From: Escherichia coli | GTDB taxonomy: Bacteria; Pseudomonadota; Gammaproteobacteria; Enterobacterales; Enterobacteriaceae | Assembly: GCF_041886205.1 (NCBI RefSeq) | Contig: NZ_CP169029.1 | Length of the DNA: 64,000 nt | Reading direction: 5' to 3' (one strand) | Shown here: positions 1-64,000 of the stretch, in pieces | Position numbering within the stretch: the stretch's first letter is position 1 | How the letters are laid out: every line of letters begins with the position of its first letter | Translations under genes and position numbers: made by a program | Notes under the pieces: model-generated | Database searches by the model: none | Told to the model about the DNA's origin: nothing | Seen by the model: the letters and a program-made list of their open reading frames with translations, nothing else

Positions 1-257
1 ATATGCCATTCCCGCCCTTCCAGATGCGTCTGGAAAGCCTGAATGGTAAACAAACGGGGAGAACATTAACTTCTGCGGGCAAAGGTCGTCAGGCGGGAAG
101 TTTGTAATGCATGAAGCTGCCAAATGATGTCAACGTGGCTCATTTAGCAGCTTAACATCATCTTCAGTTATCACCGGCCCTGGAGAGTATCATCCATACG
201 CATTACTTCCAGACAACTCATCGCCGGAGAGACGATGAGTTGCAGGATTTCATATGA

Positions 258-1760
258 TCAGTCGAGAGCTAACTCAGGTTTGTTCGCCATGCGACTGCAA
301 TAGTTCTGGTAAATCGCCATCGCTAACAGCGAGAAGAAGACAGGGCCGCCAATCATCCACAATGTGCTGTCCCAGTCTCCGGCTTCAACCACAGGTTGAA
401 TGATGGTGAAGACGTTCGCAAATGTCACCACCAGTACGACAACCACTGTTGCGATCATTGCCGACATACGCGTTTTGAAAATCACAAACGGTCTGTCGAG
501 ATCCTGACGTGCTTTAAAGAATGGGAAAGCCAGCGCGAGGAACAGGTAAGGAAGCGTCATAGACACGTTCGCCATCAGCGTCAGTTTGTTAAAGAACGCC
601 GATGCGGTGCCACCGCCAAACGAAACCAGCAGGATGAAGACAGTAACCAACCCGCACTGCATCCACATGGCGATAGAAGGCATACCCATCGTATTCAGGC
701 GCGTCATCGGTTCCGGCCACAATGCTTTCGGCGTTCCCTGGATGATGGCTTTCAGCGGTGAATAGCAAAGCGTAAAGAACGCACCGGTATAAGCGAGGAA
801 CATCGAAAGCCCGGTAATACGCGCAAACCATACGCCCAGCGACAATGACGCTTCTGGTGACAAATGCAGTGCGTTACCCAGCGTCACCCCGAGGCTCTTC
901 ATCAGCACATAGGTAATATTGCCGAGGTTAACGGAACCATTACTTAATACCTGCTGCCAGTTTGTGCTGACGCCCCATAAAAATATTGCCAGCGAATAAC
1001 CGATTGAAATAACAATAGCGGCAAAAACAATACCTTTGGCAAAGTTCTTTTCTGGATTTTCCGTTTTATCGACCAGACCACCAACCGCTTCAATTCCGCC
1101 ATAGGCAAAAATGGCAAATACCACAAACGATAGCATTGCCAGACCGGACTGATAACCTGGGTTCGGTGATGCAAGGAAATTAATATCCTGCGCGAAATGC
1201 CCACCATTTAATAACAAAATAGTAATGCTTACTAACAGCAATACTAAGTTCAGACACATTACTGCAATACCGCCCACCGCAGTAATGCGGGCAATTTTAT
1301 TAATCCCCTTTGAAGCAACGACGGTGACCAGAATCATCCATGCCACTGCCAGCAGACCAACCACCTGCGTAGGCTCCAGTCCGGCAATACGCCAGTGCTG
1401 GGTCATGTCGCTACCATAGAGGAATGTTGAGAACGGTACCCAAACTTTCGCGGAGGTGCTCACCATCCAGATGATATAAGAGGAAAACCACATAAACGTA
1501 CCAATGAAGGCAAAACGTGGTCCGACACTATTATTCATCCAGGAATAGATACCACCTTCTTCTTTGCGATAAGCAGCTCCCATTTCAGCCATCATTAAGG
1601 CGAATGGAATAAAGAATAACAATGCAGAAAATATATAAAAGGGAATCGCACTATAACCCATTAAGTAATAAGCCGATGGGCTATTGGCAAATCCAAATAC
1701 GGAAGTAAAGATCATCAATATGAGTCCTATCAGACTCATCTTTTTTATCGTGTGAGGCAT
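258..1760 (-). CDS. yjeM: putative amino acid/polyamine permease (APC superfamily) YjeM
   Basis: 514-aa ORF; 500-aa product from internal Met (MPHTIKKMSLIG...); strongly hydrophobic multi-TM profile; synteny next to epmA. Confidence 0.85.
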   Translation of the reverse strand: MPHTIKKMSLIGLILMIFTSVFGFANSPSAYYLMGYSAIPFYIFSALLFFIPFALMMAEMGAAYRKEEGGIYSWMNNSVGPRFAFIGTFMWFSSYIIWMVSTSAKVWVPFSTFLYGSDMTQHWRIAGLEPTQVVGLLAVAWMILVTVVASKGINKIARITAVGGIAVMCLNLVLLLVSITILLLNGGHFAQDINFLASPNPGYQSGLAMLSFVVFAIFAYGGIEAVGGLVDKTENPEKNFAKGIVFAAIVISIGYSLAIFLWGVSTNWQQVLSNGSVNLGNITYVLMKSLGVTLGNALHLSPEASLSLGVWFARITGLSMFLAYTGAFFTLCYSPLKAIIQGTPKALWPEPMTRLNTMGMPSIAMWMQCGLVTVFILLVSFGGGTASAFFNKLTLMANVSMTLPYLFLALAFPFFKARQDLDRPFVIFKTRMSAMIATVVVVLVVTFANVFTIIQPVVEAGDWDSTLWMIGGPVFFSLLAMAIYQNYCSRMANKPELALD

Positions 1761-1978
1761 GAAACCATCCTTCATTTCAGCGCGTGTATAAAACGCGCCC
1801 ACTGAACTGCACTGCCCAACATTGAGCGGGCAGCGTAAAAACCAATACAGAATTGATACCTGGATGATATCAAATATCCAGTCTTAAATTGTGGCCTTTA
1901 ACAGAAAAATGAAAACATATGCTACAGAATGGCGCTTATCACGCCATTCTTCGCTGTTAATTCAGTAATTTTTCAGAA

Positions 1979-2956
1979 TTATGCCCGGTCAACGCTAAAG
2001 GCGATGACTTCAGCCAGTGTCTCCGCGCCCAGCGCCAACATCACCAGACGATCAACGCCTAATGCCACGCCGGAACAGTCAGGCATACCGACTTTCAAGG
2101 CTTCAATCAGATTCTGGTCAATGGGGTGCTGCGGCAAACCACGCGCCGCTCGCTTACGGTTATCTTGTTCAAAGCGTTGTTGCTGCTCACGGGCATCCGT
2201 CAATTCATGGAAACCATTCGCCAGCTCAATACCTTTATAATAAACCTCAAAGCGTTCAGCGACCCGATGATCTTCGGTACTGATTTGCGCCAGTGATGCC
2301 TGGCTGGCTGGAAAGTGGTACACAAAGGTCGGTTTTTCTTTACCAATATTTGGCTCTACGCCAAAGGTAAACAGCAATTGTAGCAACGTGTCGCGGTCTT
2401 CTTCGGTATCAGCAACGTTGCTCAAATCCAGTTTCGCTGCCACTTCCCGCAGTTGCGTTTTGTCGGCAGAGAGTGGGTCAATTTCCAGATAACGCAAGAA
2501 AGCTTGTTGATAAGAAAGGCTTTCTGCTGCCGGGCAGTCCAGCACCTGTTGTAAGAGATCGTCCACCTCGTTCATCAACCGGTACATATCATAGTGCGGT
2601 CGATACCACTCAAGCATAGTGAACTCAGGGTTGTGATAACGCCCCATCTCTTCATTACGGAAGCTGCGGCACAGCTGGAATACTGGCCCACAACCAGCAA
2701 CCAGCAGGCGTTTCATATGGTATTCAGGGCTGGTCATTAACCAGAGATTCATCCCCTGCGAATGCCCGGGGCCAACGAAACGTGTCTCAAACGGGACCAA
2801 ATGAATATCGGTTACCGTCGCCTGGCTCATACAAGGCGTCTCCACCTCCAGCACTCCACGATCGGCAAAGAAACGACGGATCTCCGCCATAATCGCCGCG
2901 CGTTTTAATAAGTTAGGAATGGATGCGCTCGGCTGCCAGGATGCCGTTTCGCTCAT
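1979..2956 (-). CDS. epmA: EF-P Lys34 beta-lysyltransferase (class II LysRS paralog)
   Basis: 340-aa ORF, 325-aa product from Met [10 protein letters not shown]...; class II aaRS-like motifs; synteny between yjeM and frdA. Confidence 0.9.
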
Positions 2957-3133
2957 AGTTAAATCTCCAGTTTTTGACAAGGGCACGAAGTCTACTCGCA
3001 ACGCGACGGCGAGACAAATTTTACGCAGGAATAAAACAACGGTGGGCAGTGACTAAAAAAAGCACGATCTGATGGTTTAGTAATTAAATTAATCATCTTC
3101 AGTGATAATTTAGCCCTCTTGCGCACTAAAAAA

Positions 3134-3147
3134 ATCGATCTCGTCAA
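3134..3147 (+). promoter_or_regulatory. FNR-type binding site (TCGATctcgTCAAA) upstream of frdA
   Basis: near-palindromic TTGAT-N4-ATCAA-like motif about 135 bp upstream of frdA GTG start; frd is a classical FNR-activated operon. Confidence 0.5.
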
Positions 3148-3280
3148 ATTTCAGACTTATCCATCAGACTATACTGTTGTACCTATAAAGGAGCAGTGGA
3201 ATAGCGTTCGCAGACCGTAACTTTCAGGCACTTACCCTGAAGTACGGGGCTGTGGGATAAAAACAATCTGGAGGAATGTC

Positions 3281-5081
3281 GTGCAAACCTTTCAAGCCGA
3301 TCTTGCCATTGTAGGCGCCGGTGGCGCGGGATTACGTGCTGCAATTGCTGCCGCGCAGGCAAATCCAAATGCAAAAATCGCACTAATCTCAAAAGTATAC
3401 CCGATGCGTAGCCATACCGTTGCTGCAGAAGGGGGCTCCGCCGCTGTCGCGCAGGATCATGACAGCTTCGAATATCACTTTCACGATACAGTAGCGGGTG
3501 GCGACTGGTTGTGTGAGCAGGATGTCGTGGATTATTTCGTCCACCACTGCCCCACCGAAATGACCCAACTGGAACTGTGGGGGTGCCCATGGAGCCGTCG
3601 CCCGGATGGTAGCGTCAACGTACGTCGCTTCGGCGGCATGAAAATCGAGCGTACCTGGTTCGCCGCCGATAAGACCGGCTTCCATATGCTGCACACGCTG
3701 TTCCAGACCTCTCTGCAATTCCCGCAGATCCAGCGTTTTGACGAACATTTCGTGCTGGATATTCTGGTTGATGATGGTCATGTTCGCGGCCTGGTAGCAA
3801 TGAACATGATGGAAGGCACGCTGGTGCAGATCCGTGCTAACGCGGTCGTTATGGCTACCGGCGGTGCGGGTCGCGTTTATCGTTACAACACCAACGGCGG
3901 CATCGTTACCGGTGACGGTATGGGTATGGCGCTAAGCCACGGCGTTCCGCTGCGTGACATGGAATTCGTTCAGTATCACCCAACCGGTCTGCCAGGTTCC
4001 GGTATCCTGATGACCGAAGGCTGCCGTGGTGAAGGCGGTATTCTGGTCAACAAAAATGGCTACCGTTATCTGCAAGATTACGGCATGGGCCCGGAAACTC
4101 CGCTGGGCGAGCCGAAAAACAAATATATGGAACTGGGTCCACGCGACAAAGTTTCTCAGGCCTTCTGGCACGAATGGCGTAAAGGCAACACCATCTCCAC
4201 GCCGCGTGGTGATGTGGTTTATCTCGACCTGCGTCACCTCGGCGAGAAAAAACTGCATGAACGTCTGCCGTTCATCTGCGAACTGGCGAAAGCGTACGTT
4301 GGCGTCGATCCGGTTAAAGAACCGATTCCGGTACGTCCGACCGCACACTACACCATGGGCGGTATCGAAACCGATCAGAACTGTGAAACCCGCATTAAAG
4401 GTCTGTTCGCCGTGGGTGAATGTTCCTCTGTTGGTCTGCACGGTGCAAACCGTCTGGGTTCTAACTCCCTGGCGGAACTGGTGGTCTTCGGCCGTCTGGC
4501 CGGTGAACAAGCGACAGAGCGTGCAGCAACTGCCGGTAATGGCAACGAAGCGGCAATTGAAGCGCAGGCAGCTGGCGTTGAACAACGTCTGAAAGATCTG
4601 GTTAACCAGGATGGCGGCGAAAACTGGGCGAAGATCCGCGACGAAATGGGTCTGGCTATGGAAGAAGGCTGCGGTATCTACCGTACGCCGGAACTGATGC
4701 AGAAAACCATCGACAAGCTGGCAGAGCTGCAGGAACGCTTCAAGCGCGTGCGCATCACCGACACTTCCAGCGTGTTCAACACCGACCTGCTCTACACCAT
4801 TGAACTGGGCCACGGTCTGAACGTTGCTGAATGTATGGCACACTCCGCAATGGCACGTAAAGAGTCCCGCGGCGCACACCAGCGTCTGGACGAAGGTTGC
4901 ACCGAGCGTGACGACGTCAACTTCCTCAAACACACCCTCGCCTTCCGCGATGCTGATGGCACGACTCGCCTGGAGTACAGCGACGTGAAGATTACTACGC
5001 TGCCGCCAGCTAAACGCGTTTACGGTGGCGAAGCGGATGCAGTCGATAAGGCGGAAGCAGCCAATAAGAAGGAGAAGGCGA

Positions 5082-5089
<8 letters not shown>
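3281..5089 (+). CDS. frdA: fumarate reductase flavoprotein subunit
   Basis: 602-aa ORF, GTG start; N-terminal FAD-binding GxGxxG ([12 protein letters not shown]). Confidence 0.97.
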
Positions 5090-6222
<1,133 letters not shown>

Positions 6223-6232
6223 GGAGCCTGAG

Positions 6233-7788
<1,556 letters not shown>

Positions 7789-7876
7789 AATTTCATCGGG
7801 TCCGAATTTTCGGACCTTTTCTGCGCTTTTCCTTGCTGTCATCTACACTTAGAAAAAAACCAGTAAGGAAACATTT

Positions 7877-8410
7877 ATGCGCCTGCTCCCTCTCGTTGCC
7901 GCAGCGACAGCTGCATTTCTGGTCGTTGCCTGCAGTTCTCCTACGCCGCCGCGTGGCGTGACAGTAGTGAATAATTTCGACGCTAAACGCTATCTCGGTA
8001 CCTGGTATGAGATTGCCCGTTTTGATCACCGTTTTGAACGTGGACTGGAAAAAGTCACCGCAACATACAGTCTGCGTGATGACGGCGGCCTGAATGTCAT
8101 CAATAAAGGCTATAACCCTGACAGAGAAATGTGGCAGCAGAGTGAAGGGAAAGCGTACTTTACCGGCGCACCAACACGCGCTGCGCTGAAAGTGTCATTC
8201 TTTGGTCCTTTCTATGGCGGTTATAACGTCATTGCACTTGATCGGGAATACCGCCATGCGCTGGTTTGCGGCCCGGACCGCGACTACCTGTGGATACTCT
8301 CCCGCATGCCAACCATTTCTGACGAAGTGAAACAGGAGATGCTGGCAGTCGCGACCCGGGAAGGGTTTGATGTCAGTAAGTTTATTTGGGTACAGCAGCC
8401 CGGTAGTTAG
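7877..8410 (+). CDS. blc: outer-membrane lipocalin Blc
   Basis: 177 aa; lipoprotein signal with lipobox (VVAC); lipocalin fold sequence; synteny. Confidence 0.93.
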
Positions 8411-8724
8411 TGAGTGCTGAGTTTCAGACCAATAATCCCCAATACGATTAACGCCAGACTCGCCAGGCGCATCGGGTTAGCGGACTCACCGAGCAGCACA
8501 ATGCCGGTGATAGCCGCGCCGACTGCGCCAATACCCGTCCACACGGCATAAGCCGTCCCTACTGGTAACGATTTCATCGCCCAGGCAAGTAGCGCCATAC
8601 TGACAATCATCGCCGTCACGGTAATAACACTCGGCGTCAAACGACTAAAGCCGTGGGTATATTTCAGGCCAACGGCCCATACCACTTCCAGCAGACCAGC
8701 AATAACTAAGATAATCCAGGACAT
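8407..8724 (-). CDS. gdx: SMR-family guanidinium exporter Gdx (SugE)
   Basis: 105 aa from [14 protein letters not shown]...; four-TM SMR protein; remainder of the 155-aa ORF is leader. Confidence 0.93.
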
Positions 8725-8739
8725 ATCAGGCTCCGGAGA

Positions 8740-8790
8740 ATTGGGGCCGTCCCCGGTGAAAAGACGCGTTTGCAGGTCGTCCTGCAAAGC
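8740..8790 (-). promoter_or_regulatory. guanidine-II (mini-ykkC) riboswitch in gdx 5' leader
   Basis: two hairpins with ACGR tetraloops on the mRNA strand: GCAGG-ACGA-CCTGC (8772-8785) and GGGG-ACGG-CCCC (8743-8754), just upstream of a GGAG SD and the gdx ATG. Confidence 0.7.
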
Positions 8791-8905
8791 TGATGGTTGA
8801 ACGGATATTTTGCCAGGTGGCAGGGGAATTTCAACTATTACCTTAGTGACTATCGCAGAAAAAACAAACGGCACGACATAGCTGTCGTACCGTTATTGCT
8901 TATTG

Positions 8906-9052
8906 CTATTGCTGCGCTTTCGTTGCTGCGCCAGAAATCGCGTTACCGCCATCAGAAATGTCTTCACCAACGCCACGCGTGGTGTTGCAGGCAGTTAATA
9001 CTGTTGAAAGCACCAGAACAGAAAAGATCGCTGCAATTGTCTTCTTCACCAT
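8906..9052 (-). CDS. ecnB: entericidin B lipoprotein (bacteriolytic)
   Basis: 48-aa [51 protein letters not shown], hand-translated; below ORF-track size cut-off. Confidence 0.85.
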
Positions 9053-9162
9053 AACGTCTTCCTTTTAGGTAATGTTATTTATGTTTGCCTATAGCAAATT
9101 AATAATAGACAACATCGCCAAAAATGACGGAAATCTGATGATTTTTCGGAAGAGAAGAAAAA

Positions 9163-9288
9163 TTAGCTGGCAGCGCGAGAGATGGAGTTGCCGAGATGTT
9201 TGATGTCTTCGCCGAAACCGCGAGCGGTGTTACAGCCCGTGAGCAGCGTGCTGGCAAGCAAAACAAGAACGATAAGGCGTTTCATCAT
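9163..9288 (-). CDS. ecnA: entericidin A lipoprotein (antidote)
   Basis: 41-aa [44 protein letters not shown], hand-translated; paralog of ecnB. Confidence 0.85.
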
Positions 9289-9339
9289 CTCTGACCTGAA
9301 TAAGTGATGGTGCAGCCTGCAGGCCGCACCACAACCGCA

Positions 9340-9906
9340 TTACTTCACGCGAGAGACGTATTCACCAGAGCGGGTATCCACTTTGATGACTTCGCCGATT
9401 TGTACGAACAGCGGAACTTTAACCACTGCGCCAGTAGACAGGGTAGCCGGTTTGCCGCCAGTACCTGCGGTATCACCTTTCAGGCCCGGATCGGTATCAA
9501 CGATTTCCAGTTCAACGAAGTTCGGCGGAGTAACGGAGATCGGCTGACCATTCCACAGAGTTACGATACACTCTGCCTGATCCAGCAGCCATTTAGCGTT
9601 GTCGCCAATTGCTTTTGCGTCAGCAGACAGCTGCTCGAAAGTTTCGTTGTTCATGAAGTGCCAGAACTCACCGTCGTTGTACAGGTAAGTCAGGTTCATA
9701 TCGACAACATCAGCGCCTTCAGCGGAATCAGTAGATTTGAAGGTTTTTTCTACGCGAGTACCGGTCAGCAGACGACGCAGTTTAACGCGAGCAAATGCCT
9801 GGCCTTTACCCGGTTTTACGAATTCACTCGCTTCAACCGCGTAAGGTTCGCCGTCTAACATGATTTTAAGACCAGCACGAAAATCGTTGCTATAGTACGT
9901 TGCCAT
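9340..9906 (-). CDS. efp: translation elongation factor P
   Basis: 188-aa ORF; conserved KPGKGQA loop with the modified Lys34. Confidence 0.97.
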
Positions 9907-9947
9907 AAGGCCCTCTGAAATTTGTTAATTGGTAGCTAAGCCACAAA

Positions 9948-10976
9948 ATGGCGCATATTGTAACCCTAAATACCCCATCCAGAGAAGATTGGTTAACGCA
10001 ACTTGCCGATGTTGTGACCGATCCTGATGAACTTCTGCGTCTTTTGAATATAGACGCGGACGAAAAACTGTTGGCCGGACGCAACGCCAAAAAGCTGTTT
10101 GCCCTGCGTGTGCCCCGCTCATTTATCGATCGCATGGAGAAAGGCAATCCGGACGATCCGCTTTTGCGTCAGGTACTTACCTCGCAAGATGAGTTTGCCA
10201 TCGCGCCCGGATTCTCCACCGACCCGCTGGAAGAACAGCACAGCGTAGTGCCTGGTTTGTTGCATAAATACCACAACCGGGCGCTTTTGCTGGTCAAAGG
10301 CGGCTGCGCGGTAAATTGCCGTTATTGCTTCCGTCGCCACTTCCCTTATGCCGAAAATCAGGGCAACAAGCGTAACTGGCAAACTGCACTTGAGTATGTT
10401 GCTGCGCATCCGGAACTGGACGAGATGATTTTCTCCGGCGGCGATCCGCTGATGGCGAAAGATCACGAGCTGGACTGGTTGCTCACACAACTGGAAGCCA
10501 TCCCGCATATCAAACGTCTGCGGATTCACAGTCGTCTGCCGATTGTGATCCCGGCACGCATCACAGATGCGCTGGTTGAACGCTTTTCACATTCTACGCT
10601 GCAAATCTTGCTGGTGAATCACATCAACCATGCCAATGAGATAGATGAAACATTCCGTCAGGCGATGGCTAAGTTGCGCCGGGCGGGCGTTACTTTGCTG
10701 AACCAGAGCGTTCTGTTACGTGGTGTGAACGATAACGCACAAACGCTGGCAAACCTGAGTAATGCGTTGTTCGATGCCGGCGTGATGCCGTATTACCTGC
10801 ATGTGCTCGATAAAGTACAGGGCGCGGCGCATTTTATGGTGAGTGATGACGAAGCACGGCAGATTATGCGTGAGTTGCTGACACTGGTGTCCGGATATCT
10901 GGTGCCGAAACTGGCGCGAGAAATTGGCGGCGAACCCAGCAAAACGCCGCTGGATCTCCAGCTACGCCAGCAGTAA
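9948..10976 (+). CDS. epmB: EF-P lysine 2,3-aminomutase (radical SAM)
   Basis: 342-aa ORF; CxxxCxxC radical-SAM motif (CAVNCRYCFRRHF); divergent from efp. Confidence 0.95.
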   Translation: MAHIVTLNTPSREDWLTQLADVVTDPDELLRLLNIDADEKLLAGRNAKKLFALRVPRSFIDRMEKGNPDDPLLRQVLTSQDEFAIAPGFSTDPLEEQHSVVPGLLHKYHNRALLLVKGGCAVNCRYCFRRHFPYAENQGNKRNWQTALEYVAAHPELDEMIFSGGDPLMAKDHELDWLLTQLEAIPHIKRLRIHSRLPIVIPARITDALVERFSHSTLQILLVNHINHANEIDETFRQAMAKLRRAGVTLLNQSVLLRGVNDNAQTLANLSNALFDAGVMPYYLHVLDKVQGAAHFMVSDDEARQIMRELLTLVSGYLVPKLAREIGGEPSKTPLDLQLRQQ

Positions 10977-11008
10977 CTGATTAAACAGGGAAGTCAAAAA
11001 TTAAAATT

Positions 11009-11112
<104 letters not shown>

Positions 11113-11370
11113 CAACAAACGCAAGTACAGCAACCTGTCATTAAACTGGGAAGTTTAATCTTTGCCCGTTGCATAACCTTTAATTATTCATATGCATTGC
11201 TGTTGTTACTTTTTATATAGCTAACACCAATAATTAACCTTTCTTTTCTGTTTATATAGAGTGAGCACGGCTATTTATGTTATTTTAACAACTATTACTA
11301 CCAAGCCCATTTATCTGGCTTATAAATTAAAATTAATTATTTAATTGAGAAATGGTTAGGGAGAACCTAC

Positions 11371-12240
11371 ATGGCCATAAGCATCAAGGGTGTTAATACC
11401 GGTGTTATTCGCAAGAGTAATAATTTCATTGCAATGGCGCTGAAAATTAAAGAACCTCGCAATAAAGAATCGTTGTTCTTTATGTCTGTCATGGAACTGC
11501 GCGACCTGCTGATTGCGCTGGAAAGTCGTCTGCATCAAAAGCATAAACTGGATGCTGCTGCACGCCTTCAGTATGAGCAAGCTCGCGATAAAGTCATTAA
11601 GAAAATGGCAGAAAACATCCCAGAAATTCTGGTTGATGAGCTTAAAAATGCCGATATTAATCGTCGGGTTAACACGCTGGAACTTACCGATAATCAAGGC
11701 GAAAATCTTACCTTCGTATTAACGCTACATGACGGTAGCAAATGTGAGTTAGTCGTCAATGAGTTGCAGATTGAAATGCTGGCGCGAGCAATCATTCATG
11801 CAATTAATAATGCGGAAATGCGTGAACTGGCATTACGTATTACCTCACTGTTAGATTTCCTGCCGTTATATGACGTTGACTGCCAGGAAAATGGCAATCT
11901 GGAATATGACACCTATTCCCAACCGGAATGGAAACATAACCTGTTCGACCATTATCTGGCGGTGCTTTACCGCTTTAAAGATGAAAGTGGCAAAGAACAA
12001 TTTAGCGGCGCAGTGGTGAAAACGCGTGAAGCAACGCCGGGTAAAGAAATAGAGGCGATCACTCGCCGAATGCTTGATTTCAGCCCACGACTGAAAAAAC
12101 TCGCGGGTGTGCCATGTCAGGTCTATGTTCGCACCGTAGCGGCGAATAACGCCCAACCGCTAACCCAGGATCAATGCTTACGCGCGCTGCATCACTTACG
12201 TGTTCAATCCACCAGCAAAACTGCACCACAGGCGAAATAA
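11371..12240 (+). CDS. yjeJ: uncharacterized protein YjeJ
   Basis: 289-aa ORF; AT-rich gene with very AT-rich upstream region; synteny between epmB and yjeI. Confidence 0.8.
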   Translation: MAISIKGVNTGVIRKSNNFIAMALKIKEPRNKESLFFMSVMELRDLLIALESRLHQKHKLDAAARLQYEQARDKVIKKMAENIPEILVDELKNADINRRVNTLELTDNQGENLTFVLTLHDGSKCELVVNELQIEMLARAIIHAINNAEMRELALRITSLLDFLPLYDVDCQENGNLEYDTYSQPEWKHNLFDHYLAVLYRFKDESGKEQFSGAVVKTREATPGKEIEAITRRMLDFSPRLKKLAGVPCQVYVRTVAANNAQPLTQDQCLRALHHLRVQSTSKTAPQAK

Positions 12241-12299
12241 TCTCATCTTTGCTAATGCGAGGCTGGAGCCATCCAGCCTGAAATGACTGATAACGTGAT

Positions 12300-12400
<101 letters not shown>

Positions 12401-12432
12401 CCTCTGGCAATTATACGTTTGTCACCATCACA

Positions 12433-12786
12433 TCAGTTCGGGCACTTATAAACCTGACCGATAATCTGGCTATCCGTCGGGACAAAACTGGACAACATTC
12501 CCTGCGACGGGCTGCTGATGCCATAAATCACGTTACCGCCCATTGCAGCCGCCTGGTTGCGCAGATCGTTTGCTGCGCCGCGCATAGAACCGCCCTCTTC
12601 TCCGTGTTGCCCGGAAAGCCAGTTGCTTTGCTTACCTGTCGCAGTACCAATCAGCTGGCACTCTGCGCCTGGCTGCTCGTCCACAATGCGTACACTCTGA
12701 CCGGCAGCACTCAATTCGTTGCTGGAGCTACAACCCGCCATCAGTAGCGCGGCACCGACAATCCCTGATAAGTATTTTACGTGCAT
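12433..12786 (-). CDS. yjeI: uncharacterized lipoprotein YjeI
   Basis: 117 aa from MHVKYLSGIVGAALLMAGCSS; lipobox; synteny next to groL. Confidence 0.85.
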   Translation of the reverse strand: MHVKYLSGIVGAALLMAGCSSSNELSAAGQSVRIVDEQPGAECQLIGTATGKQSNWLSGQHGEEGGSMRGAANDLRNQAAAMGGNVIYGISSPSQGMLSSFVPTDSQIIGQVYKCPN

Positions 12787-12923
12787 GTTATTCCCCATAA
12801 TCAATGAGCTGGACGCCACTCGCGTCGTCCGTGTCTGAATCTTATACTAGAAAGATGACCAAAAGAAAAACCCCCAGACATTTCTGCCCGGGGGTTTGTT
12901 TATTTCTGCGAGGTGCAGGGCAA

Positions 12924-14582
<1,659 letters not shown>

Positions 14583-14613
14583 TTAAATTCGTATGTTCAG
14601 TGTCGTGCGAGGA

Positions 14614-14958
<345 letters not shown>

Positions 14959-14984
14959 TTACGTGGTTTCCCGGCTGGTGACCA

Positions 14985-15020
14985 GAGAAATGGGGATGAG
15001 GATTCGCCCCTTCAAGGGGG
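14985..15020 (-). promoter_or_regulatory. sigma-32 heat-shock promoter of groSL
   Basis: on the minus strand CCCCTTGAA (-35) and CCCCATTT (-10) with correct spacing, about 80-110 bp upstream of groS. Confidence 0.75.
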
Positions 15021-15182
15021 AAAAAGAAAAAAAATTCTGATCAGCACAAAATCGGGTGAAAACCCTGATTCACCTCACATTTCATCGCAATTTCTTCATC
15101 GCCGTCATAAGCGAATCTGATTGTGCTACCATCGAAAATCTACGCAGTTGCCCAAAATTTGGGCGCAATCGGATATCAACCC

Positions 15183-16439
15183 ATGAGTGGACTCAAACAA
15201 GAACTGGGGCTGGCCCAGGGCATTGGACTGCTATCGACGTCATTATTAGGCACTGGCGTGTTTGCCGTTCCTGCGTTAGCTGCGCTGGTAGCGGGCAATA
15301 ACAGCCTGTGGGCGTGGCCCGTTTTGATTATCTTAGTGTTCCCGATTGCGATTGTGTTTGCGATTCTGGGTCGCCACTATCCCAGTGCAGGCGGCGTCGC
15401 GCACTTCGTCGGTATGGCGTTTGGTTCGCGGCTTGAGCGAGTCACCGGCTGGCTGTTTTTATCGGTCATTCCCGTGGGTTTGCCTGCCGCGCTACAAATT
15501 GCCGCCGGGTTCGGCCAGGCGATGTTTGGCTGGCATAGCTGGCAACTGTTGTTGGCAGAACTCGGTACGCTGGCGTTGGTGTGGTATATCGGTACTCGCG
15601 GTGCCAGTTCCAGTGCAAATCTACAAACCGTTATTGCCGGACTTATCGTCGCACTGATTGTCGCTATCTGGTGGGCGGGCGATATCAAACCTGCGAGTAT
15701 CCCCTTCCCCGCGCCAGGAAATATCGAACTTACCGGGTTATTTGCTGCGTTATCAGTGATGTTCTGGTGTTTTGTCGGTCTGGAAGCATTTGCCCATCTT
15801 GCCTCGGAATTTAAAAATCCAGAACGTGATTTTCCTCGTGCTTTGATGATTGGTCTGCTGCTGGCAGGATTAGTCTACTGGGGCTGTACGGTAGTCGTCT
15901 TACACTTCGACGCCTATGGTGAACAAATGGCCGCGGCAGCATCGCTTCCAAAAATTGTAGTGCAACTGTTCGGTGTAGGAGCGTTATGGATTGCCTGCGT
16001 AATTGGCTATCTGGCCTGCTTTGCCAGTCTCAACATTTATATACAGAGCTTCGCCCGCCTGGTCTGGTCGCAGGCGCAACATAATCCTGACCACTACCTG
16101 GCACGCCTCTCTTCTCGCCATATCCCGAATAATGCCCTCAATGCGGTGCTCGGCTGCTGCGTGGTGAGCACTTTGGTGATTCATGCTTTAGAGATCAATC
16201 TGGACGCTCTTATTATTTATGCCAATGGCATCTTTATTATGATTTATCTGTTATGCATGCTGGCAGGCTGTAAATTATTGCAAGGACGTTATCGACTACT
16301 GGCGGTGGTTGGCGGGCTGTTATGCGTTCTGTTACTGGCAATGGTCGGCTGGAAAAGTCTCTATGCGCTGATCATGCTGGCGGGGTTATGGCTGTTGCTG
16401 CCAAAACGAAAAACGCCGGAAAATGGCATAACCACATAA
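15183..16439 (+). CDS. yjeH: APC-family amino-acid exporter YjeH
   Basis: 418 aa from MSGLKQELGLAQ...; multi-TM permease. Confidence 0.9.
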   Translation: MSGLKQELGLAQGIGLLSTSLLGTGVFAVPALAALVAGNNSLWAWPVLIILVFPIAIVFAILGRHYPSAGGVAHFVGMAFGSRLERVTGWLFLSVIPVGLPAALQIAAGFGQAMFGWHSWQLLLAELGTLALVWYIGTRGASSSANLQTVIAGLIVALIVAIWWAGDIKPASIPFPAPGNIELTGLFAALSVMFWCFVGLEAFAHLASEFKNPERDFPRALMIGLLLAGLVYWGCTVVVLHFDAYGEQMAAAASLPKIVVQLFGVGALWIACVIGYLACFASLNIYIQSFARLVWSQAQHNPDHYLARLSSRHIPNNALNAVLGCCVVSTLVIHALEINLDALIIYANGIFIMIYLLCMLAGCKLLQGRYRLLAVVGGLLCVLLLAMVGWKSLYALIMLAGLWLLLPKRKTPENGITT

Positions 16440-16454
16440 TCCGGCGTTTCGACA

Positions 16455-16931
16455 TTAATCCTGGCGATCGTCTTTATGATCAAGGCGGTCGCGCTCATCA
16501 TCCTTTCGCTGGTACTCACCATCAAAAGTATTACCGCCACCGGTCCCGGCGCTAAAACCGCCGCCTGGCATACGAGAAAAGCGCAAATGCGGCATCAACT
16601 TCACTGTCAGATGCTTTTGCACCGGCGGTAATAAAAGCAGAAGACCGAGGAAGTCGGTGAAAAAGCCCGGTAATAAAAGCAGCAAACCGGCAATGATCAG
16701 CGAAACACTTTTAATCATCTCCGCCGCTGGGTTTTCACCCGCCGCCATTTTTTGCTGCATCAGCACGAAATTCTTAAAGCCCTGGTTACGTACCAGTGAC
16801 ATCCCGATAACTGACGTGAATATAACCAGCACGAGGGTCAGCAATACCCCCAATACATGGGCAACCTGAATAAAGATTGAAATCTCAATATAGACATAAA
16901 GGAAAATGGCAATAAAAGGTAACCAGCGCAA
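16455..16931 (-). CDS. fxsA: inner-membrane protein FxsA
   Basis: 158-aa ORF; hydrophobic N-terminus, acidic/basic C-tail; synteny. Confidence 0.9.
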   Translation of the reverse strand: MRWLPFIAIFLYVYIEISIFIQVAHVLGVLLTLVLVIFTSVIGMSLVRNQGFKNFVLMQQKMAAGENPAAEMIKSVSLIIAGLLLLLPGFFTDFLGLLLLLPPVQKHLTVKLMPHLRFSRMPGGGFSAGTGGGNTFDGEYQRKDDERDRLDHKDDRQD

Positions 16932-17267
16932 AGGTTTCTCCTGTAATAGCAGCCGGTAAAACCCGGCTACCTGAATGGGTTGCGAATCGCGTTCAGCTTA
17001 TATTGTGGTCATTAGCAAAATTTCAAGATGTTTGCGCAACTATTTTTGGTAGTAATCCCAAAGCGGTGATCTATTTCACAAATTAATAATTAAGGGGTAA
17101 AAACCGACACTTAAAGTGATCCAGATTACGGTAGAAATCCTCAAGCAGCATATGATCTCGGGTATTCGGTCGATGCAGGGGATAATCGTCGGTCGAAAAA
17201 CATTCGAAACCACATATATTCTGTGTGTTTAAAGCAAATCATTGGCAGCTTGAAAAAGAAGGTTCAC

Positions 17268-18704
17268 ATGTCAAACAACATTCGTATCGAAGAAGATCTG
17301 TTGGGTACCAGGGAAGTTCCAGCTGATGCCTACTATGGTGTTCACACTCTGAGAGCGATTGAAAACTTCTATATCAGCAACAACAAAATCAGTGATATTC
17401 CTGAATTTGTTCGCGGTATGGTAATGGTTAAAAAAGCCGCAGCTATGGCAAACAAAGAGCTGCAAACCATTCCTAAAAGTGTAGCGAATGCCATCATTGC
17501 CGCATGTGATGAAGTCCTGAACAACGGAAAATGCATGGATCAGTTCCCGGTAGACGTCTACCAGGGCGGCGCAGGTACTTCCGTAAACATGAACACCAAC
17601 GAAGTGCTGGCCAATATCGGTCTGGAACTGATGGGTCACCAGAAAGGTGAATATCAGTACCTGAACCCGAACGACCATGTTAACAAATGTCAGTCCACTA
17701 ACGACGCCTACCCGACCGGTTTCCGTATCGCAGTTTACTCTTCCCTGATTAAGCTGGTAGATGCGATTAACCAACTGCGTGAAGGCTTTGAACGTAAAGC
17801 TGTCGAATTCCAGGACATCCTGAAAATGGGTCGTACCCAGCTGCAGGACGCAGTACCGATGACCCTCGGTCAGGAATTCCGCGCTTTCAGCATCCTGCTG
17901 AAAGAAGAAGTGAAAAATATCCAACGTACCGCTGAACTGCTGCTGGAAGTTAACCTTGGCGCAACAGCAATCGGTACTGGTCTGAACACGCCGAAAGAGT
18001 ACTCTCCGCTGGCAGTGAAAAAACTGGCTGAAGTCACTGGCTTCCCATGCGTACCGGCTGAAGACCTGATCGAAGCGACCTCTGACTGCGGCGCTTATGT
18101 TATGGTTCACGGCGCGCTGAAACGCCTGGCTGTGAAGATGTCCAAAATCTGTAACGACCTGCGCTTGCTCTCTTCTGGTCCACGTGCCGGCCTGAACGAG
18201 ATCAACCTGCCGGAACTGCAGGCGGGCTCTTCCATCATGCCAGCTAAAGTAAACCCGGTTGTTCCGGAAGTGGTTAACCAGGTATGCTTCAAAGTCATCG
18301 GTAACGACACCACTGTTACCATGGCAGCAGAAGCAGGTCAGCTGCAGTTGAACGTTATGGAGCCGGTCATTGGCCAGGCTATGTTCGAATCCGTTCACAT
18401 TCTGACCAACGCTTGCTACAACCTGCTGGAAAAATGCATTAACGGCATCACTGCTAACAAAGAAGTGTGCGAAGGTTACGTTTACAACTCTATCGGTATC
18501 GTTACTTACCTGAACCCGTTCATCGGTCACCACAACGGTGACATCGTGGGTAAAATCTGTGCCGAAACCGGTAAGAGTGTACGTGAAGTCGTTCTGGAAC
18601 GCGGTCTGTTGACTGAAGCGGAACTTGACGATATTTTCTCCGTACAGAATCTGATGCACCCGGCTTACAAAGCAAAACGCTATACTGATGAAAGCGAACA
18701 GTAA
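17268..18704 (+). CDS. aspA: aspartate ammonia-lyase
   Basis: 478 aa from [13 protein letters not shown]...; fumarase/aspartase signature [10 protein letters not shown]. Confidence 0.97.
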
Positions 18705-18728
18705 TCGTACAGGGTAGTACAAATAAAG

Positions 18729-18758
18729 AAGGCACGTCAGATGACGTGCCTTTTTTCT
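18729..18758 (+). terminator. aspA rho-independent terminator
   Basis: hairpin AAGGCACGTCAG-ATG-ACGTGCCTT followed by TTTTTTCTT. Confidence 0.85.
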
Positions 18759-18821
18759 TGTGAGCAGTAACTTAAAAACAACAATCTAATATCAACTTGT
18801 TAAAAAACAAGGAAGGCTAAT

Positions 18822-20123
18822 ATGCTAGTTGTAGAACTCATCATAGTTTTGCTGGCGATCTTCTTGGGCGCCAGATTGGGGGGAATAGGTATTGGTTTTG
18901 CAGGCGGATTGGGGGTGCTGGTTCTTGCCGCTATTGGCGTTAAACCCGGTAACATCCCGTTCGATGTCATTTCCATTATCATGGCGGTTATCGCCGCTAT
19001 TTCTGCCATGCAGGTTGCTGGCGGTCTGGACTATCTGGTTCATCAGACAGAAAAGCTGCTGCGCCGTAACCCGAAATACATCACGATCCTCGCACCTATC
19101 GTGACCTATTTCCTGACAATCTTTGCTGGTACTGGCAACATCTCTCTGGCGACACTGCCAGTTATCGCTGAAGTTGCGAAGGAACAAGGCGTTAAACCTT
19201 GCCGTCCGCTGTCTACTGCAGTGGTATCCGCGCAGATTGCGATCACCGCATCGCCAATCTCAGCGGCAGTGGTTTACATGTCTTCCGTGATGGAAGGTCA
19301 TGGCATCAGCTACCTCCATCTGCTCTCCGTGGTCATCCCGTCCACCCTGCTGGCGGTTCTGGTGATGTCCTTTCTGGTCACTATGCTGTTCAACTCCAAA
19401 CTCTCTGACGATCCGATTTATCGCAAGCGTCTGGAAGAGGGCTTGGTTGAACTGCGCGGTGAAAAGCAGATTGAAATCAAATCCGGTGCAAAAACGTCCG
19501 TTTGGCTGTTCCTGCTGGGCGTAGTTGGCGTGGTTATCTATGCAATCATCAACAGCCCAAGCATGGGTCTGGTTGAAAAACCGCTGATGAACACCACCAA
19601 CGCAATCCTGATCATCATGCTCAGCGTTGCAACTCTGACCACCGTTATCTGTAAAGTCGATACCGACAACATCCTCAACTCCAGCACCTTCAAAGCAGGT
19701 ATGAGCGCCTGTATTTGTATCCTGGGTGTTGCGTGGCTGGGCGATACTTTCGTTTCCAACAACATCGACTGGATCAAAGATACCGCTGGTGAAGTGATTC
19801 AGGGTCATCCGTGGCTGCTGGCCGTCATCTTCTTCTTTGCTTCTGCTCTGCTGTACTCTCAGGCTGCAACCGCAAAAGCACTGATGCCGATGGCTCTGGC
19901 ACTGAACGTTTCTCCGCTGACCGCTGTTGCTTCTTTCGCTGCGGTGTCTGGTCTGTTCATTCTGCCGACCTATCCGACGCTGGTTGCTGCGGTACAGATG
20001 GATGACACGGGTACTACCCGTATCGGTAAATTCGTCTTCAACCATCCGTTCTTCATCCCGGGTACTCTGGGTGTTGCCCTGGCCGTTTGCTTCGGCTTCG
20101 TGCTGGGTAGCTTCATGCTGTAA
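18822..20123 (+). CDS. dcuA: anaerobic C4-dicarboxylate transporter DcuA
   Basis: 433-aa polytopic membrane ORF; synteny after aspA. Confidence 0.95.
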   Translation: MLVVELIIVLLAIFLGARLGGIGIGFAGGLGVLVLAAIGVKPGNIPFDVISIIMAVIAAISAMQVAGGLDYLVHQTEKLLRRNPKYITILAPIVTYFLTIFAGTGNISLATLPVIAEVAKEQGVKPCRPLSTAVVSAQIAITASPISAAVVYMSSVMEGHGISYLHLLSVVIPSTLLAVLVMSFLVTMLFNSKLSDDPIYRKRLEEGLVELRGEKQIEIKSGAKTSVWLFLLGVVGVVIYAIINSPSMGLVEKPLMNTTNAILIIMLSVATLTTVICKVDTDNILNSSTFKAGMSACICILGVAWLGDTFVSNNIDWIKDTAGEVIQGHPWLLAVIFFFASALLYSQAATAKALMPMALALNVSPLTAVASFAAVSGLFILPTYPTLVAAVQMDDTGTTRIGKFVFNHPFFIPGTLGVALAVCFGFVLGSFML

Positions 20124-20238
20124 TGACCAATCGCGGGGCGTTCACGCCCCGCTTTCTTTCCCGCCGACTAACATCCTTCCCCCGTCCGTTGTATAGTGAC
20201 CTCTCTCTTGCGGTTCCATCTGTTCTTGCGAGGTGTTT

Positions 20239-20577
20239 ATGCTTGATGAAAAAAGTTCGAATACCGCGTCTGTCGTGGTGCTATGTACGGCACCAGATGA
20301 AGCGACAGCCCAGGATTTAGCCGCCAAAGTGCTGGCGGAAAAACTGGCGGCCTGCGCGACCTTGATCCCCGGCGCTACCTCTCTCTATTACTGGGAAGGT
20401 AAGCTGGAGCAAGAATACGAAGTGCAGATGATTTTAAAAACTACCGTATCTCACCAGCAGGCACTGCTGGAATGCCTGAAGTCTCATCATCCATATCAAA
20501 CCCCGGAACTTCTGGTTTTACCTGTTACACACGGAGACACAGATTACCTCTCATGGCTCAACGCATCTTTACGCTGA
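20239..20577 (+). CDS. cutA: divalent-cation tolerance protein CutA
   Basis: 112 aa from [11 protein letters not shown]... Confidence 0.93.
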
Positions 20578-22250
20578 TCCTGCTACTTTGCAGCACTTCC
20601 GTTTTTGCCGGATTATTCGACGCGCCGGGACGTTCACATTTTGTCCCCGCGGATCAAGCCTTTGCTTTTGATTTTCAGCAAAACCAACATGACCTGAATC
20701 TGACCTGGCAGATCAAAGACGGTTACTACCTCTACCGTAAACAGATCCGCATTACGCCGGAACACGCGAAAATTGCCGACGTGCAGCTGCCGCAAGGCGT
20801 CTGGCATGAAGATGAGTTTTACGGCAAAAGCGAGATTTACCGCGATCGGCTGACGCTTCCCGTAACCATCAACCAGGCGAGTGCGGGAGCGACGTTAACT
20901 GTCACCTACCAGGGCTGTGCTGATGCCGGTTTCTGTTATCCGCCAGAAACCAAAACCGTTCCGTTAAGCGAAGTGGTAGCCAACAACGCAGCGTCACAGC
21001 CTGTGTCTGTTCCGCAGCAAGAGCAGCACACCGCGCAATTGCCCTTTTCCGCGCTCTGGGCGTTGTTGATCGGTATTGGTATCGCCTTTACGCCATGCGT
21101 GCTGCCAATGTACCCACTGATTTCTGGCATCGTGCTGGGTGGTAAACAGCGGCTCTCCACTGCCAGAGCATTGTTGCTGACCTTTATTTATGTGCAGGGG
21201 ATGGCACTGACTTACACGGCGCTGGGTCTGGTAGTTGCCGCCGCAGGGTTACAGTTCCAGGCGGCGCTACAGCACCCATACGTGCTCATTGGCCTCGCCA
21301 TCGTCTTTACCTTGCTGGCGATGTCAATGTTTGGCTTGTTTACTCTACAACTCCCCTCTTCGCTGCAAACACGTCTCACGTTGATGAGCAATCGCCAACA
21401 GGGCGGCTCACCTGGCGGTGTGTTTGTTATGGGGGCGATTGCCGGACTGATCTGTTCACCATGCACCACCGCACCGCTTAGCGCGATTCTGCTGTATATC
21501 GCCCAAAGCGGGAACATGTGGCTGGGCGGCGGCACGCTTTATCTCTATGCGTTGGGCATGGGCCTGCCGCTGATGCTAATTACCGTCTTTGGTAACCGCT
21601 TGCTGCCGAAAAGCGGCCCGTGGATGGAACAAGTCAAAACCGCGTTTGGTTTTGTGATCCTCGCACTGCCGGTCTTCCTGCTGGAGCGAGTGATTGGTGA
21701 TGTATGGGGATTACGCTTGTGGTCGGCGCTGGGTGTCGCATTCTTTGGCTGGGCCTTTATCACCAGCCTACAGGCTAAACGCGGCTGGATGCGTATTGTG
21801 CAAATTATTCTGCTGGCAGCGGCATTGGTTAGCGTGCGCCCACTTCAGGATTGGGCATTTGGTGCGACGCATACCGCGCAAACTCAGACGCATCTCAACT
21901 TTACACAAATCAAAACGGTAGATGAGTTAAATCAGGCGCTCGTTGAAGCCAAAGGCAAACCGGTGATGTTAGATCTTTATGCCGACTGGTGCGTCGCCTG
22001 TAAAGAGTTTGAGAAATACACCTTCAGCGACCCGCAGGTGCAAAAAGCGTTAGCAGACACGGTCTTACTTCAGGCCAACGTCACTGCTAACGACGCACAA
22101 GATGTGGCGCTGTTAAAGCATCTTAATGTCCTTGGCCTACCGACAATTCTCTTTTTTGACGGACAAGGCCAGGAGCATCCACAAGCACGCGTCACGGGCT
22201 TTATGGATGCTGAAACCTTCAGCGCACATTTGCGCGATCGCCAACCGTGA
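20553..22250 (+). CDS. dsbD: thiol:disulfide interchange protein DsbD
   Basis: 565 aa from [12 protein letters not shown]...; periplasmic N-domain, TM core, C-terminal thioredoxin CVAC motif; overlaps cutA 3' end. Confidence 0.96.
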
Positions 22251-22286
22251 ACGACACTTGCAGTGGGAAAGACGGAGGAAAATAGC

Positions 22287-22862
22287 GTGCAACGTGAAGA
22301 TGTACTGGGAGAAGCCCTGAAATTATTAGAATTACAAGGGATTGCCAACACCACGCTGGAGATGGTTGCTGAACGTGTGGATTATCCACTGGACGAGCTA
22401 CGCCGCTTCTGGCCAGACAAAGAGGCAATCCTCTACGATGCGCTGCGTTATCTTAGCCAACAGATAGATGTCTGGCGTCGTCAGCTGATGCTGGACGAAA
22501 CGCAAACCGCCGAACAAAAGCTGCTGGCACGTTATCAGGCGTTATCGGAGTGCGTTAAAAACAACCGCTATCCGGGCTGTCTATTTATCGCTGCCTGTAC
22601 GTTTTATCCCGATCCTGGCCACCCTATTCATCAACTGGCCGATCAGCAAAAAAGCGCGGCCTACGATTTCACCCACGAACTGTTAACCACACTGGAAGTT
22701 GACGATCCGGCGATGGTAGCAAAGCAGATGGAACTGGTGCTGGAAGGCTGTTTAAGCCGAATGCTGGTGAATCGTAGCCAGGCGGATGTCGACACTGCAC
22801 ATCGGCTGGCGGAAGATATCCTGCGCTTCGCCCGCTGCCGCCAGGGTGGTGCATTGACCTGA
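22287..22862 (+). CDS. yjdC: TetR-family transcriptional regulator YjdC
   Basis: 191-aa product, probable GTG start ([12 protein letters not shown]...); N-terminal HTH. Confidence 0.85.
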
Positions 22863-22929
22863 CAGAAACACAGAAAAGAAGCGATTTGCCGCAATCTTAA
22901 GCAGTTGAATCGCTTTTACTGAAATTAGG

Positions 22930-22958
22930 TTGACGAGATGTGCAGATTACGGTTTAAT
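22930..22958 (+). promoter_or_regulatory. pheU tRNA promoter (-35 TTGACG, 17 bp, -10 TTTAAT, GC-rich discriminator)
   Basis: hexamers read at 22930-22935 and 22953-22958, 10 bp upstream of the tRNA 5' end. Confidence 0.65.
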
Positions 22959-22968
22959 GCGCCCCGTT

Positions 22969-23044
22969 GCCCGGATAGCTCAGTCGGTAGAGCAGGGGAT
23001 TGAAAATCCCCGTGTCCTTGGTTCGATTCCGAGTCCGGGCACCA
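22969..23044 (+). tRNA. pheU: tRNA-Phe (GAA anticodon)
   Basis: GCCCGGATAGCTCAGTCGGTAGAGCAGGGGATTGAAAATCCCCGTGTCCTTGGTTCGATTCCGAGTCCGGGCACCA; called pheU rather than pheV from yjdC flank. Confidence 0.97.
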
Positions 23045-23056
23045 AATTCATATCAA

Positions 23057-23082
23057 CGGACCTCCACGGAGGTCCGTTTTTC
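23057..23082 (+). terminator. tRNA-Phe terminator hairpin
   Basis: CGGACCTCC-ac-GGAGGTCCG followed by TTTTTCG. Confidence 0.8.
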
Positions 23083-23241
23083 GTTTCAGAACGCCACAAT
23101 TTAAGCGTTCTACCTACAAATCAATTCTACCGAACTCAACCAGATTCCCCCCACATCAACCCCATTGTGTGGGTATAATTGCGGGCATACCCCAGTTCGA
23201 CAGAATTTGTACCCTCTTTAACGCATTCAGAAGGCTATACT

Positions 23242-24504
23242 ATGGCACTGACTGACGCAAAAATCCGGGCTGCAAAGCCCACTGACAAGGCTTATAAACT
23301 CACTGACGGGGCTGGCATGTTCCTACTGGTTCATCCTAATGGTTCCCGTTACTGGCGTCTCCGTTATCGTATTCTGGGTAAGGAGAAGACTCTGGCACTT
23401 GGTGTGTATCCAGAAGTTTCTCTCTCCGAAGCTCGTACAAAACGGGATGAGGCCCGAAAACTGATTTCGGAGGGGATTGACCCTTGCGAACTGAAAAGAG
23501 CTAAAAAAGTAGTCCCTGATTTACAACTCTCTTTTGAACATATTGCACGACGCTGGCATGCCAGTAATAAACAATGGGCACAATCACACAGCGATAAAGT
23601 ACTCAAAAGCCTCGAGACACACGTTTTCCCCTTTATCGGCAACCGGGATATCACAACACTCAGTACCCCGGACCTGCTTATCCCTGTTCGTGCTGCAGAA
23701 GCTAAACAAATTTATGAAATCGCCAGTCGTCTGCAGCAAAGAATATCTGCTGTAATGCGTTATGCCGTACAGTCTGGCATCATCAGATATAACCCGGCTC
23801 TGGATATGGCTGGTGCATTGACCACGGTAAAACGCCAGCATCGCCCTGCACTGGATCTTTCACGCCTGCCTGAACTTCTGTCGCGTATTGACGGTTATAA
23901 AGGCCAGCCTGTCACCCGACTGGCAGTTATGCTGAATTTACTGGTTTTTATTCGTTCCAGTGAACTCAGATACGCCCGCTGGTCTGAAATTGATATTGAC
24001 AATGCCATGTGGACTATTCCAGCCGAACGCGAACCTCTGCCTGGCGTAAAATTCTCACACCGGGGCTCCAAGATGCGAACACCACATCTTGTGCCACTCA
24101 GCAAACAGGCTGTAGCCATACTGGCAGAACTACAGACATGGGCTGGTGAAAATGGTCTGATCTTTACGGGAGCACATGACCCGCGTAAACCAATCAGTGA
24201 AAATACTGTAAATAAAGCCCTGAGGGTGATGGGGTATGACACAACCCAGGATGTCTGTGGCCATGGATTCCGGGCGATGGCGTGCAGTGCATTGATTGAA
24301 TCAGGTTTGTGGTCCCGCGATGCTGTGGAACGTCAGATGAGCCATCAGGAGCGTAATGGTGTACGTGCTGCGTATATCCATAAAGCAGAACATCTGGAAG
24401 AACGGCGACTGATGTTGCAATGGTGGGCCGATTTTCTGGATGCGAACCGGGAGAAGGGTATCAGTCCGTTTGAATATGCAAAAATTAACAATCCATTAAA
24501 ATAG
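23242..24504 (+). CDS. P4-family tyrosine integrase, tRNA-Phe associated
   Basis: 441-aa ORF, about 420-aa product from MALTDAKIRAAKPTDKAYKLTDGAG; C-terminal catalytic HGFR ... AAYIH (H-x-x-R / Tyr); immediately 3' of tRNA. Confidence 0.88.
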   Translation: MALTDAKIRAAKPTDKAYKLTDGAGMFLLVHPNGSRYWRLRYRILGKEKTLALGVYPEVSLSEARTKRDEARKLISEGIDPCELKRAKKVVPDLQLSFEHIARRWHASNKQWAQSHSDKVLKSLETHVFPFIGNRDITTLSTPDLLIPVRAAEAKQIYEIASRLQQRISAVMRYAVQSGIIRYNPALDMAGALTTVKRQHRPALDLSRLPELLSRIDGYKGQPVTRLAVMLNLLVFIRSSELRYARWSEIDIDNAMWTIPAEREPLPGVKFSHRGSKMRTPHLVPLSKQAVAILAELQTWAGENGLIFTGAHDPRKPISENTVNKALRVMGYDTTQDVCGHGFRAMACSALIESGLWSRDAVERQMSHQERNGVRAAYIHKAEHLEERRLMLQWWADFLDANREKGISPFEYAKINNPLK

Positions 24505-24590
24505 TAAGCAGTCCGGGCAATCAGCCCGGACTGCTGGTGATGCTGCCAACTTACTGATTTAGTGTATGATGGTGTTTTTGAGGTGCTCCA

Positions 24591-24866
24591 GTGGCTTCTG
24601 TTTCTATCAGCTGTCCCTCCTGTTCAGCTACTGACGGGGTGGTACGTAACGGCAAAAGCACCGCCGGACATCAGCGCTATCTCTGCTCTCACTGCCGTAA
24701 AACATGGCAACTGCAGTTCACTTACACCGCTTCTCAACCCGGTACGCACCAGAAAATCATTGATATGGCCATGAATGGCGTTGGATGCCGGGCAACTGCC
24801 CGCATTATGGGCGTTGGCCTCAACACGATTTTACGTCACTTAAAAAACTCAGGCCGCAGTCGGTAA
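24591..24866 (+). CDS. insA: IS1 InsA
   Basis: 91-aa [20 protein letters not shown]...; zinc-finger/HTH protein of IS1. Confidence 0.95.
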
Positions 24867-25288
24867 CCTCGCGCATACAGCCGGGCAGTGACGTCATCGT
24901 CTGCGCGGAAATGGACGAACAGTGGGGCTATGTCGGGGCTAAATCGCGCCAGCGCTGGCTGTTTTACGCGTATGACAGGCTCCGGAAGACGGTTGTTGCG
25001 CACGTATTCGGTGAACGCACTATGGCGACGCTGGAGCGTCTTCTGGGCCTGCTGTCGGCCTTTGAGGTCGTGGTATGGATGACGGATGGCTGGCCGCTTT
25101 ATGAATCACGCCTGAAGGGAGAACTGCACGTTATCAGCAAGCGATATACGCAGCGCATTGAGCGGCATAACCTGAATCTGAGGCAGCATCTGGCAAGGCT
25201 GGGCAGGAAGTCACTGTCGTTCTCAAAATCGGTGGAGCTGCATGACAAAGTTATCGGGCATTATCTGAACATAAAACACTATCAATAA
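24785..25288 (+). CDS. insB: IS1 InsB (expressed as InsAB' transposase by -1 frameshift)
   Basis: 167-aa ORF in -1 frame relative to insA; matches IS1 InsB. Confidence 0.9.
24840..24848 (+). promoter_or_regulatory. IS1 programmed -1 ribosomal frameshift site (TTAAAAAAC)
   Basis: A6C slippery run at the insA/insB overlap. Confidence 0.8.
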
Positions 25289-25354
25289 GTTGGAGTCATT
25301 ACCCGCTTTGCTTTAGCGAGAACTGGTCTTTTATTCGCACTCAGGAGTACATGT

Positions 25355-26116
25355 ATGAGGATTTGCAGCGACCAACCTTGTATTGTTTTATTGACTGAAA
25401 AAGATGTCTGGATAAGGGTGAATGGGAAAGAACCTATTAGCCTTAAAGCTAACCATATGGCGTTATTAAATTGTGAAAATAATATTATCGACGTCTCCTC
25501 TCTTAACAACACTTTGGTTGCTCATATTAGTCACGACATCATCAAAGATTACCTCCGGTTTCTGAATAAAGATCTCTCGCAAATACCAGTATGGCAACGT
25601 AGCGCTACGCCCATACTCACCCTGCCATGCCTGACGCCAGACGTCTTTCGCGTTGCCGCGCAACACAGCATGATGCCCGCAGAAACTGAGTCAGAAAAGG
25701 AACGAACACGCGCATTATTATTCACGGTGCTATCCCGTTTTCTCGACAGTAAAAAATTCGTTTCATTAATGATGTATATGTTACGTAATTGTGTAAGTGA
25801 CAGCGTTTATCAAATTATTGAAAGCGATATTCACAAAGACTGGAATCTTAGTATGGTAGCCAGTTGTTTATGTCTTAGCCCAAGTCTGTTAAAGAAAAAG
25901 TTGAAAAGCGAAAACACCAGTTATAGCCAAATAATCACCACCTGCCGCATGCGTTATGCCGTAAATGAATTAATGATGGACGGTAAAAATATCTCTCAGG
26001 TATCACAGTCCTGCGGCTACAACAGTACGTCGTACTTTATTTCTGTCTTTAAAGACTTCTACGGTATGACGCCGCTGCATTATGTTAGTCAGCACAGAGA
26101 ACGCACTGTCGCCTGA
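25355..26116 (+). CDS. adiY: AraC-family regulator AdiY
   Basis: 253-aa ORF; C-terminal AraC HTH; immediately upstream of adiC. Confidence 0.92.
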   Translation: MRICSDQPCIVLLTEKDVWIRVNGKEPISLKANHMALLNCENNIIDVSSLNNTLVAHISHDIIKDYLRFLNKDLSQIPVWQRSATPILTLPCLTPDVFRVAAQHSMMPAETESEKERTRALLFTVLSRFLDSKKFVSLMMYMLRNCVSDSVYQIIESDIHKDWNLSMVASCLCLSPSLLKKKLKSENTSYSQIITTCRMRYAVNELMMDGKNISQVSQSCGYNSTSYFISVFKDFYGMTPLHYVSQHRERTVA

Positions 26117-26252
26117 TTTTTAACCTTAACGAAGAGCTATATTAATAACGGCATCAGCGATAACCCGGTCGATAATAATTCAACTATCGAATGCAGGCGT
26201 ATGATATGACGTAATTTATTGTCACGAAGCTCGCCTTCGCAGGAGTTTAATT

Positions 26253-27590
26253 ATGTCTTCGGATGCTGATGCTCACAAAGTGGGCTTAATCCCCGTCACC
26301 CTGATGGTGTCGGGGAATATTATGGGGTCAGGTGTTTTTCTGTTACCTGCAAACCTGGCCTCTACTGGCGGGATTGCCATTTATGGATGGTTGGTGACGA
26401 TTATCGGTGCACTGGGGCTCTCGATGGTATACGCCAAAATGTCGTTCCTCGACCCAAGTCCTGGTGGTTCTTACGCTTACGCCCGCCGCTGCTTTGGCCC
26501 GTTTCTCGGTTATCAAACCAACGTCCTCTACTGGCTGGCCTGCTGGATCGGCAATATCGCCATGGTGGTCATTGGCGTAGGATATTTAAGTTACTTCTTC
26601 CCGATTCTGAAAGATCCATTGGTATTAACCATCACCTGCGTCGTGGTGCTGTGGATCTTCGTCCTGCTGAACATTGTCGGTCCGAAAATGATCACCCGTG
26701 TGCAGGCAGTTGCCACCGTGCTGGCGCTGATCCCCATCGTCGGGATTGCCGTATTTGGCTGGTTCTGGTTCCGTGGTGAAACCTATATGGCGGCATGGAA
26801 CGTCAGCGGCCTGGGCACCTTCGGTGCAATTCAAAGTACCCTTAACGTTACGCTGTGGTCGTTCATCGGTGTGGAAAGTGCCTCCGTTGCCGCAGGTGTG
26901 GTGAAAAACCCGAAACGCAATGTCCCTATCGCCACCATTGGTGGGGTATTGATTGCCGCCGTTTGCTATGTACTTTCTACCACCGCGATTATGGGGATGA
27001 TCCCTAATGCCGCACTGCGCGTTTCTGCTTCGCCATTCGGTGATGCCGCACGGATGGCGTTGGGTGACACCGCCGGGGCCATTGTTTCCTTCTGCGCAGC
27101 TGCGGGTTGCTTAGGTTCACTGGGCGGCTGGACGTTGCTGGCGGGTCAAACGGCGAAAGCCGCTGCCGATGACGGACTGTTCCCACCGATTTTTGCCCGT
27201 GTAAATAAAGCGGGTACGCCAGTGGCGGGGCTGATTATCGTCGGTATTTTGATGACCATCTTCCAGCTCAGCAGCATTTCACCAAACGCGACCAAAGAGT
27301 TCGGTCTGGTTTCTTCCGTCTCGGTCATCTTTACACTGGTGCCATATCTTTACACCTGTGCGGCGTTACTGCTGCTCGGACACGGTCACTTTGGTAAAGC
27401 ACGCCCGGCATATCTGGCAGTTACTACCATTGCCTTCCTCTACTGCATCTGGGCCGTGGTGGGGTCCGGAGCGAAAGAGGTTATGTGGTCATTTGTCACC
27501 CTGATGGTCATCACCGCCATGTATGCGCTGAATTACAACCGGCTACATAAAAACCCGTATCCCTTAGATGCACCAATAAGCAAAGATTAA
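26253..27590 (+). CDS. adiC: arginine:agmatine antiporter AdiC
   Basis: 445-aa APC-family transporter ORF. Confidence 0.95.
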
Positions 27591-27613
27591 TTCCCCTTAA
27601 TCCAGCAAACATA

Positions 27614-27650
27614 AAAGCCAACCTTAAGAACTTAAGGTTGGCTTAATTTT
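27614..27650 (+). terminator. adiC rho-independent terminator
   Basis: palindrome AAAGCCAACCTTAAG-aa-CTTAAGGTTGGCTT followed by AATTTT. Confidence 0.8.
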
Positions 27651-27693
27651 GCTTTGCGAGCATATGCGCACTTTGTTCGATGGAAACACCGTG

Positions 27694-29337
27694 ATGTTGA
27701 AGCGCCTACTAAAAAGACCCTCTTTGAATTTACTCGCCTGGCTATTGTTGGCCGCTTTTTATATCTCTATCTGCCTGAATATTGCCTTTTTTAAACAGGT
27801 GTTGCAGGCGCTGCCGCTGGATTCGCTGCATAACGTACTGGTTTTCTTGTCGATGCCGGTCGTCGCTTTCAGCGTGATTAATATTGTCCTGACACTAAGC
27901 TCTTTCTTATGGCTTAATCGACCACTGGCCTGCCTGTTTATTCTGGTTGGCGCGGCTGCACAATATTTCATAATGACTTACGGCATCGTCATCGACCGCT
28001 CGATGATTGCCAATATTATTGATACCACTCCGGCAGAAAGTTATGCGCTGATGACACCGCAAATGTTATTAACGCTGGGATTCAGCGGCGTGCTTGCTGC
28101 GCTGATTGCCTGCTGGATAAAAATCAAACCTGCCACCTCGCGTCTGCGCAGTGTTCTTTTCCGTGGAGCCAATATTCTGGTTTCTGTACTACTGATTTTG
28201 CTGGTCGCCGCACTGTTTTATAAAGACTACGCCTCGTTGTTCCGCAATAACAAAGAGCTGGTGAAATCCTTAAGCCCCTCTAACAGCATTGTTGCCAGCT
28301 GGTCATGGTACTCCCATCAGCGACTGGCAAATCTGCCGCTGGTGCGAATTGGTGAAGACGCGCACCGCAACCCGTTAATGCAGAACGAAAAACGTAAAAA
28401 TTTGACCATCCTGATTGTCGGCGAAACCTCGCGGGCGGAGAACTTCTCCCTCAACGGCTACCCGCGTGAAACTAACCCGCGGCTGGCGAAAGATAACGTG
28501 GTCTATTTCCCTAATACCGCATCTTGCGGCACGGCAACGGCAGTTTCAGTACCGTGCATGTTCTCGGATATGCCGCGTGAGCACTACAAAGAAGAGCTGG
28601 CACAGCACCAGGAAGGCGTGCTGGATATCATTCAGCGAGCGGGCATCAACGTGCTGTGGAATGACAACGATGGCGGCTGTAAAGGTGCCTGCGACCGCGT
28701 GCCTCACCAGAACGTCACCGCGCTGAATCTACCTGATCAGTGCATCAACGGCGAATGCTATGACGAAGTGCTGTTCCACGGGCTTGAAGAGTACATCAAT
28801 AACCTGCAAGGTGATGGCGTGATTGTCTTACACACCATCGGCAGCCACGGTCCGACCTATTACAACCGCTATCCGCCTCAGTTCAGGAAATTTACCCCAA
28901 CCTGCGACACCAATGAGATCCAGACCTGTACCAAAGAGCAACTGGTGAACACTTACGACAACACGCTGGTTTACGTCGACTATATTGTTGATAAAGCGAT
29001 TAATCTGCTTAAAGAACATCAGGATAAATTTACCACCAGCCTGGTTTATCTTTCTGACCACGGTGAATCGTTAGGTGAAAATGGCATCTATCTGCACGGT
29101 CTGCCTTATGCCATCGCCCCGGATAGCCAAAAACAGGTGCCAATGCTGCTGTGGCTGTCGGAGGATTATCAAAAACGGTATCAGGTTGACCAGAACTGCC
29201 TGCAAAAACAGGCGCAAACGCAACACTATTCACAAGACAATTTATTCTCCACGCTATTGGGATTAACTGGCGTTGAGACGAAGTATTACCAGGCTGCGGA
29301 TGATATTCTGCAAACTTGCAGGAGAGTGAGTAAATGA
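27694..29337 (+). CDS. eptA: lipid A phosphoethanolamine transferase EptA (PmrC)
   Basis: 547 aa from [14 protein letters not shown]...; N-terminal TM region plus sulfatase-like periplasmic domain; followed by basRS. Confidence 0.95.
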
Positions 29338-30002
29338 AAATTCTGATTGTTGAAGACGATACGCTGTTATTGCAGGGACTGATTCTGGCGGCGCAAACCG
29401 AAGGCTACGCGTGCGATGGCGTGACAACCGCGCGGATGGCGGAACAAAGCCTTGAGGCCGGTCATTACAGCCTGGTGGTACTGGATTTAGGGTTACCCGA
29501 CGAAGATGGACTGCATTTTCTCGCCCGTATCCGGCAGAAAAAATACACCCTGCCGGTACTGATCCTCACCGCTCGCGATACGCTGACCGACAAAATCGCC
29601 GGGCTGGATGTCGGTGCCGATGACTATCTGGTGAAGCCCTTTGCGCTGGAAGAGTTACACGCCCGTATCCGAGCCCTGCTACGACGCCATAATAATCAGG
29701 GCGAAAGTGAGCTGATTGTTGGCAATCTGACGCTGAATATGGGTCGCCGTCAGGTATGGATGGGCGGTGAAGAGTTGATTCTGACGCCCAAAGAATATGC
29801 TCTGCTGTCACGGTTAATGCTCAAAGCAGGCAGTCCGGTGCATCGGGAAATTCTCTACAACGACATCTATAACTGGGACAATGAACCCTCGACCAACACC
29901 CTGGAAGTGCATATCCACAATCTGCGCGACAAAGTGGGCAAAGCCCGTATCCGCACCGTGCGCGGCTTTGGCTATATGCTGGTCGCGAATGAGGAAAACT
30001 AA
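29334..30002 (+). CDS. basR: response regulator BasR (PmrA)
   Basis: 222-aa OmpR-family ORF (MKILIVEDD...); start overlaps eptA stop. Confidence 0.96.
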
Positions 30003-30011
30003 TTGAATCTG

Positions 30012-31103
30012 ATGCGTTTTCTGCGCCGACCAATATCGCTGCGCCAACGGCTGATATTGACCATCGGGGCCATTTTGTTGGTGTTTGAGCTGATCAGCGT
30101 CTTCTGGCTATGGCATGAAAGTACCGAGCAGATTCAGCTGTTTGAGCAGGCGCTACGCGACAATCGCAACAACGATCGCCACATCATGCGTGAGATCCGC
30201 GAGGCGGTCGCCAGCCTGATTGTCCCCGGCGTCTTTATGGTCAGCCTGACGCTATTTATCTGCTATCAGGCGGTACGCCGCATCACCCGCCCGCTGGCGG
30301 AGCTGCAAAAAGAGCTGGAAGCGCGCACCGCCGACAACTTAACGCCCATTGCCATTCACAGCGCCACCCTCGAAATCGAAGCGGTGGTTTCGGCGTTAAA
30401 CGATCTGGTCAGTCGCCTGACCAGCACGCTGGATAACGAAAGGTTGTTTACCGCTGACGTCGCGCACGAACTGCGAACGCCACTGGCGGGGGTGCGTTTG
30501 CATCTGGAACTGCTGGCGAAAACGCATCACATTGATGTAGCACCGTTAGTGGCACGGCTTGATCAGATGATGGAGAGCGTCTCCCAGCTGCTGCAACTGG
30601 CGCGTGCCGGACAGTCATTTTCTTCCGGTAATTATCAACATGTAAAACTGCTGGAAGATGTCATTCTCCCCTCGTATGACGAACTCAGTACCATGCTCGA
30701 CCAGCGACAGCAAACCCTGCTATTGCCAGAGAGCGCCGCCGACATCACCGTTCAGGGTGATGCAACCCTGCTGCGGATGTTATTGCGAAACCTGGTAGAA
30801 AACGCCCATCGTTACAGCCCGCAAGGCAGCAACATTATGATTAAGCTGCAAGAAGATGACGGAGCGGTCATGGCAGTTGAAGATGAAGGACCAGGTATTG
30901 ATGAGAGTAAATGCGGGGAGTTGAGTAAAGCGTTTGTACGTATGGACAGCCGTTATGGCGGGATTGGTCTGGGGTTAAGTATTGTCAGCCGCATTACACA
31001 GTTGCATCACGGGCAGTTTTTCCTGCAAAACCGGCAAGAGACTTCCGGCACGCGGGCCTGGGTACGGCTGAAGAAAGATCAGTACGTGGCAAACCAGATA
31101 TAA
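30012..31103 (+). CDS. basS: sensor histidine kinase BasS (PmrB)
   Basis: about 363 aa from MRFLRRPISLRQR...; H-box ADVAHELRTP; ATPase domain. Confidence 0.95.
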   Translation: MRFLRRPISLRQRLILTIGAILLVFELISVFWLWHESTEQIQLFEQALRDNRNNDRHIMREIREAVASLIVPGVFMVSLTLFICYQAVRRITRPLAELQKELEARTADNLTPIAIHSATLEIEAVVSALNDLVSRLTSTLDNERLFTADVAHELRTPLAGVRLHLELLAKTHHIDVAPLVARLDQMMESVSQLLQLARAGQSFSSGNYQHVKLLEDVILPSYDELSTMLDQRQQTLLLPESAADITVQGDATLLRMLLRNLVENAHRYSPQGSNIMIKLQEDDGAVMAVEDEGPGIDESKCGELSKAFVRMDSRYGGIGLGLSIVSRITQLHHGQFFLQNRQETSGTRAWVRLKKDQYVANQI

Positions 31104-31168
31104 AGAAAGCTGCTGACCACCAGCACGCTGAACACGGTAGTTAAACTTTCATAAACACGGTTTTTCAT
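31079..31168 (-). CDS. pmrR: small membrane protein PmrR
   Basis: 29-aa ORF MKNRVYESLTTVFSVLVVSSFLYIWFATY, hand-translated, antisense and overlapping the basS 3' end. Confidence 0.75.
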   Translation of the reverse strand: MKNRVYESLTTVFSVLVVSSFLYIWFATY

Positions 31169-31279
31169 TGCACTCTCCTCCGTTAACCTGGAGGAGAGTA
31201 TGCGCGTCAGAGATTAAGTGAACCTTAAGAGTTCAATTGGCCTGATAAGACAGCGTCACATCAGGCCATCCGTTTCAGC

Positions 31280-32782
31280 TTATTCATCAATTCGCGGATG
31301 TTGCTGCACCAGGCGGGTACGTTTCGCCTGCAAATCGGCAATCTCGTGGTCAATATTATCGATTTTCTGCTCGATATTATCGTAATGCTCGACGAGAATT
31401 TCCTTCGCTTCCTGTATATCTGACGCCGCCGGTGTCGCACCTTTCAACGGACGATTTGCCGTCTCTTTCATGGTTACGCCGGTGATTAAACCAATCACCG
31501 CCACTACCATCAGGTAATAGGCAGGCATCATCAGATTCTGCGAGCTTTCGACCAGCCAGGCCGCCAGTGTTGGCGTCAGACCGGCAACCAGCACCGAAAT
31601 ATTAAATGCCGCCGCCAGCGCGCTGTAACGGATATGCGTCGGGAACATCGCTGGCAAGGTAGAAGCCATAACGCCCGTAAAGCAGTTAAGGATCACCGCC
31701 AGCATCAGTAACCCGGCAAAAATCAGGCCGATGACGTTACTGTTAATCAGAATAAACGCCGGGATCGCCAACACAAACAGGGCAACACTACCAAGTAGCA
31801 CAAACGGACGACGGCCAAAACGGTCACTCAGCAAGCCCATCACCGGCTGGACAAACAGCATACCGATCATAATGGCGATAATAATCAGCACCCCGTGGTC
31901 TTCGGAGTAATGCAAGTTATGCGACAAATAACTCGGCATATAGGTCAGCAACATGTAGTAAGTCACGTTGGTGGCAATTACCAGACCAATACATGTCAAC
32001 AGGCTGCGCCAGTATTTAGTGGCAATCTCTTTAAACGAGACTTTCGGGCCATCCTGCAAACCTTCGCGGTCGCCCTGTTCCAGTTTATCAACATGCTGCT
32101 GGAACGCCGGAGTTTCTTCCAGCGCATGGCGCAGGTAAAGCCCGATAATCCCTAACGGCAGAGCAATAAAGAACGGAATACGCCAGCCCCAGTCGAGGAA
32201 GTTCGCTTCGCCGACAATGGTCGAAATTAACACCACCACGCCCGCACCCAGCACAAACCCGGCAATAGAACCGAAGTCCAGCCAGCTGCCCATAAAGCCA
32301 CGTTTACGGTCAGGGGAGTATTCCGCAACAAATATCGACGCCCCGGTATATTCACCGCCGACCGAGAAACCTTGTGCCATCTTACAGATCAACAGCAGAA
32401 TCGGTGCCCAAATACCAATCGTGTCGTAGGACGGTATTAAGCCAATACAGAACGTACTGATCGACATAATCACAATAGTGATAGCGAGGATCTTCTGGCG
32501 ACCATATTTATCGCCCAACATACCAAAGAAGAGTCCGCCAAGCGGTCGAATCAGAAAGGGAACGGAGAAAGTGGCAAGTGCAGCAACCATCTGCACGCTG
32601 GGGTCAGCCCCCGGGAAAAAAACTTTACCTAATGCGTAAGCAACAAAACCATAAACACCAAAATCGAACCATTCCATTGCATTACCCAGTGATGCTGCGG
32701 TAATGGCTTTACGCAGTTTACCGTCATCAATAATGGTGACATCACGAAGGGTAATCGGTTTTACTTTTTTCCTTTTCAGCAT
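31280..32782 (-). CDS. proP: proline/glycine-betaine:H+ symporter ProP
   Basis: 500 aa from MLKRKKVKPITLRD...; MFS transporter with C-terminal coiled-coil tail. Confidence 0.96.
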   Translation of the reverse strand: MLKRKKVKPITLRDVTIIDDGKLRKAITAASLGNAMEWFDFGVYGFVAYALGKVFFPGADPSVQMVAALATFSVPFLIRPLGGLFFGMLGDKYGRQKILAITIVIMSISTFCIGLIPSYDTIGIWAPILLLICKMAQGFSVGGEYTGASIFVAEYSPDRKRGFMGSWLDFGSIAGFVLGAGVVVLISTIVGEANFLDWGWRIPFFIALPLGIIGLYLRHALEETPAFQQHVDKLEQGDREGLQDGPKVSFKEIATKYWRSLLTCIGLVIATNVTYYMLLTYMPSYLSHNLHYSEDHGVLIIIAIMIGMLFVQPVMGLLSDRFGRRPFVLLGSVALFVLAIPAFILINSNVIGLIFAGLLMLAVILNCFTGVMASTLPAMFPTHIRYSALAAAFNISVLVAGLTPTLAAWLVESSQNLMMPAYYLMVVAVIGLITGVTMKETANRPLKGATPAASDIQEAKEILVEHYDNIEQKIDNIDHEIADLQAKRTRLVQQHPRIDE

Positions 32783-33045
32783 AGCTTTCCTCGCAGAGTT
32801 GGCCCATTTCCGCAAACGCCAGAAAAATCAGCGCGACGGCCGCAAAAGGGGAGCGGGAATTGCAGGATGCAATCTCTGTAACAAGCGTAGCGGGTTTGCT
32901 TACACCCTCCGGTTAAGGAATGTACAATCAAACCAGTTGACGCCTGAATTGGGCAGTTAATGACCTTTTTACCCTACCAGTGTTTAAATTTGCGATCAAC
33001 TTCACACATGGATTTCGTTTAGGACTCATTGATGTAACTGATTAT

Positions 33046-33924
33046 TTACGCCAAATTTACAGAGAAGATTTCCTCGACCATTGCCCCCACCAAACGCTGC
33101 GCTGAACAGAGTCGTGGCATCCCCAGCGCGACAGTTTGCCAACGTTGGGTCACTGACCAGCAAACGGGTTGTTTATCTGCCGTGGTCCACTTTCCCAGCC
33201 AACTTAAAAAATCAGCATGATCCCCGCCCGTCGGAACGGTCGAAGAGGCAAACCACTGATGGTAATAGTGACGCGTGGTCGGGGCCGCATTGATACTCTC
33301 TGCCAGATGTTGTGTCGCTTTCACGCGCAAATCACCCAGCAACAACGCCACCGCTTGCGGGCTTCCCAGACGACAGGCATCGCCAAATGCCCCCCAACGC
33401 AACTCTTCGAGAACGATAAAACAGCGCCCAGGCAACGACCAGGCGTTATACGCCCCAGCACGCCAGCGGGTAAAAATTTGCTCGCTCTGTTCACCCGCCT
33501 GCACCAGTAGGCCTCGTTGCGTTAATGCCTTTTCCTTCCAGCGACAACGGGCTGAAAACCACTCATACAAGGCGGCAATTTGCTGGGGGAGCTCCGGGAA
33601 AGCAGAGTGCTGGCGGTGATCCATTTTTTGCAGCAGCGCCAGATGCTGCGCGATCTGCGTCAGTGCCAGATGACCGGGATCCAGCATCGACGCCAGTTTT
33701 TCCACCAATGTCAGACGCAGGCTAAGCGGCGCATTTAACATGCCGCCGTTCGTCCATGTCTGAAGCTGCACGCGCGCAAGAAGTTCCTGCATCAGTCGTT
33801 CACGAAACTGCTGCTGATGGGCTTGTGGAAGGCGGGCATCATCGCCCTGCGCCAGATCCACTAAAAAGCGGGGATAAACCGACTCCAGCACGCGACCGGG
33901 GCCGTCAAGTAACGTCTTGGTCAA
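33046..33924 (-). CDS. yjcZ: uncharacterized protein YjcZ
   Basis: 292-aa ORF; 4-bp overlap with crfC stop (operon partner). Confidence 0.85.
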   Translation of the reverse strand: MTKTLLDGPGRVLESVYPRFLVDLAQGDDARLPQAHQQQFRERLMQELLARVQLQTWTNGGMLNAPLSLRLTLVEKLASMLDPGHLALTQIAQHLALLQKMDHRQHSAFPELPQQIAALYEWFSARCRWKEKALTQRGLLVQAGEQSEQIFTRWRAGAYNAWSLPGRCFIVLEELRWGAFGDACRLGSPQAVALLLGDLRVKATQHLAESINAAPTTRHYYHQWFASSTVPTGGDHADFLSWLGKWTTADKQPVCWSVTQRWQTVALGMPRLCSAQRLVGAMVEEIFSVNLA

Positions 33925-36149
33925 TATCGTTCTGCCGTGAAAAGTGTTTGAATATCATCGCGTAACAGCTGGGCGTCGGTGTAAATCCAGCCGTGAGTCA
34001 TCACAGTCTGCTGCAATTGCTGCTGCATCAGCCTGACCACCGATTCATTTTGTTGACGCAGAGCCAGACTTTCGCGTAAACGCGTCTGTAATTCCGTCAA
34101 ACATGAAGCGAACTCAGCGAAAAAAGTATTCATGCCTGCCGTAACAGATTCATCGACCTGCTCTGCCAGAACTTTAGCCATTTGTTGGCAATAAAGATCG
34201 ACTTCTGCGCTTAATGCTCGTTGCAACACACTGTAATCAACCGTTTCTGTCGGGGATTTCTCATTTCCCCGTCCCCAGTCAGGCTGATTCAACCAGCGCG
34301 AAAAAGTCTCACGCACAACGCCTAATCGCGTGCTCTGCTCGTCCGTTGCTTCCTGGCGCGAAATGACTTCACTGAACAGCTGGCGAGTGTTGAAGTGGGG
34401 AACTACGCCGTGAAAAACAGGAAAATGAAACCCAGGACGAAACCCTGACTCGCTCAATTCCATTTTGACTTGTTGCTCAATGGGGCGAATAACATCGGTT
34501 AACACCCGGCAAAGGGTGGATTCAAGCTCGGCAAAACGCAGCGTAAAGTCGCGACTGATGGTGTTCTGCGCCGTCTGTAACAGTGTCTCACAGCGGGTAC
34601 GAATCTCGCTTAACGGCTCCGAATCATCCTGAAACAAGGCGGCTAACTGCGCATTCAGCGCATCTTGTTGTTGACGCAGAAAGTGGTTGGCGGAGGTCAG
34701 GGCCAGCTCGATTTCATGTTTAATCTCGCCGCTCACCTGCGCCTGATTGAGTTGCAATAGCTGCAAACTTTCTTCGACCTGATGGATATTTTGCCGCAAT
34801 TGTTCACAAGCGACGTTTAACCCGTGCGCACGAAAATCCAGGTATTCCCGCGCCTGCTGCGCGTAATTCAACAGTTTATGCGCAGCAGATCGCAGAGCAT
34901 ACAACGAGGCGTTAGCGTAAGCGGCATGAAGCAACGCCTGAATTGGCTGGGCGAACAGCGAATCTTCCCACAACTGATCGGCAGCATGACGAATATGTTC
35001 GAGGTCCGCCAGATCGGCATGACGCCAGCGCCTGCCGAGCGCGGCATGGGCAAAATCTTCCACCCAGCGTTGTTGCTCTGGCGCGGGTAACTTACCGTTG
35101 TTGGCTAACTCATGGCGCGCCCGATTCGCCAGGTAGCCCCACATCGACGACACCGGAAATATCTGCTGTGGCGTAATACAGCCTTTCATCAGCGTCCCGG
35201 AAATCAGTGCCCGCACCTGGTCGGCGTCGTCACTGTTACGATCCTGTTGATCGAACTTATTGACCAGCACATACAGCGGCACCGATTGCCCCACCGCCAA
35301 AATCGCCTCACGGACCTCTTCATCGGAGATCGATTTCAGTTGCGTATAATCCAGCACCGCCAGTACCGCCGAGGCGCGTGCCAGCTGCTGGTTAAGCATT
35401 TTTTGCAGATGCGGTTGCCCGGCTTCATTTGGCCCGGGGGTATCCAGTAGCGTCAACTGACCGGGATAACTCTCCAGCCCCGCCAGATGGACAAACTCCA
35501 CTTCAATCACGGGAATATGCTCAATGACGGCGTAAGCAGAAAAAGGAAAATCGACGTCCAGCGCCTTCGCCAGTCGCACTAAATCATTCAAACTTTTCAG
35601 ACAATGAAAAATAGGCTGGGCACCCAGATAATATTTTTCGAAAGCGACGCCATTTTCGATCCGCTGCATAAGCGCACGCATATCTTTATCTATTTCCAGC
35701 ACATCGGTCAGATGCTTAATATCGCAATCACGCAGGCGCTGTTGTAATTGTTGAATTAAACGGTCGATTGGCGCGACATGTGAAAAATGCAGTACCGGTT
35801 CTTTTTGCCCGGGCGTATGGCGAATAAGCGTCGGCAGCGCAGTCATTGGGCGATTACGATTAGGCAGAACCTCCGTACCAACAATGGCATTAATGGTGGT
35901 TGATTTCCCTGCTTTCATGGTACCGACAATTGCAAGCACCATTTCCAGTCGGGAAATTTTACGCAACTCATTATTCAGCATCGCGTGACGTTCGGCGATA
36001 TTAGGCTGACTCCAGGGTAAAGCCAGTTGTGGCGCGTCGTCTCCGGGTACAGAGAGAGACATTTTTTCCAGTAACTGCAACTGTTGGCGAGAAAGCTGTA
36101 ACAGGCGTTCAGCCTCCTGACTTAACTCATACAGGGTCTGTGTGTACAT
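33921..36149 (-). CDS. crfC: dynamin-like GTPase CrfC (YjdA)
   Basis: 742-aa ORF; P-loop GTMKAGKSTTINAIVG; long predicted helical C-terminal region. Confidence 0.9.
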   Translation of the reverse strand: MYTQTLYELSQEAERLLQLSRQQLQLLEKMSLSVPGDDAPQLALPWSQPNIAERHAMLNNELRKISRLEMVLAIVGTMKAGKSTTINAIVGTEVLPNRNRPMTALPTLIRHTPGQKEPVLHFSHVAPIDRLIQQLQQRLRDCDIKHLTDVLEIDKDMRALMQRIENGVAFEKYYLGAQPIFHCLKSLNDLVRLAKALDVDFPFSAYAVIEHIPVIEVEFVHLAGLESYPGQLTLLDTPGPNEAGQPHLQKMLNQQLARASAVLAVLDYTQLKSISDEEVREAILAVGQSVPLYVLVNKFDQQDRNSDDADQVRALISGTLMKGCITPQQIFPVSSMWGYLANRARHELANNGKLPAPEQQRWVEDFAHAALGRRWRHADLADLEHIRHAADQLWEDSLFAQPIQALLHAAYANASLYALRSAAHKLLNYAQQAREYLDFRAHGLNVACEQLRQNIHQVEESLQLLQLNQAQVSGEIKHEIELALTSANHFLRQQQDALNAQLAALFQDDSEPLSEIRTRCETLLQTAQNTISRDFTLRFAELESTLCRVLTDVIRPIEQQVKMELSESGFRPGFHFPVFHGVVPHFNTRQLFSEVISRQEATDEQSTRLGVVRETFSRWLNQPDWGRGNEKSPTETVDYSVLQRALSAEVDLYCQQMAKVLAEQVDESVTAGMNTFFAEFASCLTELQTRLRESLALRQQNESVVRLMQQQLQQTVMTHGWIYTDAQLLRDDIQTLFTAERY

Positions 36150-36549
36150 AGAAAATTCTTCCTTAAAGCAAATTTTGTTATTTTATTTAGCCAGATTGTT
36201 TTTGAGTTCTGTTTTCGGCTTTTATAATTACTGCAAGAAATAATTTTATATTTAGTGTGTTGTTTTTTATCAGAATAAATAACGTCTTCTGATACGTTTA
36301 AAACGTCAGAAAGATAAAAATATCATGTGAATTAAAAAAAGAACAAGTAGAGCATTAACATTATCTTAAATAATAAATAGAGGCAAAAAGATTATTTTCT
36401 TTTTGCGTTTCCTTTCAAATGAAAACGATCGTCGTCTAAAATCAGCAGTACCCCCGACAAACTCAGGGATTTTGTGTATAATTGCGGCCTTTTTCGGCAA
36501 TCTGCCGTTTTTTGGCGCTTTTGCCCTGCTGACTTTTGAGGAAATCCAC

Positions 36550-36885
36550 ATGTCATTACCACACTGCCCAAAATGCAACTCCGAATACACCTACGAAGAT
36601 AACGGCATGTACATCTGCCCGGAATGTGCCTACGAATGGAACGACGCAGAACCTGCACAGGAAAGCGACGAGCTGATCGTTAAAGATGCTAACGGCAATC
36701 TGCTGGCTGACGGCGACAGCGTTACCATCATTAAAGATCTGAAGGTGAAAGGTAGCTCTTCGATGCTGAAAATTGGCACCAAAGTGAAAAACATCCGCCT
36801 GGTTGAAGGCGACCATAACATCGATTGCAAAATCGACGGTTTTGGTCCGATGAAACTGAAATCTGAGTTTGTGAAAAAGAACTGA
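36550..36885 (+). CDS. phnA: phosphonoacetate hydrolase-family zinc-ribbon protein PhnA
   Basis: 111 aa from [19 protein letters not shown]...; CPxCN zinc ribbon. Confidence 0.92.
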
Positions 36886-36899
36886 TTGTATTGTGATCG

Positions 36900-37082
<183 letters not shown>

Positions 37083-37142
37083 TCTCATCTGTATAAATTT
37101 CGAACTACACTTAACTGGCTTCTCTTAACTGAGGTCACCATC

Positions 37143-37586
37143 ATGCCGTTAAGTCCCTACCTCTCTTTTGCCGGTAACTGTTCCGACGCGATTGCCTATT
37201 ATCAACGTACGTTGGGCGCGGAACTGCTCTATAAAATCAGCTTCGGCGAAATGCCAAAATCAGCGCAGGACAGCGCCGAGAACTGCCCTTCCGGAATGCA
37301 ATTTCCCGATACCGCCATCGCTCATGCCAACGTGCGCATTGCCGGAAGCGACATCATGATGAGCGATGCCATGCCGTCAGGAAAAGCCAGCTACTCCGGC
37401 TTTACGCTGGTGCTCGATTCGCAACAGGTCGAAGAAGGAAAACGCTGGTTTGACAATCTTGCCGCTAACGGAAAAATCGAAATGGCCTGGCAGGAAACTT
37501 TCTGGGCGCATGGCTTTGGCAAAGTCACCGATAAATTTGGCGTACCGTGGATGATTAATGTCGTTAAACAACAACCAACGCAATAA
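37143..37586 (+). CDS. phnB: glyoxalase/bleomycin-resistance fold protein PhnB
   Basis: 147-aa ORF; synteny between phnA and phnC. Confidence 0.88.
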   Translation: MPLSPYLSFAGNCSDAIAYYQRTLGAELLYKISFGEMPKSAQDSAENCPSGMQFPDTAIAHANVRIAGSDIMMSDAMPSGKASYSGFTLVLDSQQVEEGKRWFDNLAANGKIEMAWQETFWAHGFGKVTDKFGVPWMINVVKQQPTQ

Positions 37587-37718
37587 CCCGCCGGGAGGCC
37601 CGCCCTCCCGCACTGTCATCGAATTCCCGTTAACTCTTCATCTGTTAGTCACTTTTAATTAACCAAATCGTCACAATAATCCGCCACGATGGAGCCACTT
37701 TTTTAGGGAGGCTGCATC

Positions 37719-38507
37719 ATGCAAACGATTATCCGTGTCGAGAAGCTCGCCAAAACCTTCAATCAGCATCAGGCGCTGCATGCGGTTGATCTGAACATTC
37801 ATCACGGTGAAATGGTGGCTCTGCTTGGGCCGTCGGGTTCCGGCAAATCCACCCTTTTACGTCACTTAAGCGGTTTGATTACCGGCGATAAATCCGCCGG
37901 CAGCCATATCGAGCTGCTGGGCCGCACAGTCCAGCGCGAAGGCCGTCTGGCGCGCGATATCCGCAAAAGCCGCGCCAACACCGGCTACATCTTCCAACAA
38001 TTCAACCTGGTGAACCGCCTGAGCGTACTGGAGAACGTGCTGATTGGCGCGCTCGGCAGCACGCCGTTCTGGCGCACCTGTTTTAGCTGGTTTACCCGCG
38101 AGCAGAAACAACGCGCGTTACAGGCGCTGACCCGCGTTGGCATGGTGCATTTTGCCCATCAACGCGTTTCCACCCTCTCCGGCGGACAGCAGCAGCGTGT
38201 GGCGATTGCCCGCGCGCTGATGCAGCAGGCGAAGGTGATTCTGGCCGATGAACCCATCGCCTCGCTGGACCCGGAATCCGCCCGCATCGTGATGGACACC
38301 CTGCGCGACATCAATCAGAACGACGGCATCACCGTGGTCGTCACGCTGCATCAGGTGGATTACGCCCTGCGCTACTGCGAACGCATCGTCGCCCTGCGCC
38401 AGGGGCACGTTTTCTACGACGGCAGCAGCCAACAGTTTGATAACGAACGTTTTGACCATCTCTACCGCAGCATTAATCGCATCGAAGAGAACGCGAAAGC
38501 TGCCTGA
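37719..38507 (+). CDS. phnC: phosphonate ABC transporter ATPase
   Basis: 262 aa; Walker [10 protein letters not shown], signature LSGGQQQR. Confidence 0.96.
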
Positions 38508-38531
38508 CATCCCCATCATTGAGGAAAACGA

Positions 38532-39548
38532 ATGAACGCTAAGATAATTGCCTCGCTGGCCTTCACCAGCATGTTCAGCCTCAGCACCCTGTTAAGCCCG
38601 GCACACGCCGAAGAGCAGGAAAAGGCGCTGAATTTCGGCATTATTTCAACGGAATCACAGCAAAACCTGAAACCGCAATGGACGCCATTCTTACAGGATA
38701 TGGAGAAGAAGCTGGGCGTGAAGGTGAACGCCTTCTTTGCCCCAGACTACGCAGGCATTATCCAGGGAATGCGCTTCAATAAAGTGGATATCGCCTGGTA
38801 CGGCAACCTGTCGGCAATGGAAGCGGTGGATCGCGCCAACGGCCAGGTCTTCGCTCAGACCGTCGCGGCGGACGGATCGCCGGGTTACTGGAGCGTGTTG
38901 ATCGTCAACAAAGATAGTCCGATCAACAACCTGAACGATCTGCTGGCGAAGCGGAAAGATCTCACCTTCGGCAATGGCGATCCTAACTCCACCTCTGGCT
39001 TCCTCGTCCCCGGTTACTACGTCTTTGCCAAAAACAATATCTCCGCCAGCGACTTCAAGCGCACCGTCAACGCCGGGCATGAAACCAACGCGCTGGCCGT
39101 CGCCAACAAGCAGGTGGATGTTGCCACCAACAACACCGAAAACCTCGACAAGCTGAAAACCTCCGCGCCAGAGAAGCTGAAAGAACTGAAGGTGATCTGG
39201 AAGTCGCCGCTGATCCCAGGCGATCCGATCGTCTGGCGCAAGAATCTTTCCGAAACCACCAAAGACAAGATCTACGACTTCTTTATGAACTACGGCAAAA
39301 CGCCGGAAGAAAAAGCGGTGCTGGAACGCCTGGGCTGGGCGCCATTCCGCGCTTCCAGCGACCTGCAACTGGTGCCGATTCGCCAGCTCGCGCTGTTTAA
39401 AGAGATGCAGGGCGTGAAAAGCAATAAAGGACTGAATGAGCAGGACAAGCTGGCAAAAACCACCGAGATTCAGGCGCAGCTGGATGACCTGGACCGCCTG
39501 AACAACGCGCTAAGCGCGATGAGTTCGGTGAGTAAAGCGGTGCAGTAA
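38532..39548 (+). CDS. phnD: phosphonate ABC transporter periplasmic binding protein
   Basis: 338 aa; signal peptide. Confidence 0.96.
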   Translation: MNAKIIASLAFTSMFSLSTLLSPAHAEEQEKALNFGIISTESQQNLKPQWTPFLQDMEKKLGVKVNAFFAPDYAGIIQGMRFNKVDIAWYGNLSAMEAVDRANGQVFAQTVAADGSPGYWSVLIVNKDSPINNLNDLLAKRKDLTFGNGDPNSTSGFLVPGYYVFAKNNISASDFKRTVNAGHETNALAVANKQVDVATNNTENLDKLKTSAPEKLKELKVIWKSPLIPGDPIVWRKNLSETTKDKIYDFFMNYGKTPEEKAVLERLGWAPFRASSDLQLVPIRQLALFKEMQGVKSNKGLNEQDKLAKTTEIQAQLDDLDRLNNALSAMSSVSKAVQ

Positions 39549-39550
39549 AT

Positions 39551-39640
39551 CGTAGGTCGGATAAGACGCCCCGGCGTCGCATCCGACAATGTGCAGGCGT
39601 TGATGCCGGATGCGGTGCAAGCACCTTATCCGGCCTACAG
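39551..39640. repeat. REP units between phnD and phnE
   Basis: GTAGGTCGGATAAGACGC...GCATCCGACA and GCCGGATGCGG...CTTATCCGGCCTAC. Confidence 0.85.
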
Positions 39641-39653
39641 ACCGGAGCCAAAC

Positions 39654-40433
39654 ATGCAAACCATCACCATCGCCCCACCCAAGCGCAGCTGGTTCTCGCT
39701 TCTGAGCTGGGCCGTTGTTCTCGCCGTGCTGGTCGTCTCGTGGCAGGGCGCGGAAATGGCCCCGCTCACGCTGATTAAAGACGGCGGCAACATGGCAACC
39801 TTCGCTGCCGACTTCTTCCCGCCCGATTTCAGCCAGTGGCAGGATTACCTCACCGAAATGGCCGTCACGCTGCAAATCGCCGTCTGGGGCACCGCGCTGG
39901 CGGTGGTTCTCTCCATCCCCTTTGGCCTGATGAGCGCCGAAAACCTGGTGCCGTGGTGGGTTTACCAGCCCGTTCGCCGCCTGATGGACGCCTGCCGCGC
40001 CATTAACGAAATGGTCTTCGCCATGCTGTTCGTGGTCGCCGTCGGTCTCGGACCGTTCGCTGGCGTGCTGGCGCTATTTATCCACACCACCGGCGTGCTC
40101 TCCAAGCTGCTTTCCGAAGCGGTAGAAGCAATTGAACCTGGCCCGGTGGAAGGCATTCGCGCCACCGGTGCCAACAAGCTCGAAGAGATCCTCTACGGCG
40201 TGCTGCCACAGGTGATGCCACTGCTGATCTCCTACTCCCTCTATCGCTTCGAATCCAACGTCCGCTCGGCGACCGTCGTCGGCATGGTCGGCGCAGGCGG
40301 GATCGGCGTCACCCTGTGGGAAGCGATTCGCGGTTTCCAGTTCCAACAAACCTGCGCCCTGATGGTGCTTATCATCGTCACGGTCAGCCTGCTGGATTTC
40401 CTCTCTCAACGGTTGCGTAAGCACTTTATCTGA
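39654..40433 (+). CDS. phnE: phosphonate ABC transporter permease (uninterrupted reading frame)
   Basis: 259 aa from [17 protein letters not shown]...; polytopic permease; continuous ORF. Confidence 0.88.
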
Positions 40434-40453
40434 TAAGCGAGGCATTGATATCT

Positions 40454-41179
40454 ATGCACTTGTCTACACATCCGACCAGCTACCCAACACGCTATCAAGA
40501 GATAGCCGCAAAACTTGAGCAGGAGCTTCGTCAACACTACCGCTGCGGCGACTATCTTCCCGCCGAGCAGCAACTGGCAGCGCGCTTTGAGGTGAATCGC
40601 CACACCCTGCGCCGCGCCATCGACCAACTGGTGGAAAAAGGCTGGGTACAGCGCCGTCAGGGCGTCGGCGTGCTGGTGCTGATGCGCCCGTTCGATTACC
40701 CGCTCAACGCCCAGGCGCGTTTTAGCCAGAATCTGCTGGATCAGGGCAGCCATCCCACCAGCGAAAAACTGCTTTCGGTATTGCGCCCCGCGTCCGGCCA
40801 CGTCGCTGACGCACTGGGGATTACCGAGGGGGAGAACGTCATCCACCTGCGCACCCTGCGTCGTGTCAACGGCGTCGCGCTCTGTTTAATCGACCACTAC
40901 TTCGCGGACCTCACCCTCTGGCCGACGCTGCAACGCTTCGACAGCGGCTCGCTGCACGATTTTCTGCGCGAGCAAACCGGAATTGCGCTGCGCCGCAGCC
41001 AGACGCGGATCAGCGCCCGCCGCGCCCAGGCCAAAGAGTGCCAGCGTCTTGAAATCCCGAATATGTCGCCGCTGCTGTGCGTGCGCACCCTTAACCACCG
41101 TGACGGTGAAAGCAGCCCGGCGGAGTACTCCGTCAGCCTGACGCGCGCCGACATGATTGAATTCACTATGGAGCACTGA
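40454..41179 (+). CDS. phnF: GntR-family repressor PhnF
   Basis: 241 aa from MHLSTHPTSYPTRYQEIAAKLEQ... Confidence 0.93.
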   Translation: MHLSTHPTSYPTRYQEIAAKLEQELRQHYRCGDYLPAEQQLAARFEVNRHTLRRAIDQLVEKGWVQRRQGVGVLVLMRPFDYPLNAQARFSQNLLDQGSHPTSEKLLSVLRPASGHVADALGITEGENVIHLRTLRRVNGVALCLIDHYFADLTLWPTLQRFDSGSLHDFLREQTGIALRRSQTRISARRAQAKECQRLEIPNMSPLLCVRTLNHRDGESSPAEYSVSLTRADMIEFTMEH

Positions 41180-41632
41180 ATGCACGCAGATACCGCGACC
41201 CGCCAGCACTGGATGTCCGTGCTGGCGCACAGCCAACCGGCTGAACTGGCAGCACGCCTGAACGCGCTAAACATCACCGCCGACTATGAGGTGATCCGCG
41301 CCGCTGAAACTGGCCTGGTACAGATTCAGGCGCGGATGGGCGGCACCGGCGAACGTTTTTTTGCCGGCGACGCCACGCTGACCCGCGCCGCCGTGCGCCT
41401 GACTGACGGCACGCTCGGCTACAGCTGGGTGCAGGGGCGTGATAAACAGCACGCCGAACGCTGCGCGCTGATTGACGCGCTGATGCAGCAATCTCGCCAC
41501 TTTCAAAACTTATCAGAAACCCTTATTGCCCCGCTGGACGCTGACCGTATGGCACGCATTGCCGCACGCCAGGCCGAAGTGAACGCCAGCCGGGTCGACT
41601 TCTTTACGATGGTTCGCGGAGACAACGCATGA
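41180..41632 (+). CDS. phnG: C-P lyase core complex subunit PhnG
   Basis: 150 aa; operon position. Confidence 0.93.
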
Positions 41633-42213
41633 CCCTGGAAACCGCTTTTATGCTTCCCGTGCAGGATGCCCAGCACAGTTTTCGTCGCCTGTTAAAGGCC
41701 ATGAGCGAGCCGGGCGTGATTGTCGCCCTGCATCAGCTCAAACGCGGCTGGCAACCGCTGAATATCGCCACCACCAGCGTGCTGCTGACGCTGGCCGATA
41801 ACGACACGCCGGTGTGGCTTTCTACCCCATTAAATAACGATATCGTCAACCAGAGCCTGCGTTTTCATACCAACGCGCCGCTGGTCAGCCAGCCGGAACA
41901 GGCGACCTTCGCGGTGACGGATGAGGCGATTTCCAGCGAACAGCTCAACGCCCTTTCCACCGGCACCGCCGTTGCGCCGGAAGCGGGTGCGACGCTGATT
42001 TTACAGGTCGCCAGCCTGAGCGGCGGACGCATGTTGCGCCTTACTGGTGCGGGTATTGCCGAAGAACGAATGATCGCTCCGCAGCTGCCGGAGTGCATTC
42101 TGCACGAACTCACCGAGCGCCCGCATCCGTTCCCGCTCGGCATCGACCTGATCCTGACCTGTGGCGAGCGCCTGCTGGCTATTCCGCGAACCACTCATGT
42201 GGAGGTGTGCTGA
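41629..42213 (+). CDS. phnH: C-P lyase core complex subunit PhnH
   Basis: 194 aa; overlapping start/stop with neighbours. Confidence 0.93.
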
Positions 42214-43277
42214 TGTACGTTGCCGTGAAAGGGGGCGAGAAGGCGATCGACGCCGCCCACGCCCTGCAAGAGAGCCGACGCCGAGGCGATACCGATTTGC
42301 CCGAACTGAGCGTCGCCCAGATTGAACAGCAGCTTAACCTCGCGGTAGATCGCGTGATGACCGAAGGCGGCATTGCCGACCGCGAACTGGCGGCGCTGGC
42401 GCTGAAACAGGCCAGCGGCGATAACGTTGAAGCGATTTTCCTGCTGCGCGCCTACCGCACCACGTTGGCGAAGCTGGCGGTAAGCGAGCCGCTCGACACC
42501 ACCGGGATGCGTCTCGAACGCCGTATCTCCGCCGTTTATAAAGACATTCCCGGCGGCCAGCTGCTTGGCCCAACCTACGACTACACCCATCGCCTGCTCG
42601 ATTTTACCCTGCTGGCAAACGGCGAAGCGCCGACGCTGACCACCGCCGACAGCGAACAGCAGCCGTCGCCGCACGTTTTCAGCCTGCTGGCGCGTCAGGG
42701 GCTGGCGAAGTTTGAAGAGGATAGCGGCGCACAGCCGGATGACATCACCCGCACGCCGCCGGTTTACCCCTGCTCACGCTCCTCCCGTTTGCAGCAGTTG
42801 ATGCGCGGCGACGAAGGCTATTTGCTGGCGCTGGCCTACTCCACCCAACGCGGTTACGGGCGCAATCACCCGTTCGCAGGCGAGATCCGCAGCGGCTATA
42901 TCGACGTGTCGATTGTGCCGGAAGAGCTGGGATTTGCGGTGAACGTCGGCGAACTGCTGATGACTGAGTGTGAAATGGTTAACGGTTTTATCGACCCGCC
43001 GGGTGAGCCGCCGCACTTCACGCGCGGCTACGGGCTGGTGTTCGGCATGAGCGAGCGCAAAGCGATGGCGATGGCGCTGGTCGACCGCGCTCTGCAAGCC
43101 CCGGAGTACGGCGAGCACGCGACAGGCCCGGCGCAGGATGAAGAGTTCGTGCTGGCACATGCCGACAACGTCGAAGCCGCAGGCTTTGTCTCACACCTCA
43201 AACTCCCCCACTACGTCGATTTCCAGGCCGAACTGGAGCTACTCAAACGTCTGCAACAGGAGCAGAACCATGGCTAA
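42213..43277 (+). CDS. phnI: C-P lyase subunit PhnI (nucleosidase)
   Basis: 354 aa from [13 protein letters not shown]... Confidence 0.93.
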   Translation: MYVAVKGGEKAIDAAHALQESRRRGDTDLPELSVAQIEQQLNLAVDRVMTEGGIADRELAALALKQASGDNVEAIFLLRAYRTTLAKLAVSEPLDTTGMRLERRISAVYKDIPGGQLLGPTYDYTHRLLDFTLLANGEAPTLTTADSEQQPSPHVFSLLARQGLAKFEEDSGAQPDDITRTPPVYPCSRSSRLQQLMRGDEGYLLALAYSTQRGYGRNHPFAGEIRSGYIDVSIVPEELGFAVNVGELLMTECEMVNGFIDPPGEPPHFTRGYGLVFGMSERKAMAMALVDRALQAPEYGEHATGPAQDEEFVLAHADNVEAAGFVSHLKLPHYVDFQAELELLKRLQQEQNHG

Positions 43278-44115
43278 TCTGAGCGGCTACAACTTTGCCT
43301 ACCTCGACGAGCAGACCAAACGCATGATCCGCCGCGCCATCTTAAAAGCGGTGGCGATCCCCGGTTATCAGGTGCCGTTTGGCGGGCGCGAGATGCCGAT
43401 GCCGTACGGCTGGGGAACCGGCGGCATTCAGCTTACCGCCAGCGTGATTGGCGAAAGCGACGTGCTGAAGGTGATTGACCAGGGCGCGGATGACACCACC
43501 AACGCCGTGTCGATTCGCAACTTCTTCAAGCGCGTGACCGGGGTAAACACCACGGAACGTACGGACGATGCGACGGTTATCCAGACGCGTCACCGCATCC
43601 CCGAAACGCCGCTGACCGAAGATCAGATAATTATCTTCCAGGTGCCAATCCCCGAGCCGCTGCGCTTTATCGAGCCGCGCGAAACGGAAACCCGCACCAT
43701 GCACGCGCTGGAAGAGTACGGCGTGATGCAGGTGAAACTGTATGAAGATATCGCCCGCTTCGGTCATATCGCCACCACCTACGCCTATCCGGTGAAGGTA
43801 AATGGGCGCTACGTGATGGACCCGTCGCCGATCCCGAAATTCGATAACCCAAAAATGGACATGATGCCCGCCCTGCAACTGTTCGGCGCGGGGCGCGAGA
43901 AGCGCATCTATGCGGTGCCGCCGTTTACCCGCGTGGAAAGTCTCGATTTCGACGATCACCCGTTCACCGTTCAGCAGTGGGATGAGCCATGCGCCATCTG
44001 CGGATCGACCCACAGCTATCTTGATGAAGTGGTGCTGGATGACGCCGGAAACCGCATGTTTGTCTGCTCCGATACCGATTATTGCCGCCAACAGAGCGAG
44101 GCAAAAAACCAATGA
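43270..44115 (+). CDS. phnJ: C-P lyase PhnJ (radical SAM, C-P bond cleavage)
   Basis: 281 aa from MANLSGYNFAYLDEQ...; C-terminal Cys cluster CAICGSTHSYLDEVVLDDAGNRMFVCSDTDYC. Confidence 0.95.
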   Translation: MANLSGYNFAYLDEQTKRMIRRAILKAVAIPGYQVPFGGREMPMPYGWGTGGIQLTASVIGESDVLKVIDQGADDTTNAVSIRNFFKRVTGVNTTERTDDATVIQTRHRIPETPLTEDQIIIFQVPIPEPLRFIEPRETETRTMHALEEYGVMQVKLYEDIARFGHIATTYAYPVKVNGRYVMDPSPIPKFDNPKMDMMPALQLFGAGREKRIYAVPPFTRVESLDFDDHPFTVQQWDEPCAICGSTHSYLDEVVLDDAGNRMFVCSDTDYCRQQSEAKNQ

Positions 44116-44870
44116 ATCAACCGTTACTTTCGGTCAATAACCTGACCCACCTTTACGCGCCGGGCAAAGGCTTTAGCGATGTCTCTTTTGATTTATGGCC
44201 GGGGGAAGTGCTGGGCATTGTCGGGGAATCCGGCTCCGGGAAGACCACGCTGCTGAAGTCGATCTCCGCGCGCCTGACGCCGCAGCAGGGGGAAATTCAC
44301 TACGAGAACCGTTCGCTGTATGCAATGAGCGAGGCCGACCGCCGTCGCCTGCTGCGTACCGAATGGGGCGTGGTGCATCAGCATCCACTCGACGGCCTGC
44401 GCCGCCAGGTGTCGGCAGGCGGCAATATCGGCGAGCGGCTGATGGCGACCGGGGCACGTCATTACGGCGATATTCGTGCCACCGCGCAGAAGTGGCTGGA
44501 AGAGGTGGAGATTCCCGCCAACCGGATCGACGACCTGCCGACCACCTTTTCCGGCGGTATGCAGCAGCGTTTGCAGATTGCCCGCAACCTGGTGACGCAT
44601 CCGAAGCTGGTGTTTATGGATGAACCGACCGGCGGGCTGGATGTGTCGGTGCAGGCCCGCCTGCTCGACCTGCTGCGCGGCCTGGTGGTGGAGCTGAACC
44701 TCGCGGTGGTGATTGTCACCCATGATTTAGGCGTCGCCCGCCTGCTGGCGGACCGTTTGCTGGTGATGAAGCAGGGGCAAGTGGTGGAGAGTGGGTTAAC
44801 CGACCGCGTGCTCGACGACCCGCATCATCCGTATACACAGCTGCTGGTGTCATCGGTTTTGCAGAATTGA
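44112..44870 (+). CDS. phnK: C-P lyase accessory ATP-binding protein PhnK
   Basis: 252 aa; Walker [10 protein letters not shown]. Confidence 0.94.
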
Positions 44871-44960
<90 letters not shown>

Positions 44961-44980
44961 CCCGAACCACGAGGCGAAAA

Positions 44981-45661
44981 ATGATTAACGTACAAAACGT
45001 CAGTAAAACCTTCATCCTGCACCAGCAAAACGGCGTGCGCCTGCCCGTCCTCAATCGCGCCTCGCTCACCGTCAACGCGGGCGAATGCGTGGTGCTCCAC
45101 GGCCATTCCGGCAGCGGCAAATCAACTCTGCTACGCTCGCTGTACGCCAACTATCTACCCGACGAAGGTCAAATCCAGATCAAACACGGTGACGAGTGGG
45201 TAGACCTGGTCACCGCGCCAGCGCGCAAAGTGGTGGAAATCCGCAAAACCACCGTCGGCTGGGTGAGCCAGTTTCTGCGCGTCATCCCGCGTATCTCAGC
45301 ACTGGAAGTGGTGATGCAGCCGCTGCTCGATACCGGCGTTCCGCGTGAAGCCTGCGCCGCTAAAGCCGCGCGTCTTCTCACCCGCCTGAACGTGCCGGAA
45401 CGCCTGTGGCACCTGGCACCATCGACATTTTCCGGTGGCGAACAGCAGCGCGTCAACATCGCCCGCGGCTTTATCGTCGACTACCCCATTCTGCTGCTTG
45501 ACGAACCTACCGCCTCGCTGGACGCCAAAAACAGCGCCGCGGTGGTGGAACTGATTCGCGAAGCCAAAACCCGTGGCGCAGCCATCGTAGGCATCTTCCA
45601 TGACGAAGCTGTACGTAATGACGTCGCCGACCGCCTGCACCCAATGGGAGCCTCTTCATGA
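44981..45661 (+). CDS. phnL: C-P lyase ATP-binding protein PhnL
   Basis: 226 aa from [11 protein letters not shown]...; Walker [10 protein letters not shown]. Confidence 0.94.
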
Positions 45662-46794
45662 TTATCAATAACGTTAAGCTGGTGCTGGAAAACGAGGTGG
45701 TAAGCGGTTCGCTGGAGGTGCAGAACGGCGAAATCCGCGCCTTTGCCGAAAGCCAGAGCCGCCTGCCGGAGGCGATGGACGGCGAAGGCGGCTGGCTGCT
45801 GCCGGGGCTGATTGAGCTGCATACCGATAATCTGGATAAATTCTTCACCCCGCGCCCGAAAGTTGACTGGCCTGCCCACTCGGCGATGAGCAGCCACGAC
45901 GCGCTGATGGTGGCGAGCGGCATCACCACCGTACTGGATGCCGTGGCAATTGGCGACGTGCGCGACGGCGGCGATCGGCTGGAGAATCTGGAGAAGATGA
46001 TCAACGCCATCGAAGAGACGCAGAAACGCGGCGTCAACCGCGCCGAGCACCGTCTGCATCTGCGCTGCGAACTGCCGCATCACACCACGCTGCCGCTGTT
46101 TGAAAAACTGGTGCAGCGCGAGCCGGTGACGCTGGTGTCGCTGATGGACCACTCGCCGGGCCAGCGCCAGTTCGCCAACCGCGAGAAGTATCGCGAATAT
46201 TATCAGGGCAAATACTCCCTCACTGATGCGCAGATGCAGCAGTACGAAGAAGAGCAACTGGCGCTCGCCGCACGCTGGTCGCAGCCGAATCGCGAATCCA
46301 TCGCCGCCCTGTGCCGCGCGCGAAAAATTGCGCTTGCCAGCCACGATGACGCCACCCACGCCCACGTTGCTGAATCTCACCAGCTTGGCAGCGTGATCGC
46401 CGAATTTCCCACCACGTTCGAAGCGGCGGAAGCCTCGCGCAAGCATGGCATGAACGTGCTGATGGGCGCGCCGAATATTGTGCGCGGCGGCTCGCACTCC
46501 GGCAACGTGGCGGCCAGTGAACTGGCGCAGCTTGGCCTGCTGGATATCCTCTCTTCCGACTACTACCCCGCCAGCCTGCTCGATGCGGCATTTCGCGTCG
46601 CCGATGACGAGAGCAACCGCTTTACGCTGCCGCAGGCGGTGAAGCTGGTGACTAAAAATCCAGCGCAGGCGCTTAATCTCCAGGATCGCGGGGTGATTGG
46701 CGAGGGCAAACGCGCCGACCTGGTGCTGGCGCATCGCAAGGACAATCATATTCATATCGACCACGTCTGGCGTCAGGGTAAAAGGGTGTTCTGA
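45658..46794 (+). CDS. phnM: RPnTP diphosphohydrolase PhnM (amidohydrolase family)
   Basis: 378 aa; HxH-type metal site (ELHTDNLDK). Confidence 0.94.
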
Positions 46795-47351
46795 TGATGG
46801 GAAAACTGATTTGGTTAATGGGGCCGTCCGGCTCCGGGAAAGACAGCCTGCTGGCGGAACTCCGCCTGCGGGAACAAACTCAGTTACTGGTGGCGCATCG
46901 CTACATCACGCGCGATGCCAGCGCCGGAAGTGAAAACCATATCGCCCTGAGCGAGCAGGAGTTTTTTACCCGCGCGGGGCAAAATCTGTTGGCCTTAAGC
47001 TGGCACGCTAACGGTCTGTATTATGGCGTCGGCGTCGAGATTGATCTCTGGCTGCACGCCGGATTCGACGTGCTGGTCAACGGCTCACGCGCCCATCTGC
47101 CGCAGGCGCGGGCGCGCTATCAATCGGCGCTGCTGCCCGTCTGTTTACAGGTTTCGCCGGAGATCCTCCGCCAGCGCCTGGAAAACCGTGGCCGTGAAAA
47201 CGCCAGTGAAATTAACGCCCGCCTGGCGCGCGCCGCCCGCTATACTCCACAGGATTGCCATACGCTCAACAATGACGGCAGCCTGCGCCAGTCGGTCGAC
47301 ACGCTGCTGACGCTGATCCATCAGAAGGAGAAACACCATGCCTGCTTGTGA
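46794..47351 (+). CDS. phnN: ribose 1,5-bisphosphate phosphokinase PhnN
   Basis: 185 aa; P-loop [10 protein letters not shown]. Confidence 0.94.
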
Positions 47352-47772
47352 GCTTCGCCCGGCCACGCAGTACGACACCGACGCGGTTTACGCGCTGATT
47401 TGTGAGCTAAAACAGGCGGAGTTTGACCACCACGCGTTTCGCGTGGGTTTTAACGCCAATCTGCGCGACCCAAACATGCGCTACCATCTGGCGCTGCTTG
47501 ATGGCGAAGTTGTCGGCATGATCGGCCTGCATTTGCAGTTTCATCTGCATCATGTCAACTGGATCGGCGAAATTCAGGAGTTGGTGGTAATGCCGCAGGC
47601 GCGCGGTCTGAACGTCGGCAGTAAGTTACTGGCGTGGGCAGAAGAAGAAGCCCGCCAGGCCGGGGCCGAAATGACCGAACTTTCGACCAACGTGAAGCGC
47701 CACGACGCGCACCGTTTCTATCTGCGCGAAGGCTACGAGCAGAGCCACTTCCGCTTCACCAAGGCGCTGTAA
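47338..47772 (+). CDS. phnO: aminoalkylphosphonate N-acetyltransferase PhnO
   Basis: 144 aa; GNAT fold. Confidence 0.93.
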
Positions 47773-47773
47773 C

Positions 47774-48532
47774 ATGAGCCTGACCCTCACGCTCACCGGC
47801 ACCGGCGGCGCACAGGGCGTTCCGGCATGGGGCTGCGAGTGTGCGGCCTGCGCCAGAGCGCGGCGCTCGCCGCAGTATCGCCGCCAACCGTGCAGCGGCG
47901 TAGTGAAGTTTAACGACGCAATCACCCTGATCGACGCCGGGCTGCACGATCTCGCCGATCGTTGGTCGCCCGGATCGTTCCAGCAGTTTTTGCTGACGCA
48001 TTATCATATGGATCACGTCCAGGGGCTGTTTCCGCTGCGCTGGGGCGTTGGCGATCCGATCCCGGTTTACGGCCCGCCGGATGAACAGGGCTGCGACGAT
48101 CTGTTTAAACATCCGGGCCTGCTTGATTTCAGCCACACGGTGGAACCGTTTGTGGTGTTTGATTTGCAGGGGTTACAGGTCACGCCCCTGCCGCTCAACC
48201 ACTCAAAACTGACCTTCGGTTATCTGCTGGAAACGGCACACAGCCGGGTGGCGTGGCTGTCTGACACCGCAGGCTTGCCGGAAAAAACGCTGAAATTTTT
48301 ACGCAATAATCAGCCGCAGGTAATGGTGATGGATTGCAGTCACCCGCCGCGCGCGGATGCACCGCGTAATCACTGTGATTTAAATACCGTGCTTGCGCTG
48401 AATCAGGTTATCCGCTCGCCACGGGTGATTCTGACCCATATCAGCCACCAGTTTGATGCGTGGCTGATGGAAAACGCACTACCGTCAGGGTTTGAGGTGG
48501 GGTTTGATGGGATGGAGATTGGGGTGGCGTGA
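47774..48532 (+). CDS. phnP: phosphoribosyl cyclic phosphodiesterase PhnP (metallo-beta-lactamase fold)
   Basis: 252 aa; HxHxDH motif ([10 protein letters not shown]). Confidence 0.94.
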
Positions 48533-48540
48533 TGAGAGGG

Positions 48541-48660
48541 AATGTGCGCGCTGGCCCCCTCACCCTAACCCTCTCCCCAGAGGGGCGAGGGGACCGATTG
48601 TGCTCGATATTGAATATTGCGCTCGTTTTCTCCCTCTCCCCATTGGGGTGAGGGGCGATG
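48541..48660. repeat. paired G/C-rich palindromic intergenic repeats (BoxC-like)
   Basis: two copies of CCCTC(A/T)CCC...GGGG(C/T)GAGGGG-type imperfect palindromes; family name uncertain. Confidence 0.4.
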
Positions 48661-48678
48661 CCTGCTCCATACCCAACC

Positions 48679-49008
48679 TCATCGCCCATACTCATCTTCC
48701 ATTCTCCGCTCTTCATCCTCCAGTTGCCGACGCTCCTGATCAAGCTGGCGCTGGCGATCGTCCAGCTGCCTGCGGCGATCTTCAAACTGGCGGCGGCGGT
48801 CGTCATATTGTCTGCGCCGATCGTCGCTCACTTCACGCTGCCAGCCGTCGTCGCGCGAATCTTCATAGTCTCGCCCACGGTCAGGGTTATAAGCGTCATT
48901 AATCGCCTGCTGAATATTGCCAATGGTGTCGTCGATAATATCGGCCTGGGCCGGAACGGTGGACAGCGTGAGCAGGGTGAATAAAAGAAATAGCGGAAAG
49001 CGTTTCAT
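48679..49008 (-). CDS. yjdP: secreted low-complexity protein YjdP
   Basis: 109 aa; signal peptide MKRFPLFLLFTLLTLSTVPAQA followed by D/E/R/Q-rich repeats. Confidence 0.8.
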   Translation of the reverse strand: MKRFPLFLLFTLLTLSTVPAQADIIDDTIGNIQQAINDAYNPDRGRDYEDSRDDGWQREVSDDRRRQYDDRRRQFEDRRRQLDDRQRQLDQERRQLEDEERRMEDEYGR

Positions 49009-49076
49009 TAGCCAACCTCAAAAAGAAACTCTATCCACATTAATCATTACTCATCCATGCAAGTAGTGGATGAATC

Positions 49077-49394
49077 TCAATTTCTCCGCTGCTCTATTGC
49101 CGTAATCGCCTCCACGCGTTGTTGATGACGACCGCCTTCGTACTGTGCGCCCAGCCACGCATCCACAATCATTTTTGCCAGTTCGAGGCCAACCACTCGT
49201 GAACCAAAAGCCAGTGCAACTTCACTGGCGTAATGCGGATAATCAGTGCGCTCTGACGACCTGGTTTCTTTATCAATCCCCTCACTCATTGACCATGAAT
49301 AAAAGGCTGGCACAGCAACACAGAATCCTGCGGTGCCAGCGACATGACCGCCCATTGCTCCGGTACGTTTTTTAATAAAAAACACCGGTTGCAT
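49077..49394 (-). pseudogene. rpiB: rpiB-like remnant (ribose-5-phosphate isomerase B fragment)
   Basis: 105-aa ORF; C-terminal about 60 aa (SSERTDYPHYAS...FGSRVVGLELAKMIVDAWLGAQYEGGRHQQRVEAITAIEQRRN) match my recollection of RpiB; the catalytic-loop segment is missing and the N-terminal 40 aa are unrelated. Confidence 0.6.
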
Positions 49395-49646
49395 TGATTA
49401 ATTGTGCTCAGTATTTGCCGAAGTACAATATATATAATAAATATATAAAACACCTCATATTATTTACAGAGATAATAAATTCGCGTACTTTTCCCTCTTC
49501 AGCACAAATGCCTAATAAAATGGCGCGTTCAGCTCACACTTCCACTTATTAAAGTCGCAATTTCCCAATTATGATAACGCCAGCTTTAAATGACGTATTT
49601 TGCATGGATTACATATTTACGACATAAATGATAAATGGAGATTTAT

Positions 49647-51632
49647 ATGAATAACTCTCGGTTATTCCGTTTGAGCAGGATTGTTATTGCGTTAACTGCC
49701 GCCAGCGGCATGATGGTAAATACCGCTAACGCGAAAGAGGAAGCGAAAGCCGCCACTCAATATACCCAACAGGTTAATCAGAATTACGCCAAATCATTAC
49801 CGTTTAGCGATCGTCAGGATTTTGACGATGCCCAGCGTGGATTTATCGCCCCGCTGCTGGATGAAGGTATTCTGCGTGATGCGAACGGTAAAGTTTACTA
49901 CCGCGCGGACGATTACAAATTTGATATTAATGCCGCAGCGCCGGAAACCGTAAACCCCAGCCTGTGGCGTCAGTCGCAAATCAACGGTATTTCTGGCCTG
50001 TTCAAAGTCACCGATAAAATGTATCAGGTGCGCGGCCAGGATATCTCTAACATTACGTTCGTTGAGGGCGAGAAAGGCATTATTGTTATTGACCCACTGG
50101 TGACGCCACCTGCCGCAAAAGCCGCACTTGACCTTTACTTCCAGCATCGTCCGCATAAACCGATTGTTGCCGTTATCTACACTCACAGCCACACTGACCA
50201 CTATGGTGGCGTGAAAGGTATTATCTCTGAAGCCGATGTTAAATCCGGCAAAGTTCAGGTGATTGCCCCTGCAGGCTTTATGGACGAAGCCATCAGCGAA
50301 AACGTGCTGGCGGGTAACATCATGAGCCGCCGTGCGCTCTACTCTTACGGTCTGTTACTGCCGCACAACGCGCAAGGCAACGTGGGTAATGGCCTTGGCG
50401 TGACGCTGGCAACGGGCGACCCGAGCATTATTGCACCGACTAAAACTATCGTCAGAACTGGCGAGAAGATGATTATTGACGGCCTGGAGTTTGACTTCCT
50501 GATGACCCCAGGTAGCGAAGCGCCAGCCGAAATGCACTTCTATATTCCGGCCCTGAAAGCCCTGTGTACCGCCGAGAACGCCACGCATACCCTACACAAC
50601 TTCTACACTCTGCGCGGCGCGAAAACCCGCGATACCAGCAAGTGGACCGAGTACCTGAACGAAACGCTGGATATGTGGGGTAACGACGCGGAAGTCCTGT
50701 TTATGCCGCACACCTGGCCGGTCTGGGGCAATAAGCATATCAATGATTATATTGGTAAATATCGCGATACTATCAAGTACATTCACGACCAGACCCTGCA
50801 CCTGGCGAACCAGGGCTACACCATGAATGAAATCAGCGACATGATTAAGCTGCCGCCTGCACTTGCCAATAACTGGGCCAGCCGTGGCTATTACGGTTCT
50901 GTCAGCCACAACGCCCGCGCGGTGTATAACTTCTATCTTGGCTATTACGACGGTAACCCGGCTAACCTGCATCCGTATGGTCAGGTGGAGATGGGTAAAC
51001 GTTACGTGCAGGCGCTGGGCGGTTCTGCCCGTGTCATCAACCTAGCGCAAGAAGCGAACAAGCAAGGTGATTACCGCTGGTCGGCAGAACTGCTGAAACA
51101 GGTGATTGCCGCCAACCCGGGTGACCAGGTCGCGAAGAATCTGCAAGCGAATAACTTTGAACAGCTGGGCTATCAGGCCGAATCCGCCACCTGGCGCGGT
51201 TTCTACCTGACCGGCGCGAAAGAGCTGCGCGAAGGGGTGCATAAGTTCAGCCACGGCACCACCGGTTCCCCGGACACCATTCGCGGGATGTCGGTCGAAA
51301 TGCTGTTCGACTTTATGTCCGTTCGCCTCGATAGCGCGAAAGCCGCGGGTAAAAATATCAGCCTGAACTTCAATATGAGCAATGGCGATAACCTCAACCT
51401 GACGCTGAACGATAGCGTGCTTAACTACCGTAAAACACTGCAATCCCAAGCTGACGCCTCTTTCTACATCAGCCGTGAAGATCTGCACGCCGTGCTAACC
51501 GGGCAAGCCAAAATGGCGGATCTGGTAAAAGCGAAGAAAGCCAAAATTATTGGCAATGGCGCGAAACTGGAAGAAATTATCGCCTGTCTGGATAATTTCG
51601 ATTTGTGGGTGAATATCGTAACCCCAAATTAA
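49647..51632 (+). CDS. yjcS: putative alkyl/aryl sulfatase YjcS (metallo-beta-lactamase plus SCP2-like domains)
   Basis: 661 aa from [13 protein letters not shown]...; signal peptide; HSHTDH metal motif. Confidence 0.9.
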
Positions 51633-51840
51633 TGTCACTCGCTTTTGGGGGCGCTGAAGCCCCCAAAAGCATTTATTTTAAAAATATATACAGCCAATTA
51701 ATAAATAAAATATATAAGTTATGAATGCGGTGGCTGAATAAAGCTATTTTTATTCATCGAGAAAATAGCCATACTGACGCCTTCAATGGATATTGATATT
51801 CACTACAGATATTGTTCGCAGCAGACAGGATGTATTTAAT

Positions 51841-52116
51841 ATGCCAACAGTTCTCTCTCGCATGGCGATGCAACTCAAAAAAACAGCCTGGATAATTCCC
51901 GTCTTCATGGTTTCGGGATGCTCATTATCTCCGGCAATCCCGGTGATCGGTGCTTATTATCCCAGCTGGTTTTTCTGCGCCATTGCCAGCCTTATTTTGA
52001 TGCTCATCACGAGGCGAGTTATTCAGCGGGCAAATATCAATCTGGCATTTGTCGGAATTATTTATACCGCCCTTTTTGCTCTCTACGCCATGCTGTTCTG
52101 GCTGGCATTTTTCTAA
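51841..52116 (+). CDS. ytcA: small lipoprotein YtcA
   Basis: 91 aa from MPTVLSRMAMQLKK...; lipobox MVSGC; immediately upstream of mdtN. Confidence 0.8.
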   Translation: MPTVLSRMAMQLKKTAWIIPVFMVSGCSLSPAIPVIGAYYPSWFFCAIASLILMLITRRVIQRANINLAFVGIIYTALFALYAMLFWLAFF

Positions 52117-52134
52117 TCTATTTGAGACGCGCTC

Positions 52135-53166
52135 ATGGAAAGTACGCCGAAAAAAGCTCCTCGCAGTAAATTCCCTGCTCTGTTAGTGGTTGCGTTGGCG
52201 CTGGTTGCCCTTGTTTTCGTTATCTGGCGCGTAGACAGTGCGCCATCAACTAATGACGCTTACGCGTCAGCAGATACCATTGATGTGGTGCCGGAAGTCA
52301 GCGGTCGCATTGTAGAACTGGCGGTCACCGACAACCAGGCGGTGAAACAGGGCGATTTGCTGTTCCGCATCGACCCGCGCCCGTACGAAGCCAACCTGGC
52401 GAAAGCCGAAGCCTCCCTCGCGGCGCTGGATAAGCAAATTATGCTCACCCAGCGTAGCGTTGACGCCCAACAGTTTGGTGCCGACTCGGTTAATGCCACG
52501 GTAGAAAAAGCCCGTGCCGCCGCTAAACAGGCCACAGATACATTACGCCGCACCGAGCCATTACTGAAAGAAGGTTTTGTCTCAGCGGAAGACGTTGACC
52601 GTGCGAGGACCGCGCAGCGCGCTGCAGAAGCCGATCTTAATGCCGTATTGTTACAGGCGCAGTCAGCCGCCAGCGCCGTCAGCGGCGTCGATGCGCTGGT
52701 GGCGCAACGTGCGGCGGTCGAAGCGGATATTGCCCTGACCAAACTTCATCTGGAAATGGCGACCGTACGCGCGCCGTTTGATGGCCGGATCATTTCCCTC
52801 AAAACCTCCGTCGGGCAATTTGCTTCTGCCATGCGCCCTATTTTTACCCTAATCGACACTCGTCACTGGTACGTGATCGCCAACTTCCGCGAAACCGATC
52901 TGAAAAATATTCGCTCAGGTACACCCGCAACGATTCGCCTGATGAGTGACAGCGGCAAAACCTTCGAGGGTAAAGTGGATTCGATTGGCTACGGCGTGCT
53001 ACCGGATGATGGCGGCCTGGTGCTGGGCGGCCTGCCGAAAGTTTCTCGTTCTATTAACTGGGTCCGCGTTGCCCAGCGTTTTCCGGTCAAAATCATGGTC
53101 AATAAACCTGACCCGGAAATGTTCCGCATCGGCGCTTCGGCAGTCGCTAATCTTGAGCCGCAATAA
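52135..53166 (+). CDS. mdtN: multidrug efflux membrane-fusion protein MdtN
   Basis: 343 aa; HlyD/EmrA-like; single N-terminal TM. Confidence 0.93.
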   Translation: MESTPKKAPRSKFPALLVVALALVALVFVIWRVDSAPSTNDAYASADTIDVVPEVSGRIVELAVTDNQAVKQGDLLFRIDPRPYEANLAKAEASLAALDKQIMLTQRSVDAQQFGADSVNATVEKARAAAKQATDTLRRTEPLLKEGFVSAEDVDRARTAQRAAEADLNAVLLQAQSAASAVSGVDALVAQRAAVEADIALTKLHLEMATVRAPFDGRIISLKTSVGQFASAMRPIFTLIDTRHWYVIANFRETDLKNIRSGTPATIRLMSDSGKTFEGKVDSIGYGVLPDDGGLVLGGLPKVSRSINWVRVAQRFPVKIMVNKPDPEMFRIGASAVANLEPQ

Positions 53167-55217
53167 TGAGCGCGCTCAACTCCCTGCCATTACCGGTGGT
53201 CAGGCTGCTGGCGTTCTTTCATGAAGAGTTAAGCGAGCGGCGACCAGGTCGCGTGCCGCAGACCGTGCAACTCTGGGTAGGCTGCCTGCTGGTGATTCTG
53301 ATCTCGATGACTTTTGAGATCCCTTTTGTGGCGTTATCGCTGGCAGTGCTGTTTTACGGTATTCAGTCGAACGCGTTTTACACCAAATTTGTCGCGATCT
53401 TGTTTGTGGTTGCCACGGTGCTGGAGATCGGCAGCCTGTTTTTGATCTACAAATGGTCATACGGCGAACCGTTGATCCGATTGATCATCGCCGGGCCGAT
53501 CCTGATGGGCTGCATGTTTTTGATGCGCACCCATCGCTTGGGGCTGGTCTTTTTCGCCGTCGCCATTGTCGCTATTTACGGGCAAACCTTCCCCGCCATG
53601 CTCGACTATCCGGAAGTGGTCGTGCGCTTAACGCTGTGGTGTATCGTTGTTGGCCTCTATCCAACCTTGCTGATGACGTTAATCGGCGTGCTGTGGTTTC
53701 CCAGTCGTGCCATTTCGCAAATGCATCAGGCGCTTAATGATCGGCTTGATGATGCCATTAGTCACCTGACAGACAGCCTCGCACCGCTACCCGAAACGCG
53801 GATTGAAAGAGAGGCGCTGGCGCTGCAAAAACTCAATGTCTTTTGCCTCGCGGACGATGCCAACTGGCGAACTCAGAGCGCATGGTGGCAAAGCTGTGTG
53901 GCAACGGTAACCTACATTTACTCGACGCTGAATCGCTACGATCCCACCTCTTTTGCGGATTCTCAGGCAATTATTGAATTCCGACAAAAATTAGCCTCAG
54001 AAATCAACAAGCTGCAGCATGCCGTTGCTGAAGGTCAGTGCTGGCAAAGCGACTGGCGGATCAGTGAAAGTGAAGCGATGGCGGCACGGGAATGTAACCT
54101 GGAGAATATCTGCCAGACGTTGTTACAACTGGGTCAGATGGACCCGAATACGCCGCCAACGCCCGCAGCCAAACCGCCATCAATGGCCGCCGATGCTTTT
54201 ACCAATCCAGACTATATGCGCTACGCGGTAAAAACGCTGCTCGCCTGTTTGATCTGTTACACCTTTTACAGCGGCGTGGACTGGGAAGGCATTCACACCT
54301 GTATGCTGACATGCGTGATCGTCGCTAACCCAAATGTCGGTTCGTCGTACCAGAAGATGGTGCTGCGTTTTGGCGGGGCCTTTTGCGGCGCGATTCTGGC
54401 GCTGTTATTCACGCTACTGGTCATGCCTTGGCTGGACAATATTGTCGAATTGCTGTTTGTGCTGGCACCGATTTTCCTGTTGGGCGCATGGATTGCCACC
54501 AGCTCTGAACGCTCTTCTTATATCGGCACACAGATGGTGGTCACCTTCGCGCTCGCCACGCTCGAAAACGTTTTTGGCCCAGTGTACGACCTGGTGGAAA
54601 TTCGCGATCGCGCCCTGGGTATCATCATTGGTACCGTGGTGTCCGCGGTGATTTACACCTTTGTCTGGCCTGAAAGTGAAGCGCGCACACTGCCGCAAAA
54701 ACTGGCTGGCACGCTGGGTATGTTAAGTAAAGTAATGCGGATCCCACGCCAGCAGGAAGTCACGGCTCTGCGCACTTATCTGCAAATTCGTATCGGTCTG
54801 CATGCGGCGTTTAATGCCTGTGAAGAGATGTGCCAACGCGTGGCGCTGGAGCGTCAACTGGACAGCGAAGAACGCGCCTTACTGATTGAACGTTCGCAAA
54901 CGGTTATTCGTCAGGGCCGCGATATTCTTCACGCCTGGGATGCCACCTGGAACTCGGCGCAGGCGCTGGATAACGCACTACAGCCGGACAGAGCAGGTCA
55001 GTTTGCCGACGCCCTGGAGAAATACGCTGCCGGTCTGGCAACCGCACTCAGCCGTTCTCCTCAAATAACGCTTGAAGAGACACCCGCCTCGCAGGCCATC
55101 CTGCCCACCTTATTAAAACAGGAGCAACACGTCTGCCAGCTTTTCGCCCGCTTGCCAGACTGGACAGCCCCGGCATTAACGCCCGCCACGGAACAGGCAC
55201 AAGGAGCCACGCAATGA
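53166..55217 (+). CDS. mdtO: multidrug efflux inner-membrane component MdtO
   Basis: 683 aa; polytopic; start overlaps mdtN stop. Confidence 0.93.
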   Translation: MSALNSLPLPVVRLLAFFHEELSERRPGRVPQTVQLWVGCLLVILISMTFEIPFVALSLAVLFYGIQSNAFYTKFVAILFVVATVLEIGSLFLIYKWSYGEPLIRLIIAGPILMGCMFLMRTHRLGLVFFAVAIVAIYGQTFPAMLDYPEVVVRLTLWCIVVGLYPTLLMTLIGVLWFPSRAISQMHQALNDRLDDAISHLTDSLAPLPETRIEREALALQKLNVFCLADDANWRTQSAWWQSCVATVTYIYSTLNRYDPTSFADSQAIIEFRQKLASEINKLQHAVAEGQCWQSDWRISESEAMAARECNLENICQTLLQLGQMDPNTPPTPAAKPPSMAADAFTNPDYMRYAVKTLLACLICYTFYSGVDWEGIHTCMLTCVIVANPNVGSSYQKMVLRFGGAFCGAILALLFTLLVMPWLDNIVELLFVLAPIFLLGAWIATSSERSSYIGTQMVVTFALATLENVFGPVYDLVEIRDRALGIIIGTVVSAVIYTFVWPESEARTLPQKLAGTLGMLSKVMRIPRQQEVTALRTYLQIRIGLHAAFNACEEMCQRVALERQLDSEERALLIERSQTVIRQGRDILHAWDATWNSAQALDNALQPDRAGQFADALEKYAAGLATALSRSPQITLEETPASQAILPTLLKQEQHVCQLFARLPDWTAPALTPATEQAQGATQ

Positions 55218-56680
55218 TCAATCGTCAACTTTCACGTCTGCTGTTGTGCAGCATTCTCGGCAGCACGACGCTGATTTCCGGCTGTGCCTTGGTACGTAAG
55301 GATTCTGCACCTCATCAACAGCTCAAACCGGAACAAATCAAACTGGCCGACGATATTCATCTTGCCAGCTCCGGCTGGCCGCAGGCGCAGTGGTGGAAAC
55401 AACTCAATGACCCGCAGCTGGATGCGCTGATCCAACGGACGCTAAGTGGTTCACACACCCTCGCCGAAGCGAAACTGCGGGAAGAAAAAGCGCAGTCCCA
55501 GGCCGATTTGTTAGATGCCGGTTCACAATTACAGGTCGCAGCGTTAGGGATGCTCAACCGCCAACGCGTCTCGGCGAACGGCTTTTTAAGCCCTTATGCG
55601 ATGGATGCGCCAGCACTGGGTATGGACGGGCCGTACTATACGGAAGCCACAGTAGGTTTGTTTGCCGGACTGGATCTTGATTTGTGGGGTGTGCATCGCT
55701 CAGCGGTTGCCGCCGCCATTGGCGCGCATAATGCCGCGCTGGCAGAAACCGCAGCAGTAGAGCTATCGCTGACCACGGGCGTAGCGCAGCTTTATTACAG
55801 TATGCAGGCCAGCTATCAGATGCTCGATCTGTTAGAACAAACTCGCGATGTGATTGATTACGCGGTGAAAGCGCACCAAAGTAAAGTGGCGCACGGTCTG
55901 GAAGCGCAAGTGCCTTTCCACGGCGCGCGGGCACAGATTCTGGCGGTCGATAAACAAATTGCTGCCGTTAAAGGGCAAATCACCGAAACGCGAGAATCTC
56001 TGCGTGCATTGATTGGCGCGGGAGCCAGCGATATGCCGGAGATCAAACCGGTGGCATTACCGCAAGTACAGACCGGCATTCCGGCGACGCTCTCTTATGA
56101 GTTGCTCGCCAGACGCCCGGATCTGCAAGCCATGCGCTGGTATGTTCAGGCGTCATTAGATCAGGTGGATTCCGCGCGGGCGTTGTTCTACCCGAGCTTT
56201 GATATCAAAGCGTTTTTCGGCCTTGATGCCATCCACCTGGATACCTTATTCAAAAAAACCAGTCGCCAGTTCAACTTCATCCCGGGTCTGAAATTGCCGC
56301 TGTTTGACGGTGGACGGTTGAATGCCAATCTCGAAGGCACTCGCGCCGCCAGCAACATGATGATTGAACGTTACAACCAGTCAGTACTGAACGCGGTGCG
56401 CGACGTTGCCGTCAACGGCACGCGTCTGCAAACGCTCAACGACGAGCGAGAGATGCAGGCTGAACGCGTGGAAGCAACGCGCTTCACCCAGCGCGCTGCC
56501 GAGGCCGCCTATCAGCGCGGCTTAACCAGCCGCTTACAGGCCACTGAAGCCCGGTTGCCAGTACTTGCCGAAGAGATGTCATTACTGATGCTGGACAGCC
56601 GCCGGGTGATCCAAAGCATTCAGTTGATGAAATCGCTGGGCGGCGGGTATCAGGCGGCTCCCGTCGTCGAGAAAAAATAA
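55214..56680 (+). CDS. mdtP: multidrug efflux outer-membrane factor MdtP
   Basis: 488 aa; lipoprotein signal (LISGC); TolC-family. Confidence 0.93.
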   Translation: MINRQLSRLLLCSILGSTTLISGCALVRKDSAPHQQLKPEQIKLADDIHLASSGWPQAQWWKQLNDPQLDALIQRTLSGSHTLAEAKLREEKAQSQADLLDAGSQLQVAALGMLNRQRVSANGFLSPYAMDAPALGMDGPYYTEATVGLFAGLDLDLWGVHRSAVAAAIGAHNAALAETAAVELSLTTGVAQLYYSMQASYQMLDLLEQTRDVIDYAVKAHQSKVAHGLEAQVPFHGARAQILAVDKQIAAVKGQITETRESLRALIGAGASDMPEIKPVALPQVQTGIPATLSYELLARRPDLQAMRWYVQASLDQVDSARALFYPSFDIKAFFGLDAIHLDTLFKKTSRQFNFIPGLKLPLFDGGRLNANLEGTRAASNMMIERYNQSVLNAVRDVAVNGTRLQTLNDEREMQAERVEATRFTQRAAEAAYQRGLTSRLQATEARLPVLAEEMSLLMLDSRRVIQSIQLMKSLGGGYQAAPVVEKK

Positions 56681-56809
56681 AATGTCTGCCGCGTGATGGC
56701 TGTCACGCGGTATTTCGTTTCGTCACGTCAAAACTGACGACAGCCTGTTTTTCGTCAGAGTTTTGAATAAATAGTGCCCGTAATATCAGGGAATGACCCC
56801 AAATAAAAT

Positions 56810-56826
56810 GTGGCATAAAAGATGCA
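56810..56826 (+). promoter_or_regulatory. sigma-54 (-24/-12) promoter of fdhF
   Basis: TGGCATAAAAGATGCA: GG-N10-GC spacing; upstream TGTCACG / CGTCACG repeats consistent with an FhlA UAS. Confidence 0.7.
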
Positions 56827-56877
56827 TACTGTAGTCGAGAGCGCGTATGCGTGATTTGATTAACTGGAGCGAGACCG

Positions 56878-59025
56878 ATGAAAAAAGTCGTCACGGTTTG
56901 CCCCTATTGCGCATCAGGTTGCAAAATCAACCTGGTCGTCGATAACGGCAAAATCGTCCGGGCGGAGGCAGCGCAGGGGAAAACCAACCAGGGTACCCTG
57001 TGTCTGAAGGGTTATTATGGCTGGGATTTCATTAACGATACCCAGATCCTGACCCCGCGCCTGAAAACCCCCATGATCCGTCGCCAGCGTGGCGGCAAAC
57101 TCGAACCTGTTTCCTGGGATGAGGCACTGAATTACGTTGCCGAGCGCCTGAGCGCCATCAAAGAGAAGTACGGTCCGGATGCCATCCAGACGACCGGCTC
57201 CTCGCGTGGTACGGGTAACGAAACCAACTATGTAATGCAAAAATTTGCGCGCGCCGTTATTGGTACCAATAACGTTGACTGCTGCGCTCGTGTCTGACAC
57301 GGCCCATCGGTTGCAGGTCTGCACCAATCGGTCGGTAATGGCGCAATGAGCAATGCTATTAACGAAATTGATAATACCGATTTAGTGTTCGTTTTCGGGT
57401 ACAACCCGGCGGATTCCCACCCAATCGTAGCGAATCACGTAATTAACGCTAAACGTAACGGGGCGAAAATTATCGTCTGCGATCCGCGCAAAATTGAAAC
57501 CGCGCGCATTGCTGACATGCACATTGCACTGAAAAACGGCTCGAACATCGCGCTGTTGAATGCGATGGGCCATGTCATTATTGAAGAAAATTTGTACGAC
57601 AAAGCATTCGTCGCTTCCCGTACAGAAGGCTTTGAAGAGTATCGTAAAATCGTTGAAGGCTACACGCCGGAGTCGGTTGAAGATATCACCGGCGTCAGCG
57701 CCAGTGAGATTCGTCAGGCGGCACGGATGTATGCCCAGGCGAAAAGCGCCGCCATCCTGTGGGGCATGGGTGTAACCCAGTTCTACCAGGGCGTGGAAAC
57801 CGTGCGTTCTCTGACCAGCCTCGCGATGCTGACCGGTAACCTCGGTAAGCCACATGCGGGTGTTAACCCGGTTCGTGGTCAGAACAACGTACAGGGTGCC
57901 TGCGATATGGGCGCGCTGCCGGATACGTATCCGGGATACCAGTACGTGAAAGATCCGGCTAACCGCGAGAAATTCGCCAAAGCCTGGGGCGTGGAAAGCC
58001 TGCCAGCGCATACCGGCTATCGCATCAGCGAGCTACCGCACCGCGCAGCGCATGGCGAAGTGCGTGCCGCGTACATTATGGGCGAAGATCCGCTGCAAAC
58101 TGACGCGGAGCTGTCGGCAGTACGTAAAGCCTTTGAAGATCTGGAACTGGTTATCGTTCAGGACATCTTTATGACCAAAACCGCGTCGGCGGCGGATGTT
58201 ATTTTACCGTCAACGTCGTGGGGCGAGCATGAAGGCGTGTTTACTGCGGCTGACCGTGGCTTCCAGCGTTTCTTCAAGGCGGTTGAACCGAAATGGGATC
58301 TGAAAACGGACTGGCAAATCATCAGTGAAATCGCCACCCGTATGGGTTATCCGATGCACTACAACAACACCCAGGAGATCTGGGATGAGTTGCGTCATCT
58401 GTGCCCGGATTTCTACGGTGCGACTTACGAGAAAATGGGCGAACTGGGCTTCATTCAGTGGCCTTGCCGCGATACTTCAGATGCCGATCAGGGGACTTCT
58501 TATCTGTTTAAAGAGAAGTTTGATACCCCGAACGGTCTGGCGCAGTTCTTCACCTGCGACTGGGTAGCGCCAATCGACAAACTCACCGACGAGTACCCGA
58601 TGGTACTGTCAACGGTGCGTGAAGTTGGTCACTACTCTTGCCGTTCGATGACCGGTAACTGTGCGGCACTGGCGGCGCTGGCTGATGAACCTGGCTACGC
58701 ACAAATCAATACCGAAGACGCCAAACGTCTGGGTATTGAAGATGAGGCATTGGTTTGGGTGCACTCGCGTAAAGGCAAAATTATCACCCGTGCGCAGGTC
58801 AGCGATCGTCCGAACAAAGGGGCGATTTACATGACCTACCAGTGGTGGATTGGTGCCTGTAACGAGCTGGTTACCGAAAACTTAAGCCCGATTACGAAAA
58901 CGCCGGAGTACAAATACTGCGCCGTTCGCGTCGAGCCGATCGCCGATCAGCGCGCCGCCGAGCAGTACGTGATTGACGAGTACAACAAGTTGAAAACTCG
59001 CCTGCGCGAAGCGGCACTGGCGTAA
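56878..59025 (+). CDS. fdhF: formate dehydrogenase H (selenoprotein; UGA140 = Sec)
   Basis: 139-aa ORF and 559-aa ORF are in the same frame, separated only by TGA at 57295-57297; N-terminal CPYCASGC Fe-S motif; 715-aa molybdoenzyme. Confidence 0.96.
57295..57340 (+). promoter_or_regulatory. in-frame UGA Sec codon plus SECIS stem-loop of fdhF
   Basis: TGACACGGCCCATCGGTTGCAGGTCTGCACCAATCGGTCGGTAATGGC immediately 3' of UGA. Confidence 0.85.
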
Positions 59026-59118
59026 TACAGTCCTTTCTACAGCCTCCTTTCGGAGGCTGTTTTTTTATCCATTCGAACTCTTTATACTGGTTACTCCCTA
59101 CCCAATCGTATTATCAAA

Positions 59119-59808
59119 ATGAAAAAAATTATCGCATTGATGTTGTTTTTGACATTCTTTGCCCACGCCAACGACTCCGAGCCTGGCAGCCAGTATTTAA
59201 AGGCAGCAGAGGCCGGGGACCGACGCGCACAATATTTTCTTGCCGACAGCTGGTTTAGCTCCGGCGATTTGAGCAAAGCCGAATATTGGGCACAGAAAGC
59301 CGCCGACAGCGGTGATGCTGATGCCTGCGCGCTGTTGGCGCAGATCAAAATCACCAATCCGGTCAGTCTGGACTATCCACAAGCAAAAGTTCTTGCAGAG
59401 AAAGCGGCGCAAGCGGGCAGTAAAGAAGGTGAAGTAACGCTGGCGCATATTCTGGTAAATACTCAAGCGGGTAAACCGGATTATCCAAAGGCGATTTCGC
59501 TGTTAGAAAACGCCTCGGAAGATCTGGAGAACGACTCTGCCGTCGATGCCCAAATGCTGCTTGGTTTGATTTACGCCAACGGCGTGGGCATTAAGGCCGA
59601 CGATGACAAGGCAACCTGGTATTTCAAACGCAGCTCTGCAATTTCCCGAACCGGTTATTCCGAGTACTGGGCGGGAATGATGTTCTTAAACGGTGAAGAA
59701 GGTTTTATCGAGAAGAACAAGCAAAAGGCGCTGCACTGGTTGAACCTGAGCTGTATGGAAGGGTTTGATACCGGGTGTGAAGAGTTTGAAAAATTAACCA
59801 ACGGTTAA
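59119..59808 (+). CDS. yjcO: Sel1-repeat periplasmic protein YjcO
   Basis: 229 aa; signal peptide; repeated Sel1/TPR-like A-x-x-Y/W-x-x-K-A-A units. Confidence 0.88.
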   Translation: MKKIIALMLFLTFFAHANDSEPGSQYLKAAEAGDRRAQYFLADSWFSSGDLSKAEYWAQKAADSGDADACALLAQIKITNPVSLDYPQAKVLAEKAAQAGSKEGEVTLAHILVNTQAGKPDYPKAISLLENASEDLENDSAVDAQMLLGLIYANGVGIKADDDKATWYFKRSSAISRTGYSEYWAGMMFLNGEEGFIEKNKQKALHWLNLSCMEGFDTGCEEFEKLTNG

Positions 59809-59886
59809 GATAGGCCTGATAAGACGCGTTAAGCGTCGCATCAGGCATTCACACATTGCCGGGTGGATATCCCCGGCAATCTTCAA

Positions 59887-61200
59887 TTATTGATCCGCAG
59901 TTTTATCAAATTTGCCCAGCACTTCACGCTCATAAGCCAGCGCCTTTTTGCGGTCAAATTTGTGTTCCCACTTGGCAATCACCAGCACCGCCAGCGCATT
60001 ACCCACCACGTTCAGCGCAGTACGCGCCATGTCGAGGATACGGTCAACACCAGCAATAAACGCCAGACCTTCCAGCGGAATACCTACGCTACCCAGCGTT
60101 GCCAGCAACACCACAAACGACACGCCCGGCACGCCAGCAATCCCTTTCGAGGTCACCATCAGCGTCAGCACCAGAATGATTTCCTGCCAGATGGACAGGT
60201 CAATGCCATACAGCTGAGCGATGAAAATAGCGGCAATACTTTGATACAGCGTCGAACCATCAAGGTTAAAAGAGTAACCGGTCGGCACCACGAAGCTGGT
60301 GATCGACGCCGGTGCTCCGTAGGCTTCCATCTTCTCAATAATTCGCGGCAGTACGCTTTCAGAGCTGGCAGTGGAGTACGCCAGAATCAGCTCATCTTTC
60401 AGAATACGAATCAGGATCCAGACGCTTAACCCGCACAGGCGCGCCACAATTCCCAGCACTACCAGCGCGAAGAACAGAATGGCGAAATGCACCAGCAACA
60501 CCAGTTTCGCCAGTGGCCACAGAGAAGAGAAACCAAAGTTAGCCACCGTCACCGCAATCAGCGCAAACACACCCACCGGCGCATAACGCATCACCATGTG
60601 CGTCACTTTAAACATGGTTTCAGAGATGGAGCGGAACACGGTCACCAGCGGTTCACGATGCGTCGCGGGCAGGGAGGAAAGCCCCAGACCAAACAGCACC
60701 GAGAAGAAGATGATCGGCAGCATTTCGCCTTTCGCCATCGACGCCACAATGTTCGTCGGCACCAGCGACAAAATCGTGCCCATAATGCCGTGGGAACTGC
60801 TTTGTACCGCTTCCGTAGTGCTCTGATATTTCGAGATATCGACGGTCGCCAGCTGCGACATATCCACCCCGGCACCGGGCTGGAAGACGTTAGCCAGAGT
60901 GATCCCCAAAATGATGGCGACGGTGGTGATCACCTCGAAGTAGATAATGGTTTTCGCGCCAATACGCCCGAGCTGTTTGGCATCACCCACACCCGCGATA
61001 CCCACCACCAGCGTGGAGATCACAATCGGCACAACAATCATTTTGATCAGATGGATGAAGATATCACCCGCCGGAGAGAGCAAATTGACGACCAGCCAGT
61101 CGCGGCTGTCGCTATGGTAGTGCAGATAGCTTCCCAGGAGAATGCCCAGCACCATAGCAAACAGAATCTGCCAGGCCAGGCTGAATTTTATATTTTTCAT
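59887..61200 (-). CDS. gltP: proton/glutamate-aspartate symporter GltP
   Basis: 437-aa ORF; dicarboxylate/amino-acid:cation symporter family. Confidence 0.96.
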   Translation of the reverse strand: MKNIKFSLAWQILFAMVLGILLGSYLHYHSDSRDWLVVNLLSPAGDIFIHLIKMIVVPIVISTLVVGIAGVGDAKQLGRIGAKTIIYFEVITTVAIILGITLANVFQPGAGVDMSQLATVDISKYQSTTEAVQSSSHGIMGTILSLVPTNIVASMAKGEMLPIIFFSVLFGLGLSSLPATHREPLVTVFRSISETMFKVTHMVMRYAPVGVFALIAVTVANFGFSSLWPLAKLVLLVHFAILFFALVVLGIVARLCGLSVWILIRILKDELILAYSTASSESVLPRIIEKMEAYGAPASITSFVVPTGYSFNLDGSTLYQSIAAIFIAQLYGIDLSIWQEIILVLTLMVTSKGIAGVPGVSFVVLLATLGSVGIPLEGLAFIAGVDRILDMARTALNVVGNALAVLVIAKWEHKFDRKKALAYEREVLGKFDKTADQ

Positions 61201-61541
61201 CAGAATAACTTCCTCAATGGAGCGCCGTTCCCCGTTCAGAAACGCGAGAACGTGACATACTGCCAGGGCATGAATTGTGTTGCGTTGGTTTGTAGATTTT
61301 TTTAACGCTTATGATCAGTATCATTTGCGCGGTATGTTGCGCAACCCTTTAACAACAGAGCTTTTCGCTGCATTAATGCATAATAACGCGAGTTTATGGC
61401 AGGATTAATGAATAACCATTTGTTATGGAAAGATTTTTATTTGTTTAATCTGCAATAATACTGATTAGTGATTATTTTTGGCATATGTTCATTCGATTAT
61501 TTTTTATGCAGCTCAATAACATAATCTTCATCACCAGATGA

Positions 61542-62138
61542 TTAATCCGATCTCCGCTGCAACAGTTTCGCCATATTAATCGACTCGACCAGCTGTGTCC
61601 GGTTGATCCGGGGTGAGTTGAGATCCATCACTTTTTGCCATAGTTCGATGGCTTGCGCGTAATTCGCCTGCATAAACGCATCGGAAGCCAGCAGCATCAG
61701 AGCAGTGATTTCGTTAGAGTCCAGCGCGAGGGCTTTGTCGATCATTGCGCGAGTCTGGGCGGTCATATGCTGGCTGGCCTGGTAATAAAGCACCGTCGCC
61801 AGCGCCGCATACAGTTCAGCGTTCTCACCACGTAGTTGCAACGCCTGACGGTACGCCAGCAACGAATTGCTGTAATCGTTTTGCCACAGATAGTACTCGC
61901 CCAGTAACGCCCACTGTTCGCTGTTTTGTGGATTAGCGCGGATTTTATCCTGCAATGCCTGAAGCTGCGCTTCCGGGGTTTGCTGGCTGGCAAACTGATG
62001 TAGCGGATCGCGCTGACGCTGATACTCCGCACGTACCGCCTGCCATTTTGGGCTTAACAGATAACTGCCGACACAGAGAAATACCATCAAAATCGTGAGT
62101 GTTGTCAGCATTTTCACCGGTATTTTGGGCTGTTTCAT
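61542..62138 (-). CDS. nrfG: formate-dependent nitrite reductase assembly protein NrfG (TPR)
   Basis: 198 aa from [14 protein letters not shown]...; TPR repeats. Confidence 0.92.
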
Positions 62139-62518
62139 CGCTTCGCCCTCACTCGCCAGAGGATCAGTGCCATCAGCAGTAACAACACCACTGGCAGCGC
62201 CCACAACACCAGCGTCTGACCCGTTAACGGTGGGTTATAGCGAACAAAATCTCCGTAGCGTTCGGTCATCCAGCCAATGATTTCGACTTCGTTCTTCCCC
62301 TCCGCCACCATGCTGTAAACCTGATGGCGCATACTGACCGCCACCGGCGCGTTGGATTCCAGTAAGTTCTGATTCTGGCACTGCGGACAACGTAACTGGC
62401 TGGCAATATTTAACGCCTGTTGCTGTTGTTGCGGATTGGCGAATTGCCAGGTGTCTACGACCTGAGCGCGCGCAAAACAGGTAAATAACAGCAGTAGCGT
62501 GAGAAGCCCTTTATTCAT
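62135..62518 (-). CDS. nrfF: cytochrome c-type biogenesis protein NrfF (CcmH-like)
   Basis: 127 aa; CPQC thiol-redox motif ([11 protein letters not shown]). Confidence 0.93.
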
Positions 62519-64000
62519 CGCGCTTCTTCCCCCGCCATCCGCTTAACAATGCGCCCGCAATCATCAACAATCCTCCCCCCCAAATCCAGCGCACACCGCT
62601 TTGTACATACAAACGAACAGCGTAACGATCCGCTCCGGTTTTTTCACCCATGACCACATACCAGTCATGGATGCCGTTCCAGCGAATTGACGGTTCCATC
62701 ATTTGCTGACGGCGTGCTTCATAAAAACGCCGCTCCGGCGTTAATTCACCAATGCGTTGCTGATGGTCAAACAGCGCCACTATCGCTTTTTCGCTGGTGT
62801 AATTGCCTTTGGCTTGCAGATCGAGGCGCTCAAAACGGAAGGTGTATCCTGCCAGCGTCACCGGCTGACCCGGCTGTAAATTCAGGCTGATTTCCTGACG
62901 GCTGACGCTGGAAACCACGACCCCAGCGGCAAATAACAGCACGCCCGCATGAGCTACCAGCGCCGGAAGCTGCGCGCGTTTGCCAGAGACAAACGTCGCC
63001 AGCACAATCACCACCAGCATCAACAGACCAAACGGTAACGTCGCGCGGTTAAAATAAGGTGCGCCAACGGAGAGGCGTCCCCAGCCCAGCAGGCCGTAAA
63101 TCATCGGATAAAGCGTTCCCACCAGCACGATCAGTAGCACTGCGCAAAACAGCAACAGCGTAGCGAGGATTAACATTTCCCGCGATAACCCCGAAAAACG
63201 CACCGCCGGGCCACCGTCCCGCGCTCGCCAGCCATACAGAGCCAGAGACGCAAGGCTAATCAGTGCAAACAGGCTGAACAACGGCACGGCGCGGACGTTA
63301 TCCAGCGCGAACGCATGAACCGAAACCAGAATGCCAGAACGGACAATTAAGGTGCCCAGCAGCGACAGCATCAGAGTAACTATCGCCAGCAGCAGCGACC
63401 AGTGGCGGAAAATCCCCCGCTGACGTGTCAGAGATAAACTGTGCAGCAGCGCAGTGGCAGAAAGCCAGGGTAATAAAGAGGCGTTTTCCACCGGATCCCA
63501 GAACCACCAGCCGCCCCAGCCCAGTTCGCAATAGGCCCACCAGGAACCGAGGATGATCCCCGCCGTTAATGCACTCCAACCAGGTAACGCCCAGCACCAG
63601 CAAATTCGGGCGCAGGCACCATCAAACTCGCCGCGCAGTAGACTCGCCAGCGCCACGCTCGCCGCTACCATCAAACCGCCATAGCCAAGGTAAAGCAGCG
63701 GTGGATGAAAGATAAGACCGGGATGTTGCAGCATCGGATTGAGATCGCGGCCTTCGATTGCTGGTGGAAATATCCGCACGAAGGGATCGGACCACAGCAC
63801 TACAAACAGTAGCAGTGCGGCGAGCATGAGAGATAAAACGGCTAGCGTCAGCGGAAATAGCGGATCGGTTTGCTGCCGATAATGCCAGGCAAACAGCGCG
63901 CTCCAGGCGGAAAGCAGCAGCACCCAAAGCAGCAGCGAACCTTCATGACCGCCCCACACCGCCGCCAGTTTGAGTTCCCACGACAGCAGGCTGTAGCTAT
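62511..64000 (-). CDS. nrfE: haem lyase NrfE (CcmF-like), 5' end beyond the window
   Basis: 482-aa ORF from an internal Met; gene continues in frame to the window edge; polytopic CcmF-family sequence. Confidence 0.9.
   Translation of the reverse strand, partial: SYSLLSWELKLAAVWGGHEGSLLLWVLLLSAWSALFAWHYRQQTDPLFPLTLAVLSLMLAALLLFVVLWSDPFVRIFPPAIEGRDLNPMLQHPGLIFHPPLLYLGYGGLMVAASVALASLLRGEFDGACARICWCWALPGWSALTAGIILGSWWAYCELGWGGWWFWDPVENASLLPWLSATALLHSLSLTRQRGIFRHWSLLLAIVTLMLSLLGTLIVRSGILVSVHAFALDNVRAVPLFSLFALISLASLALYGWRARDGGPAVRFSGLSREMLILATLLLFCAVLLIVLVGTLYPMIYGLLGWGRLSVGAPYFNRATLPFGLLMLVVIVLATFVSGKRAQLPALVAHAGVLLFAAGVVVSSVSRQEISLNLQPGQPVTLAGYTFRFERLDLQAKGNYTSEKAIVALFDHQQRIGELTPERRFYEARRQQMMEPSIRWNGIHDWYVVMGEKTGADRYAVRLYVQSGVRWIWGGGLLMIAGALLSGWRGKKRDE

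Follow-up and report, generated by a model that had tools for sequence, protein, structure and literature searches.

Guanidine-II riboswitches are defined by two hairpins with ACGR loops, two conserved G-C closing pairs and 16 conserved nucleotides, and their linkers range from 7 to 40 nt (PMC5558903). Guanidinium binds the ACGR loop, and the two loops dimerise through C and G residues, as shown in the literature, the E. coli P1 included. In reviews, E. coli appears as one of the hosts, and the class is presented as a translational ON switch. The E. coli P1_8bp RNA was crystallised with guanidine (PDB 5NDI, UUUGCAGGACGACCUG(BrC)AAA; PMC5486947). The E. coli sugE aptamer, with P1, the native linker and an ACGG-loop P2, was studied by NMR and SAXS (PMC9300104). 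In this 49-nt RNA, P1 binds guanidinium and the P2 ACGG loop gave no response; the study proposes that the G variant of this loop down-tunes the switch. At NMR concentrations it formed intermolecular P1-P1' dimers rather than the P1-P2 kissing contact (PMC9300104). A ligand-dependent intrastrand kissing state of the E. coli aptamer was described by smFRET and simulation (PMC9094411). The linker is the putative anti-Shine-Dalgarno segment (anti-SD) in the literature model (PMC9300104, PMC9094411). For G. violaceus, Huang et al. proposed a stem that overlaps P2 and the ribosome-binding site (RBS). A 2025 study places ACGA, ACGG and GGAG within 64 bp upstream of gdx (PMC13064478). In ZX-1, according to this study, a 20-bp deletion spanning -30 to -11 gives constitutively high gdx, detected as mRNA level by RNA-seq. 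The study also reports that guanidinium boosts Gdx-dependent Cs+ resistance, which its authors credit to riboswitch-mediated induction.

We analysed a 64,000-nt stretch of an E. coli genome (here, the window). The leader of its gdx gene almost certainly contains the guanidine-II (mini-ykkC) riboswitch of the E. coli chromosome, a translational ON-switch that controls the guanidinium/H+ antiporter Gdx (SugE). Our analysis supports this through the identity of the motif, the genes around it and the covariation seen in both stems. From the literature come guanidine binding, shown for this same P1 and for the E. coli aptamer, and constitutive expression upon deletion of P2. Both the element and this very sequence were known before, and it is among the best-characterised small riboswitches.

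The gdx/sugE coding sequence lies on the minus strand at 8407 to 8724. It encodes a 105-aa guanidinium exporter of the SMR family. The product matched the NCBIfam SugE/Gdx equivalog NF008512 with 193.5 bits (cut-off, 126) and Pfam PF00893 with 115 bits. The Gdx-type SMR structures 6wk5 and 8vxu matched at an E value of about 1e-32 (1.5e-32 for 6wk5). All EmrE/Qac models scored far below their own cut-offs on this protein. The first-pass annotation had assigned the element to a gdx/sugE leader, and the identity of the downstream open reading frame (ORF) bears it out. The gene order, frdD-ampC-blc-gdx-ecnB-ecnA-efp-epmB, is that of an E. coli-type chromosome. A 901-nt region of the locus was found in 5,425 of 5,426 complete E. 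coli genomes with 95 to 99.9% identity. The gdx stop and the terminus of blc, which is convergent, share 4 nt (8407 to 8410), so a separate terminator would not fit between the two genes.

On the minus strand the leader reads GC-UUUGCAGG-ACGA-CCUGCAAA-CGCGUCUUUUCACC-GGGG-ACGG-CCCC-AAUUCUCC-GGAG-CCUGAU-AUG. P1 spans 8788 to 8769. It contains UUUGCAGG (8788 to 8781), the ACGA tetraloop (8780 to 8777) and CCUGCAAA (8776 to 8769) in an 8-bp stem with GG/CC closing pairs. Two extra pairs are possible past a bulge (G8790-C8766 and C8789-G8767). The linker, as placed by the covariance-model alignment, is the 14 nt CGCGUCUUUUCACC at 8768 to 8755 (the ACGCGUCUUUUCACC region), within the guanidine-II range of 7 to 40 nt. 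P2 spans 8754 to 8743, with GGGG (8754 to 8751), the ACGG tetraloop (8750 to 8747) and CCCC (8746 to 8743) in a 4-bp stem. Each ACGR loop is closed by two G-C pairs, in GG-ACGA-CC at 8782 to 8775 and in GG-ACGG-CC at 8752 to 8745. An 8-nt spacer, AAUUCUCC, separates P2 from the Shine-Dalgarno (SD) sequence GGAG (8734 to 8731). The SD lies 6 nt (CCUGAU) ahead of the AUG start codon (8724 to 8722), and the distance from P2 to the AUG is 18 nt. The first-pass annotation was thus right about two linked ACGR hairpins upstream of the SD and off in the stem details. P1 has 8 bp, not 7. The GGGG-ACGG-CCCC arm of P2 stood at 4 bp; the additional 5' CC given for it faces A-A and is unpaired.

The whole-leader match to a known family is strong. 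A mini-ykkC covariance-model scan, as the first-pass annotation had proposed, returned Rfam RF01068 (Guanidine-II) with 49.3 bits, where the gathering score is 32. The match covers model positions 1 to 48 of 48, end to end, which upholds the architecture that had been claimed. With both strands of the 64-kb window searched, its E value was 9.5e-7; for the local 351 nt it was 5.2e-9. Guanidine-II was the sole Rfam match in 8600 to 8950 at an E value of 1 or below with permissive filters, and the guanidine-I, -III and -IV classes gave no match there.

The hairpins might instead have arisen by chance, or as generic GC-rich leader structure that senses no ligand. Taken singly, the GGACGRCC octamer is not over-represented: the window has 3 copies, versus 3.5 ± 2.0 in shuffles. 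ACGR-capped hairpins of at least 4 bp number 19 in the 64 kb on both strands. Since the lone octamer occurs at chance frequency, it is the covariance model and the context that carry the case. Among the 19 hairpins, only P1 and P2 combine GG/CC closing pairs with a place next to each other on one strand, at a distance of 30 nt. The improbable part is this combination of two hairpins, not the single octamer. The chance reading is also opposed by the E value of the covariance-model match and by the crystal structure of an identical P1 with guanidine.

Relatives in other bacteria bear on the same question. We scanned one genome per species (GTDB r220) with the pattern GGACGACC-N17-40-GGGACGRCCC. 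The scan yielded at least 120 loci and at least 125 non-redundant matches. Downstream genes were assigned by a frame-independent phmmer search; gene calling by the first start codon in any frame was dropped because it gave wrong calls at high-GC loci. SMR/Gdx-like genes lay downstream of at least 49 matches, with a mean of 4.5 extra P1 pairs beyond the fixed bases. Biotin-carboxylase-N genes of the guanidine/urea carboxylase type followed at least 11 matches (mean, 4.2 extra pairs), and BTP/PACE "chlorhexidine efflux" genes followed at least 7 (mean, 2.1). At least 58 matches preceded other genes (mean, 1.5); most of these are chance occurrences from high-GC genomes. Pfam searches with N-terminal fragments of one carboxylase and two BTP representatives served to check those two labels. 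Among the SMR matches listed, the start codon mostly lies 15 to 29 nt after the fixed 10-nt P2 core; in the window it lies at 19 nt. A position 19 nt before the Gdx start, like that in at least 49 unrelated genomes, is hard to reconcile with a chance origin.

At least 7 of the pattern matches, mostly in Alphaproteobacteria, lie directly upstream of the BTP/PACE genes (L015, L060, L061, L066, L089, L113 and L121). The two genes that were checked matched PF05232 at an E value of about 1e-22. This association, seen in gene order, suggests PACE exporters that may be regulated by guanidine.

Covariation was measured in 67 distinct gene-associated hairpin pairs among the matches listed, the window included. 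The loops and inner pairs are fixed by the search pattern, so the covariation is informative at the outer pairs only. At stem positions free of the pattern, 84% of cells were paired versus 34 to 54% in slid registers. The covariation score was 0.451, versus 0.144 ± 0.012 in shuffled sets (reached by 0 of 500) and at most 0.159 in slid registers. The P1 pair adjoining GG/CC was AU in 33, GC in 23, GU in 5, UA in 4 and CG in 1. The fourth P2 pair was CG in 28, GC in 27, GU in 7 and AU in 3. Both stems are strongly supported by these compensatory changes. Position 4 of the P2 loop was G in 26 of the 67, and the ACGA/ACGG combination of the window is common.

Within E. coli, the 96-nt leader was present at 95% identity or above in 5,421 of the 5,426 complete genomes; about 11 of the 5,426 had no full-length leader match. 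P1 was invariant in the leaders that were aligned, and P2 was invariant in the full-length ones. The polymorphisms seen in E. coli leaders fell outside both hairpins. K-12 MG1655 differs at one linker base (G8765C; the window has G), and UTI89 differs in the spacer between P2 and the SD (C8738U). Against this invariance and the strong covariation among relatives, a chance or purely generic structure has a negligible probability, and we keep to the guanidine-II riboswitch.

As an ON switch, the riboswitch would work as follows. Guanidinium would enter the loops, chiefly the ACGA loop of P1. The bound ligand would steady the loop-loop (kissing) contact through the C and G residues of the loops. 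With both hairpins held, the GGAG/AUG region would be freed from alternative pairing, and ribosomes could initiate on gdx. When no ligand is bound, the weak 4-bp P2 would be mostly open and the SD paired, and little Gdx would be made. The promoter and the SD-occluding nucleotides in E. coli are parts of this model that we infer, as is the intramolecular nature of the kissing in vivo.

Ligand-free folding of 8790 to 8700 is in line with this scheme. P1 formed with a probability of about 1.0 (individual pairs, 0.96 to 1.0) and P2 with about 0.10. In the predicted ensemble the G residues of the SD were unpaired with a probability of 0.00 to 0.05. The predicted minimum-energy fold pairs 8753 to 8743 with 8734 to 8718 and is 1.5 kcal/mol better than P1 plus P2. 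In this alternative helix all three G residues of GGAG are predicted to be covered, along with the G of the AUG and codon 2. When P1 and P2 were enforced, a local hairpin between the SD and codons 2 and 3 was still predicted. The computed contrast between OFF and ON is small, with RBS opening at 7.8 versus 6.4 kcal/mol.

The riboswitch may be real and its OFF state unlike the published cartoon, with the SD held by the linker and not P2, or the reverse. We regard the matter as evenly balanced. The linker is the anti-SD of the literature model, and it was the main predicted SD partner in 11 of the 41 SMR leaders that were folded. Its complementarity to GGAG in the window is weak, however (CUUU, with G-U pairs). 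P2 is favoured by the window ensemble, in which 64% of the predicted SD pairing is with P2 and less than 5% with the linker. A helix overlapping P2 is likewise predicted in E. albertii, Citrobacter, a Providencia plasmid, Superficieibacter and several Pseudomonas, where GGGGAC pairs with a conserved AUG-UCC-UGG. It is also predicted in a Bradyrhizobium, but through a different sequence. The stem of Huang et al. in G. violaceus points the same way. In other lineages the predicted partner of the SD is the linker or P1. About 36 of the 41 folded leaders are predicted to have at least one hairpin largely disrupted without ligand, and in five both hairpins are predicted to form; such disruption fits a switch in most leaders. 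The P2 helix of the window fails a shuffle control, however. With the 43 nt downstream of P2 shuffled, an equal or larger preference for the non-P2 fold appeared in 27% of cases, and the predicted OFF helix is therefore not claimed beyond chance.

The ZX-1 deletion corresponds to window positions 8754 to 8735, which are P2 and AAUUCUCC. It takes P2 and spares the linker and P1, yet expression is constitutive, which favours P2 as the anti-SD. A ZX-1-type 20-nt deletion lowered the predicted cost of RBS opening from 7.8 to 4.7 kcal/mol, which agrees with the reported phenotype.

A natural deletion was found in strain 167, a urinary isolate (NZ_CM132950.1; L002, 2544 to 2557). It removes 29 nt of the gdx leader, equivalent to window positions 8767 to 8739. 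The linker and all of P2 are gone, and P1, CUCCGGAG and the ATG are kept. An RBS-opening cost of 9.4 kcal/mol computed for this strain was discarded because the footprint then overlaps P1. By likeness to the ZX-1 deletion, strain 167 may express gdx constitutively.

We suggest tentatively, and at less than even confidence, that in E. coli and its close relatives P2 (8753 to 8743), not the linker, is the anti-SD that pairs with GGAG, the G of the AUG and codon 2. Deletions that remove P2, as in strain 167 and ZX-1, would then give constitutive Gdx. Such leader deletions could arise repeatedly in natural isolates, without being annotated, and raise their tolerance of guanidinium, Cs+ or biocides.

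The ZX-1 effect was measured as mRNA, so control may not be purely translational. P1 and the U-rich linker (CGCGUCUUUU) could be read as an intrinsic terminator or attenuator, with control exerted wholly or partly on transcription or mRNA abundance. A permissive terminator scan flags 8788 to 8769 plus the tail, ZX-1 was picked up through raised gdx mRNA in RNA-seq, and the related guanidine-III class is known to affect RNase E access. The features of the site argue otherwise. Its U-run (UCUUUU) is interrupted and begins 6 nt past a stem with only 4 G-C pairs, and chance alone would yield 0.8 such sites in this 800-nt stretch. A ligand that steadies P1 would make a terminator an OFF switch, against the reported effect, which is consistent with induction. 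The ZX-1 deletion spares P1 and the U-run, yet expression goes up. The guanidine-II family is described as translational (PMC5558903 and reviews), and a rise in mRNA is expected as a secondary effect of better translation. P1 as a terminator was judged unlikely, with a hit in the permissive scan only and the wrong sign for an ON switch, and control of this kind is very improbable as the basis of the switch. The simplest account of the rise in ZX-1 is better translation; mRNA stability or Rho could conceivably contribute. We therefore retain the translational ON-switch.

Upstream of P1, a sigma-70-like promoter candidate for gdx lies on the minus strand at 8807 to 8834. It reads TTGAAA-16-TGCAAAAT (TG-CAAAAT, with an extended -10 TG) and matches 9 of 12 positions. 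It was the sole such site in a scan of 8350 to 9150, where 0.9 were expected by chance; with about one such site expected, it is a candidate only. From its position, the gdx transcript probably starts about 10 to 15 nt upstream of P1 and has a short leader. An intrinsic terminator of ecnB, with a 12-bp stem and a U-run, lies directly after the ecnB stop at 8867 to 8894 on the minus strand. On the upstream side, the gdx transcription unit is delimited by this terminator.

Other features were observed elsewhere in the window. The region 22969 to 25350 contains tRNA-Phe (GAA) and, immediately after it, an ORF (23179 to 24504) for a P4-type tyrosine integrase that has the domains Arm-DNA-bind_3, Phage_int_M and Phage_integrase. 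The genes adiY, adiC, eptA, pmrB and proP follow about 0.8 kb past this ORF. In K-12 the order presumably places pheU and adiY about 25 kb apart, with cadCBA, lysU, dcuSR, melAB and adiA between them. The pheU-adiY block seems to be absent from the window, next to an island-integrase remnant; its absence would also account for the short distance, 48 kb, between fdhF and gdx. Rfam SECIS_2 matched with 87 bits at 57290 to 57344 on the plus strand, just upstream of a 559-aa ORF. The region is annotated as fdhF (formate dehydrogenase H) in E. coli genomes, and the match is thus this gene's usual selenocysteine insertion element. The sRNA STnc630 had a full-length Rfam match of 181.8 bits at 31072 to 31237 on the minus strand, between the end of a pmrB-like ORF and a proP-like ORF. 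Three naRNA4 matches (REP/BIME-type repeats) were found at 36903 to 37079 on the plus strand and 39555 to 39635 on the minus strand; two of them are in tandem.

The remark in the first-pass annotation that ORF-based annotation would miss the element holds for the RefSeq/PGAP records that were inspected (window positions 8725 to 8800, L001, L002 and L004), which contain no riboswitch or regulatory feature. The RefSeq/PGAP product name is mostly "quaternary ammonium compound efflux SMR transporter SugE"; in K-12 MG1655 it is "gdx, guanidinium exporter." Because this annotation lacks the riboswitch, a scan that flags the element adds regulatory logic, namely guanidinium-inducible export. As a discovery the element matters little, and its practical value is in annotation. 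Only two items are mildly new: strain 167's natural loss of 29 nt from the leader, and the suggestion that the anti-SD in E. coli may be P2 and not the linker.

Compared with known systems, the window matches the E. coli sugE/gdx guanidine-II riboswitch (PDB 5NDI for P1) in its two hairpins, GG/CC closure, 14-nt linker and place before the SD. The RNA of PDB 5NDI equals window positions 8788 to 8769 base for base. Both hairpins are identical to those of K-12 MG1655, and the one linker base that differs is outside the conserved core. The copies from Providencia vermicola p8538-NDM-1 (L059) and Citrobacter werkmanii (L065) share P1, P2, the SD spacing and the predicted alternative helix with the window. 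They differ in a linker that is one nt shorter and in the spacer between P2 and the SD (CAUUGUUCUGGAG). Copies of the plasmid and Citrobacter type are mobilised on resistance plasmids, whereas the copy in the window is chromosomal. The guanidine-I (ykkC), -III and -IV classes share the ligand and, according to reviews, have overlapping regulons of SMR exporters and guanidine carboxylases. Their folds are unrelated to that of guanidine-II, and classes I and IV are transcriptional.

Follow-up and report, generated by a model that had tools for sequence, protein, structure and literature searches.

The AT-rich, H-NS-bound yjeJ gene of Escherichia coli as the probable remnant of a microcin-type accessory island

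Introduction

The gene yjeJ of Escherichia coli lies between epmB and yjeI-groL and encodes a protein of unknown function. An earlier note, made from the sequence alone, described yjeJ and the 200 bp upstream of it as markedly more AT-rich than the flanking genes, and judged this to be typical of anciently acquired, H-NS-silenced DNA; it also noted REP/BIME clusters on both sides. This raises the question of where yjeJ came from, whether it is indeed silent, and what its product may do. Here, the locus was analysed within a window of 64,000 nucleotides (the whole stretch of E. coli DNA under study, to which all positions refer unless stated otherwise) and compared with published K-12 data and with related loci in other bacteria. 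The features of the locus are collected in Table 1.

Table 1. Positions of the features at the yjeJ locus in the window
Feature	Position	Strand	Description
Upstream BIME (two REPs, head to head)	10997..11116		just after the epmB stop; REP core, inverted-repeat arms I1 and I2
AT-rich promoter/leader region of yjeJ	11151..11370	+	28.6% GC; TpA steps 3 times enriched
Contiguous AT-rich block	11151..12000		spacer and first ~630 nt of yjeJ; 39-44% GC, 90-nt windows
Sigma-70 promoter TTAACC-17-TAGAGT	11234..11262	+	sequence located here; genomic SELEX listing for the epmB-yjeJ spacer (PMC3946193)
yjeJ CDS	11371..12240	+	289 aa; soluble alpha/beta protein, family PF15922
H-NS-enriched region	~10450..12548		K-12 ChIP-chip, PMC3688515 Table S3; +/- 10 nt plus array resolution
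IHF-enriched region, anaerobic ChIP-chip	11402..11815		K-12 4,371,813-4,372,226, PMC3688515 Table S4
GC-rich hairpin GAGGCTGGAGCCATCCAGCCT	12259..12279	+	directly 3' of the yjeJ stop; read from sequence
Downstream BIME, inverted relative to the upstream BIME	12301..12420		REP core, inverted-repeat pairing

Base Composition and Codon Usage

The open reading frame of 289 aa and both upstream strings quoted in the earlier note were confirmed in the sequence. An E. coli genome with 99.9% identity carries the same ORF under the name yjeJ, and the product matches PF15922 over the full length of the family model (residues 1-283 of 283; 578.5 bits compared with a gathering cutoff of 27).

The GC content of yjeJ is 0.452, compared with 0.530 for epmB, 0.556 for yjeI, 0.532 for groL and a window mean of 0.527. 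It climbs in the 5' to 3' direction, with values of 0.414, 0.434 and 0.507 for the successive thirds of the gene, and the final 240 nt reach 52-53% in 90-nt windows. When spacer and gene are taken together (11160-12240), GC drops to 0.421, which corresponds to the 1.4th percentile. The spacer itself (GC 0.286) falls at the 0.27th percentile among 220-nt windows and is one of only four stretches with a GC of 0.32 or less in the 64 kb. The AT-richness of both parts relative to the flanking genes is therefore real, but "markedly" suits the spacer more than the gene, since yjeJ alone merely reaches the 7.6th percentile among 870-nt windows.

Among the 39 genes of the window, yjeJ has the lowest GC3 (0.448; z of -1.9, which becomes -2.7 when the GC-rich phn operon is excluded) and the second lowest GC2 (0.328). 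In contrast, its GC1 (0.579), CAI (0.43, rank 19 of 39 and similar to epmB and yjeI) and Nc (45.6) are ordinary, and neither atypical codon usage nor low adaptation was found for yjeJ in this set of genes. The K-12 gsp genes, which served as H-NS-silenced references, have CAI values of 0.23-0.39. Elsewhere in the window, a GC-rich stretch at 38-49 kb was considered as foreign DNA and rejected, as it is the phn operon.

These data bear on the alternative that yjeJ is a native core gene without any foreign origin. In that case, the low GC would stem from the amino-acid content of the protein (many K, N, I, L and E) combined with weak selection and poor expression, and the AT-rich spacer would be a plain promoter/regulatory region to which H-NS binds opportunistically, as at many native AT-rich promoters. 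The mid-range CAI and Nc and the normal GC1 agree with this explanation, and the low GC2 suggests that protein composition contributes to the low GC. However, it is GC3, the value free of amino-acid constraint, in which yjeJ ranks last.

Spacer, Promoter and BIME Elements

E. coli strains with and without the BIMEs share an AT-rich spacer that is ~97% conserved between them. Genomic SELEX has reported a "constitutive" sigma-70 promoter for yjeJ in vitro (PMC3946193). A consensus promoter scan of the + strand of the spacer gave no match, suggesting that the reported promoter is weak, as it stays below the pass level of the scan. The GC-rich hairpin behind the gene is probably a terminator stem without a T run, judged from its sequence; the terminator scan did not call it. 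A strain lacking the BIMEs has kept the hairpin, with the loop region showing compensatory changes.

The REP/BIME clusters announced for both sides of yjeJ are indeed there, with REP cores at 11095-11107 and 12310-12322. The whole window contains 13 REP cores, compared with 0.74 expected, and the REP consensus palindromes occur in inverted pairs at intergenic sites, which identifies them as BIME/REP elements. As in known elements of this kind, canonical REP cores are arranged in head-to-head pairs after convergent or tandem genes. Nothing about them is unusual; here, the two BIMEs bracket yjeJ as a 120-nt inverted pair. A match to Rfam naRNA4, which is REP-derived, at 11077-11166 remained below threshold. 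BIME/REP elements are a known target of IS621.

Both BIMEs are missing from E. coli strain AVS0969, which has empty sites in their place, and the upstream BIME, which is bordered by an imperfect ~27-nt direct repeat, is also missing in Citrobacter. Because such empty-site alleles exist, both BIMEs are insertions; they are later, polymorphic additions unrelated to the acquisition of yjeJ. The inverted pair was also considered as the ends of a mobile cassette. This was rejected, since in empty-site alleles each BIME is lost as a separate unit and the AT-rich core between them stays in place.

H-NS Occupancy and Expression

To place H-NS on this locus, ChIP-chip coordinates from K-12 (U00096.2) were shifted by +1,977, an offset that had been verified, and applied to the window, which is 98.5% identical. 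Table S3 of Myers et al. 2013 lists "extended" H-NS regions at K-12 positions 4,371,080-4,373,040 under aerobic and 4,371,104-4,373,178 under anaerobic conditions (PMC3688515). After mapping, these ~2-kb regions extend from the 3' end of yjeI across the whole of yjeJ and its AT-rich spacer into epmB, of which they include the last ~390-530 nt. [quoted passage not shown]

The claim that the locus is silenced fared less well. It is partly contradicted by the quantification of YjeJ protein in wild-type K-12 in LB (PMC9508795), by the constitutive sigma-70 promoter and by the normal CAI. In addition, yjeJ has been reported to be Nac-regulated, and its transcript responds to nitrogen starvation. 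The epmB-yjeJ spacer carries no H-NS SELEX flag (PMC3946193), and the high-affinity H-NS motif TCGATAAATT is absent from it at up to 2 mismatches. The tables of Higashi 2016 cover a filtered ortholog subset without yjeJ, and the literature searched yielded no expression value for yjeJ in an hns mutant.

Combined, H-NS polymerises over ~2 kb comprising the promoter, yjeJ and short overhangs into epmB and yjeI, as shown by ChIP-chip, and it does so because of the AT-richness of this DNA and its many TpA steps. It would dampen the weak constitutive sigma-70 promoter without abolishing expression, and IHF and Nac provide further input.

A comparison with the H-NS-bound AT-rich islets of K-12, such as the extended regions cadBA and gadW-gadX, revealed several shared properties: AT-richness relative to the genome, ~2 kb of contiguous in vivo occupancy under two growth conditions, a restricted and patchy distribution, and a raised substitution rate. 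In contrast to these islets, the yjeJ block is very small and holds a single gene. This gene occurs in 99% of E. coli genomes and keeps its synteny across three genera, is not fully silent and has a normal CAI. Moreover, its spacer lacks a genomic SELEX H-NS site as well as the high-affinity motif.

Distribution and Evolutionary Rate of yjeJ

The order epmB-yjeJ-yjeI-groL is kept in Citrobacter, with a YjeJ identity of 74%, and in two Atlantibacter species (43% and 34%). Orthologs stay AT-rich, as seen for Citrobacter yjeJ with a GC of 0.417 compared with 0.52-0.53 for its flanks. Within E. coli, 5382 of 5426 genomes (99%) carry the gene, which thus behaves as a core gene, although occasional alleles are truncated or IS-disrupted. 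A genome scan with a single YjeJ protein gave matches only in Escherichia and two contaminated assemblies. The family as a whole comprises 97 clusters among 1.84 billion representatives; its distribution is patchy, and the named members all belong to the Enterobacterales. Some members are plasmid-borne, including single-domain relatives, and one plasmid protein has 163 aa. The plasmid forms are found in regions for partition and maintenance, away from any peptide gene.

YjeJ identity is 43%, compared with 76-97% for neighbouring genes. The dS of yjeJ is 0.70, whereas efp, epmB and yjeI next to it have values of 0.31-0.41, and its dN against Citrobacter is 0.197, compared with 0.013-0.055 for the neighbours; altogether, it evolves 4-15 times faster than they do. 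The dN/dS ratio is nevertheless 0.05 (0.04-0.13 within Escherichia), which indicates purifying selection. Strong purifying selection and the detection of the protein show that yjeJ is functional, while it still evolves fast at synonymous and non-synonymous sites.

These results largely refute the notion of a fully silenced, decaying cryptic gene. Extended H-NS regions are, as a class, anti-correlated with RNA polymerase occupancy (PMC3688515), and the disrupted alleles would also fit decay. However, 99% of genomes retain an intact ORF, dN/dS has the low value given above, the protein is quantifiable in LB and the transcript responds to nitrogen starvation, which leaves decay as a very remote explanation.

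For the native origin introduced above, the near-universal presence in E. coli and the dN/dS of 0.05 are favourable, as is the occurrence of many Table S3 H-NS regions at native loci (PMC3688515). They are countered by the small, patchy family with its plasmid-borne members, by the raised substitution rate and by other genera, in which the same locus holds homologs within a strongly AT-rich island. We therefore consider a native origin improbable. The ancient acquisition proposed earlier is instead supported by the synteny in three genera, the small patchy family, its plasmid members and the AT-rich island found at this locus elsewhere.

A Microcin-Type Export Island in Related Bacteria

In Klebsiella, Entomohabitans, Scandinavium and Budvicia, YjeJ belongs to an island in which chaperone-usher fimbrial genes are followed by the peptide gene or genes, an HlyD-type adaptor, a C39-peptidase ABC exporter and finally YjeJ. 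The island comparison was made for lineages outside Salmonella. In all seven cassette-clade members examined, representing seven lineages, YjeJ starts 10-31 nt 3' of the exporter, and the cassette adjoins yjeI-groL in five of the six members with downstream sequence. The K. grimontii cassette has a GC of 0.37-0.41, compared with 0.55-0.56 for its flanks.

Each island encodes one to three Gly-rich peptides of 101-122 aa with double-glycine leaders of the class II microcin type, for example MKELTVFEMEQIAAG and MRELSVFEMNEIAGG. The peptides lie near the threshold for Bacteriocin_IIc (26.6 bits compared with a cutoff of 27.1) and for MccV, and the exporter matches peptide cleavage/export ABC models with E values of 1e-100 to 1e-142, below the equivalog cutoffs. 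With leader peptide, HlyD adaptor and C39 exporter in one operon, the related loci qualify, as far as sequence can tell, as class II microcin-type cassettes. Neither the supplements of microcin surveys nor the searchable full-text literature contained these peptides.

Compared with MccV-type class II microcin clusters (cvaC, cvi, cvaA, cvaB), the related loci share the double-glycine leader with a Gly-rich hydrophobic core, and the HlyD/CvaA-type adaptor and CvaB-type C39-peptidase ABC exporter in one operon. However, their minimal cassettes have no evident small membrane immunity gene and end instead in the conserved soluble YjeJ of ~285 aa. They are also always linked to a chaperone-usher fimbrial operon and have peptides of 101-122 aa, and E. 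coli keeps only the YjeJ paralog.

Scandinavium has a second YjeJ paralog beside yjeI in addition to its cassette copy, whereas Escherichia, Citrobacter and Atlantibacter keep only this "solo" paralog, which has its own promoter. A NJ tree, unbootstrapped and with long branches, splits the solo and cassette clades and places Scandinavium in both. As a member of the solo clade, E. coli yjeJ is probably a survivor of the island. In the E. coli spacer, tblastn detected no relics of adaptor, exporter or peptide, which speaks against a foreign origin; the ABC matches that it returned outside the spacer belong to the phn transporter genes of the window.

Our preferred reading, to which we assign a probability of about 0.65, is that an old AT-rich accessory island stood at the epmB-yjeI junction and that the block from about 11151 to 12240, bound by H-NS and with its gene functional, is the end of it that survived. 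A full island would once have occupied this junction, and E. coli would have lost all of it except for the YjeJ paralog. The putative order of events, in which the island came first and was then reduced, as opposed to a solo gene that was captured later, rests on the unbootstrapped tree with its long branches.

Fold and Possible Roles of YjeJ

The structural and remote-homology check suggested for YjeJ yielded a confident AlphaFold model (pLDDT 93.3), according to which YjeJ is predicted to be a soluble two-domain protein of beta-sheet-plus-helix modules. No 19-aa window exceeds 1.23 on the Kyte-Doolittle scale, so a transmembrane segment is lacking, and the charge is near neutral (40 K+R compared with 38 D+E). 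Foldseek with this model gave no significant match, and neither did the viral fold library. The best structural match was Pur-alpha (PDB 3k44), a modest and non-significant one with an E value of 0.05 and 11% identity. Sequence and profile searches against the PDB gave no match, and NCBIfam no credible one. When the three beta-alpha modules were aligned with each other by hhalign, internal repeats were non-significant. Among 25 family members searched against anti-phage and phage families, no consistent match emerged: PADLOC returned one weak match in a single member, and PHROGs one weak match each in two.

As the most likely role, we tentatively propose that YjeJ assists the exported-peptide system from within the cytoplasm, where it would either protect the producing cell itself or bind nucleic acid as a regulator; in E. 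coli, it would be retained as an orphan.

Taken separately, each of these two functions is doubtful. As an orphan immunity-type protein, YjeJ would guard the producer from its own Gly-rich exported peptide, and the solo copy of E. coli would confer resistance to the peptides of neighbours. This agrees with its position as the terminal gene, close-coupled to the exporter in 7/7 cassettes, and with the minimal Scandinavium and Budvicia cassettes, which have no conventional small transmembrane immunity ORF. Fast divergence under purifying selection, paralogs in tandem and the retention of yjeJ after loss of the peptide and exporter genes point the same way; a single gene left behind after loss of toxin and export, fast divergence and paralog arrays are likewise known from orphan immunity genes of bacteriocin, CDI and colicin systems. 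However, validated class II microcin immunity proteins have at most 216 aa, are membrane-embedded and are encoded adjacent to the microcin gene (PMC12219008). YjeJ differs in all three respects: it has 289 aa (~285 aa in the cassettes), is soluble without a transmembrane helix, and is two genes away from the peptide gene, separated by the adaptor and exporter genes, with no peptide gene at all in E. coli. The plasmid forms in partition/maintenance regions, away from any peptide gene, also argue against this role, and an immunity function is at best putative.

A regulatory role is about equally uncertain. Here, YjeJ would bind nucleic acid as a PUR/Whirly-like regulator or as a nucleoid-associated factor, accompanying AT-rich mobile DNA and controlling genes of the cassette or of plasmids. 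The resemblance to the Pur-alpha/PUR repeat, a Whirly-like fold, has to be weighed against the lack of both a significant Foldseek match and a profile-level link to the PDB, the non-significant internal repeats and the near-neutral charge. In addition, the YjeJ model contains extra helices at 62-81 and 151-159.

A broader and more speculative proposal joins these elements. A unit of fimbriae and exported Gly-rich peptide, widespread in enterobacteria, might have YjeJ as a fourth component that has gone unrecognised. This soluble, PUR-like two-domain protein would either keep the peptide, as precursor or in mature form, from harming the cytoplasm of the producer, or control the unit by binding nucleic acid. 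Plasmids would have borrowed the N-terminal domain of YjeJ next to parFG, and the near-universal E. coli orphan would alter the response to such peptides from Klebsiella and its relatives in the gut. We consider this possible but rather unlikely.

Conclusions

The AT-richness and H-NS coating of yjeJ are ordinary for E. coli and already contained in public ChIP tables. What is new is the link to a microcin-type island found at the same chromosomal junction: yjeJ, a core E. coli gene of unknown function, can be placed as a solo paralog of the gene that ends this island. This comparative result provides the first testable lead to the function of YjeJ. The yjeJ locus is also a tidy case of an old foreign gene that is AT-rich, H-NS-bound and fast-evolving, yet under purifying selection. 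Current microcin searches are limited to small membrane proteins; YjeJ might therefore turn out to be an accessory or immunity factor of a non-canonical kind, which such searches would miss.

Locus and Base Composition of yjeJ

The locus is chromosomal (99.9% identity to strain 6EVA), has the gene order ampC-blc-sugE-ecnBA-efp-epmB-yjeJ-yjeI-groL-groS-yjeH and is present in 5382 of 5426 complete E. coli genomes. The yjeJ product matched Pfam PF15922 'YjeJ-like' (578 bits) and no other family. YjeJ proteins 98–99% identical to that of E. coli also occur on NZ_ABFU01000112.1 ('Bacillus coahuilensis') and DAAV01000145.1 (a 'Bacteroidales' MAG), which are almost certainly E. coli contamination of these assemblies. 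Elsewhere in the window, dicD and the tRNA-Phe gene pheU are followed by an integrase fragment with IS1 and then directly by adiY; a ~23-kb block found in strain 6EVA (cadCBA-dtpC-lysU-ghoST-dcuSR-dcuB-fumB-melAB-adiA) is absent. Shigella and EIEC are known to lose cadA as a pathoadaptive deletion.

Positions of the features discussed (nucleotides of the window; residues for YjeJ)
Feature	Position	Strand	Detail
yjeJ ORF	11371..12240	+	289 aa
Very AT-rich part of epmB-yjeJ spacer	11151-11370
Sigma-70 promoter TTAACC-17-TAGAGT	11234-11262
H-NS regions over yjeJ, mapped	about 10450-12548
Upstream BIME	10997-11116
REP core	11095-11107		upstream of yjeJ
Downstream BIME	12301-12420
REP core	12310-12322		downstream of yjeJ
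Direct repeats around upstream BIME	10977-11150
naRNA4 matches	11077-11166; 12305-12340		sub-threshold
dicD to adiY	22862-25355		pheU at 22969-23044
Second H-NS region, mapped	~34,700-37,470
Divergent crfC-yjdM spacer	36061-36490		GC ≤0.32
phn operon (phnC onward)	37719-49000
AT-rich stretch	~49421-49650		GC ≤0.32
AT-rich stretch	61291-61580		GC ≤0.32
YjeJ module	2-38; 40-58		strands; helix (AlphaFold2 model)
YjeJ module	99-130; 131-147		strands; helix (AlphaFold2 model)
YjeJ module	163-218; 225-237		strands; helix (AlphaFold2 model)
YjeJ module	C-terminal		strand + helix (AlphaFold2 model)

The earlier note had described yjeJ and its upstream DNA as markedly more AT-rich than epmB and groL, and the measured values bear this out, with a GC content of 0.452 in yjeJ and 0.286 in the spacer at 11151–11370 compared with 0.530 and 0.532 in these two genes (yjeI, 0.556; whole window, 0.527). 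From start to end, the thirds of yjeJ rise from 0.414 through 0.434 to 0.507. In 90-nt steps, the AT-rich block spans ~11151 to 12000, and the final 240 nt of the gene have 52–53% GC. The 220 nt 5′ of the start codon fall at the 0.27th percentile among 220-nt windows and are one of only four stretches with GC ≤0.32 in 64 kb, the other three being listed in the table. The opposite extreme of the window is the phn operon (GC 0.55–0.63, GC3 0.71–0.79); because it is so GC-rich, the window mean first used to judge yjeJ was inflated.

GC3 of yjeJ (0.448) is the minimum of the 39 window genes, with a z score of −1.9, or −2.7 when the phn operon is left out, and GC2 (0.328) ranks second from the bottom. 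In contrast, Nc (45.6), GC1 (0.579) and CAI (0.43, rank 19 of 39; reference set of K-12 ribosomal-protein, tufA and fusA genes) are all ordinary. The CAI is close to that of the neighbours epmB (0.41) and yjeI (0.44), while the K-12 gsp genes, taken as H-NS-silenced references, have values of 0.23–0.39. Therefore, the base composition of yjeJ is atypical but its codon adaptation is not.

H-NS Occupancy and Expression

H-NS was mapped in MG1655 by ChIP-chip by Myers et al. 2013 (PMC3688515), whose Table S3 lists an aerobic region at 4,371,080–4,373,040 (1,960 bp) and an anaerobic region at 4,371,104–4,373,178 (2,074 bp) in U00096.2 coordinates. After the verified offset of +1,977 to NC_000913.3, with which the study's own landmarks frdA/poxA, yjeH/groS, aspA/fxsA and sugE each land in the right intergenic region, both regions cover the whole of yjeJ and the 394-nt spacer, together with the last ~105 nt of yjeI and the last ~390–530 nt of epmB. 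Both belong to the 'extended' class (>1 kb), which is anti-correlated with RNA polymerase occupancy (PMC3688515). An IHF region of the same study maps within the 5′ half of yjeJ, and by the same mapping a second aerobic H-NS region (4,346,161–4,348,921) would cover the crfC-yjdM spacer. TpA steps are 3 times enriched in the yjeJ spacer, where the high-affinity H-NS motif had no match.

Binding of H-NS to the yjeJ region, as the earlier note had proposed, is thus supported under two conditions, but silencing is not. By genomic SELEX, the spacer promoter is a constitutive sigma-70 promoter and carries no H-NS flag, whereas nearby cadB and adiA are flagged (PMC3946193). YjeJ protein has been quantified in wild-type K-12 during LB growth (PMC9508795), and yjeJ is described as a Nac-regulated gene that declines under long nitrogen starvation. 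The literature search turned up no yjeJ expression value from an hns mutant. The region is probably dampened by H-NS.

Age of yjeJ and Its Flanking BIMEs

Among 1.84 billion representative proteins, the YjeJ family comprises 97 clusters at 50% identity, ~25 of them full length, and every member with a named source belongs to Enterobacterales (Escherichia, Citrobacter, Atlantibacter, Scandinavium, Entomohabitans, several Klebsiella species, Budvicia and Serratia plasmids). The order epmB-yjeJ-yjeI-groL is common to E. coli, Citrobacter and two Atlantibacter species, and the compositional dip is kept in orthologs (Citrobacter yjeJ 0.417; flanks 0.52–0.53). YjeJ of E. coli is 74% identical to that of Citrobacter (neighbours 90–98%) and 43% to that of Atlantibacter (neighbours 76–97%). 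The dN/dS of 0.04–0.13 within Escherichia, and of 0.050 against E. albertii compared with 0.061 for epmB, shows that the gene is functional. Substitution rates are raised at synonymous and non-synonymous sites alike: dS against E. albertii is 0.70 (0.31–0.41 for efp, epmB and yjeI), and dN against Citrobacter is 0.197 (0.013–0.055 for the neighbours). A dS nearly twice that of epmB and yjeI (0.39–0.41) agrees with reports that H-NS-bound DNA diversifies faster. Combined, the small family, conserved synteny, retained dip and fast divergence support the old foreign origin suggested before.

REP/BIME clusters do lie on both sides of yjeJ, as an inverted pair of BIMEs; the window holds 13 REP cores compared with 0.74 expected. 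Since these BIMEs are absent in Citrobacter and variable among E. coli strains, they are later additions. Neither is present in strain AVS0969, whose AT-rich core is ~97% identical. Bordering the upstream BIME is an imperfect direct repeat of ~27 nt, CAGCAGTAACTGATTAAACAGGGAAGT and CAGCAACCTGTCATTAAACTGGGAAGT, of which AVS0969 has a single copy, and CCAGCCT stands at each side of the downstream BIME in K-12, which looks like target duplication on BIME insertion. In Rfam, both BIMEs matched naRNA4 (RF02564), a nucleoid-associated RNA derived from REP, at 43.6 and 40.4 bits (gathering score 59.5), most likely reflecting REP homology only. REP sequences are a known IS621 target; E. coli records H3, H6 and H7 carry IS621 (IS110 family) and/or IS1 at the locus, and in one of them yjeJ is split by the insertion.

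A Microcin-Type Cassette at the Same Position

In seven other lineages (K. grimontii, K. pneumoniae, K. quasipneumoniae, Entomohabitans, Scandinavium, Budvicia and one metagenome lineage), YjeJ starts 10–31 nt 3′ of a C39-peptidase ABC exporter (E 1e-100 to 1e-142 against peptide cleavage/export ABC models), which is preceded by a chaperone-usher fimbrial operon, 1–3 small genes and an HlyD-type adaptor. The peptides encoded by the small genes (101–122 aa) combine a double-glycine leader (MKELTVFEMEQIAAG, MRELSVFEMNEIAGG, MKRLTNEEMGQIEGG) with a Gly-rich, hydrophobic core, scoring just below threshold for Bacteriocin_IIc (26.6 bits, cutoff 27.1) and weakly against MccV. Downstream sequence was available for six lineages, and in five of them the cassette adjoins yjeI-groL-groS-yjeH-fxsA-aspA, the place that yjeJ occupies in E. 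coli. The K. grimontii cassette has a GC content of 0.37–0.41 (flanking yjeI and groL, 0.55–0.56). Entomohabitans carries three tandem peptide genes of this Gly-rich type (L025, 1789–3491), recently duplicated since the intergenic blocks between them are repeated; the third is frameshifted into 68 aa and 36 aa.

A neighbour-joining tree separated these cassette proteins from a 'solo' clade (Escherichia, Citrobacter, Atlantibacter and Scandinavium copy B). At this locus, Scandinavium has a copy of each kind, separated by a GerE-type regulator gene, and the E. coli spacer holds no exporter relic. Most simply, the solo paralog would be all that E. coli has kept of a formerly larger island, a direction of change that we infer with a tree that is long-branched and without bootstrap. 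As far as the literature was searched, this link is new; the microcin surveys that could be searched mention neither YjeJ nor the cassette peptides.

Candidate Functions of YjeJ

One candidate role, suggested by this gene context, is that YjeJ may serve as a self-protection or accessory factor for the exported peptide. Minimal cassettes lack a conventional small membrane immunity ORF, but YjeJ fails the usual immunity-protein traits. The protein has a pI of 8.25 and no transmembrane segment, and W187 and K217 do not vary across the 25-sequence alignment. Its AlphaFold2 model (25-sequence alignment; pLDDT 93.3, pTM 0.88) is made of beta-sheet-plus-helix modules, for which profile tests of internal repeats were not significant. 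A Foldseek search gave nothing significant, its highest probabilities being Pur-alpha entries; no PDB entry matched the family profile, and PADLOC and PHROG gave no consistent match.

This fold lead, together with a plasmid partition context, makes a PUR-like nucleic-acid-binding regulator, or a nucleoid-associated factor on AT-rich mobile DNA, the other candidate. E. coli plasmids of ~30 kb encode a 163-aa protein aligning with YjeJ residues 8–159, the N-terminal domain alone, 28 nt 3′ of parF-parG (pLAU-OXA4, NZ_CP045281.1, 6144–7492), and it may belong to the partition operon as a third gene. On Serratia plasmids, a full-length copy lies within the maintenance region. As a finding on composition and H-NS, yjeJ is ordinary; what YjeJ does becomes testable through the comparative link to a microcin-type island.

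Follow-up and report, generated by a model that had tools for sequence, protein, structure and literature searches.

In a 64,000-nt stretch of the Escherichia coli assembly GCF_041886205.1 (contig NZ_CP169029.1), hereafter the window, an IS1 element appears to have pruned the genomic island at the tRNA gene pheU down to its integrase gene and, recently, to have removed about 23-25 kb of chromosome as well, a reading to which we assign a probability of roughly 0.85. Events of this type are already well known, and the case opens no new question. ARAGORN, Rfam and open reading frame analysis placed pheU, an intact P4-type integrase, a complete IS1 and adiY where the original prediction had located them.

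The tRNA-Phe (GAA) gene pheU occupies 22969-23044 on the + strand (ARAGORN; Rfam tRNA), and the island is integrated at its 3' end, which forms the attL side. The non-coding left end of the island, recognized by sequence comparison, extends from 23045 to 23241 on the + strand and contains the pheU terminator hairpin (23055-23078); over its first 114 bp this left end matches the old K-12-type remnant locus at 94.7% identity, and beyond them homology is absent. Clonal identity to the commensal strains wlxctx60 and 6EVA stops precisely at the 3' boundary of pheU: relative to wlxctx60 there are 3 SNPs in positions 1-23044, while the 114 bp that follow contain 6 SNPs and give way to non-homology. 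This break places the start of the foreign DNA at the very 3' end of the tRNA, as site-specific integration predicts. A search of both strands of the 64 kb for a repeat of the tRNA 3' end, down to its last 12 nt, found none, in agreement with the attR-free state described earlier. With neither a second copy of at least 12 nt to bracket it as attL and attR nor any cargo, the pheU island here is a stub only.

The sole surviving island gene encodes an intact P4-type tyrosine integrase of 420 aa (23242-24504, + strand; ORF, Pfam and NCBIfam), within an open reading frame that spans 23179-24504. Its ATG, at 23242, lies 198 bp past the end of pheU and on the same strand, and the same protein adjoins pheU or pheV in other genomes. 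The catalytic residues of tyrosine recombinases, R...HxxR...Y, can be read in the translation (FIRSSELR, HGFR and SHQERNGVRAAYIH), and Pfam finds Arm-DNA-bind_3 (PF13356; DUF4102), the N-terminal arm-type DNA-binding domain, together with Phage_int_M (PF22022) and Phage_integrase (PF00589) on an identical protein. The NCBIfam model PRK09692 matches residues 3-403 with 248.5 bits (E=9e-74) against a model cut-off of 434, which marks the integrase as a clear relative that would fall outside the narrow subfamily of that model. A protein identical at every residue is present on at least 20 public contigs, either in full islands or at contig ends. L003-L010 and L019 carry full islands at pheU or pheV whose left ends share 100% DNA identity with 23045-24535, and these identify the family of the parent island. 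The cargo of full islands in the matching genomes comprises a 1,171-aa AAA/PLD protein, a phosphoethanolamine transferase and an outer-membrane protein, with CBASS in ZYB39. Just 3' of the integrase gene is a hairpin with a 12-bp stem (24507-24535, unstranded) whose last base abuts IS1; intact islands run on past this hairpin as CGGACTGCT followed by TTAACTGATT.

The joint itself is occupied by a complete IS1 of 768 bp (24536-25303, + strand), the only IS in the 64-kb window. It has both terminal inverted repeats of about 23 bp (IRL 24536-24558, IRR 25281-25303), insA (24591-24866), the insB' frame (24785-25288) and the A6C frameshift site (24842-24848). No 9-bp target-site duplication surrounds the element, and its flanks, CGGACTGCT and CGCTTTGCT, differ; it is therefore no simple insertion, and such flanks are expected where the element has mediated a deletion. 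Among 5,426 genomes there is no identical IS1 copy, the nearest being 99.2% identical, and the window copy carries two private changes, read as synonymous. The element is a mosaic, IS1A-like at its positions 444-492 and of the L021-L023 type from 500 to the 3' end. We considered this mosaicism as an arbiter between IS1 x IS1 recombination and intramolecular transposition and rejected it: related IS1 copies carry similar small patches and, because IS1 copies are generally mosaic, the pattern neither proves nor excludes recombination between two of them.

On the right of IS1 are the terminal 51 bp of the intergenic region between adiA and adiY (25304-25354, + strand; blastn against 6EVA) and then adiY, which is intact (25355-26116, + strand; ORF) and whose DNA is 100% identical to that of wlxctx60, where AdiY is annotated as intact. 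The spacing of 51 bp reported between the IS1 end and adiY, with the ATG at 25355, is thus exact. Upstream of its start codon the gene retains only these 51 bp of its original sequence, and a promoter scan of them found no consensus sigma-70 promoter, a result that says little either way. The gene for the arginine/agmatine antiporter, adiC, is also intact (26253-27590, + strand; ORF and comparison) and is without its decarboxylase partner adiA. The 9-mer next to IS1, CGCTTTGCT at 25304-25312, is an IS1 target that has been used in other E. coli as well. In KFu022 and TOE3, IS1 is inserted at the same 9-mer upstream of adiY, in the same orientation, with a clean CGCTTTGCT duplication and with adiA intact, and STIN_95 has the same right junction as the window with one SNP in the 9-mer; the IS1 variants in these three genomes are all different.

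The chromosomal block that normally separates pheU from adiY was compared with that of 6EVA, a strain of the same clone that retains the entire interval (22,977 bp). When this interval was used in a blastn search of the window, the only matches were similarity to the integrase remnant, the terminal 51 bp and a dcuB/dcuA paralogue. It follows that cadCBA, dtpC, lysU, ghoST, yjdIJ, dcuSR, dcuB, fumB, yjdF, melRA and adiA are absent from the window, as had been claimed for the cad-to-adiA block. Alignment to K-12 puts the missing interval at 4,337,981-4,362,550 (24.6 kb). The gene melB had already gone from the lineage before the deletion. Both flanks are colinear with K-12, the outcome that a deletion gives and an inversion does not. 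The right flank shows 100.0% identity over 24,697 bp, starting with the first base past IS1, and 1 mismatch over 48606-64000. Commensal E. coli isolates from a bear and a healthy human match the flanks at 99.96-100%, and ETEC strains match them at 99.9%. Near-clonal flanks and the retention of the block in 6EVA point to a recent event, and the identity of the right flank points to one without imported flanking DNA. A deletion is further indicated by three features in combination: one IS at the joint, flanks that remain colinear with the ancestor, and a relative that still carries the missing DNA.

From these observations we infer the following history. The ancestor would have had the K-12 layout, as 6EVA has today, with pheU, a decayed integrase remnant, cadCBA, dtpC, lysU, ghoST and yjdIJ, and then dcuSR, dcuB, fumB, yjdF, melAR, adiA and adiY. 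A P4-type island would have entered the 3' end of pheU site-specifically, to give the order pheU-int-cargo-attR-remnant-cadC. The layout of ETEC TW11681, in which the island is followed by attR (CGATTCCGAGTCCGG-CACCA), the 114-bp segment, the remnant and cadC, is that expected of this intermediate. One IS1-mediated deletion would then have fused a point 31 bp past the integrase stop with a point 51 bp upstream of adiY, taking out the cargo, attR, the old remnant and about 23 kb of chromosome and leaving a single IS1. That cargo, attR and block are all gone supports the structural reading in the original prediction, namely that the island was resected together with the chromosomal block. The deletion may have come about by one of two routes. 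In the adjacent deletion that is classical for IS1, an element at one of the sites could have transposed intramolecularly into the other; alternatively, each site could have held an IS1, the two in direct orientation, with homologous recombination between them. Precursor insertions on the adiY side are those of KFu022, TOE3 and STIN_95. On the integrase side, none of the 5,426 complete E. coli genomes has IS1 at the exact site, with either the left junction of the window or the predicted duplicated right junction, and the left junction likewise has no match in JGI metagenomes or GTDB representatives; one of the two precursors is therefore hypothetical. Twelve genomes have IS1 near this site, at a distance of 22 bp in L73. 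L73 was considered as a smaller version of the same deletion and was rejected, the cargo adjacent to its IS1 being mismatched to the ZYB39-type island.

The same sequence could have arisen in other ways. If the assembly had collapsed two direct IS1 copies and misplaced or dropped the island and the cad-adiA block, the result would be exactly the sequence of the window, and the adiA-IS1-adiY arrangement with an identical right junction does exist in real genomes. Such an artefact is very unlikely, however, given that the 64 kb run unbroken through IS1 and are base-perfect against related finished genomes, as is typical of a long-read or finished assembly, and that no genome is known with IS1 at the integrase-side site. 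The original prediction was right that the window alone cannot separate loss from relocation. Either route of deletion would free a circle able to carry an IS1 copy, and such an IS1-bounded circle or composite might have reinserted the cad-adiA genes in the chromosome or a plasmid; in the E. coli collection cadA and adiA each have matches on plasmids in 3 places. A circle that has no replication origin is normally lost, however, and the window holds no sign of reinsertion, with adiY and adiC left in place, so that relocation seems highly improbable and the block has probably been physically lost from the source genome. Finally, tRNA-island neighborhoods are generally known as recombination hot spots in E. 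coli, and the pheU-int-IS1-adiY arrangement might have been acquired ready-made by homologous recombination of its flanks. Such an import is hardly credible in view of the complete lack of SNPs across the 3.5 kb preceding pheU and the 1.3 kb following IS1, the identity of about 100% to clone-mates over the next 24.7 kb, and the failure to find a donor with the junction in 5,426 E. coli, JGI metagenomes or GTDB representatives.

The cadA-region 'black holes' of Shigella spp. were reportedly described by Maurelli et al. in 1998 and Day et al. in 2001, and the original prediction had placed the present deletion in that frame. The likeness is real in that cadCBA are lost beside pheU, IS and phage or island integrase DNA lie at the joints, and the predicted outcome is lysine decarboxylase-negative. 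A pheU-adjacent cad deletion is the classical Shigella pattern according to passages of PMC4156367 and PMC5723341. If the source were a Shigella or EIEC strain, the deletion could have been selected because cadaverine hampers virulence, and the independent loss of cadCBA in wlxctx60 could hint at selection, or just at a fragile locus. We nevertheless consider a pathoadaptive origin unlikely, and the Shigella/EIEC framing is not supported. The backbone is that of ordinary E. coli, clonal with commensals and 99.9% identical to ETEC rather than Shigella-like (the compared collections being without Shigella genomes), and it carries a single IS in 64 kb. Loss of cadA is not specific to Shigella or EIEC, since the gene is undetectable in 215 of the 5,426 complete genomes labelled E. 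coli (4%); adiA is missing in only 15 of the 5,426. EIEC strains usually keep the region colinear with K-12 and have an inactivated cadC (PMC5723341). Unlike in the Shigella deletions, adiA, fumB, dcuB and dcuSR are also gone here, whereas S. flexneri expresses adiA, adiY, adiC (yjdE) and fumB, and arginine-dependent acid resistance is thought to be helpful to Shigella (PMC4229854); the idea that S. flexneri lacks adiA is contradicted by the same paper. Retention of the adiA system is reported for Shigella and EIEC alike. The strain wlxctx60, moreover, is from a wild bear and not from an invasive-disease setting.

The preferred reading, deletion by IS1, fits a well-known class of events. Adjacent deletions promoted by IS1, and recombination between IS1 copies, are said to have been known since Reif and Saedler in 1975 and from later work. 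The present joint resembles them in having IS1 exactly at the joint, no 9-bp duplication, colinear flanks and an endpoint at a preferred IS1 target; the mechanism is the same, while here the deletion crosses the boundary between island and chromosome and takes attR with it. Islands borne by pheU or pheV are found in E. coli and Shigella, SHI-3 being an example, and in K-12 the annotated yjdQ is a decayed P4-like integrase remnant beside pheU. The stub shares with these the tRNA target and the integrase family, and in decay too only integrase-derived DNA is left; unlike yjdQ, it encodes a full-length integrase that matches those of living islands at 100% identity, and its decay would reflect one recent IS1 cut, not slow erosion. 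In the sister strain wlxctx60 (NZ_AP045833), of the same clone, the cad genes have also been lost through an IS1-family element beside pheU. That event is independent: the element is divergent and lies inside the old integrase remnant, and the deletion is confined to cadCBA and the 5' portion of dtpC, with lysU through adiA kept. The non-pathogenic E. coli MRE600 has been published as lacking cadA and ompT (PMC4825418) and has the absence of cadA in common with the window, its junction not being described in that paper.

It is possible, though doubtful, that the pheU-adiY interval undergoes repeated and perhaps selected erosion by IS1-family elements in an otherwise commensal clone, and that CGCTTTGCT is a true IS1 hot spot, specific in both sequence and orientation. 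Pointing in this direction are the independent loss of cad in two of three near-identical strains, by different elements, and the record of the CGCTTTGCT site, which four IS1 variants have used on at least four occasions. IS1 at CGCTTTGCT may rewire adiY-adiC expression. Were this so, the loss of cad and adi would represent convergent adaptation beyond the Shigella/EIEC pathovar.

The strain is predicted to be lysine decarboxylase negative, to be without DcuSR, DcuB and FumB, and to have no inducible arginine decarboxylase, with adiY and adiC orphaned, so that only the glutamate-dependent system of amino-acid acid resistance would remain. These predicted traits could make the isolate look Shigella-like in biochemical typing, and a cad deletion need not mean pathoadaptation. 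The window provides a clear natural case of how IS1 beside a tRNA-borne island can, in a single step, strip away both that island and a long segment of core chromosome, with a clone-mate that still displays the 'before' state.

ARAGORN finds a single tRNA in the window, a tRNA-Phe(GAA) at 22969-23044 (+) on which Rfam agrees, and this is pheU because aspA, dcuA, cutA, dsbD and yjdC/dicD lie upstream of it. An ORF of 420 amino acids (23242-24504, +) starts with an ATG 198 bp downstream of the tRNA. The identical protein is present on at least 20 public contigs, with Arm-DNA-bind_3, Phage_int_M and Phage_integrase assigned to it by Pfam; its match to NCBIfam PRK09692 (E=9e-74) does not reach the narrow cut-off of that model, and its translation shows the catalytic R, HxxR and Y residues. 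By these sequence criteria we identify the ORF as an intact P4-type integrase. It is followed by a hairpin with a 12-bp stem (24507-24535), and directly after the last base of the hairpin begins a complete IS1 of 768 bp (24536-25303) with both inverted repeats, open insA and insB frames and an A6C frameshift site. The ATG of adiY is at 25355, 51 bp past the IS1 end, and adiC is next. Coordinates thus confirm in every detail the original prediction of pheU, integrase, IS1 and adiY in this order, and its failure to notice an attR also holds, in that no second copy of the tRNA 3' end, even of 12 nt, is present within the window.

The stub at 23045-24535 matches, with 100% DNA identity, the left ends of pheU and pheV islands of unrelated E. 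coli (comparison loci L003-L010, and L019 from strain ZYB39). In these intact islands the sequence runs on past CGGACTGCT into cargo. Encoded there are a 1,171-aa AAA/PLD protein, a phosphoethanolamine transferase and an outer-membrane protein, and in ZYB39, where the cargo exceeds 45 kb, it also holds CBASS and many IS elements. Depending on the strain, the identical integrase and island left end adjoin either pheV, which follows speC and yqgA, or pheU (L004, L008, L009, L011), so that both tRNA-Phe genes serve as sites for this island family. In the ETEC relative TW11681, which has the same backbone and an island at pheU, the island is followed by a degenerate attR (CGATTCCGAGTCCGG-CACCA), a 114-bp segment, an old integrase remnant and cadC; in the window, by contrast, cargo, attR, 114-bp segment, remnant and cadC are all gone.

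Over 25304-50000 the right flank is a single unbroken match of 100.0% identity to wlxctx60 (bear faeces, Japan) and to 6EVA (human faeces, Singapore), and it is 99.9% identical to several ETEC strains; 48606-64000 has one mismatch to wlxctx60. On the left, 1-23044 differs from wlxctx60 by three SNPs and the 114 bp directly 3' of the tRNA by six more, and from 23159 onward homology is absent. Strain 6EVA keeps the K-12 order, with 22,977 bp between pheU and adiY that hold a 160-bp integrase remnant, cadC, cadB, cadA, dtpC, lysU, ghoT, ghoS, yjdJ, yjdI, dcuS, dcuR, dcuB, fumB, yjdF, melA, melR and adiA. Matches of this interval to the window are limited to four parts, which are the remnant, the terminal 51 bp and a paralogous dcuB/dcuA match, and this bears out the predicted absence of the cad-to-adiA block from the window; on the K-12 MG1655 map the missing DNA spans 4,337,981-4,362,550. 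Because the flanks are near-identical and the 6EVA interval is intact, the sequences place the window strain very close to strains that have kept the block, and locate its difference from them solely between the end of the tRNA and that of the IS1. The block itself could now lie in another part of the genome. The clonal backbone stops precisely where the tRNA ends at its 3' side, a position that agrees with site-specific integration and not with import of flanking DNA. Import of the whole arrangement by recombination is unlikely, as the flanks are without donor SNPs and there is no known donor.

The hallmark of an IS-mediated deletion is a novel joint that holds a single IS, has no target duplication and is flanked by DNA in the ancestral order. 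The nine bases on either side of the window IS1 differ (CGGACTGCT left, CGCTTTGCT right), so there is no target duplication, and this together with the lone IS1 and the colinear flanks leads us to read the joint as an ordinary IS1-mediated deletion, a new instance of a well-known event. A freshly acquired P4-type island would have been at pheU before the deletion, which would then have cut it back to the integrase and taken about 23-25 kb of core chromosome with it. Intramolecular transposition of IS1 from one endpoint site into the other and homologous recombination between two directly oriented IS1 copies both fit the data. An assembler that collapsed two IS1 copies into one could produce a joint of this form, and real genomes with adiA-IS1-adiY exist, but the 64-kb stretch is otherwise base-perfect and such a collapse is unlikely. 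Of 5,426 complete genomes labelled E. coli, none carries the exact junction on the left, and none has the predicted precursor with a simple insertion at the integrase-side site. No identical copy of the window IS1 occurs in this collection (best match 99.2%), and two private changes, read as synonymous, explain part of the difference. Positions 444-492 of the element resemble IS1A, and its sequence from 500 on agrees with a rarer variant; as its nearest relatives carry similar small patches, we do not take the mosaic as proof of recombination.

IS1 recurs at or near both endpoints. At the 9-bp target CGCTTTGCT (25304-25312), 51 bp upstream of adiY, IS1 is also found in the same orientation in KFu022, TOE3 and STIN_95, with a clean 9-bp duplication in the first two; STIN_95 shares the right junction except for one SNP in the 9-mer. 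In the comparison loci from these three strains, IS1 at this site lies at about 6275-7060 (L013), 6278-7063 (L015) and 6287-7063 (L014). The IS1 copies of KFu022, TOE3 and STIN_95 are three sequence variants, that of the window is a fourth, and adiA is intact in all three strains. Four further genomes have IS1 82-318 bp farther upstream. Since IS1 is repeatedly at or near the same site, the right endpoint is a preferred target and looks like a genuine hot spot. On the integrase side, IS1 lies within about 50 bp in 12 complete genomes; L73 has it 22 bp upstream of the window's site, and at this same point a draft contig (L012) ends. The hairpin just 3' of this integrase family and the DNA next to it (window 24505-24535; L001 7606-7615) attract IS1 repeatedly. 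IS1 also lies a few hundred bp downstream of the integrase family in 042, O104:H4 and several ETEC or avian strains.

The original prediction had set the deletion beside the cadA "black hole" of Shigella and EIEC, a framing which is not supported: commensal isolates share this clonal backbone, the 64 kb contain only one IS element, and adiA and fumB are also deleted. Loss of cad is not rare outside Shigella, given that megablast finds no cadA in 215 of the 5,426 E. coli genomes (4.0%), and the window deletion is unusual mainly in reaching adiA, which is missing from only 15 (0.3%). S. flexneri expresses adiA, adiY, yjdE (adiC) and fumB, and the paper that reports this states that the arginine system is induced by cad deletion (PMC4229854), whereas adiA and fumB are both removed here, which takes the deletion off the described pathoadaptive pattern. 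The strain may still be invasive; the window itself is without a marker for invasiveness.

Other features of the window include a guanidine-II riboswitch (8742-8788, minus strand) and further Rfam matches at 31072-31237, 36903-37079, 39555-39635 and 57290-57344, all of them ordinary: STnc630, an sRNA immediately downstream of basS/pmrB; three naRNA4 (REP-type) elements, which lie near yjdM and within the phn operon; and a SECIS element in the fdhF region. At about 48606-49635 the window has no allose operon (rpiR-alsBACEK) and only a truncated rpiB between yjdP/phnP and yjcS; wlxctx60 shares both, which are therefore a lineage trait unlinked to the pheU event. In wlxctx60 (L016 5234-7236) and 6EVA (L017 4904-6906) melB is missing and melA abuts yjdF, and in TW11681 an IS3 splits melB; the lineage was probably melibiose-negative before the window's deletion. 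Independently of the window event, wlxctx60, to which the window's strain is most closely related, has lost cadCBA and the 5' part of dtpC (L016 16633-18830) through a divergent IS1-family element in the old K-12-type integrase remnant beside pheU, whereas its clone-mate 6EVA keeps these genes. This separate loss of cadCBA and the recurrence of IS1 at one 9-bp site before adiY are what is mildly interesting in these strains.

Follow-up and report, generated by a model that had tools for sequence, protein, structure and literature searches.

Why does a single IS1 in an Escherichia coli chromosome stand between the integrase gene of a genomic island and adiY, flanked by two 9-mers that are similar but not identical? 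The element occupies positions 24536-25303 (+ strand) of the window, i.e., of the whole 64-kb stretch of DNA that was analysed. It is 768 bp long and apparently intact, judging from its terminal repeats and Pfam domains. The left terminal repeat (IRL, GGTGATGCTGCCAACTTACTGAT; 24536-24558, + strand) is an exact match, as is the right one (IRR, 25281-25303, minus strand; repeat pair GGTGATGCTGCCAACTTACTGAT / GGTAATGACTCCAACTTATTGAT). The frames of insA (24591-24866, + strand) and insB' (24785-25288, + strand) are both intact, the A6C frameshift site TTAAAAAAC can be read directly from the sequence at 24840-24848 (+ strand), and the products carry the Zn_ribbon_InsA, HTH_Tnp_IS1 and DDE_Tnp_IS1 domains (Pfam). 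With a length of ~768 bp, imperfect inverted repeats of ~23 bp and insA and insB' joined by a -1 frameshift at A6C, the element qualifies as a genuine IS1. A terminal-repeat search found no second copy in the 64-kb window; complete E. coli genomes carry IS1 at a median of 11 places.

Simple insertion of IS1 is marked by a perfect direct duplication of 8-9 bp, and no such duplication borders 24536-25303. The left flank, CGGACTGCT (24527-24535), is one IS1 target and belongs to the 3' arm of a hairpin; the right flank, CGCTTTGCT (25304-25312), is a recurrent IS1 target situated 51 bp ahead of the adiY start codon. A previous reading of this DNA, made from the sequence only, had pointed out that the two 9-mers agree at 6/9 positions instead of forming a clean 9-bp duplication, and direct comparison of CGGACTGCT with CGCTTTGCT bears this out. 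A 6/9 match is expected by chance at a frequency of 1.0% (binomial) or 1.2% (random 9-mer pairs from the window), and the identity of the terminal TGCT of the two 9-mers at 0.47%. These values can be set against the flanks of 47 full and distinct IS1 copies, most of which come from species-representative genomes of other species: 20 copies are bordered by a perfect duplication of 8-9 bp, the other 27 by none. Among the latter, most flank pairs match at 0-4 of nine positions, with one copy at 5, one at 7 and the copy in the window at 6. The absence of a duplication is commonplace for IS1, and the 6/9 resemblance is mildly unusual, not extraordinary.

To the left of the element lies the pheU locus. 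A tRNA-Phe gene (GAA anticodon; 22969-23044, + strand), identified by ARAGORN and by its upstream gene context, constitutes pheU, the site at which the island is attached; the genes that precede it (aspA-dcuA-cutA-dsbD-dicD) form the pheU context of relatives. Immediately downstream is an intact gene for a P4-type tyrosine integrase of 420 aa (23242-24504, + strand; coding limits as annotated), in which Pfam recognizes arm-binding, central and catalytic domains (Arm-DNA-bind_3, Phage_int_M and Phage_integrase). The same succession of tRNA-Phe and integrase occurs at pheU and pheV of relatives, and the exact integrase protein is found on 20 contigs, at one or the other of these loci. The segment 23900-24535, from the 3' end of int through the hairpin, is 100% identical over 636 bp to strain ZYB39 at pheU. 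The IS-free counterparts of this region, which the sequence-only reading had proposed to consult, are provided by ZYB39 (pheU), SCU-102 (pheV) and six draft genomes with the identical protein. Across the point where IS1 begins in the window these carriers read ...GCCCGGACTGCT|TTAACTGATTATTTTTC, i.e., the hairpin ends in ...GGACTGCT and is followed by TTAACTGATTATTTTTC and then by island genes. In intact islands, CGGACTGCT is thus continued by TTAACTG, and ~450 bp further on lies a gene for a 1,171-aa protein with AAA and PLD domains; the island of ZYB39 alone exceeds 50 kb. The integrase is the sole surviving gene of the pheU genomic island in the window. A second copy of the tRNA 3' end (attR) was not found in the window with up to 3 mismatches allowed, so the integrase is stranded; attR was presumably lost together with the deletion described below.

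The right flank comes from a different place. From the first base past IS1 it corresponds to the adiA-adiY intergenic region, and 25304-25900, which reaches into adiY, is 100% identical to K-12. Across the right joint K-12 reads ...CCCGGTAT|CGCTTTGCTTTAGCG (in a longer reading of the spacer, ...CCCGGTAT|CGCTTTGCTTTAGCGAG), with adiA preceding and the adiY ATG 51 bp after the joint. The adiY gene (25355-26116, + strand), assigned by identity to K-12 and a Pfam HTH_AraC domain, encodes an AraC-type activator and now lacks adiA upstream. It is followed by adiC (26253-27590, + strand; annotation of relatives, Pfam AA_permease_2), which encodes the arginine/agmatine antiporter and is without its decarboxylase partner. 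IS1 now separates adiY from most of its native upstream region. This comparison also disposes of the idea that a simple insertion took place and that its 9-bp duplication subsequently decayed by three substitutions. Such decay would fit the six shared bases of nine, but it is refuted by the origin of the flanks, which come from different loci, are each base-perfect relative to their own IS-free counterpart and belong to genes that are neighbours in no relative (int nowhere adjoins adiY).

Both flanks thus follow their own IS-free counterparts without a mismatch up to the IS1 termini, and in these relatives the two points are collinear but not adjacent. With a single IS1 placed exactly at the joint of such points, the flanks represent two unrelated targets without a duplication. 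The two flanks keep their ancestral relative orientation: the blocks aligned to the nearest complete relative, wlxctx60, run the same way round in both genomes, which indicates a deletion and not an inversion, and the latter was rejected. What is missing depends on the genome used for comparison. Relative to wlxctx60, which is already devoid of the cad genes, the interval measures 17.3 kb. In strain N1, which has a comparable island and an integrase with 99.8% identity, the junction points lie ~81 kb apart. In K-12 the interval comprises 24,456 bp and 19 genes: cadC, cadB, cadA, dtpC, lysU, ghoT, ghoS, yjdJ, yjdI, dcuS, dcuR, dcuB, fumB, yjdF, melB, melA, melR, adiA and an integrase pseudogene remnant adjoining pheU. 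Neither cadA nor adiA is present within the 64-kb window.

Taken together, the comparisons indicate that the IS1 at 24536-25303 is very probably the scar of an IS1-bounded chromosomal deletion of at least 24 kb. The sequence-only reading had suggested that the element marks a deletion or recombination junction, and the continuation of the left flank into island DNA and the position of the right flank after adiA, collinear in relatives, agree with that suggestion. The contrary case that it had named, an IS-free relative in which int is directly followed by adiY, does not occur in any of the 5,426 complete E. coli genomes. None of these genomes has even 80% of the int-adiY junction in one place, the same junction gave 0 matches in metagenome contigs, and no literature specific to it was found (searches for pheU/cadA/IS1 and for adiY/IS1).

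A junction found in one assembly could also have been made by the assembler: if IS1 were present both at the hairpin and at adiY and the two copies were collapsed, with the interval between them dropped from the contig, exactly such a structure would result, and draft assemblies with the same integrase do break at the hairpin. However, the window is otherwise collinear with its relatives, having 9 mismatches in 23 kb to one and 11 in 34.7 kb to another. In detail, positions 1-23158 differ from wlxctx60 at 9 positions and the sequence from 25304 onwards at 0 in 1803 bp, and the alignment with 6EVA covers 34.7 kb with 11 mismatches. Moreover, the collapse of a 768-bp repeat with loss of at least 17 kb of unique sequence would be unusual for long-read assemblies, and comparable real deletions lie beside pheU in finished genomes. 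An artefact is accordingly judged quite improbable. A Shigella origin of the DNA was considered as well and rejected, given 99.96-100% identity to the commensal E. coli wlxctx60 and 6EVA; the presence of only one IS1 in 64 kb and the retention of adiA in S. flexneri speak against it too.

How might the deletion have come about? Relatives suggest the ancestral order pheU - int - hairpin - island interior - cadCBA...adiA - adiY - adiC, of which the stretch that begins at the foot of the int hairpin and ends 51 bp before adiY would have been removed. IS1 would first have inserted at one of the two sites, and the adiY site is the likelier start, since a simple insertion there exists in other strains and an IS1 at the hairpin foot was nowhere found. 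With its distal end, IS1 would then have targeted the second site within that chromosome, and the interval would have been lost. Such a one-ended intramolecular ('abortive') transposition of IS1 appears to be the most likely route, and would account for somewhat more than half of the weight that we give to deletion scenarios. The evidence favouring this route is weak, because the IS1 variant is unlike that of KFu022 and event-specific chimerism is lacking. As neither a sister genome with the junction nor a precursor at the hairpin site was found, we can only infer the order of events and the route.

The adiY site has been hit in other strains. KFu022 and TOE3 have IS1 at the identical position and in the identical orientation, with a perfect duplication of CGCTTTGCT and an intact adiA. 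The IS1 copies of the window, KFu022 and TOE3 differ pairwise at 22-41 of 768 positions (22/768 between the window and KFu022), whereas the flanks of the window differ at only 2 of 5,300 bases from those of KFu022 and at 24 of 5,300 from those of TOE3. The greater divergence of the IS1 copies speaks for independent hits at the site or for gene conversion between IS1 copies at a later time, and the element in the window is not simply one ancestral insertion shared with KFu022. Possible precursor states are seen at the adiY site, where they carry different IS1 variants, and none at the hairpin foot: an IS1 there with a duplication of CGGACTGCT is absent from the 5,426 complete genomes and from metagenome contigs.

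The existence of these simple insertions also lends itself to a second route, in which two IS1 copies in direct orientation, one at each site and each with its own duplication (CGGACTGCT and CGCTTTGCT), recombine in a RecA-dependent manner. The interval would be excised together with one IS1 copy, and the product would be identical to that of transposition (compare PMC4173774). The known adiY-site insertions in KFu022 and TOE3, the recurrence of IS junctions in or near the hairpin and the multicopy nature of IS1 in most E. coli (median of 11 places per genome) are all consistent with such an exchange. It requires two earlier insertions plus one exchange, however, and an IS1 flanked by duplicated CGGACTGCT at the foot of the hairpin was seen in no genome or metagenome contig. 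Nor is there event-specific chimerism of the IS1, although this is uninformative if both parents were of the same variant. Compared with the KFu022 copy (IS1A), the differences of the window element bunch at positions 500-717 in a hybrid-like manner. The top match to it among complete E. coli genomes is 99.2%, and copies on other, unrelated contigs show a single difference (position 109). The occurrence of the same variant elsewhere and of these single-base-different copies dates the mosaic to before the deletion event, which makes the chimerism test uninformative. That the element is a chimera produced by recombination between two IS1 copies was rejected, as the same variant is present elsewhere in E. 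coli; it appears to be a circulating variant without event-specific chimerism. Recombination between direct repeats is thus possible but overall unlikely, and we assign to it about a third of the weight given to deletion scenarios.

The four bases shared at the joint suggest yet another route, which starts from an IS1 at the adiY site and continues with a transposase-free switch of the replication template, deleting the interval, from TGCT at the hairpin foot to TGCT of the left duplication. The 4-bp identity lies exactly at the joint (chance 0.47%), and the strong hairpin at the left end point might be a place where replication stalls. On the other hand, the right end point would have to lie by mere coincidence within the 4 bp that touch the IS1 terminus, and additional matches (CG at the start, TTA after) would have been left unused. 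Over 17 kb or more, template switching on 4 bp of homology is far rarer than adjacent deletion promoted by IS1, which counts against this route, and we regard it as highly improbable.

The left end point is formed by the foot of a hairpin that starts 3 nt past the int stop codon. The sequence-only reading had described a perfect 11-bp palindrome, GCAGTCCGGGC-aatca-GCCCGGACTGC, at 24508-24534. The palindrome is real but was under-called, because the stem in the window has 12 bp with a 5-nt loop (24507-24535) and that of the same hairpin in IS-free relatives 13 bp. Perfect hairpins of this kind (arms of 11 bp or longer, loops of 3-8 nt) occur only three times in the 64 kb. The predicted free energy is -25.6 kcal/mol (z = -8.7), which 0 of 200 shuffled sequences attain, and the hairpins compared range from -25.6 to -28 kcal/mol (z = -6 to -8.7). 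The palindrome had also been said to have no T-tract. This holds for the + strand, where IS1 (GGTGATG) directly follows the stem and a U-rich tract is missing. It does not hold for the minus strand, on which the stem is followed by TACTATTTTA and the structure is scored as terminator-like; the minus-strand tail ACTATTTTAA is called by the terminator scan in the intact island and in the window alike. The intact + strand tail of IS-free relatives, TAACTGATTATTTTT, is weak, and a consensus terminator scan does not recognize it; in this integrase variant the tail (TTTAACTGATTATTTTT) was never a canonical U-tract, even when intact.

Diverged integrase variants clarify the function of the hairpin. 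Both L120 and L121 (tcmA_3, strain 042) have a hairpin at the homologous position with the CCGGGC/GCCCGG core retained, and in both it is followed by a T-rich + strand tail. The lower stem reads GCAGT/ACTGC in the present variant (L001) compared with AAAAT/ATTTT in L121 and is different again in L120, and all three fold. Because the core is shared, the lower stems compensate and the variants have T-rich tails, the hairpin can be read as a conserved intrinsic terminator; the comparison, which includes only three integrase variants, supports its assignment as the putative int terminator, kept as a structure through compensatory changes. The 3' foot of this integrase terminator was cut by IS1, at the cost of one stem pair and of the tail on the + strand. 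The expression 'truncated terminator', which the sequence-only reading had offered as one option, is therefore a fair description.

The other option offered, a structured insertion hotspot, finds regional support only. In L73, an IS1 without a target-site duplication interrupts the first arm of the hairpin (TAAGCAGTC|IS1), 22 bp to the left of the joint in the window; its other end lies within an island gene, so that this copy bounds another deletion. Draft contigs with the identical integrase end at the base where IS1 begins in L73 (L134), at ...GGACTG (L133) or 111 bp past the stop codon (L132). Contig ends near the hairpin suggest repeat boundaries and are not proof of them. In tcmA_3 and 042, IS1 copies without duplications lie 129 and 326 bp past the related int. 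Since IS junctions recur within or just after the hairpin in other strains, the notion of a hotspot is supported at the level of the region, and both junction points are recurrent IS1 targets.

The similarity of the two targets extends beyond the 9-mers. The ancestral sequences CGGACTGCTTTAAC and CGCTTTGCTTTAGC (i.e., CGGACTGCT+TTAAC and CGCTTTGCT+TTAGC) share 10 of their 14 positions. When pairs of 14-mers are drawn at random from the window, 11 or more positions agree with a frequency of 7.5e-5, and 10/14 is somewhat commoner. No TGCT or TTA motif is shared among the 20 sampled IS1 duplications, and a strong target consensus therefore does not explain the resemblance of the flanks; a general IS1 target motif behind the 6/9 match was rejected on the same grounds. 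We treat the 10/14 likeness as a post hoc coincidence or a weak target preference, which leaves the main conclusion unchanged. The deletion model itself leaves the likeness (6/9, or 10/14 in the ancestral targets) unexplained, save by chance or target preference. A more far-reaching reading is that the hairpin foot and the 9-mer upstream of adiY are sequence-directed IS1 targets that together make up a programmed fragile site. It draws on the 10/14 likeness and on the presence of three IS1 variants at the identical adiY site and orientation. If it were correct, the fusion of pheU islands to adiY by IS1, with loss of the cad-adi acid-resistance region, would be a recurrent and predictable event; we consider this very unlikely.

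Gene content allows some predictions about the strain. Lysine decarboxylase (cadBA) and arginine decarboxylase (adiA) are predicted to be absent, and with them both of the amino acid-dependent acid-resistance systems that they support. Likewise, the loss of melibiose use, of part of the anaerobic fumarate and C4-dicarboxylate functions (fumB, dcuB, dcuSR) and of lysU is predicted. The adiY-adiC pair would be orphaned and the island integrase stranded. Loss of adiA is rare and that of cadA commoner: of the 5,426 complete E. coli genomes, 5,411 (99.7%) contain adiA and 15 lack it, 5,413 contain adiY, and 5,211 contain cadA and 215 lack it. The deletion in the window would start inside a fresh island and extend through adiA, which is present in almost every E. 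coli. For annotation, this means that the IS1 is to be described as a probable deletion scar.

The hairpin, the position of the deletion and its presumed mechanism all have counterparts in known systems. The hairpin resembles the terminators that follow P4-type island integrases, in that a stem-loop with a GC core (CCGGGC/GCCCGG) comes right after the stop codon; unlike these, it has a weak + strand tail even when intact, and in the window the left end of IS1 replaces the tail. Deletions of cad beside pheU are typical of Shigella, and Maurelli et al. in 1998 and Day et al. in 2001 reportedly described 'black hole' deletions of the cad region in Shigella and enteroinvasive E. coli. The event in the window shares with these the neighbourhood of pheU and the loss of cadCBA, accompanied by IS elements and remnants of P4-like integrases. 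It differs in that the lineage is of commensal type, near-identical to bear and human faecal strains, and in that the deletion is far longer and takes adiA as well, which S. flexneri keeps. Loss of cad has been mentioned as a pathoadaptive mutation (PMC4229854); no link to virulence has been demonstrated for the deletion in the window. The commensal relatives wlxctx60 and KFu022 carry independent IS-bounded deletions in the pheU-cad neighbourhood. With several such independent deletions beside pheU, the present instance is a further sign that the region is prone to deletions.

As to mechanism, the classic work on adjacent deletions by IS1 is said to be that of Reif and Saedler in 1975, and Turlan and Chandler reportedly dealt with intramolecular replicative IS1 deletions in 1995. 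The event in the window is like IS1-promoted adjacent deletions in leaving one IS1, in starting at an IS1 terminus and ending at a new target, in lacking a target duplication and in the loss of tens of kb of chromosome; unlike them, it is read from comparative sequence alone. An IS1 with two unrelated, collinear flanks would by this analogy be the textbook product of such a deletion. Large IS1-associated deletions in clinical E. coli have been attributed to a nick at one IS1 end, which is then ligated to a target within the same molecule, the 'abortive transposition model' (PMC10569738). In experimental evolution of E. coli, IS1 insertions were followed by an IS1-mediated deletion that left a single IS1 (PMC4173774). 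The single-IS1 outcome is shared with the window, but there the host was laboratory E. coli B, whereas here it is a natural isolate and another locus is affected. The event thus belongs to an ordinary and well-understood kind of IS1 rearrangement and reveals no new mechanism.

Three genomes have an IS1 copy, oriented identically, at the 9-mer CGCTTTGCT, which lies 51 bp upstream of adiY: the window (25304-25312), KFu022 (locus L004, 4996-5781) and TOE3 (locus L005, 4996-5781). The IS1 variants at this site differ from one another at 22-41 of 768 bases, while their flanks show only 0.04-0.5% divergence. This contrast suggests either that the 9-mer is a hot spot for IS1 at the exact site or that gene conversion between IS1 copies has occurred. 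A search of complete E. coli genomes for the junction also returned, among its matches, several further IS1 positions around adiY.

The two ancestral end points of the deletion resemble each other: CGGACTGCTTTAAC (window 24527-24535 together with 6627-6640 of the intact ZYB39 island, L001) and CGCTTTGCTTTAGC (window 25304-25317) are identical at 10 of 14 positions, and CCCGG is also present a few bases upstream of both. A sample of 20 IS1 sites yielded no general target motif that would account for this match.

The terminator hairpin of the integrase keeps a constant CCGGGC/GCCCGG core in three integrase variants, those of ZYB39 (6598-6656), tcmA_3 (L120, 4262-4320) and 042 (L121, 4262-4320), and its lower stem varies among them by compensatory substitutions. 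Besides this hairpin, the window contains just two perfect hairpins whose arms reach 11 bp or more, at 27615-27644 and 51641-51670; the former, positioned directly after the stop codon of adiC, is probably the terminator of that gene. In Phe-tRNA islands, IS junctions or contig breaks cluster 0-330 bp past the integrase stop codon, as seen in L73 (L006, 5270-5290), tcmA_3 (4430), 042 (4627) and the ends of three draft contigs whose integrase is identical to that of the window (L132-L134). All resolved IS1 copies at these positions have IRL toward int, and all lack a duplication.

In a scan of reference genomes, the exact 30-base left end of IS1 was matched in six assemblies labelled Streptomyces morookaense (L017), Clostridia MAG (L018), Sporosarcina MAG (L039), Paenochrobactrum MAG (L050), Bacillus sanguinis (L069) and Scytonema hofmanni (L081). 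Most of these matches come from short contigs or lie at the end of a contig, and they look like enterobacterial contamination rather than native IS1.

Close relatives carry separate deletions. In wlxctx60 (L007, 18100-19340) and KFu022 (L123, 15300-16900), an IS-bounded deletion, different in each, starts from an old integrase remnant beside pheU and has removed cadCBA; the joint leads from a divergent IS1-family element into truncated dtpC in wlxctx60, and from IS1A into yjdJ in KFu022. Among 5,426 complete E. coli genomes, cadA is missing in 215 and adiA in 15. In wlxctx60 (5734-7736) and 6EVA (L008, 9068-11070), yjdF directly follows melA with no annotated melB, an arrangement from which K-12 and KFu022 differ.

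Follow-up and report, generated by a model that had tools for sequence, protein, structure and literature searches.

A 24.5-kb deletion next to pheU, probably mediated by IS1, leaves adiY and adiC without the adjacent adiA in one Escherichia coli strain

Adjacent deletions made by IS1, and deletions that arise by recombination between two IS1 copies, are classical in E. coli. A cadA 'black hole' is said to have been described in Shigella and EIEC by Maurelli et al. in 1998 and by Day et al. in 2001, and the loss of cadCBA removes the lysine-dependent acid-resistance system. Loss of the cad region next to pheU is well known in both groups (PMC4156367). For S. flexneri 5a M90T, a published supplement lists dcuB, fumB, adiA, adiY and yjdE (adiC) among the expressed genes (PMC4229854).

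The arginine-dependent Adi system (AR3) of K-12 is the other relevant precedent. The adiA and adiC promoters are inactive in the absence of AdiY, and the adiY promoter, carried on a 300-bp fragment, is weak; a 200-bp fragment from upstream of adiC gives acid-induced expression that is strictly AdiY-dependent (bioRxiv 10.1101/2025.10.03.680266). The adiY promoter region is bound by H-NS, and in an hns mutant the level of adiY mRNA is five-fold higher. AdiY also binds to the promoters of gltBD and gadABC and, in an hns background, influences glutamate-dependent acid resistance (PMC2984483, for both observations). Loss of adiA abolishes arginine-dependent resistance (PMC12341379).

The locus described here lies on contig NZ_CP169029.1 of E. 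coli GCF_041886205.1, of which we analyzed a stretch of 64 kb on one strand, referred to below as the window. According to the open reading frame list and the raw sequence, the gene order is dcuA, cutA, dsbD, dicD (yjdC), tRNA-Phe, integrase, hairpin, IS1, 51 bp, adiY, adiC, eptA, basR, basS and proP. The EptA variant encoded in the window is very common. The features from the tRNA gene to adiC are as follows.

22969 to 23044, plus strand: tRNA-Phe (GAA) of the pheU locus, found with ARAGORN and the Rfam tRNA family, collinear with K-12 pheU and the presumed attachment site of the island whose integrase gene comes next.
23242 to 24504, plus strand: intact gene for a P4-type tyrosine integrase of 420 aa (PF13356, PF22022, PF00589).
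24507 to 24535, no strand assigned: hairpin with a 12-bp stem, a terminator-like match 3' of the integrase gene, which ends with base 24535, the left junction between deletion and IS1.
24536 to 25303, plus strand: complete IS1 (768 bp) oriented like adiY, with inverted repeats, open reading frames and a frameshift motif.
25304 to 25312, no strand assigned: single remaining copy of the 9-bp IS1 target, CGCTTTGCT, of which strains KFu022 and TOE3 have a copy on either side of IS1.
25304 to 25354, plus strand: 51-bp remnant of the 324-bp adiA-adiY intergenic region, which keeps the Shine-Dalgarno sequence AGGAG and has lost the AT-rich segment.
25355 to 26116, plus strand: adiY, intact, coding for an AraC-type pH-sensing activator of 253 aa, with 0 nucleotide differences from K-12.
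26117 to 26252, plus strand: adiY-adiC intergenic region with the AdiY-dependent adiC promoter, identical to K-12.
26253 to 27590, plus strand: adiC, intact, coding for the arginine:agmatine antiporter of 445 aa, with 0 nucleotide differences from K-12.

The initial annotation had described adiY and adiC as intact, with adiY 51 bp from an IS1 end and its native upstream region replaced by the element, and all of this is borne out. Both genes are full length and match K-12 MG1655 at every nucleotide, the right end of IS1 is at 25303 and the adiY ATG at 25355, and IS1 has cut the upstream region of adiY to 51 of 324 bp. Compared with the K-12 Adi (AR3) system, adiY, the adiC promoter region and adiC are the same base for base, whereas adiA and its promoter are absent from the window, as are 273 bp of the 324 that precede adiY, and thus the proton-consuming step is missing. 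Judged as a complete system, the window contains AdiC, 100% identical to the K-12 protein, and no AdiA; AdiY has its K-12 coding sequence and 51 of its 324 upstream base pairs, and may be without its own promoter. The premise that an arginine-dependent system cannot consume protons without AdiA is established knowledge, recently restated (PMC12341379).

The extent of the change becomes apparent from comparison with K-12, for which three annotated stretches were aligned by BLAST and the genes compared frame by frame. Two blocks are collinear: window 295 to 23158 corresponds to K-12 4385304 to 4362437, and window 25304 to 49214 to K-12 4337980 to 4313662. The breakpoints are therefore window 23158, equal to K-12 4362437, and window 25304, equal to K-12 4337980, and the window lacks the K-12 interval 4337981 to 4362436, or 24,456 bp. 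It has instead 2,145 bp made up of the P4-type integrase gene at pheU and one IS1. About 18 genes are deleted, namely adiA, melR, melA, melB, yjdF, fumB, dcuB, dcuR, dcuS, yjdI, yjdJ, ghoS, ghoT, lysU, dtpC, cadA, cadB, cadC and yjdQ, the last of which is an integrase remnant in K-12. The K-12 adiA interval falls inside this segment, as does most of the 324-bp adiA-adiY spacer (273 bp), including about 120 bp with a GC content of 17-25%. Searches of the 64-kb window by tblastn with the K-12 proteins gave no match for adiA, cadA or cadC, and the sole match for CadB is its paralogue AdiC, at 38% identity. All K-12 reading frames missing from the window lie either in the gap from adiA to yjdQ or in a second gap at the als operon, and no other gene is disrupted in the frame-by-frame comparison. 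The earlier statement that adiA has been lost thus holds in that the gene is absent from its place, but adiA is only one of about 18 genes that left with the 24,456 bp. We consider it likely that one recent, strain-specific, IS1-mediated deletion of 24.5 kb stranded adiY and adiC, and that the pair is now weakly expressed or silent.

The chromosome that carries this deletion has close relatives. E. coli wlxctx60, 6EVA, VE-T9, LHM10-1 and CP52E match the flanks of the window at 99.9-100% identity over 23-24 kb. By local BLAST, wlxctx60 differs from the window at 9 positions in 15,361 bp on the left and at none in 2,803 bp on the right. Relatives at 0-9 mismatches per 15-24 kb keep adiA, and CP52E keeps the whole region. 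The strains that match this backbone come from bear, human and pig faeces, and their records are without a Shigella or EIEC label. As judged from these matches, the backbone appears to be an ordinary E. coli chromosome like those of commensal or environmental strains.

The scar shares with the cadA 'black hole' the loss of cadCBA next to pheU and the presence of an IS element and a P4-type integrase, and the window itself is devoid of cadA and of cadCBA as a whole. It differs in that the backbone is undegraded E. coli and the deletion continues through adiA. We considered the S. flexneri 'black hole' as the same event and rejected it, given that M90T keeps dcuB, fumB, adiA, adiY and adiC, that the backbone is that of ordinary E. 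coli, and that no other gene decay is seen. No further pseudogenes were found in the 64-kb window.

A related possibility is that loss of cadCBA, and with it cadaverine production, was selected as a pathoadaptive change and that adiA was lost as a passenger. The near-identical wlxctx60, a complete genome, has an independent IS-associated deletion at the pheU region in which cadCBA was lost and adiA was kept, as might be expected if such losses were favored. However, the absence of other gene decay in 64 kb, the match of the backbone to faecal strains from bear, human and pig, and the retention in M90T of the five genes named above, which marks that deletion as a different event, all speak against selection of this kind, and with a single genome selection and drift are indistinguishable. 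We regard pathoadaptive loss as unlikely and return to an IS1-mediated deletion, for which the two junctions are informative.

The right junction is a site that IS1 has used before. In strains KFu022, TOE3 and STIN_95, an IS1 has inserted at the very base used in the window and points the same way, and adiA is intact. There the element is surrounded by perfect 9-bp duplications, CGCTTTGCT in KFu022 and TOE3 and CGCTTCGCT in STIN_95. These IS1 copies differ from that of the window by 22, 38 and 50 bases, respectively, and the backbones differ among the three strains, which indicates that the insertions are independent and that the site is a hot spot; it borders the stretch of about 120 bp with 17-25% GC. 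Thus, the 9-bp site 51 bp upstream of adiY is a precise and repeatedly used IS1 target. The alleles of KFu022, TOE3 and STIN_95 match the window in base, orientation and 9-bp target; they keep the left target copy and adiA, whereas the window has lost both and carries a different IS1 variant. Because adiA-positive strains also carry the joint between IS1 and adiY, that joint as such is not tied to the loss of adiA. Other IS1 insertions occur nearby, about 190 bp upstream of adiY in LR-21-1, between adiY and adiC in Ecol_AZ147 and inside adiY in STIN_95.

The element at the joint has the hallmarks of the IS1 family, with a length of 768 bp, imperfect terminal inverted repeats of about 23 bp, and insA and insB' reading frames joined by an A6C motif. 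Its ends are GGTGATGCTGCCAACTTACTGAT and ...ATCAATAAGTTGGAGTCATTACC, and the inverted repeats match at 18 of 23 bases. The insA frame spans 24591-24866, insB' spans 24785-25288, and the A6C frameshift motif is at 24840. The flanks differ, with CGGACTGCT on the left and CGCTTTGCT on the right, so there is no 9-bp target-site duplication of the sort left by a simple insertion. This is expected if the joint was made by deletion or by recombination between two IS1 copies and not by simple insertion.

The sequence of the element is itself unusual. Its identity to an annotated IS1A copy is 97.1%, and 20 of its 22 differences from the IS1A copy of KFu022 fall in bases 500-717. No identical copy exists among about 75,000 IS1 places in 5,426 E. 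coli genomes, where the best match is 99.2%. When the halves were searched separately, the 5' 499 bp proved to be IS1A-like, with a best match of 99.8% and at least 99% identity to 5,707 records, and the 3' 269 bp to be a rare variant, with a best match of 99.6% and at least 99% identity to 62 records. Neither half has a perfect match. This pattern suggests that the element is a mosaic or recombinant, and it fits a chimera without proving it.

The left junction is given by the integrase gene. It is 100% identical at the nucleotide level to the integrase of the pheU island of E. coli ZYB39, and this identity ends exactly at base 24535. After the hairpin, ZYB39 continues with AT-rich island DNA where the window has IS1. 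The exact integrase protein is encoded on 20 contigs, at pheU or pheV. All of these contigs that extend past the gene run into AT-rich island DNA, their identity to the window likewise ending at 24535, and none of the 20 has an IS1 junction after the identical integrase. The island cargo of ZYB39 and the other contigs is absent from the window, in which IS1 follows the integrase hairpin directly; the integrase gene would be all that is left of a pheU island. The joint of integrase and IS1 was not found in 5,426 complete E. coli genomes, in species-representative genomes or in JGI metagenomes, and the arrangement of integrase, IS1 and adiY occurs in none of the 5,426 genomes. Likewise, our searches returned no precursor genome with the island integrase and an IS1 at either junction. 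The left junction rests on a single observation.

These features raise the question of an assembly artefact, in which two direct IS1 copies, one behind the integrase gene and one at the adiY hot spot, would have been wrongly joined; the island and the segment from adiA to cadC that lay between them would then have been collapsed or placed on another contig. The length of the junction is that of exactly one IS1 and a target duplication is lacking, the element has no matching copy elsewhere and resembles a mixture of two variants, as a consensus drawn from several copies could, and the arrangement is found nowhere else. However, a contig that continues for no less than 64 kb through IS1 points to long-read or finished data, and real IS1 deletions yield exactly such a structure. 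Moreover, the complete genome of wlxctx60 provides a second, independent IS-associated deletion at the pheU region. An artefact therefore seems to us quite improbable, and we interpret the joint as a genuine deletion.

The window has the features that define an IS-mediated deletion, with flanks collinear with those of relatives, the intervening segment absent and the IS exactly at the joint. As in classical IS1 deletions, a complete IS1 occupies a novel joint without a target duplication, one flank is unchanged and the DNA between is lost, and both endpoints are at borders between AT-rich and GC-richer DNA. The locus differs from the classical cases only in its strain-specific endpoints and in the gene content lost. 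The anatomy of the deletion, its recency and the repeated use of the target are shown; the order of events we infer. The right endpoint would be the outer end of an IS1 at the preferred target CGCTTTGCT, 51 bp upstream of adiY, and the left endpoint would lie directly after the terminator hairpin of the pheU-island integrase gene. Between these endpoints, the rest of the island and 24,456 bp of core chromosome would have been lost. The deletion might have been formed by intramolecular IS1 transposition, as an adjacent deletion, or by recombination between a pair of IS1 copies in direct orientation that occupied the two sites. The apparent mosaic structure of the element may slightly favor recombination between IS1 copies, but the route is not settled, because both give the same product and a mosaic IS1 also arises by gene conversion.

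The deletion is young. Window 25304-27693, a stretch of 2,390 bp that begins at the IS1 end and stops just before eptA, is identical to K-12, and the AdiY protein is WP_001217060.1, as in adiA-positive strains. Since adiY, adiC and their spacers carry no substitution relative either to K-12 or to adiA-positive relatives, the dN/dS comparison proposed in the initial annotation is undefined and offers no measure of the relaxed selection suggested there, and the lack of substitutions indicates that the deletion is recent and has left no time for decay. Retention of adiY and adiC needs no selection, since the pair lies just outside the IS1 end and has accumulated no changes. Among the lost genes, adiA is close to universal in the species, as it is present at no less than 80% coverage in 5407 of 5426 complete E. 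coli genomes (99.6%); adiY-adiC is present in 5411, and the pair occurs without a full adiA in at most about 4 of the 5,426. The genotype is rare, and the mechanism is ordinary IS1 biology.

What remains of the Adi system is probably weakly expressed or silent, because the AT-rich promoter region of adiY that H-NS binds is gone and the adiC promoter depends on AdiY. Neither the 51 bp nor the joint of IS1 and adiY yielded a promoter in a consensus scan, although the same scan also misses the native adiY promoter of K-12 and so counts for little. No intrinsic terminator was found between IS1 and adiY on the adiY strand, and because the two have the same direction, low-level read-through is possible. 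Thus, adiY and adiC are probably silent or show low expression that comes from IS1 by read-through.

The initial annotation also raised the possibility that adiC has been repurposed. We found nothing to support this, and the pair, with 0 substitutions relative to K-12, is most simply read as a remnant that has had too little time to decay. More broadly, the pair might be kept for another role, such as exchange by AdiC of arginine and of agmatine made by the biosynthetic decarboxylase SpeA or action of AdiY on gad and gltBD, with IS1 providing new expression. Such a role would draw on the binding of AdiY to the gltBD and gadABC promoters (PMC2984483), on the removal by IS1 of the H-NS-bound region upstream of adiY and on the repeated insertion of IS1 at the same site. 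However, retention without a single substitution since the event calls for no selection, the pair is outside the deletion simply because the IS1 end sets the endpoint, and the combination with an incomplete or missing adiA is confined to the few genomes counted above. The scan of the junction also gave no promoter-like site, with the reservation about native K-12 already stated. A new role for the pair is in our estimation very unlikely. The same low standing applies to the fuller proposal of a recurrent IS1 'switch' upstream of adiY that rewires AdiY, by relieving its silencing or by shutting it off, combined with an adiA-independent role of AdiY and AdiC in SpeA-dependent agmatine/arginine exchange or in gad and gltBD control; that the remnant is functional in this manner is highly improbable. 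A recent IS1-mediated deletion that left the pair behind remains our preferred reading.

From its gene content, the strain is predicted to have lost the acid resistance that depends on arginine and on lysine, melibiose use and the anaerobic C4-dicarboxylate functions of DcuSR, DcuB and FumB. The findings reveal no new kind of system, and no new role for adiC or adiY is shown. If the deletion is real, a single IS1 event would have produced a strain that lacks two inducible amino-acid decarboxylase acid-resistance systems, Adi and Cad, together with melibiose use and DcuSR, DcuB and FumB. The strain would then be a natural multi-gene knockout, and it would illustrate that one IS1 can remove near-core genes such as adiA.

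The IS1 element that lies between the integrase gene of the pheU island and adiY is bordered by the following two 9-bp sequences.

24527-24535, left flank, CGGACTGCT
25304-25312, right flank, CGCTTTGCT

These two sequences have 6 of 9 bases in common (CG...TGCT), and each is located where AT-rich DNA meets DNA that is richer in GC. Both the likeness of the flanks and their position at such borders may reflect a target preference of IS1, or alternatively may have arisen by chance. Elsewhere in the species, IS elements recur in the adiA-adiY-adiC intergenic regions and within adiY itself in many genomes. IS1 occupies at least four positions across the adi loci of other E. coli (L001, L002, L020, L032 and L033), and ISVsa5 and IS903B are likewise found at this locus. 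All five of the IS-bearing adi loci that were inspected keep adiA, and only 15 of 5,426 complete E. coli genomes overall have no adiA match.

The closest relative of the window, wlxctx60 (NZ_AP045833.1), carries its own deletion beside pheU (19000-20400), which is independent of that in the window. This strain has lost cadCBA and retains lysU through adiA. Its yjdQ remnant holds a distant IS1-family element, adjoining a dtpC gene that is truncated at the 5' end, and this element has no blastn match to the window IS1 at E ≤ 1e-10.

Several other differences from K-12 are evident in the window. K-12 positions 4306823-4313661 (the als operon, alsRBACEK, and part of rpiB) are absent at 49215-49422, where 208 bp have no K-12 match. 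The same gap in wlxctx60, in which a 318-bp rpiB-like ORF adjoins yjcS, indicates that the absence of als and part of rpiB is a trait of the lineage, unconnected to the IS1 event. At 59811-59849, the gltP-yjcO spacer lacks approximately 525 bp that are present in K-12, and the spacer of wlxctx60 is likewise short (78 bp only). Positions 1-294, which lie past the end of yjeM, match wlxctx60 but nothing in the K-12 segment used for comparison. The yjeN-yjeO region of K-12 is probably different in this lineage.

Rfam searches identified the following features, the last three as ordinary matches.

36903-37079 and 39555-39635, three naRNA4 (REP-type) repeats
31072-31237, sRNA STnc630, between basS and proP
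8742-8788, guanidine-II riboswitch, upstream of sugE/gdx
57290-57344, fdhF SECIS element

K-12 has more copies of the repeat than the array at 36900-37079, and this difference gives rise to overlapping BLAST matches to that genome.

Three other E. coli strains lack melB, with yjdF directly adjoining melA.

wlxctx60 (L018), 8086-8736, melB absent
CP52E (L019), 39087-41089, melB absent
STIN_95 (L020), 2321-4323, melB absent

Because melB is missing from all three, this gene may already have been absent from the ancestor of the window strain.

Follow-up and report, generated by a model that had tools for sequence, protein, structure and literature searches.

The strand opposite the 3' end of the sensor kinase gene basS in Escherichia coli raises the question of whether a 29-codon open reading frame lying there is a gene and, if so, what its product does. 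It was addressed in a stretch of 64,000 nucleotides from contig NZ_CP169029.1 (assembly GCF_041886205.1), hereafter the window, in which an earlier note had already named the frame pmrR. The frame is indeed pmrR: it is a genuine small gene that belongs to the PmrA/PmrB (BasR/BasS) regulon and has been characterised before; we give this reading a probability of about 0.95, and no evidence against the identity of the gene was found. Since pmrR is already catalogued and annotated, the call is correct yet not new. The features of the locus are collected in Table 1.

Table 1. Features of the pmrR locus and of the eptA promoter region, with positions in the window.
Feature	Position	Strand	Description	Basis
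basS/pmrB sensor kinase gene	30003..31103	plus	366-codon ORF, convergent with pmrR	Pfam and annotation
pmrR 3' UTR	30979..31078	minus	antisense to basS CDS	published 3' end about 30979
pmrR CDS	31079..31168	minus	ATG start, 29 codons plus TGA, peptide MKNRVYESLTTVFSVLVVSSFLYIWFATY	ORF list and translation
Perfect 10-bp hairpin	31172..31199	minus	ACTCTCCTCC / AGGTTAAC / GGAGGAGAGT	repeat search and fold
Shine-Dalgarno	31175..31181	minus	GGAGGAG, 6-7 nt before pmrR ATG	read from sequence
Putative -10 hexamer	31197..31202	minus	CATACT, 10 nt downstream of PmrA box	sequence and alignment
PmrA (BasR) box	31213..31229	minus	CTTAAGGTTCACTTAAT; YTTAAK-N5-YTTAAK, zero mismatches, 44 nt upstream of pmrR ATG	
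proP	31280..32782	minus	upstream gene on the same strand	Pfam Sugar_tr and Osmo_CC, annotation
Second PmrA box	27631..27647	plus	CTTAAGGTTGGCTTAAT; 46 nt ahead of eptA, at the head of the eptA-basRS operon	pattern search

The coordinates and the peptide obtained from the ORF list and its translation matched those of the earlier note exactly, and its call proved accurate to the base. The overlap with the last 25 bp of basS was also recovered at 31079-31103, where the 3' end of basS coincides with codons 22-29 of pmrR; the overlapping pmrR/pmrB arrangement has likewise been described in PMC8129183. The convergent frame contains HAMP, HisKA and HATPase_c domains according to Pfam and is annotated as pmrB/basS. 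The gene order is that of the E. coli chromosome, adiC-eptA-basR-basS followed on the opposite strand by pmrR and proP.

The name was borne out by three sources that agree with one another. In RefSeq, the PGAP annotation of the frame is pmrR, 'LpxT activity modulator PmrR' (WP_000797657.1). On the NCBIfam equivalog NF033224, whose cutoff is 30 bits, the peptide scored 74.2 bits (E = 5e-21), its residues 1-29 aligning to positions 1-29 of a 29-position profile, and UniProt PMRR_ECOLI has exactly the same sequence. The counterpart in K-12 MG1655 is b4703, 'small regulatory membrane protein PmrR', at 4332116-4332205. The remark that the gene is easily missed applies to naive ORF finders only, since NCBI PGAP annotates pmrR routinely. 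In addition, the pmrR region was found in 5412 of 5426 complete E. coli genomes, mostly with at least 99% identity.

The peptide itself gave no match in the local Pfam search; Pfam PF28106 'PmrR' is recorded for related products. The hits of a homologue search with a tandem-duplicated PmrR query were confined to products of E. coli and Shigella with aberrant lengths and one over-extended ORF call from Citrobacter. The best 19-residue hydrophobic window spans residues 9-27, with a mean Kyte-Doolittle value of 1.94. Compared with the PmrR family (NF033224), the frame agreed in family score, in length and hydrophobic stretch, in locus and in the presence of the PmrA box motif.

Since 119 ORFs of at least 20 amino acids were counted in the 8 kb surrounding pmrR, a 29-codon ORF by itself means little and its context counts. 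That context places the frame above chance, with a Shine-Dalgarno sequence, a perfect PmrA box, a family-model match and coding-type substitutions across genera. The earlier note had suggested looking for a PmrA box between 31170 and 31230, and a perfect one was found inside that interval. The pattern YTTAAK-N5-YTTAAK occurs twice in the window, where 0.07 matches are expected, and the other occurrence precedes eptA, a known PmrA-activated operon. E. coli loses the function of PmrR when this box is deleted from the pmrR promoter (PMC8129183).

The remaining signals upstream of the start codon were read from the sequence and from an alignment with related loci. The ribosome-binding motif GGAGGAG was invariant across 11 distinct Escherichia and Citrobacter sequences. 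The putative -10 hexamer is CACACT in Citrobacter, with the A at position 2 and the T at position 6 invariant. From this arrangement we infer a transcription start near A31189, which would give a leader of about 20-21 nt. A generic sigma-70 scan detected no promoter upstream of pmrR. Activator-dependent promoters may have no -35 hexamer, and the negative scan was therefore not counted against this one.

Related loci were collected by DNA patterns, giving 14 loci including the window. They correspond to 11 distinct sequences, which come from Escherichia (E. coli, E. albertii and one further species) and from several species of Citrobacter. A genome scan with a strict back-translated YESLTTVFSVL pattern gave three loci, from E. 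albertii, Citrobacter amalonaticus and another Escherichia species; this pattern fixes codons 6-16, so that pN/pS on those loci alone is partly circular. One Logan contig was added through an over-extended ORF call. A metagenome scan anchored on the PmrA box and codons 1-7, with the E. coli third codon AAC excluded, gave nine more loci, all from Escherichia and Citrobacter. Since the box is built into the pattern for these nine (L006-L014), it is independent evidence only in L002-L005. By exact look-up, the sequences found included PmrR of E. albertii, C. amalonaticus, C. koseri, C. telavivensis, C. farmeri/freundii and Citrobacter sp.

The length of 29 codons and the convergence with a pmrB-like ORF were kept at all 14 loci. 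In codons 8-27, which the search pattern leaves unconstrained, pN/pS was 0.19 in the pmrR frame with pS = 0.63, and at least 0.33 in the other frames; the estimates for the pmrR frame span 0.19-0.21. Variable columns were distributed 11/2/18 over codon positions 1/2/3. This substitution pattern is a coding signature, and with the Shine-Dalgarno sequence it speaks indirectly for translation of the frame.

The overlap with basS was found to be a lineage feature. The 25 nt are specific to Escherichia, and the overlap in Citrobacter is 4-7 nt. A synonymous change in Thr28 of pmrR, ACC to ACG, turns the pmrB stop TAG into TAC, by which PmrB gains the six residues YVANQI, a tail restricted to Escherichia. 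Lineage differences were also seen on the other side of the gene: a REP-like imperfect hairpin at 31238-31268, between the proP stop and the PmrA box, has 14-nt arms with 86% complementarity and belongs to the E. coli lineage only, the Citrobacter loci being without it.

The present analysis showed the reading frame with its ribosome-binding site and PmrA box, its place in the PmrR family, its conservation and the coding-type selection on it; the translation of PmrR, its membrane location, its dependence on PmrA and its link to LpxT come from the literature. Ribosome profiling, which the earlier note had put forward as a check and whose silence would have refuted the gene, is already published and shows a signal: in Ribo-RET, the reads at the start codon of pmrR increase 5-fold when Mg2+ is low (PMC11429745). 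In the same study, low Mg2+ had no effect on a reporter of the pmrR promoter. PmrR-6xHis fractionates with E. coli membranes (PMC11429745), which together with the hydrophobic residues 9-27 agrees with the proposed single-pass membrane peptide. Deletion of pmrR causes a growth defect at low Mg2+ that is rescued by the wild-type gene and not by a copy in which ATG is changed to TAA (PMC11429745).

A role in lipid A modification had also been proposed for the peptide, and here the Salmonella work, as relayed in citing papers, and E. coli genetics (PMC8129183) point the same way. The Salmonella mechanism (Kato et al. 2012) is summarised in the reviews PMC4244539 and PMC7790251. In a pmrA-constitutive E. 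coli strain, deletion of the pmrR PmrA box alone makes the cells sensitive to polymyxin B, and deletion of lpxT reverses this effect (PMC8129183). The same box deletion restores deoxycholate resistance, and overexpression of lpxT mimics the loss of pmrR (PMC8129183). The gene lpxT itself lies outside the window.

Taken together with the signals in Table 1, these reports suggest the following course of events. Phosphorylated PmrA would bind the direct-repeat box, which would stand in for a -35 element, and transcription would begin about 20 nt ahead of the ATG. The strong GGAGGAG site would then drive translation of the 29-residue peptide, and the hydrophobic stretch would anchor it in the inner membrane. 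There, PmrR is proposed to inhibit LpxT, the maker of lipid A 1-diphosphate, so that position 1 of lipid A would stay free and EptA could add phosphoethanolamine. By counteracting LpxT, PmrR would thus leave the 1-phosphate of lipid A to be modified by EptA and not by LpxT. The negative charge of the surface would decrease, with polymyxin resistance going up and deoxycholate resistance going down, and in the Salmonella model the Fe3+ signal of PmrB would also be damped, resulting in negative feedback. In these terms, pmrR helps to balance resistance to polymyxin against resistance to bile salts via what position 1 of lipid A carries.

Three other readings of the locus were weighed against this one. 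That the frame is a chance opening in the basS-proP intergenic region, spread by annotation, would fit the abundance of short ORFs around it and the negative Pfam search, but it is at odds with the strong Shine-Dalgarno sequence, the PmrA box, a length fixed across genera and a pN/pS of about 0.2 at a pS of about 0.6, as well as with the published translation, tagging and start-codon-dependent complementation. It was rejected on the signals, the selection pattern and the expression evidence, and we consider its probability negligible. The functional product could instead be an antisense RNA, with convergent PmrA-driven transcription modulating the eptA-basRS mRNA and the ORF being secondary. 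The 25-nt overlap lends itself to this idea, the mapped pmrR transcript runs about 100 nt further antisense into basS, and a published list of convergent excludons in E. coli contains the pair pmrR-basS (PMC12288877). In BL21, where the 90-bp ORF and the 25-bp overlap were noted, the region downstream of pmrB including pmrR is needed for enhanced PmrB expression (PMC8004244), a result that its authors found at odds with the Salmonella feedback model. However, the plasmid-borne ATG-to-TAA copy fails to complement the deletion (PMC11429745), substitutions track the PmrR reading frame, and the peptide is conserved in Citrobacter although the overlap there shrinks to a few nucleotides. An RNA as the main product is thus improbable, while an antisense effect could exist alongside the peptide.

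The third reading accepts the peptide and places its main E. coli target elsewhere than in LpxT, in another inner-membrane enzyme, in the EptA/ArnT machinery or in PmrB. The low-Mg2+ growth defects caused by deletion and by overexpression of pmrR persist without lpxT, and the authors suggest other partners (PMC11429745); since these phenotypes are lpxT-independent, LpxT may not be the sole target in E. coli. An LpxT/PmrR complex has also been proposed to influence EptA at the 4' position (PMC8129183), and the K-12 annotation says merely 'small regulatory membrane protein'. On the other hand, the lpxT epistasis and overexpression results in E. coli indicate that LpxT is at least one true target (PMC8129183). 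We regard a different main target as rather unlikely, though clearly less so than an RNA product, and the reading of pmrR as the gene of a PmrA-dependent membrane peptide is kept.

One feature of the locus that is less described in the literature is the perfect hairpin immediately ahead of pmrR. Its 3' arm includes the GGAGGAG of pmrR and is followed by GCA and the ATG, while its 5' arm shares bases with both the -10 hexamer and the discriminator. The fold has a free energy of -22.7 kcal/mol (z = -4.2). Among the 11 distinct sequences, the arms are invariant except for one change from C-G to U-G, and the loop of 7-8 nt varies freely. The U-G variant pairs only in RNA of the pmrR/proP sense and not in RNA of the basS sense. 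No compensatory double changes were found in the stem across these sequences, so covariation is neutral, speaking neither for nor against the stem. By computed folding, the probability that the Shine-Dalgarno sequence is unpaired was 0.000-0.001 when the 5' arm was present and 0.24-0.79 for RNA starting at the first loop base.

Published RNA 3' ends sit 4-6 nt past the stem of this hairpin. Term-seq in LB at OD 2.0 places a dominant 3' end at MG1655 4332116 (+) (PMC7815308, supplementary files 1 and 3), which is the first base of the pmrR start codon and lies 4 nt beyond the stem. TRS, an independent method, gives a 3' end at MG1655 4332117/8 (PMC10687069, supplement), and the text of the same paper states from SEnd-seq that the upstream gene terminates inside pmrR. 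On the basS strand, no RNA 3' end was present in the TRS data searched (PMC10687069, supplement). Transcripts of proP probably run into the pmrR leader, and the RNA 3' end at the base of the hairpin is most plausibly the end of the proP mRNA, the stem-loop then being probably the 3' stem-loop of that mRNA. In several Citrobacter loci, the PmrA box begins 1-2 nt past the proP stop, so that the hairpin is the first stem-loop after proP. Since it has no U-tract, it is not a canonical intrinsic terminator.

These observations suggest that a single palindrome may be used in three ways, as the 3' stem-loop of proP, as the ribosome-binding site of pmrR, and as the place of a PmrA-dependent start at the first loop base. 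The result would be a translation switch operated by promoter choice, an idea that we advance tentatively, at somewhat under even odds. RNA from the osmotically induced proP may contain both arms, bury the Shine-Dalgarno sequence and end at the hairpin, and RNA initiated by PmrA may lack the 5' arm and be translated. If true, this would be a compact example of a small gene that sits behind a strongly regulated neighbour and is insulated from its read-through.

At the other end of the gene, TRS places a 3' end at MG1655 4332305 (+), corresponding to a pmrR 3' UTR of 101 nt (PMC10687069, supplement). This end is antisense to basS and lies about 124 nt within the coding sequence of that gene. The fold of this 3' UTR was only marginally structured (z = -1.9 relative to shuffled sequences). 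The scan used for sigma-70 promoters also flagged a terminator-like stem with TTTCTTTAT within the pmrR coding sequence (31111-31125, minus strand), in the codons for VLVVSS-FLY. This candidate internal terminator was dropped because several Citrobacter sequences lack the T-run and none of the published 3' ends falls there.

Other differences from reference genomes were observed elsewhere in the window. At 23159-25303, about 24.4 kb are missing relative to K-12 and strain 720632, with the genes cadC, cadBA, dtpC, lysU, ghoST, dcuSR, dcuB, fumB, melRAB and adiA. In their place stand an ORF for a tyrosine integrase linked to pheU (23179-24504) and, directly beside adiY, an IS1 element. The IS1-adiY junction was covered to at least 80% in just 7 of the 5426 complete E. 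coli genomes. The missing cadA is reminiscent of the 'black hole' deletions of Shigella and EIEC. The als (D-allose) operon from alsR through alsK, about 6.8 kb in K-12, is also absent, and a 208-bp junction by rpiB is found instead (49215-49422); this als-less junction is common in E. coli, being covered by 1565 genomes. Finally, the intergenic region of yjdN and yjdM (36896-37080) contains a unit of about 100 bp that aligns to several tandem positions in K-12 and strain 720632, and the window therefore has fewer copies of this repeat. Pieces of 35-39 nt of it recur at 11073-11112, 12309-12347 and 44872-44910.

As regards known systems, the gene is annotated in reference genomes, has a curated family model and has been studied in both Salmonella and E. 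coli. The closest relative is PmrR of Salmonella enterica (Kato, Chen, Latifi and Groisman 2012, Mol Cell 47:897; NF033224, PF28106), with which, as far as that work is relayed by later papers, it shares a hydrophobic peptide of 29 residues, convergence with pmrB and a PmrA box upstream. The annotation as LpxT activity modulator and the full-length model match of the E. coli peptide support this likeness, and E. coli genetics agree with it (PMC8129183). The direct biochemistry, that is, LpxT binding and the PmrB Fe3+ feedback, comes from Salmonella according to the same secondary accounts, whereas some of the E. coli phenotypes are independent of LpxT.

A looser parallel is offered by MgrB and MgtS of the PhoQ/PhoP regulon, which are likewise small single-pass membrane peptides induced by a two-component system and acting on a larger membrane protein, and whose action likewise gives feedback on, or fine-tunes, a response to envelope stress (PMC11429745). 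They have no sequence relationship with PmrR, and their targets differ, since MgrB acts on the sensor kinase PhoQ and MgtS on two transporters, MgtA and PitA, whereas the target of PmrR is an enzyme that modifies lipid A; the parallel is one of mode of action only. At the level of RNA, the locus resembles excludons in that the pmrR and basS transcripts overlap tail to tail, and it resembles shared terminator hairpins in that RNA of the proP/pmrR strand has a 3' end just past the stem-loop ahead of pmrR.
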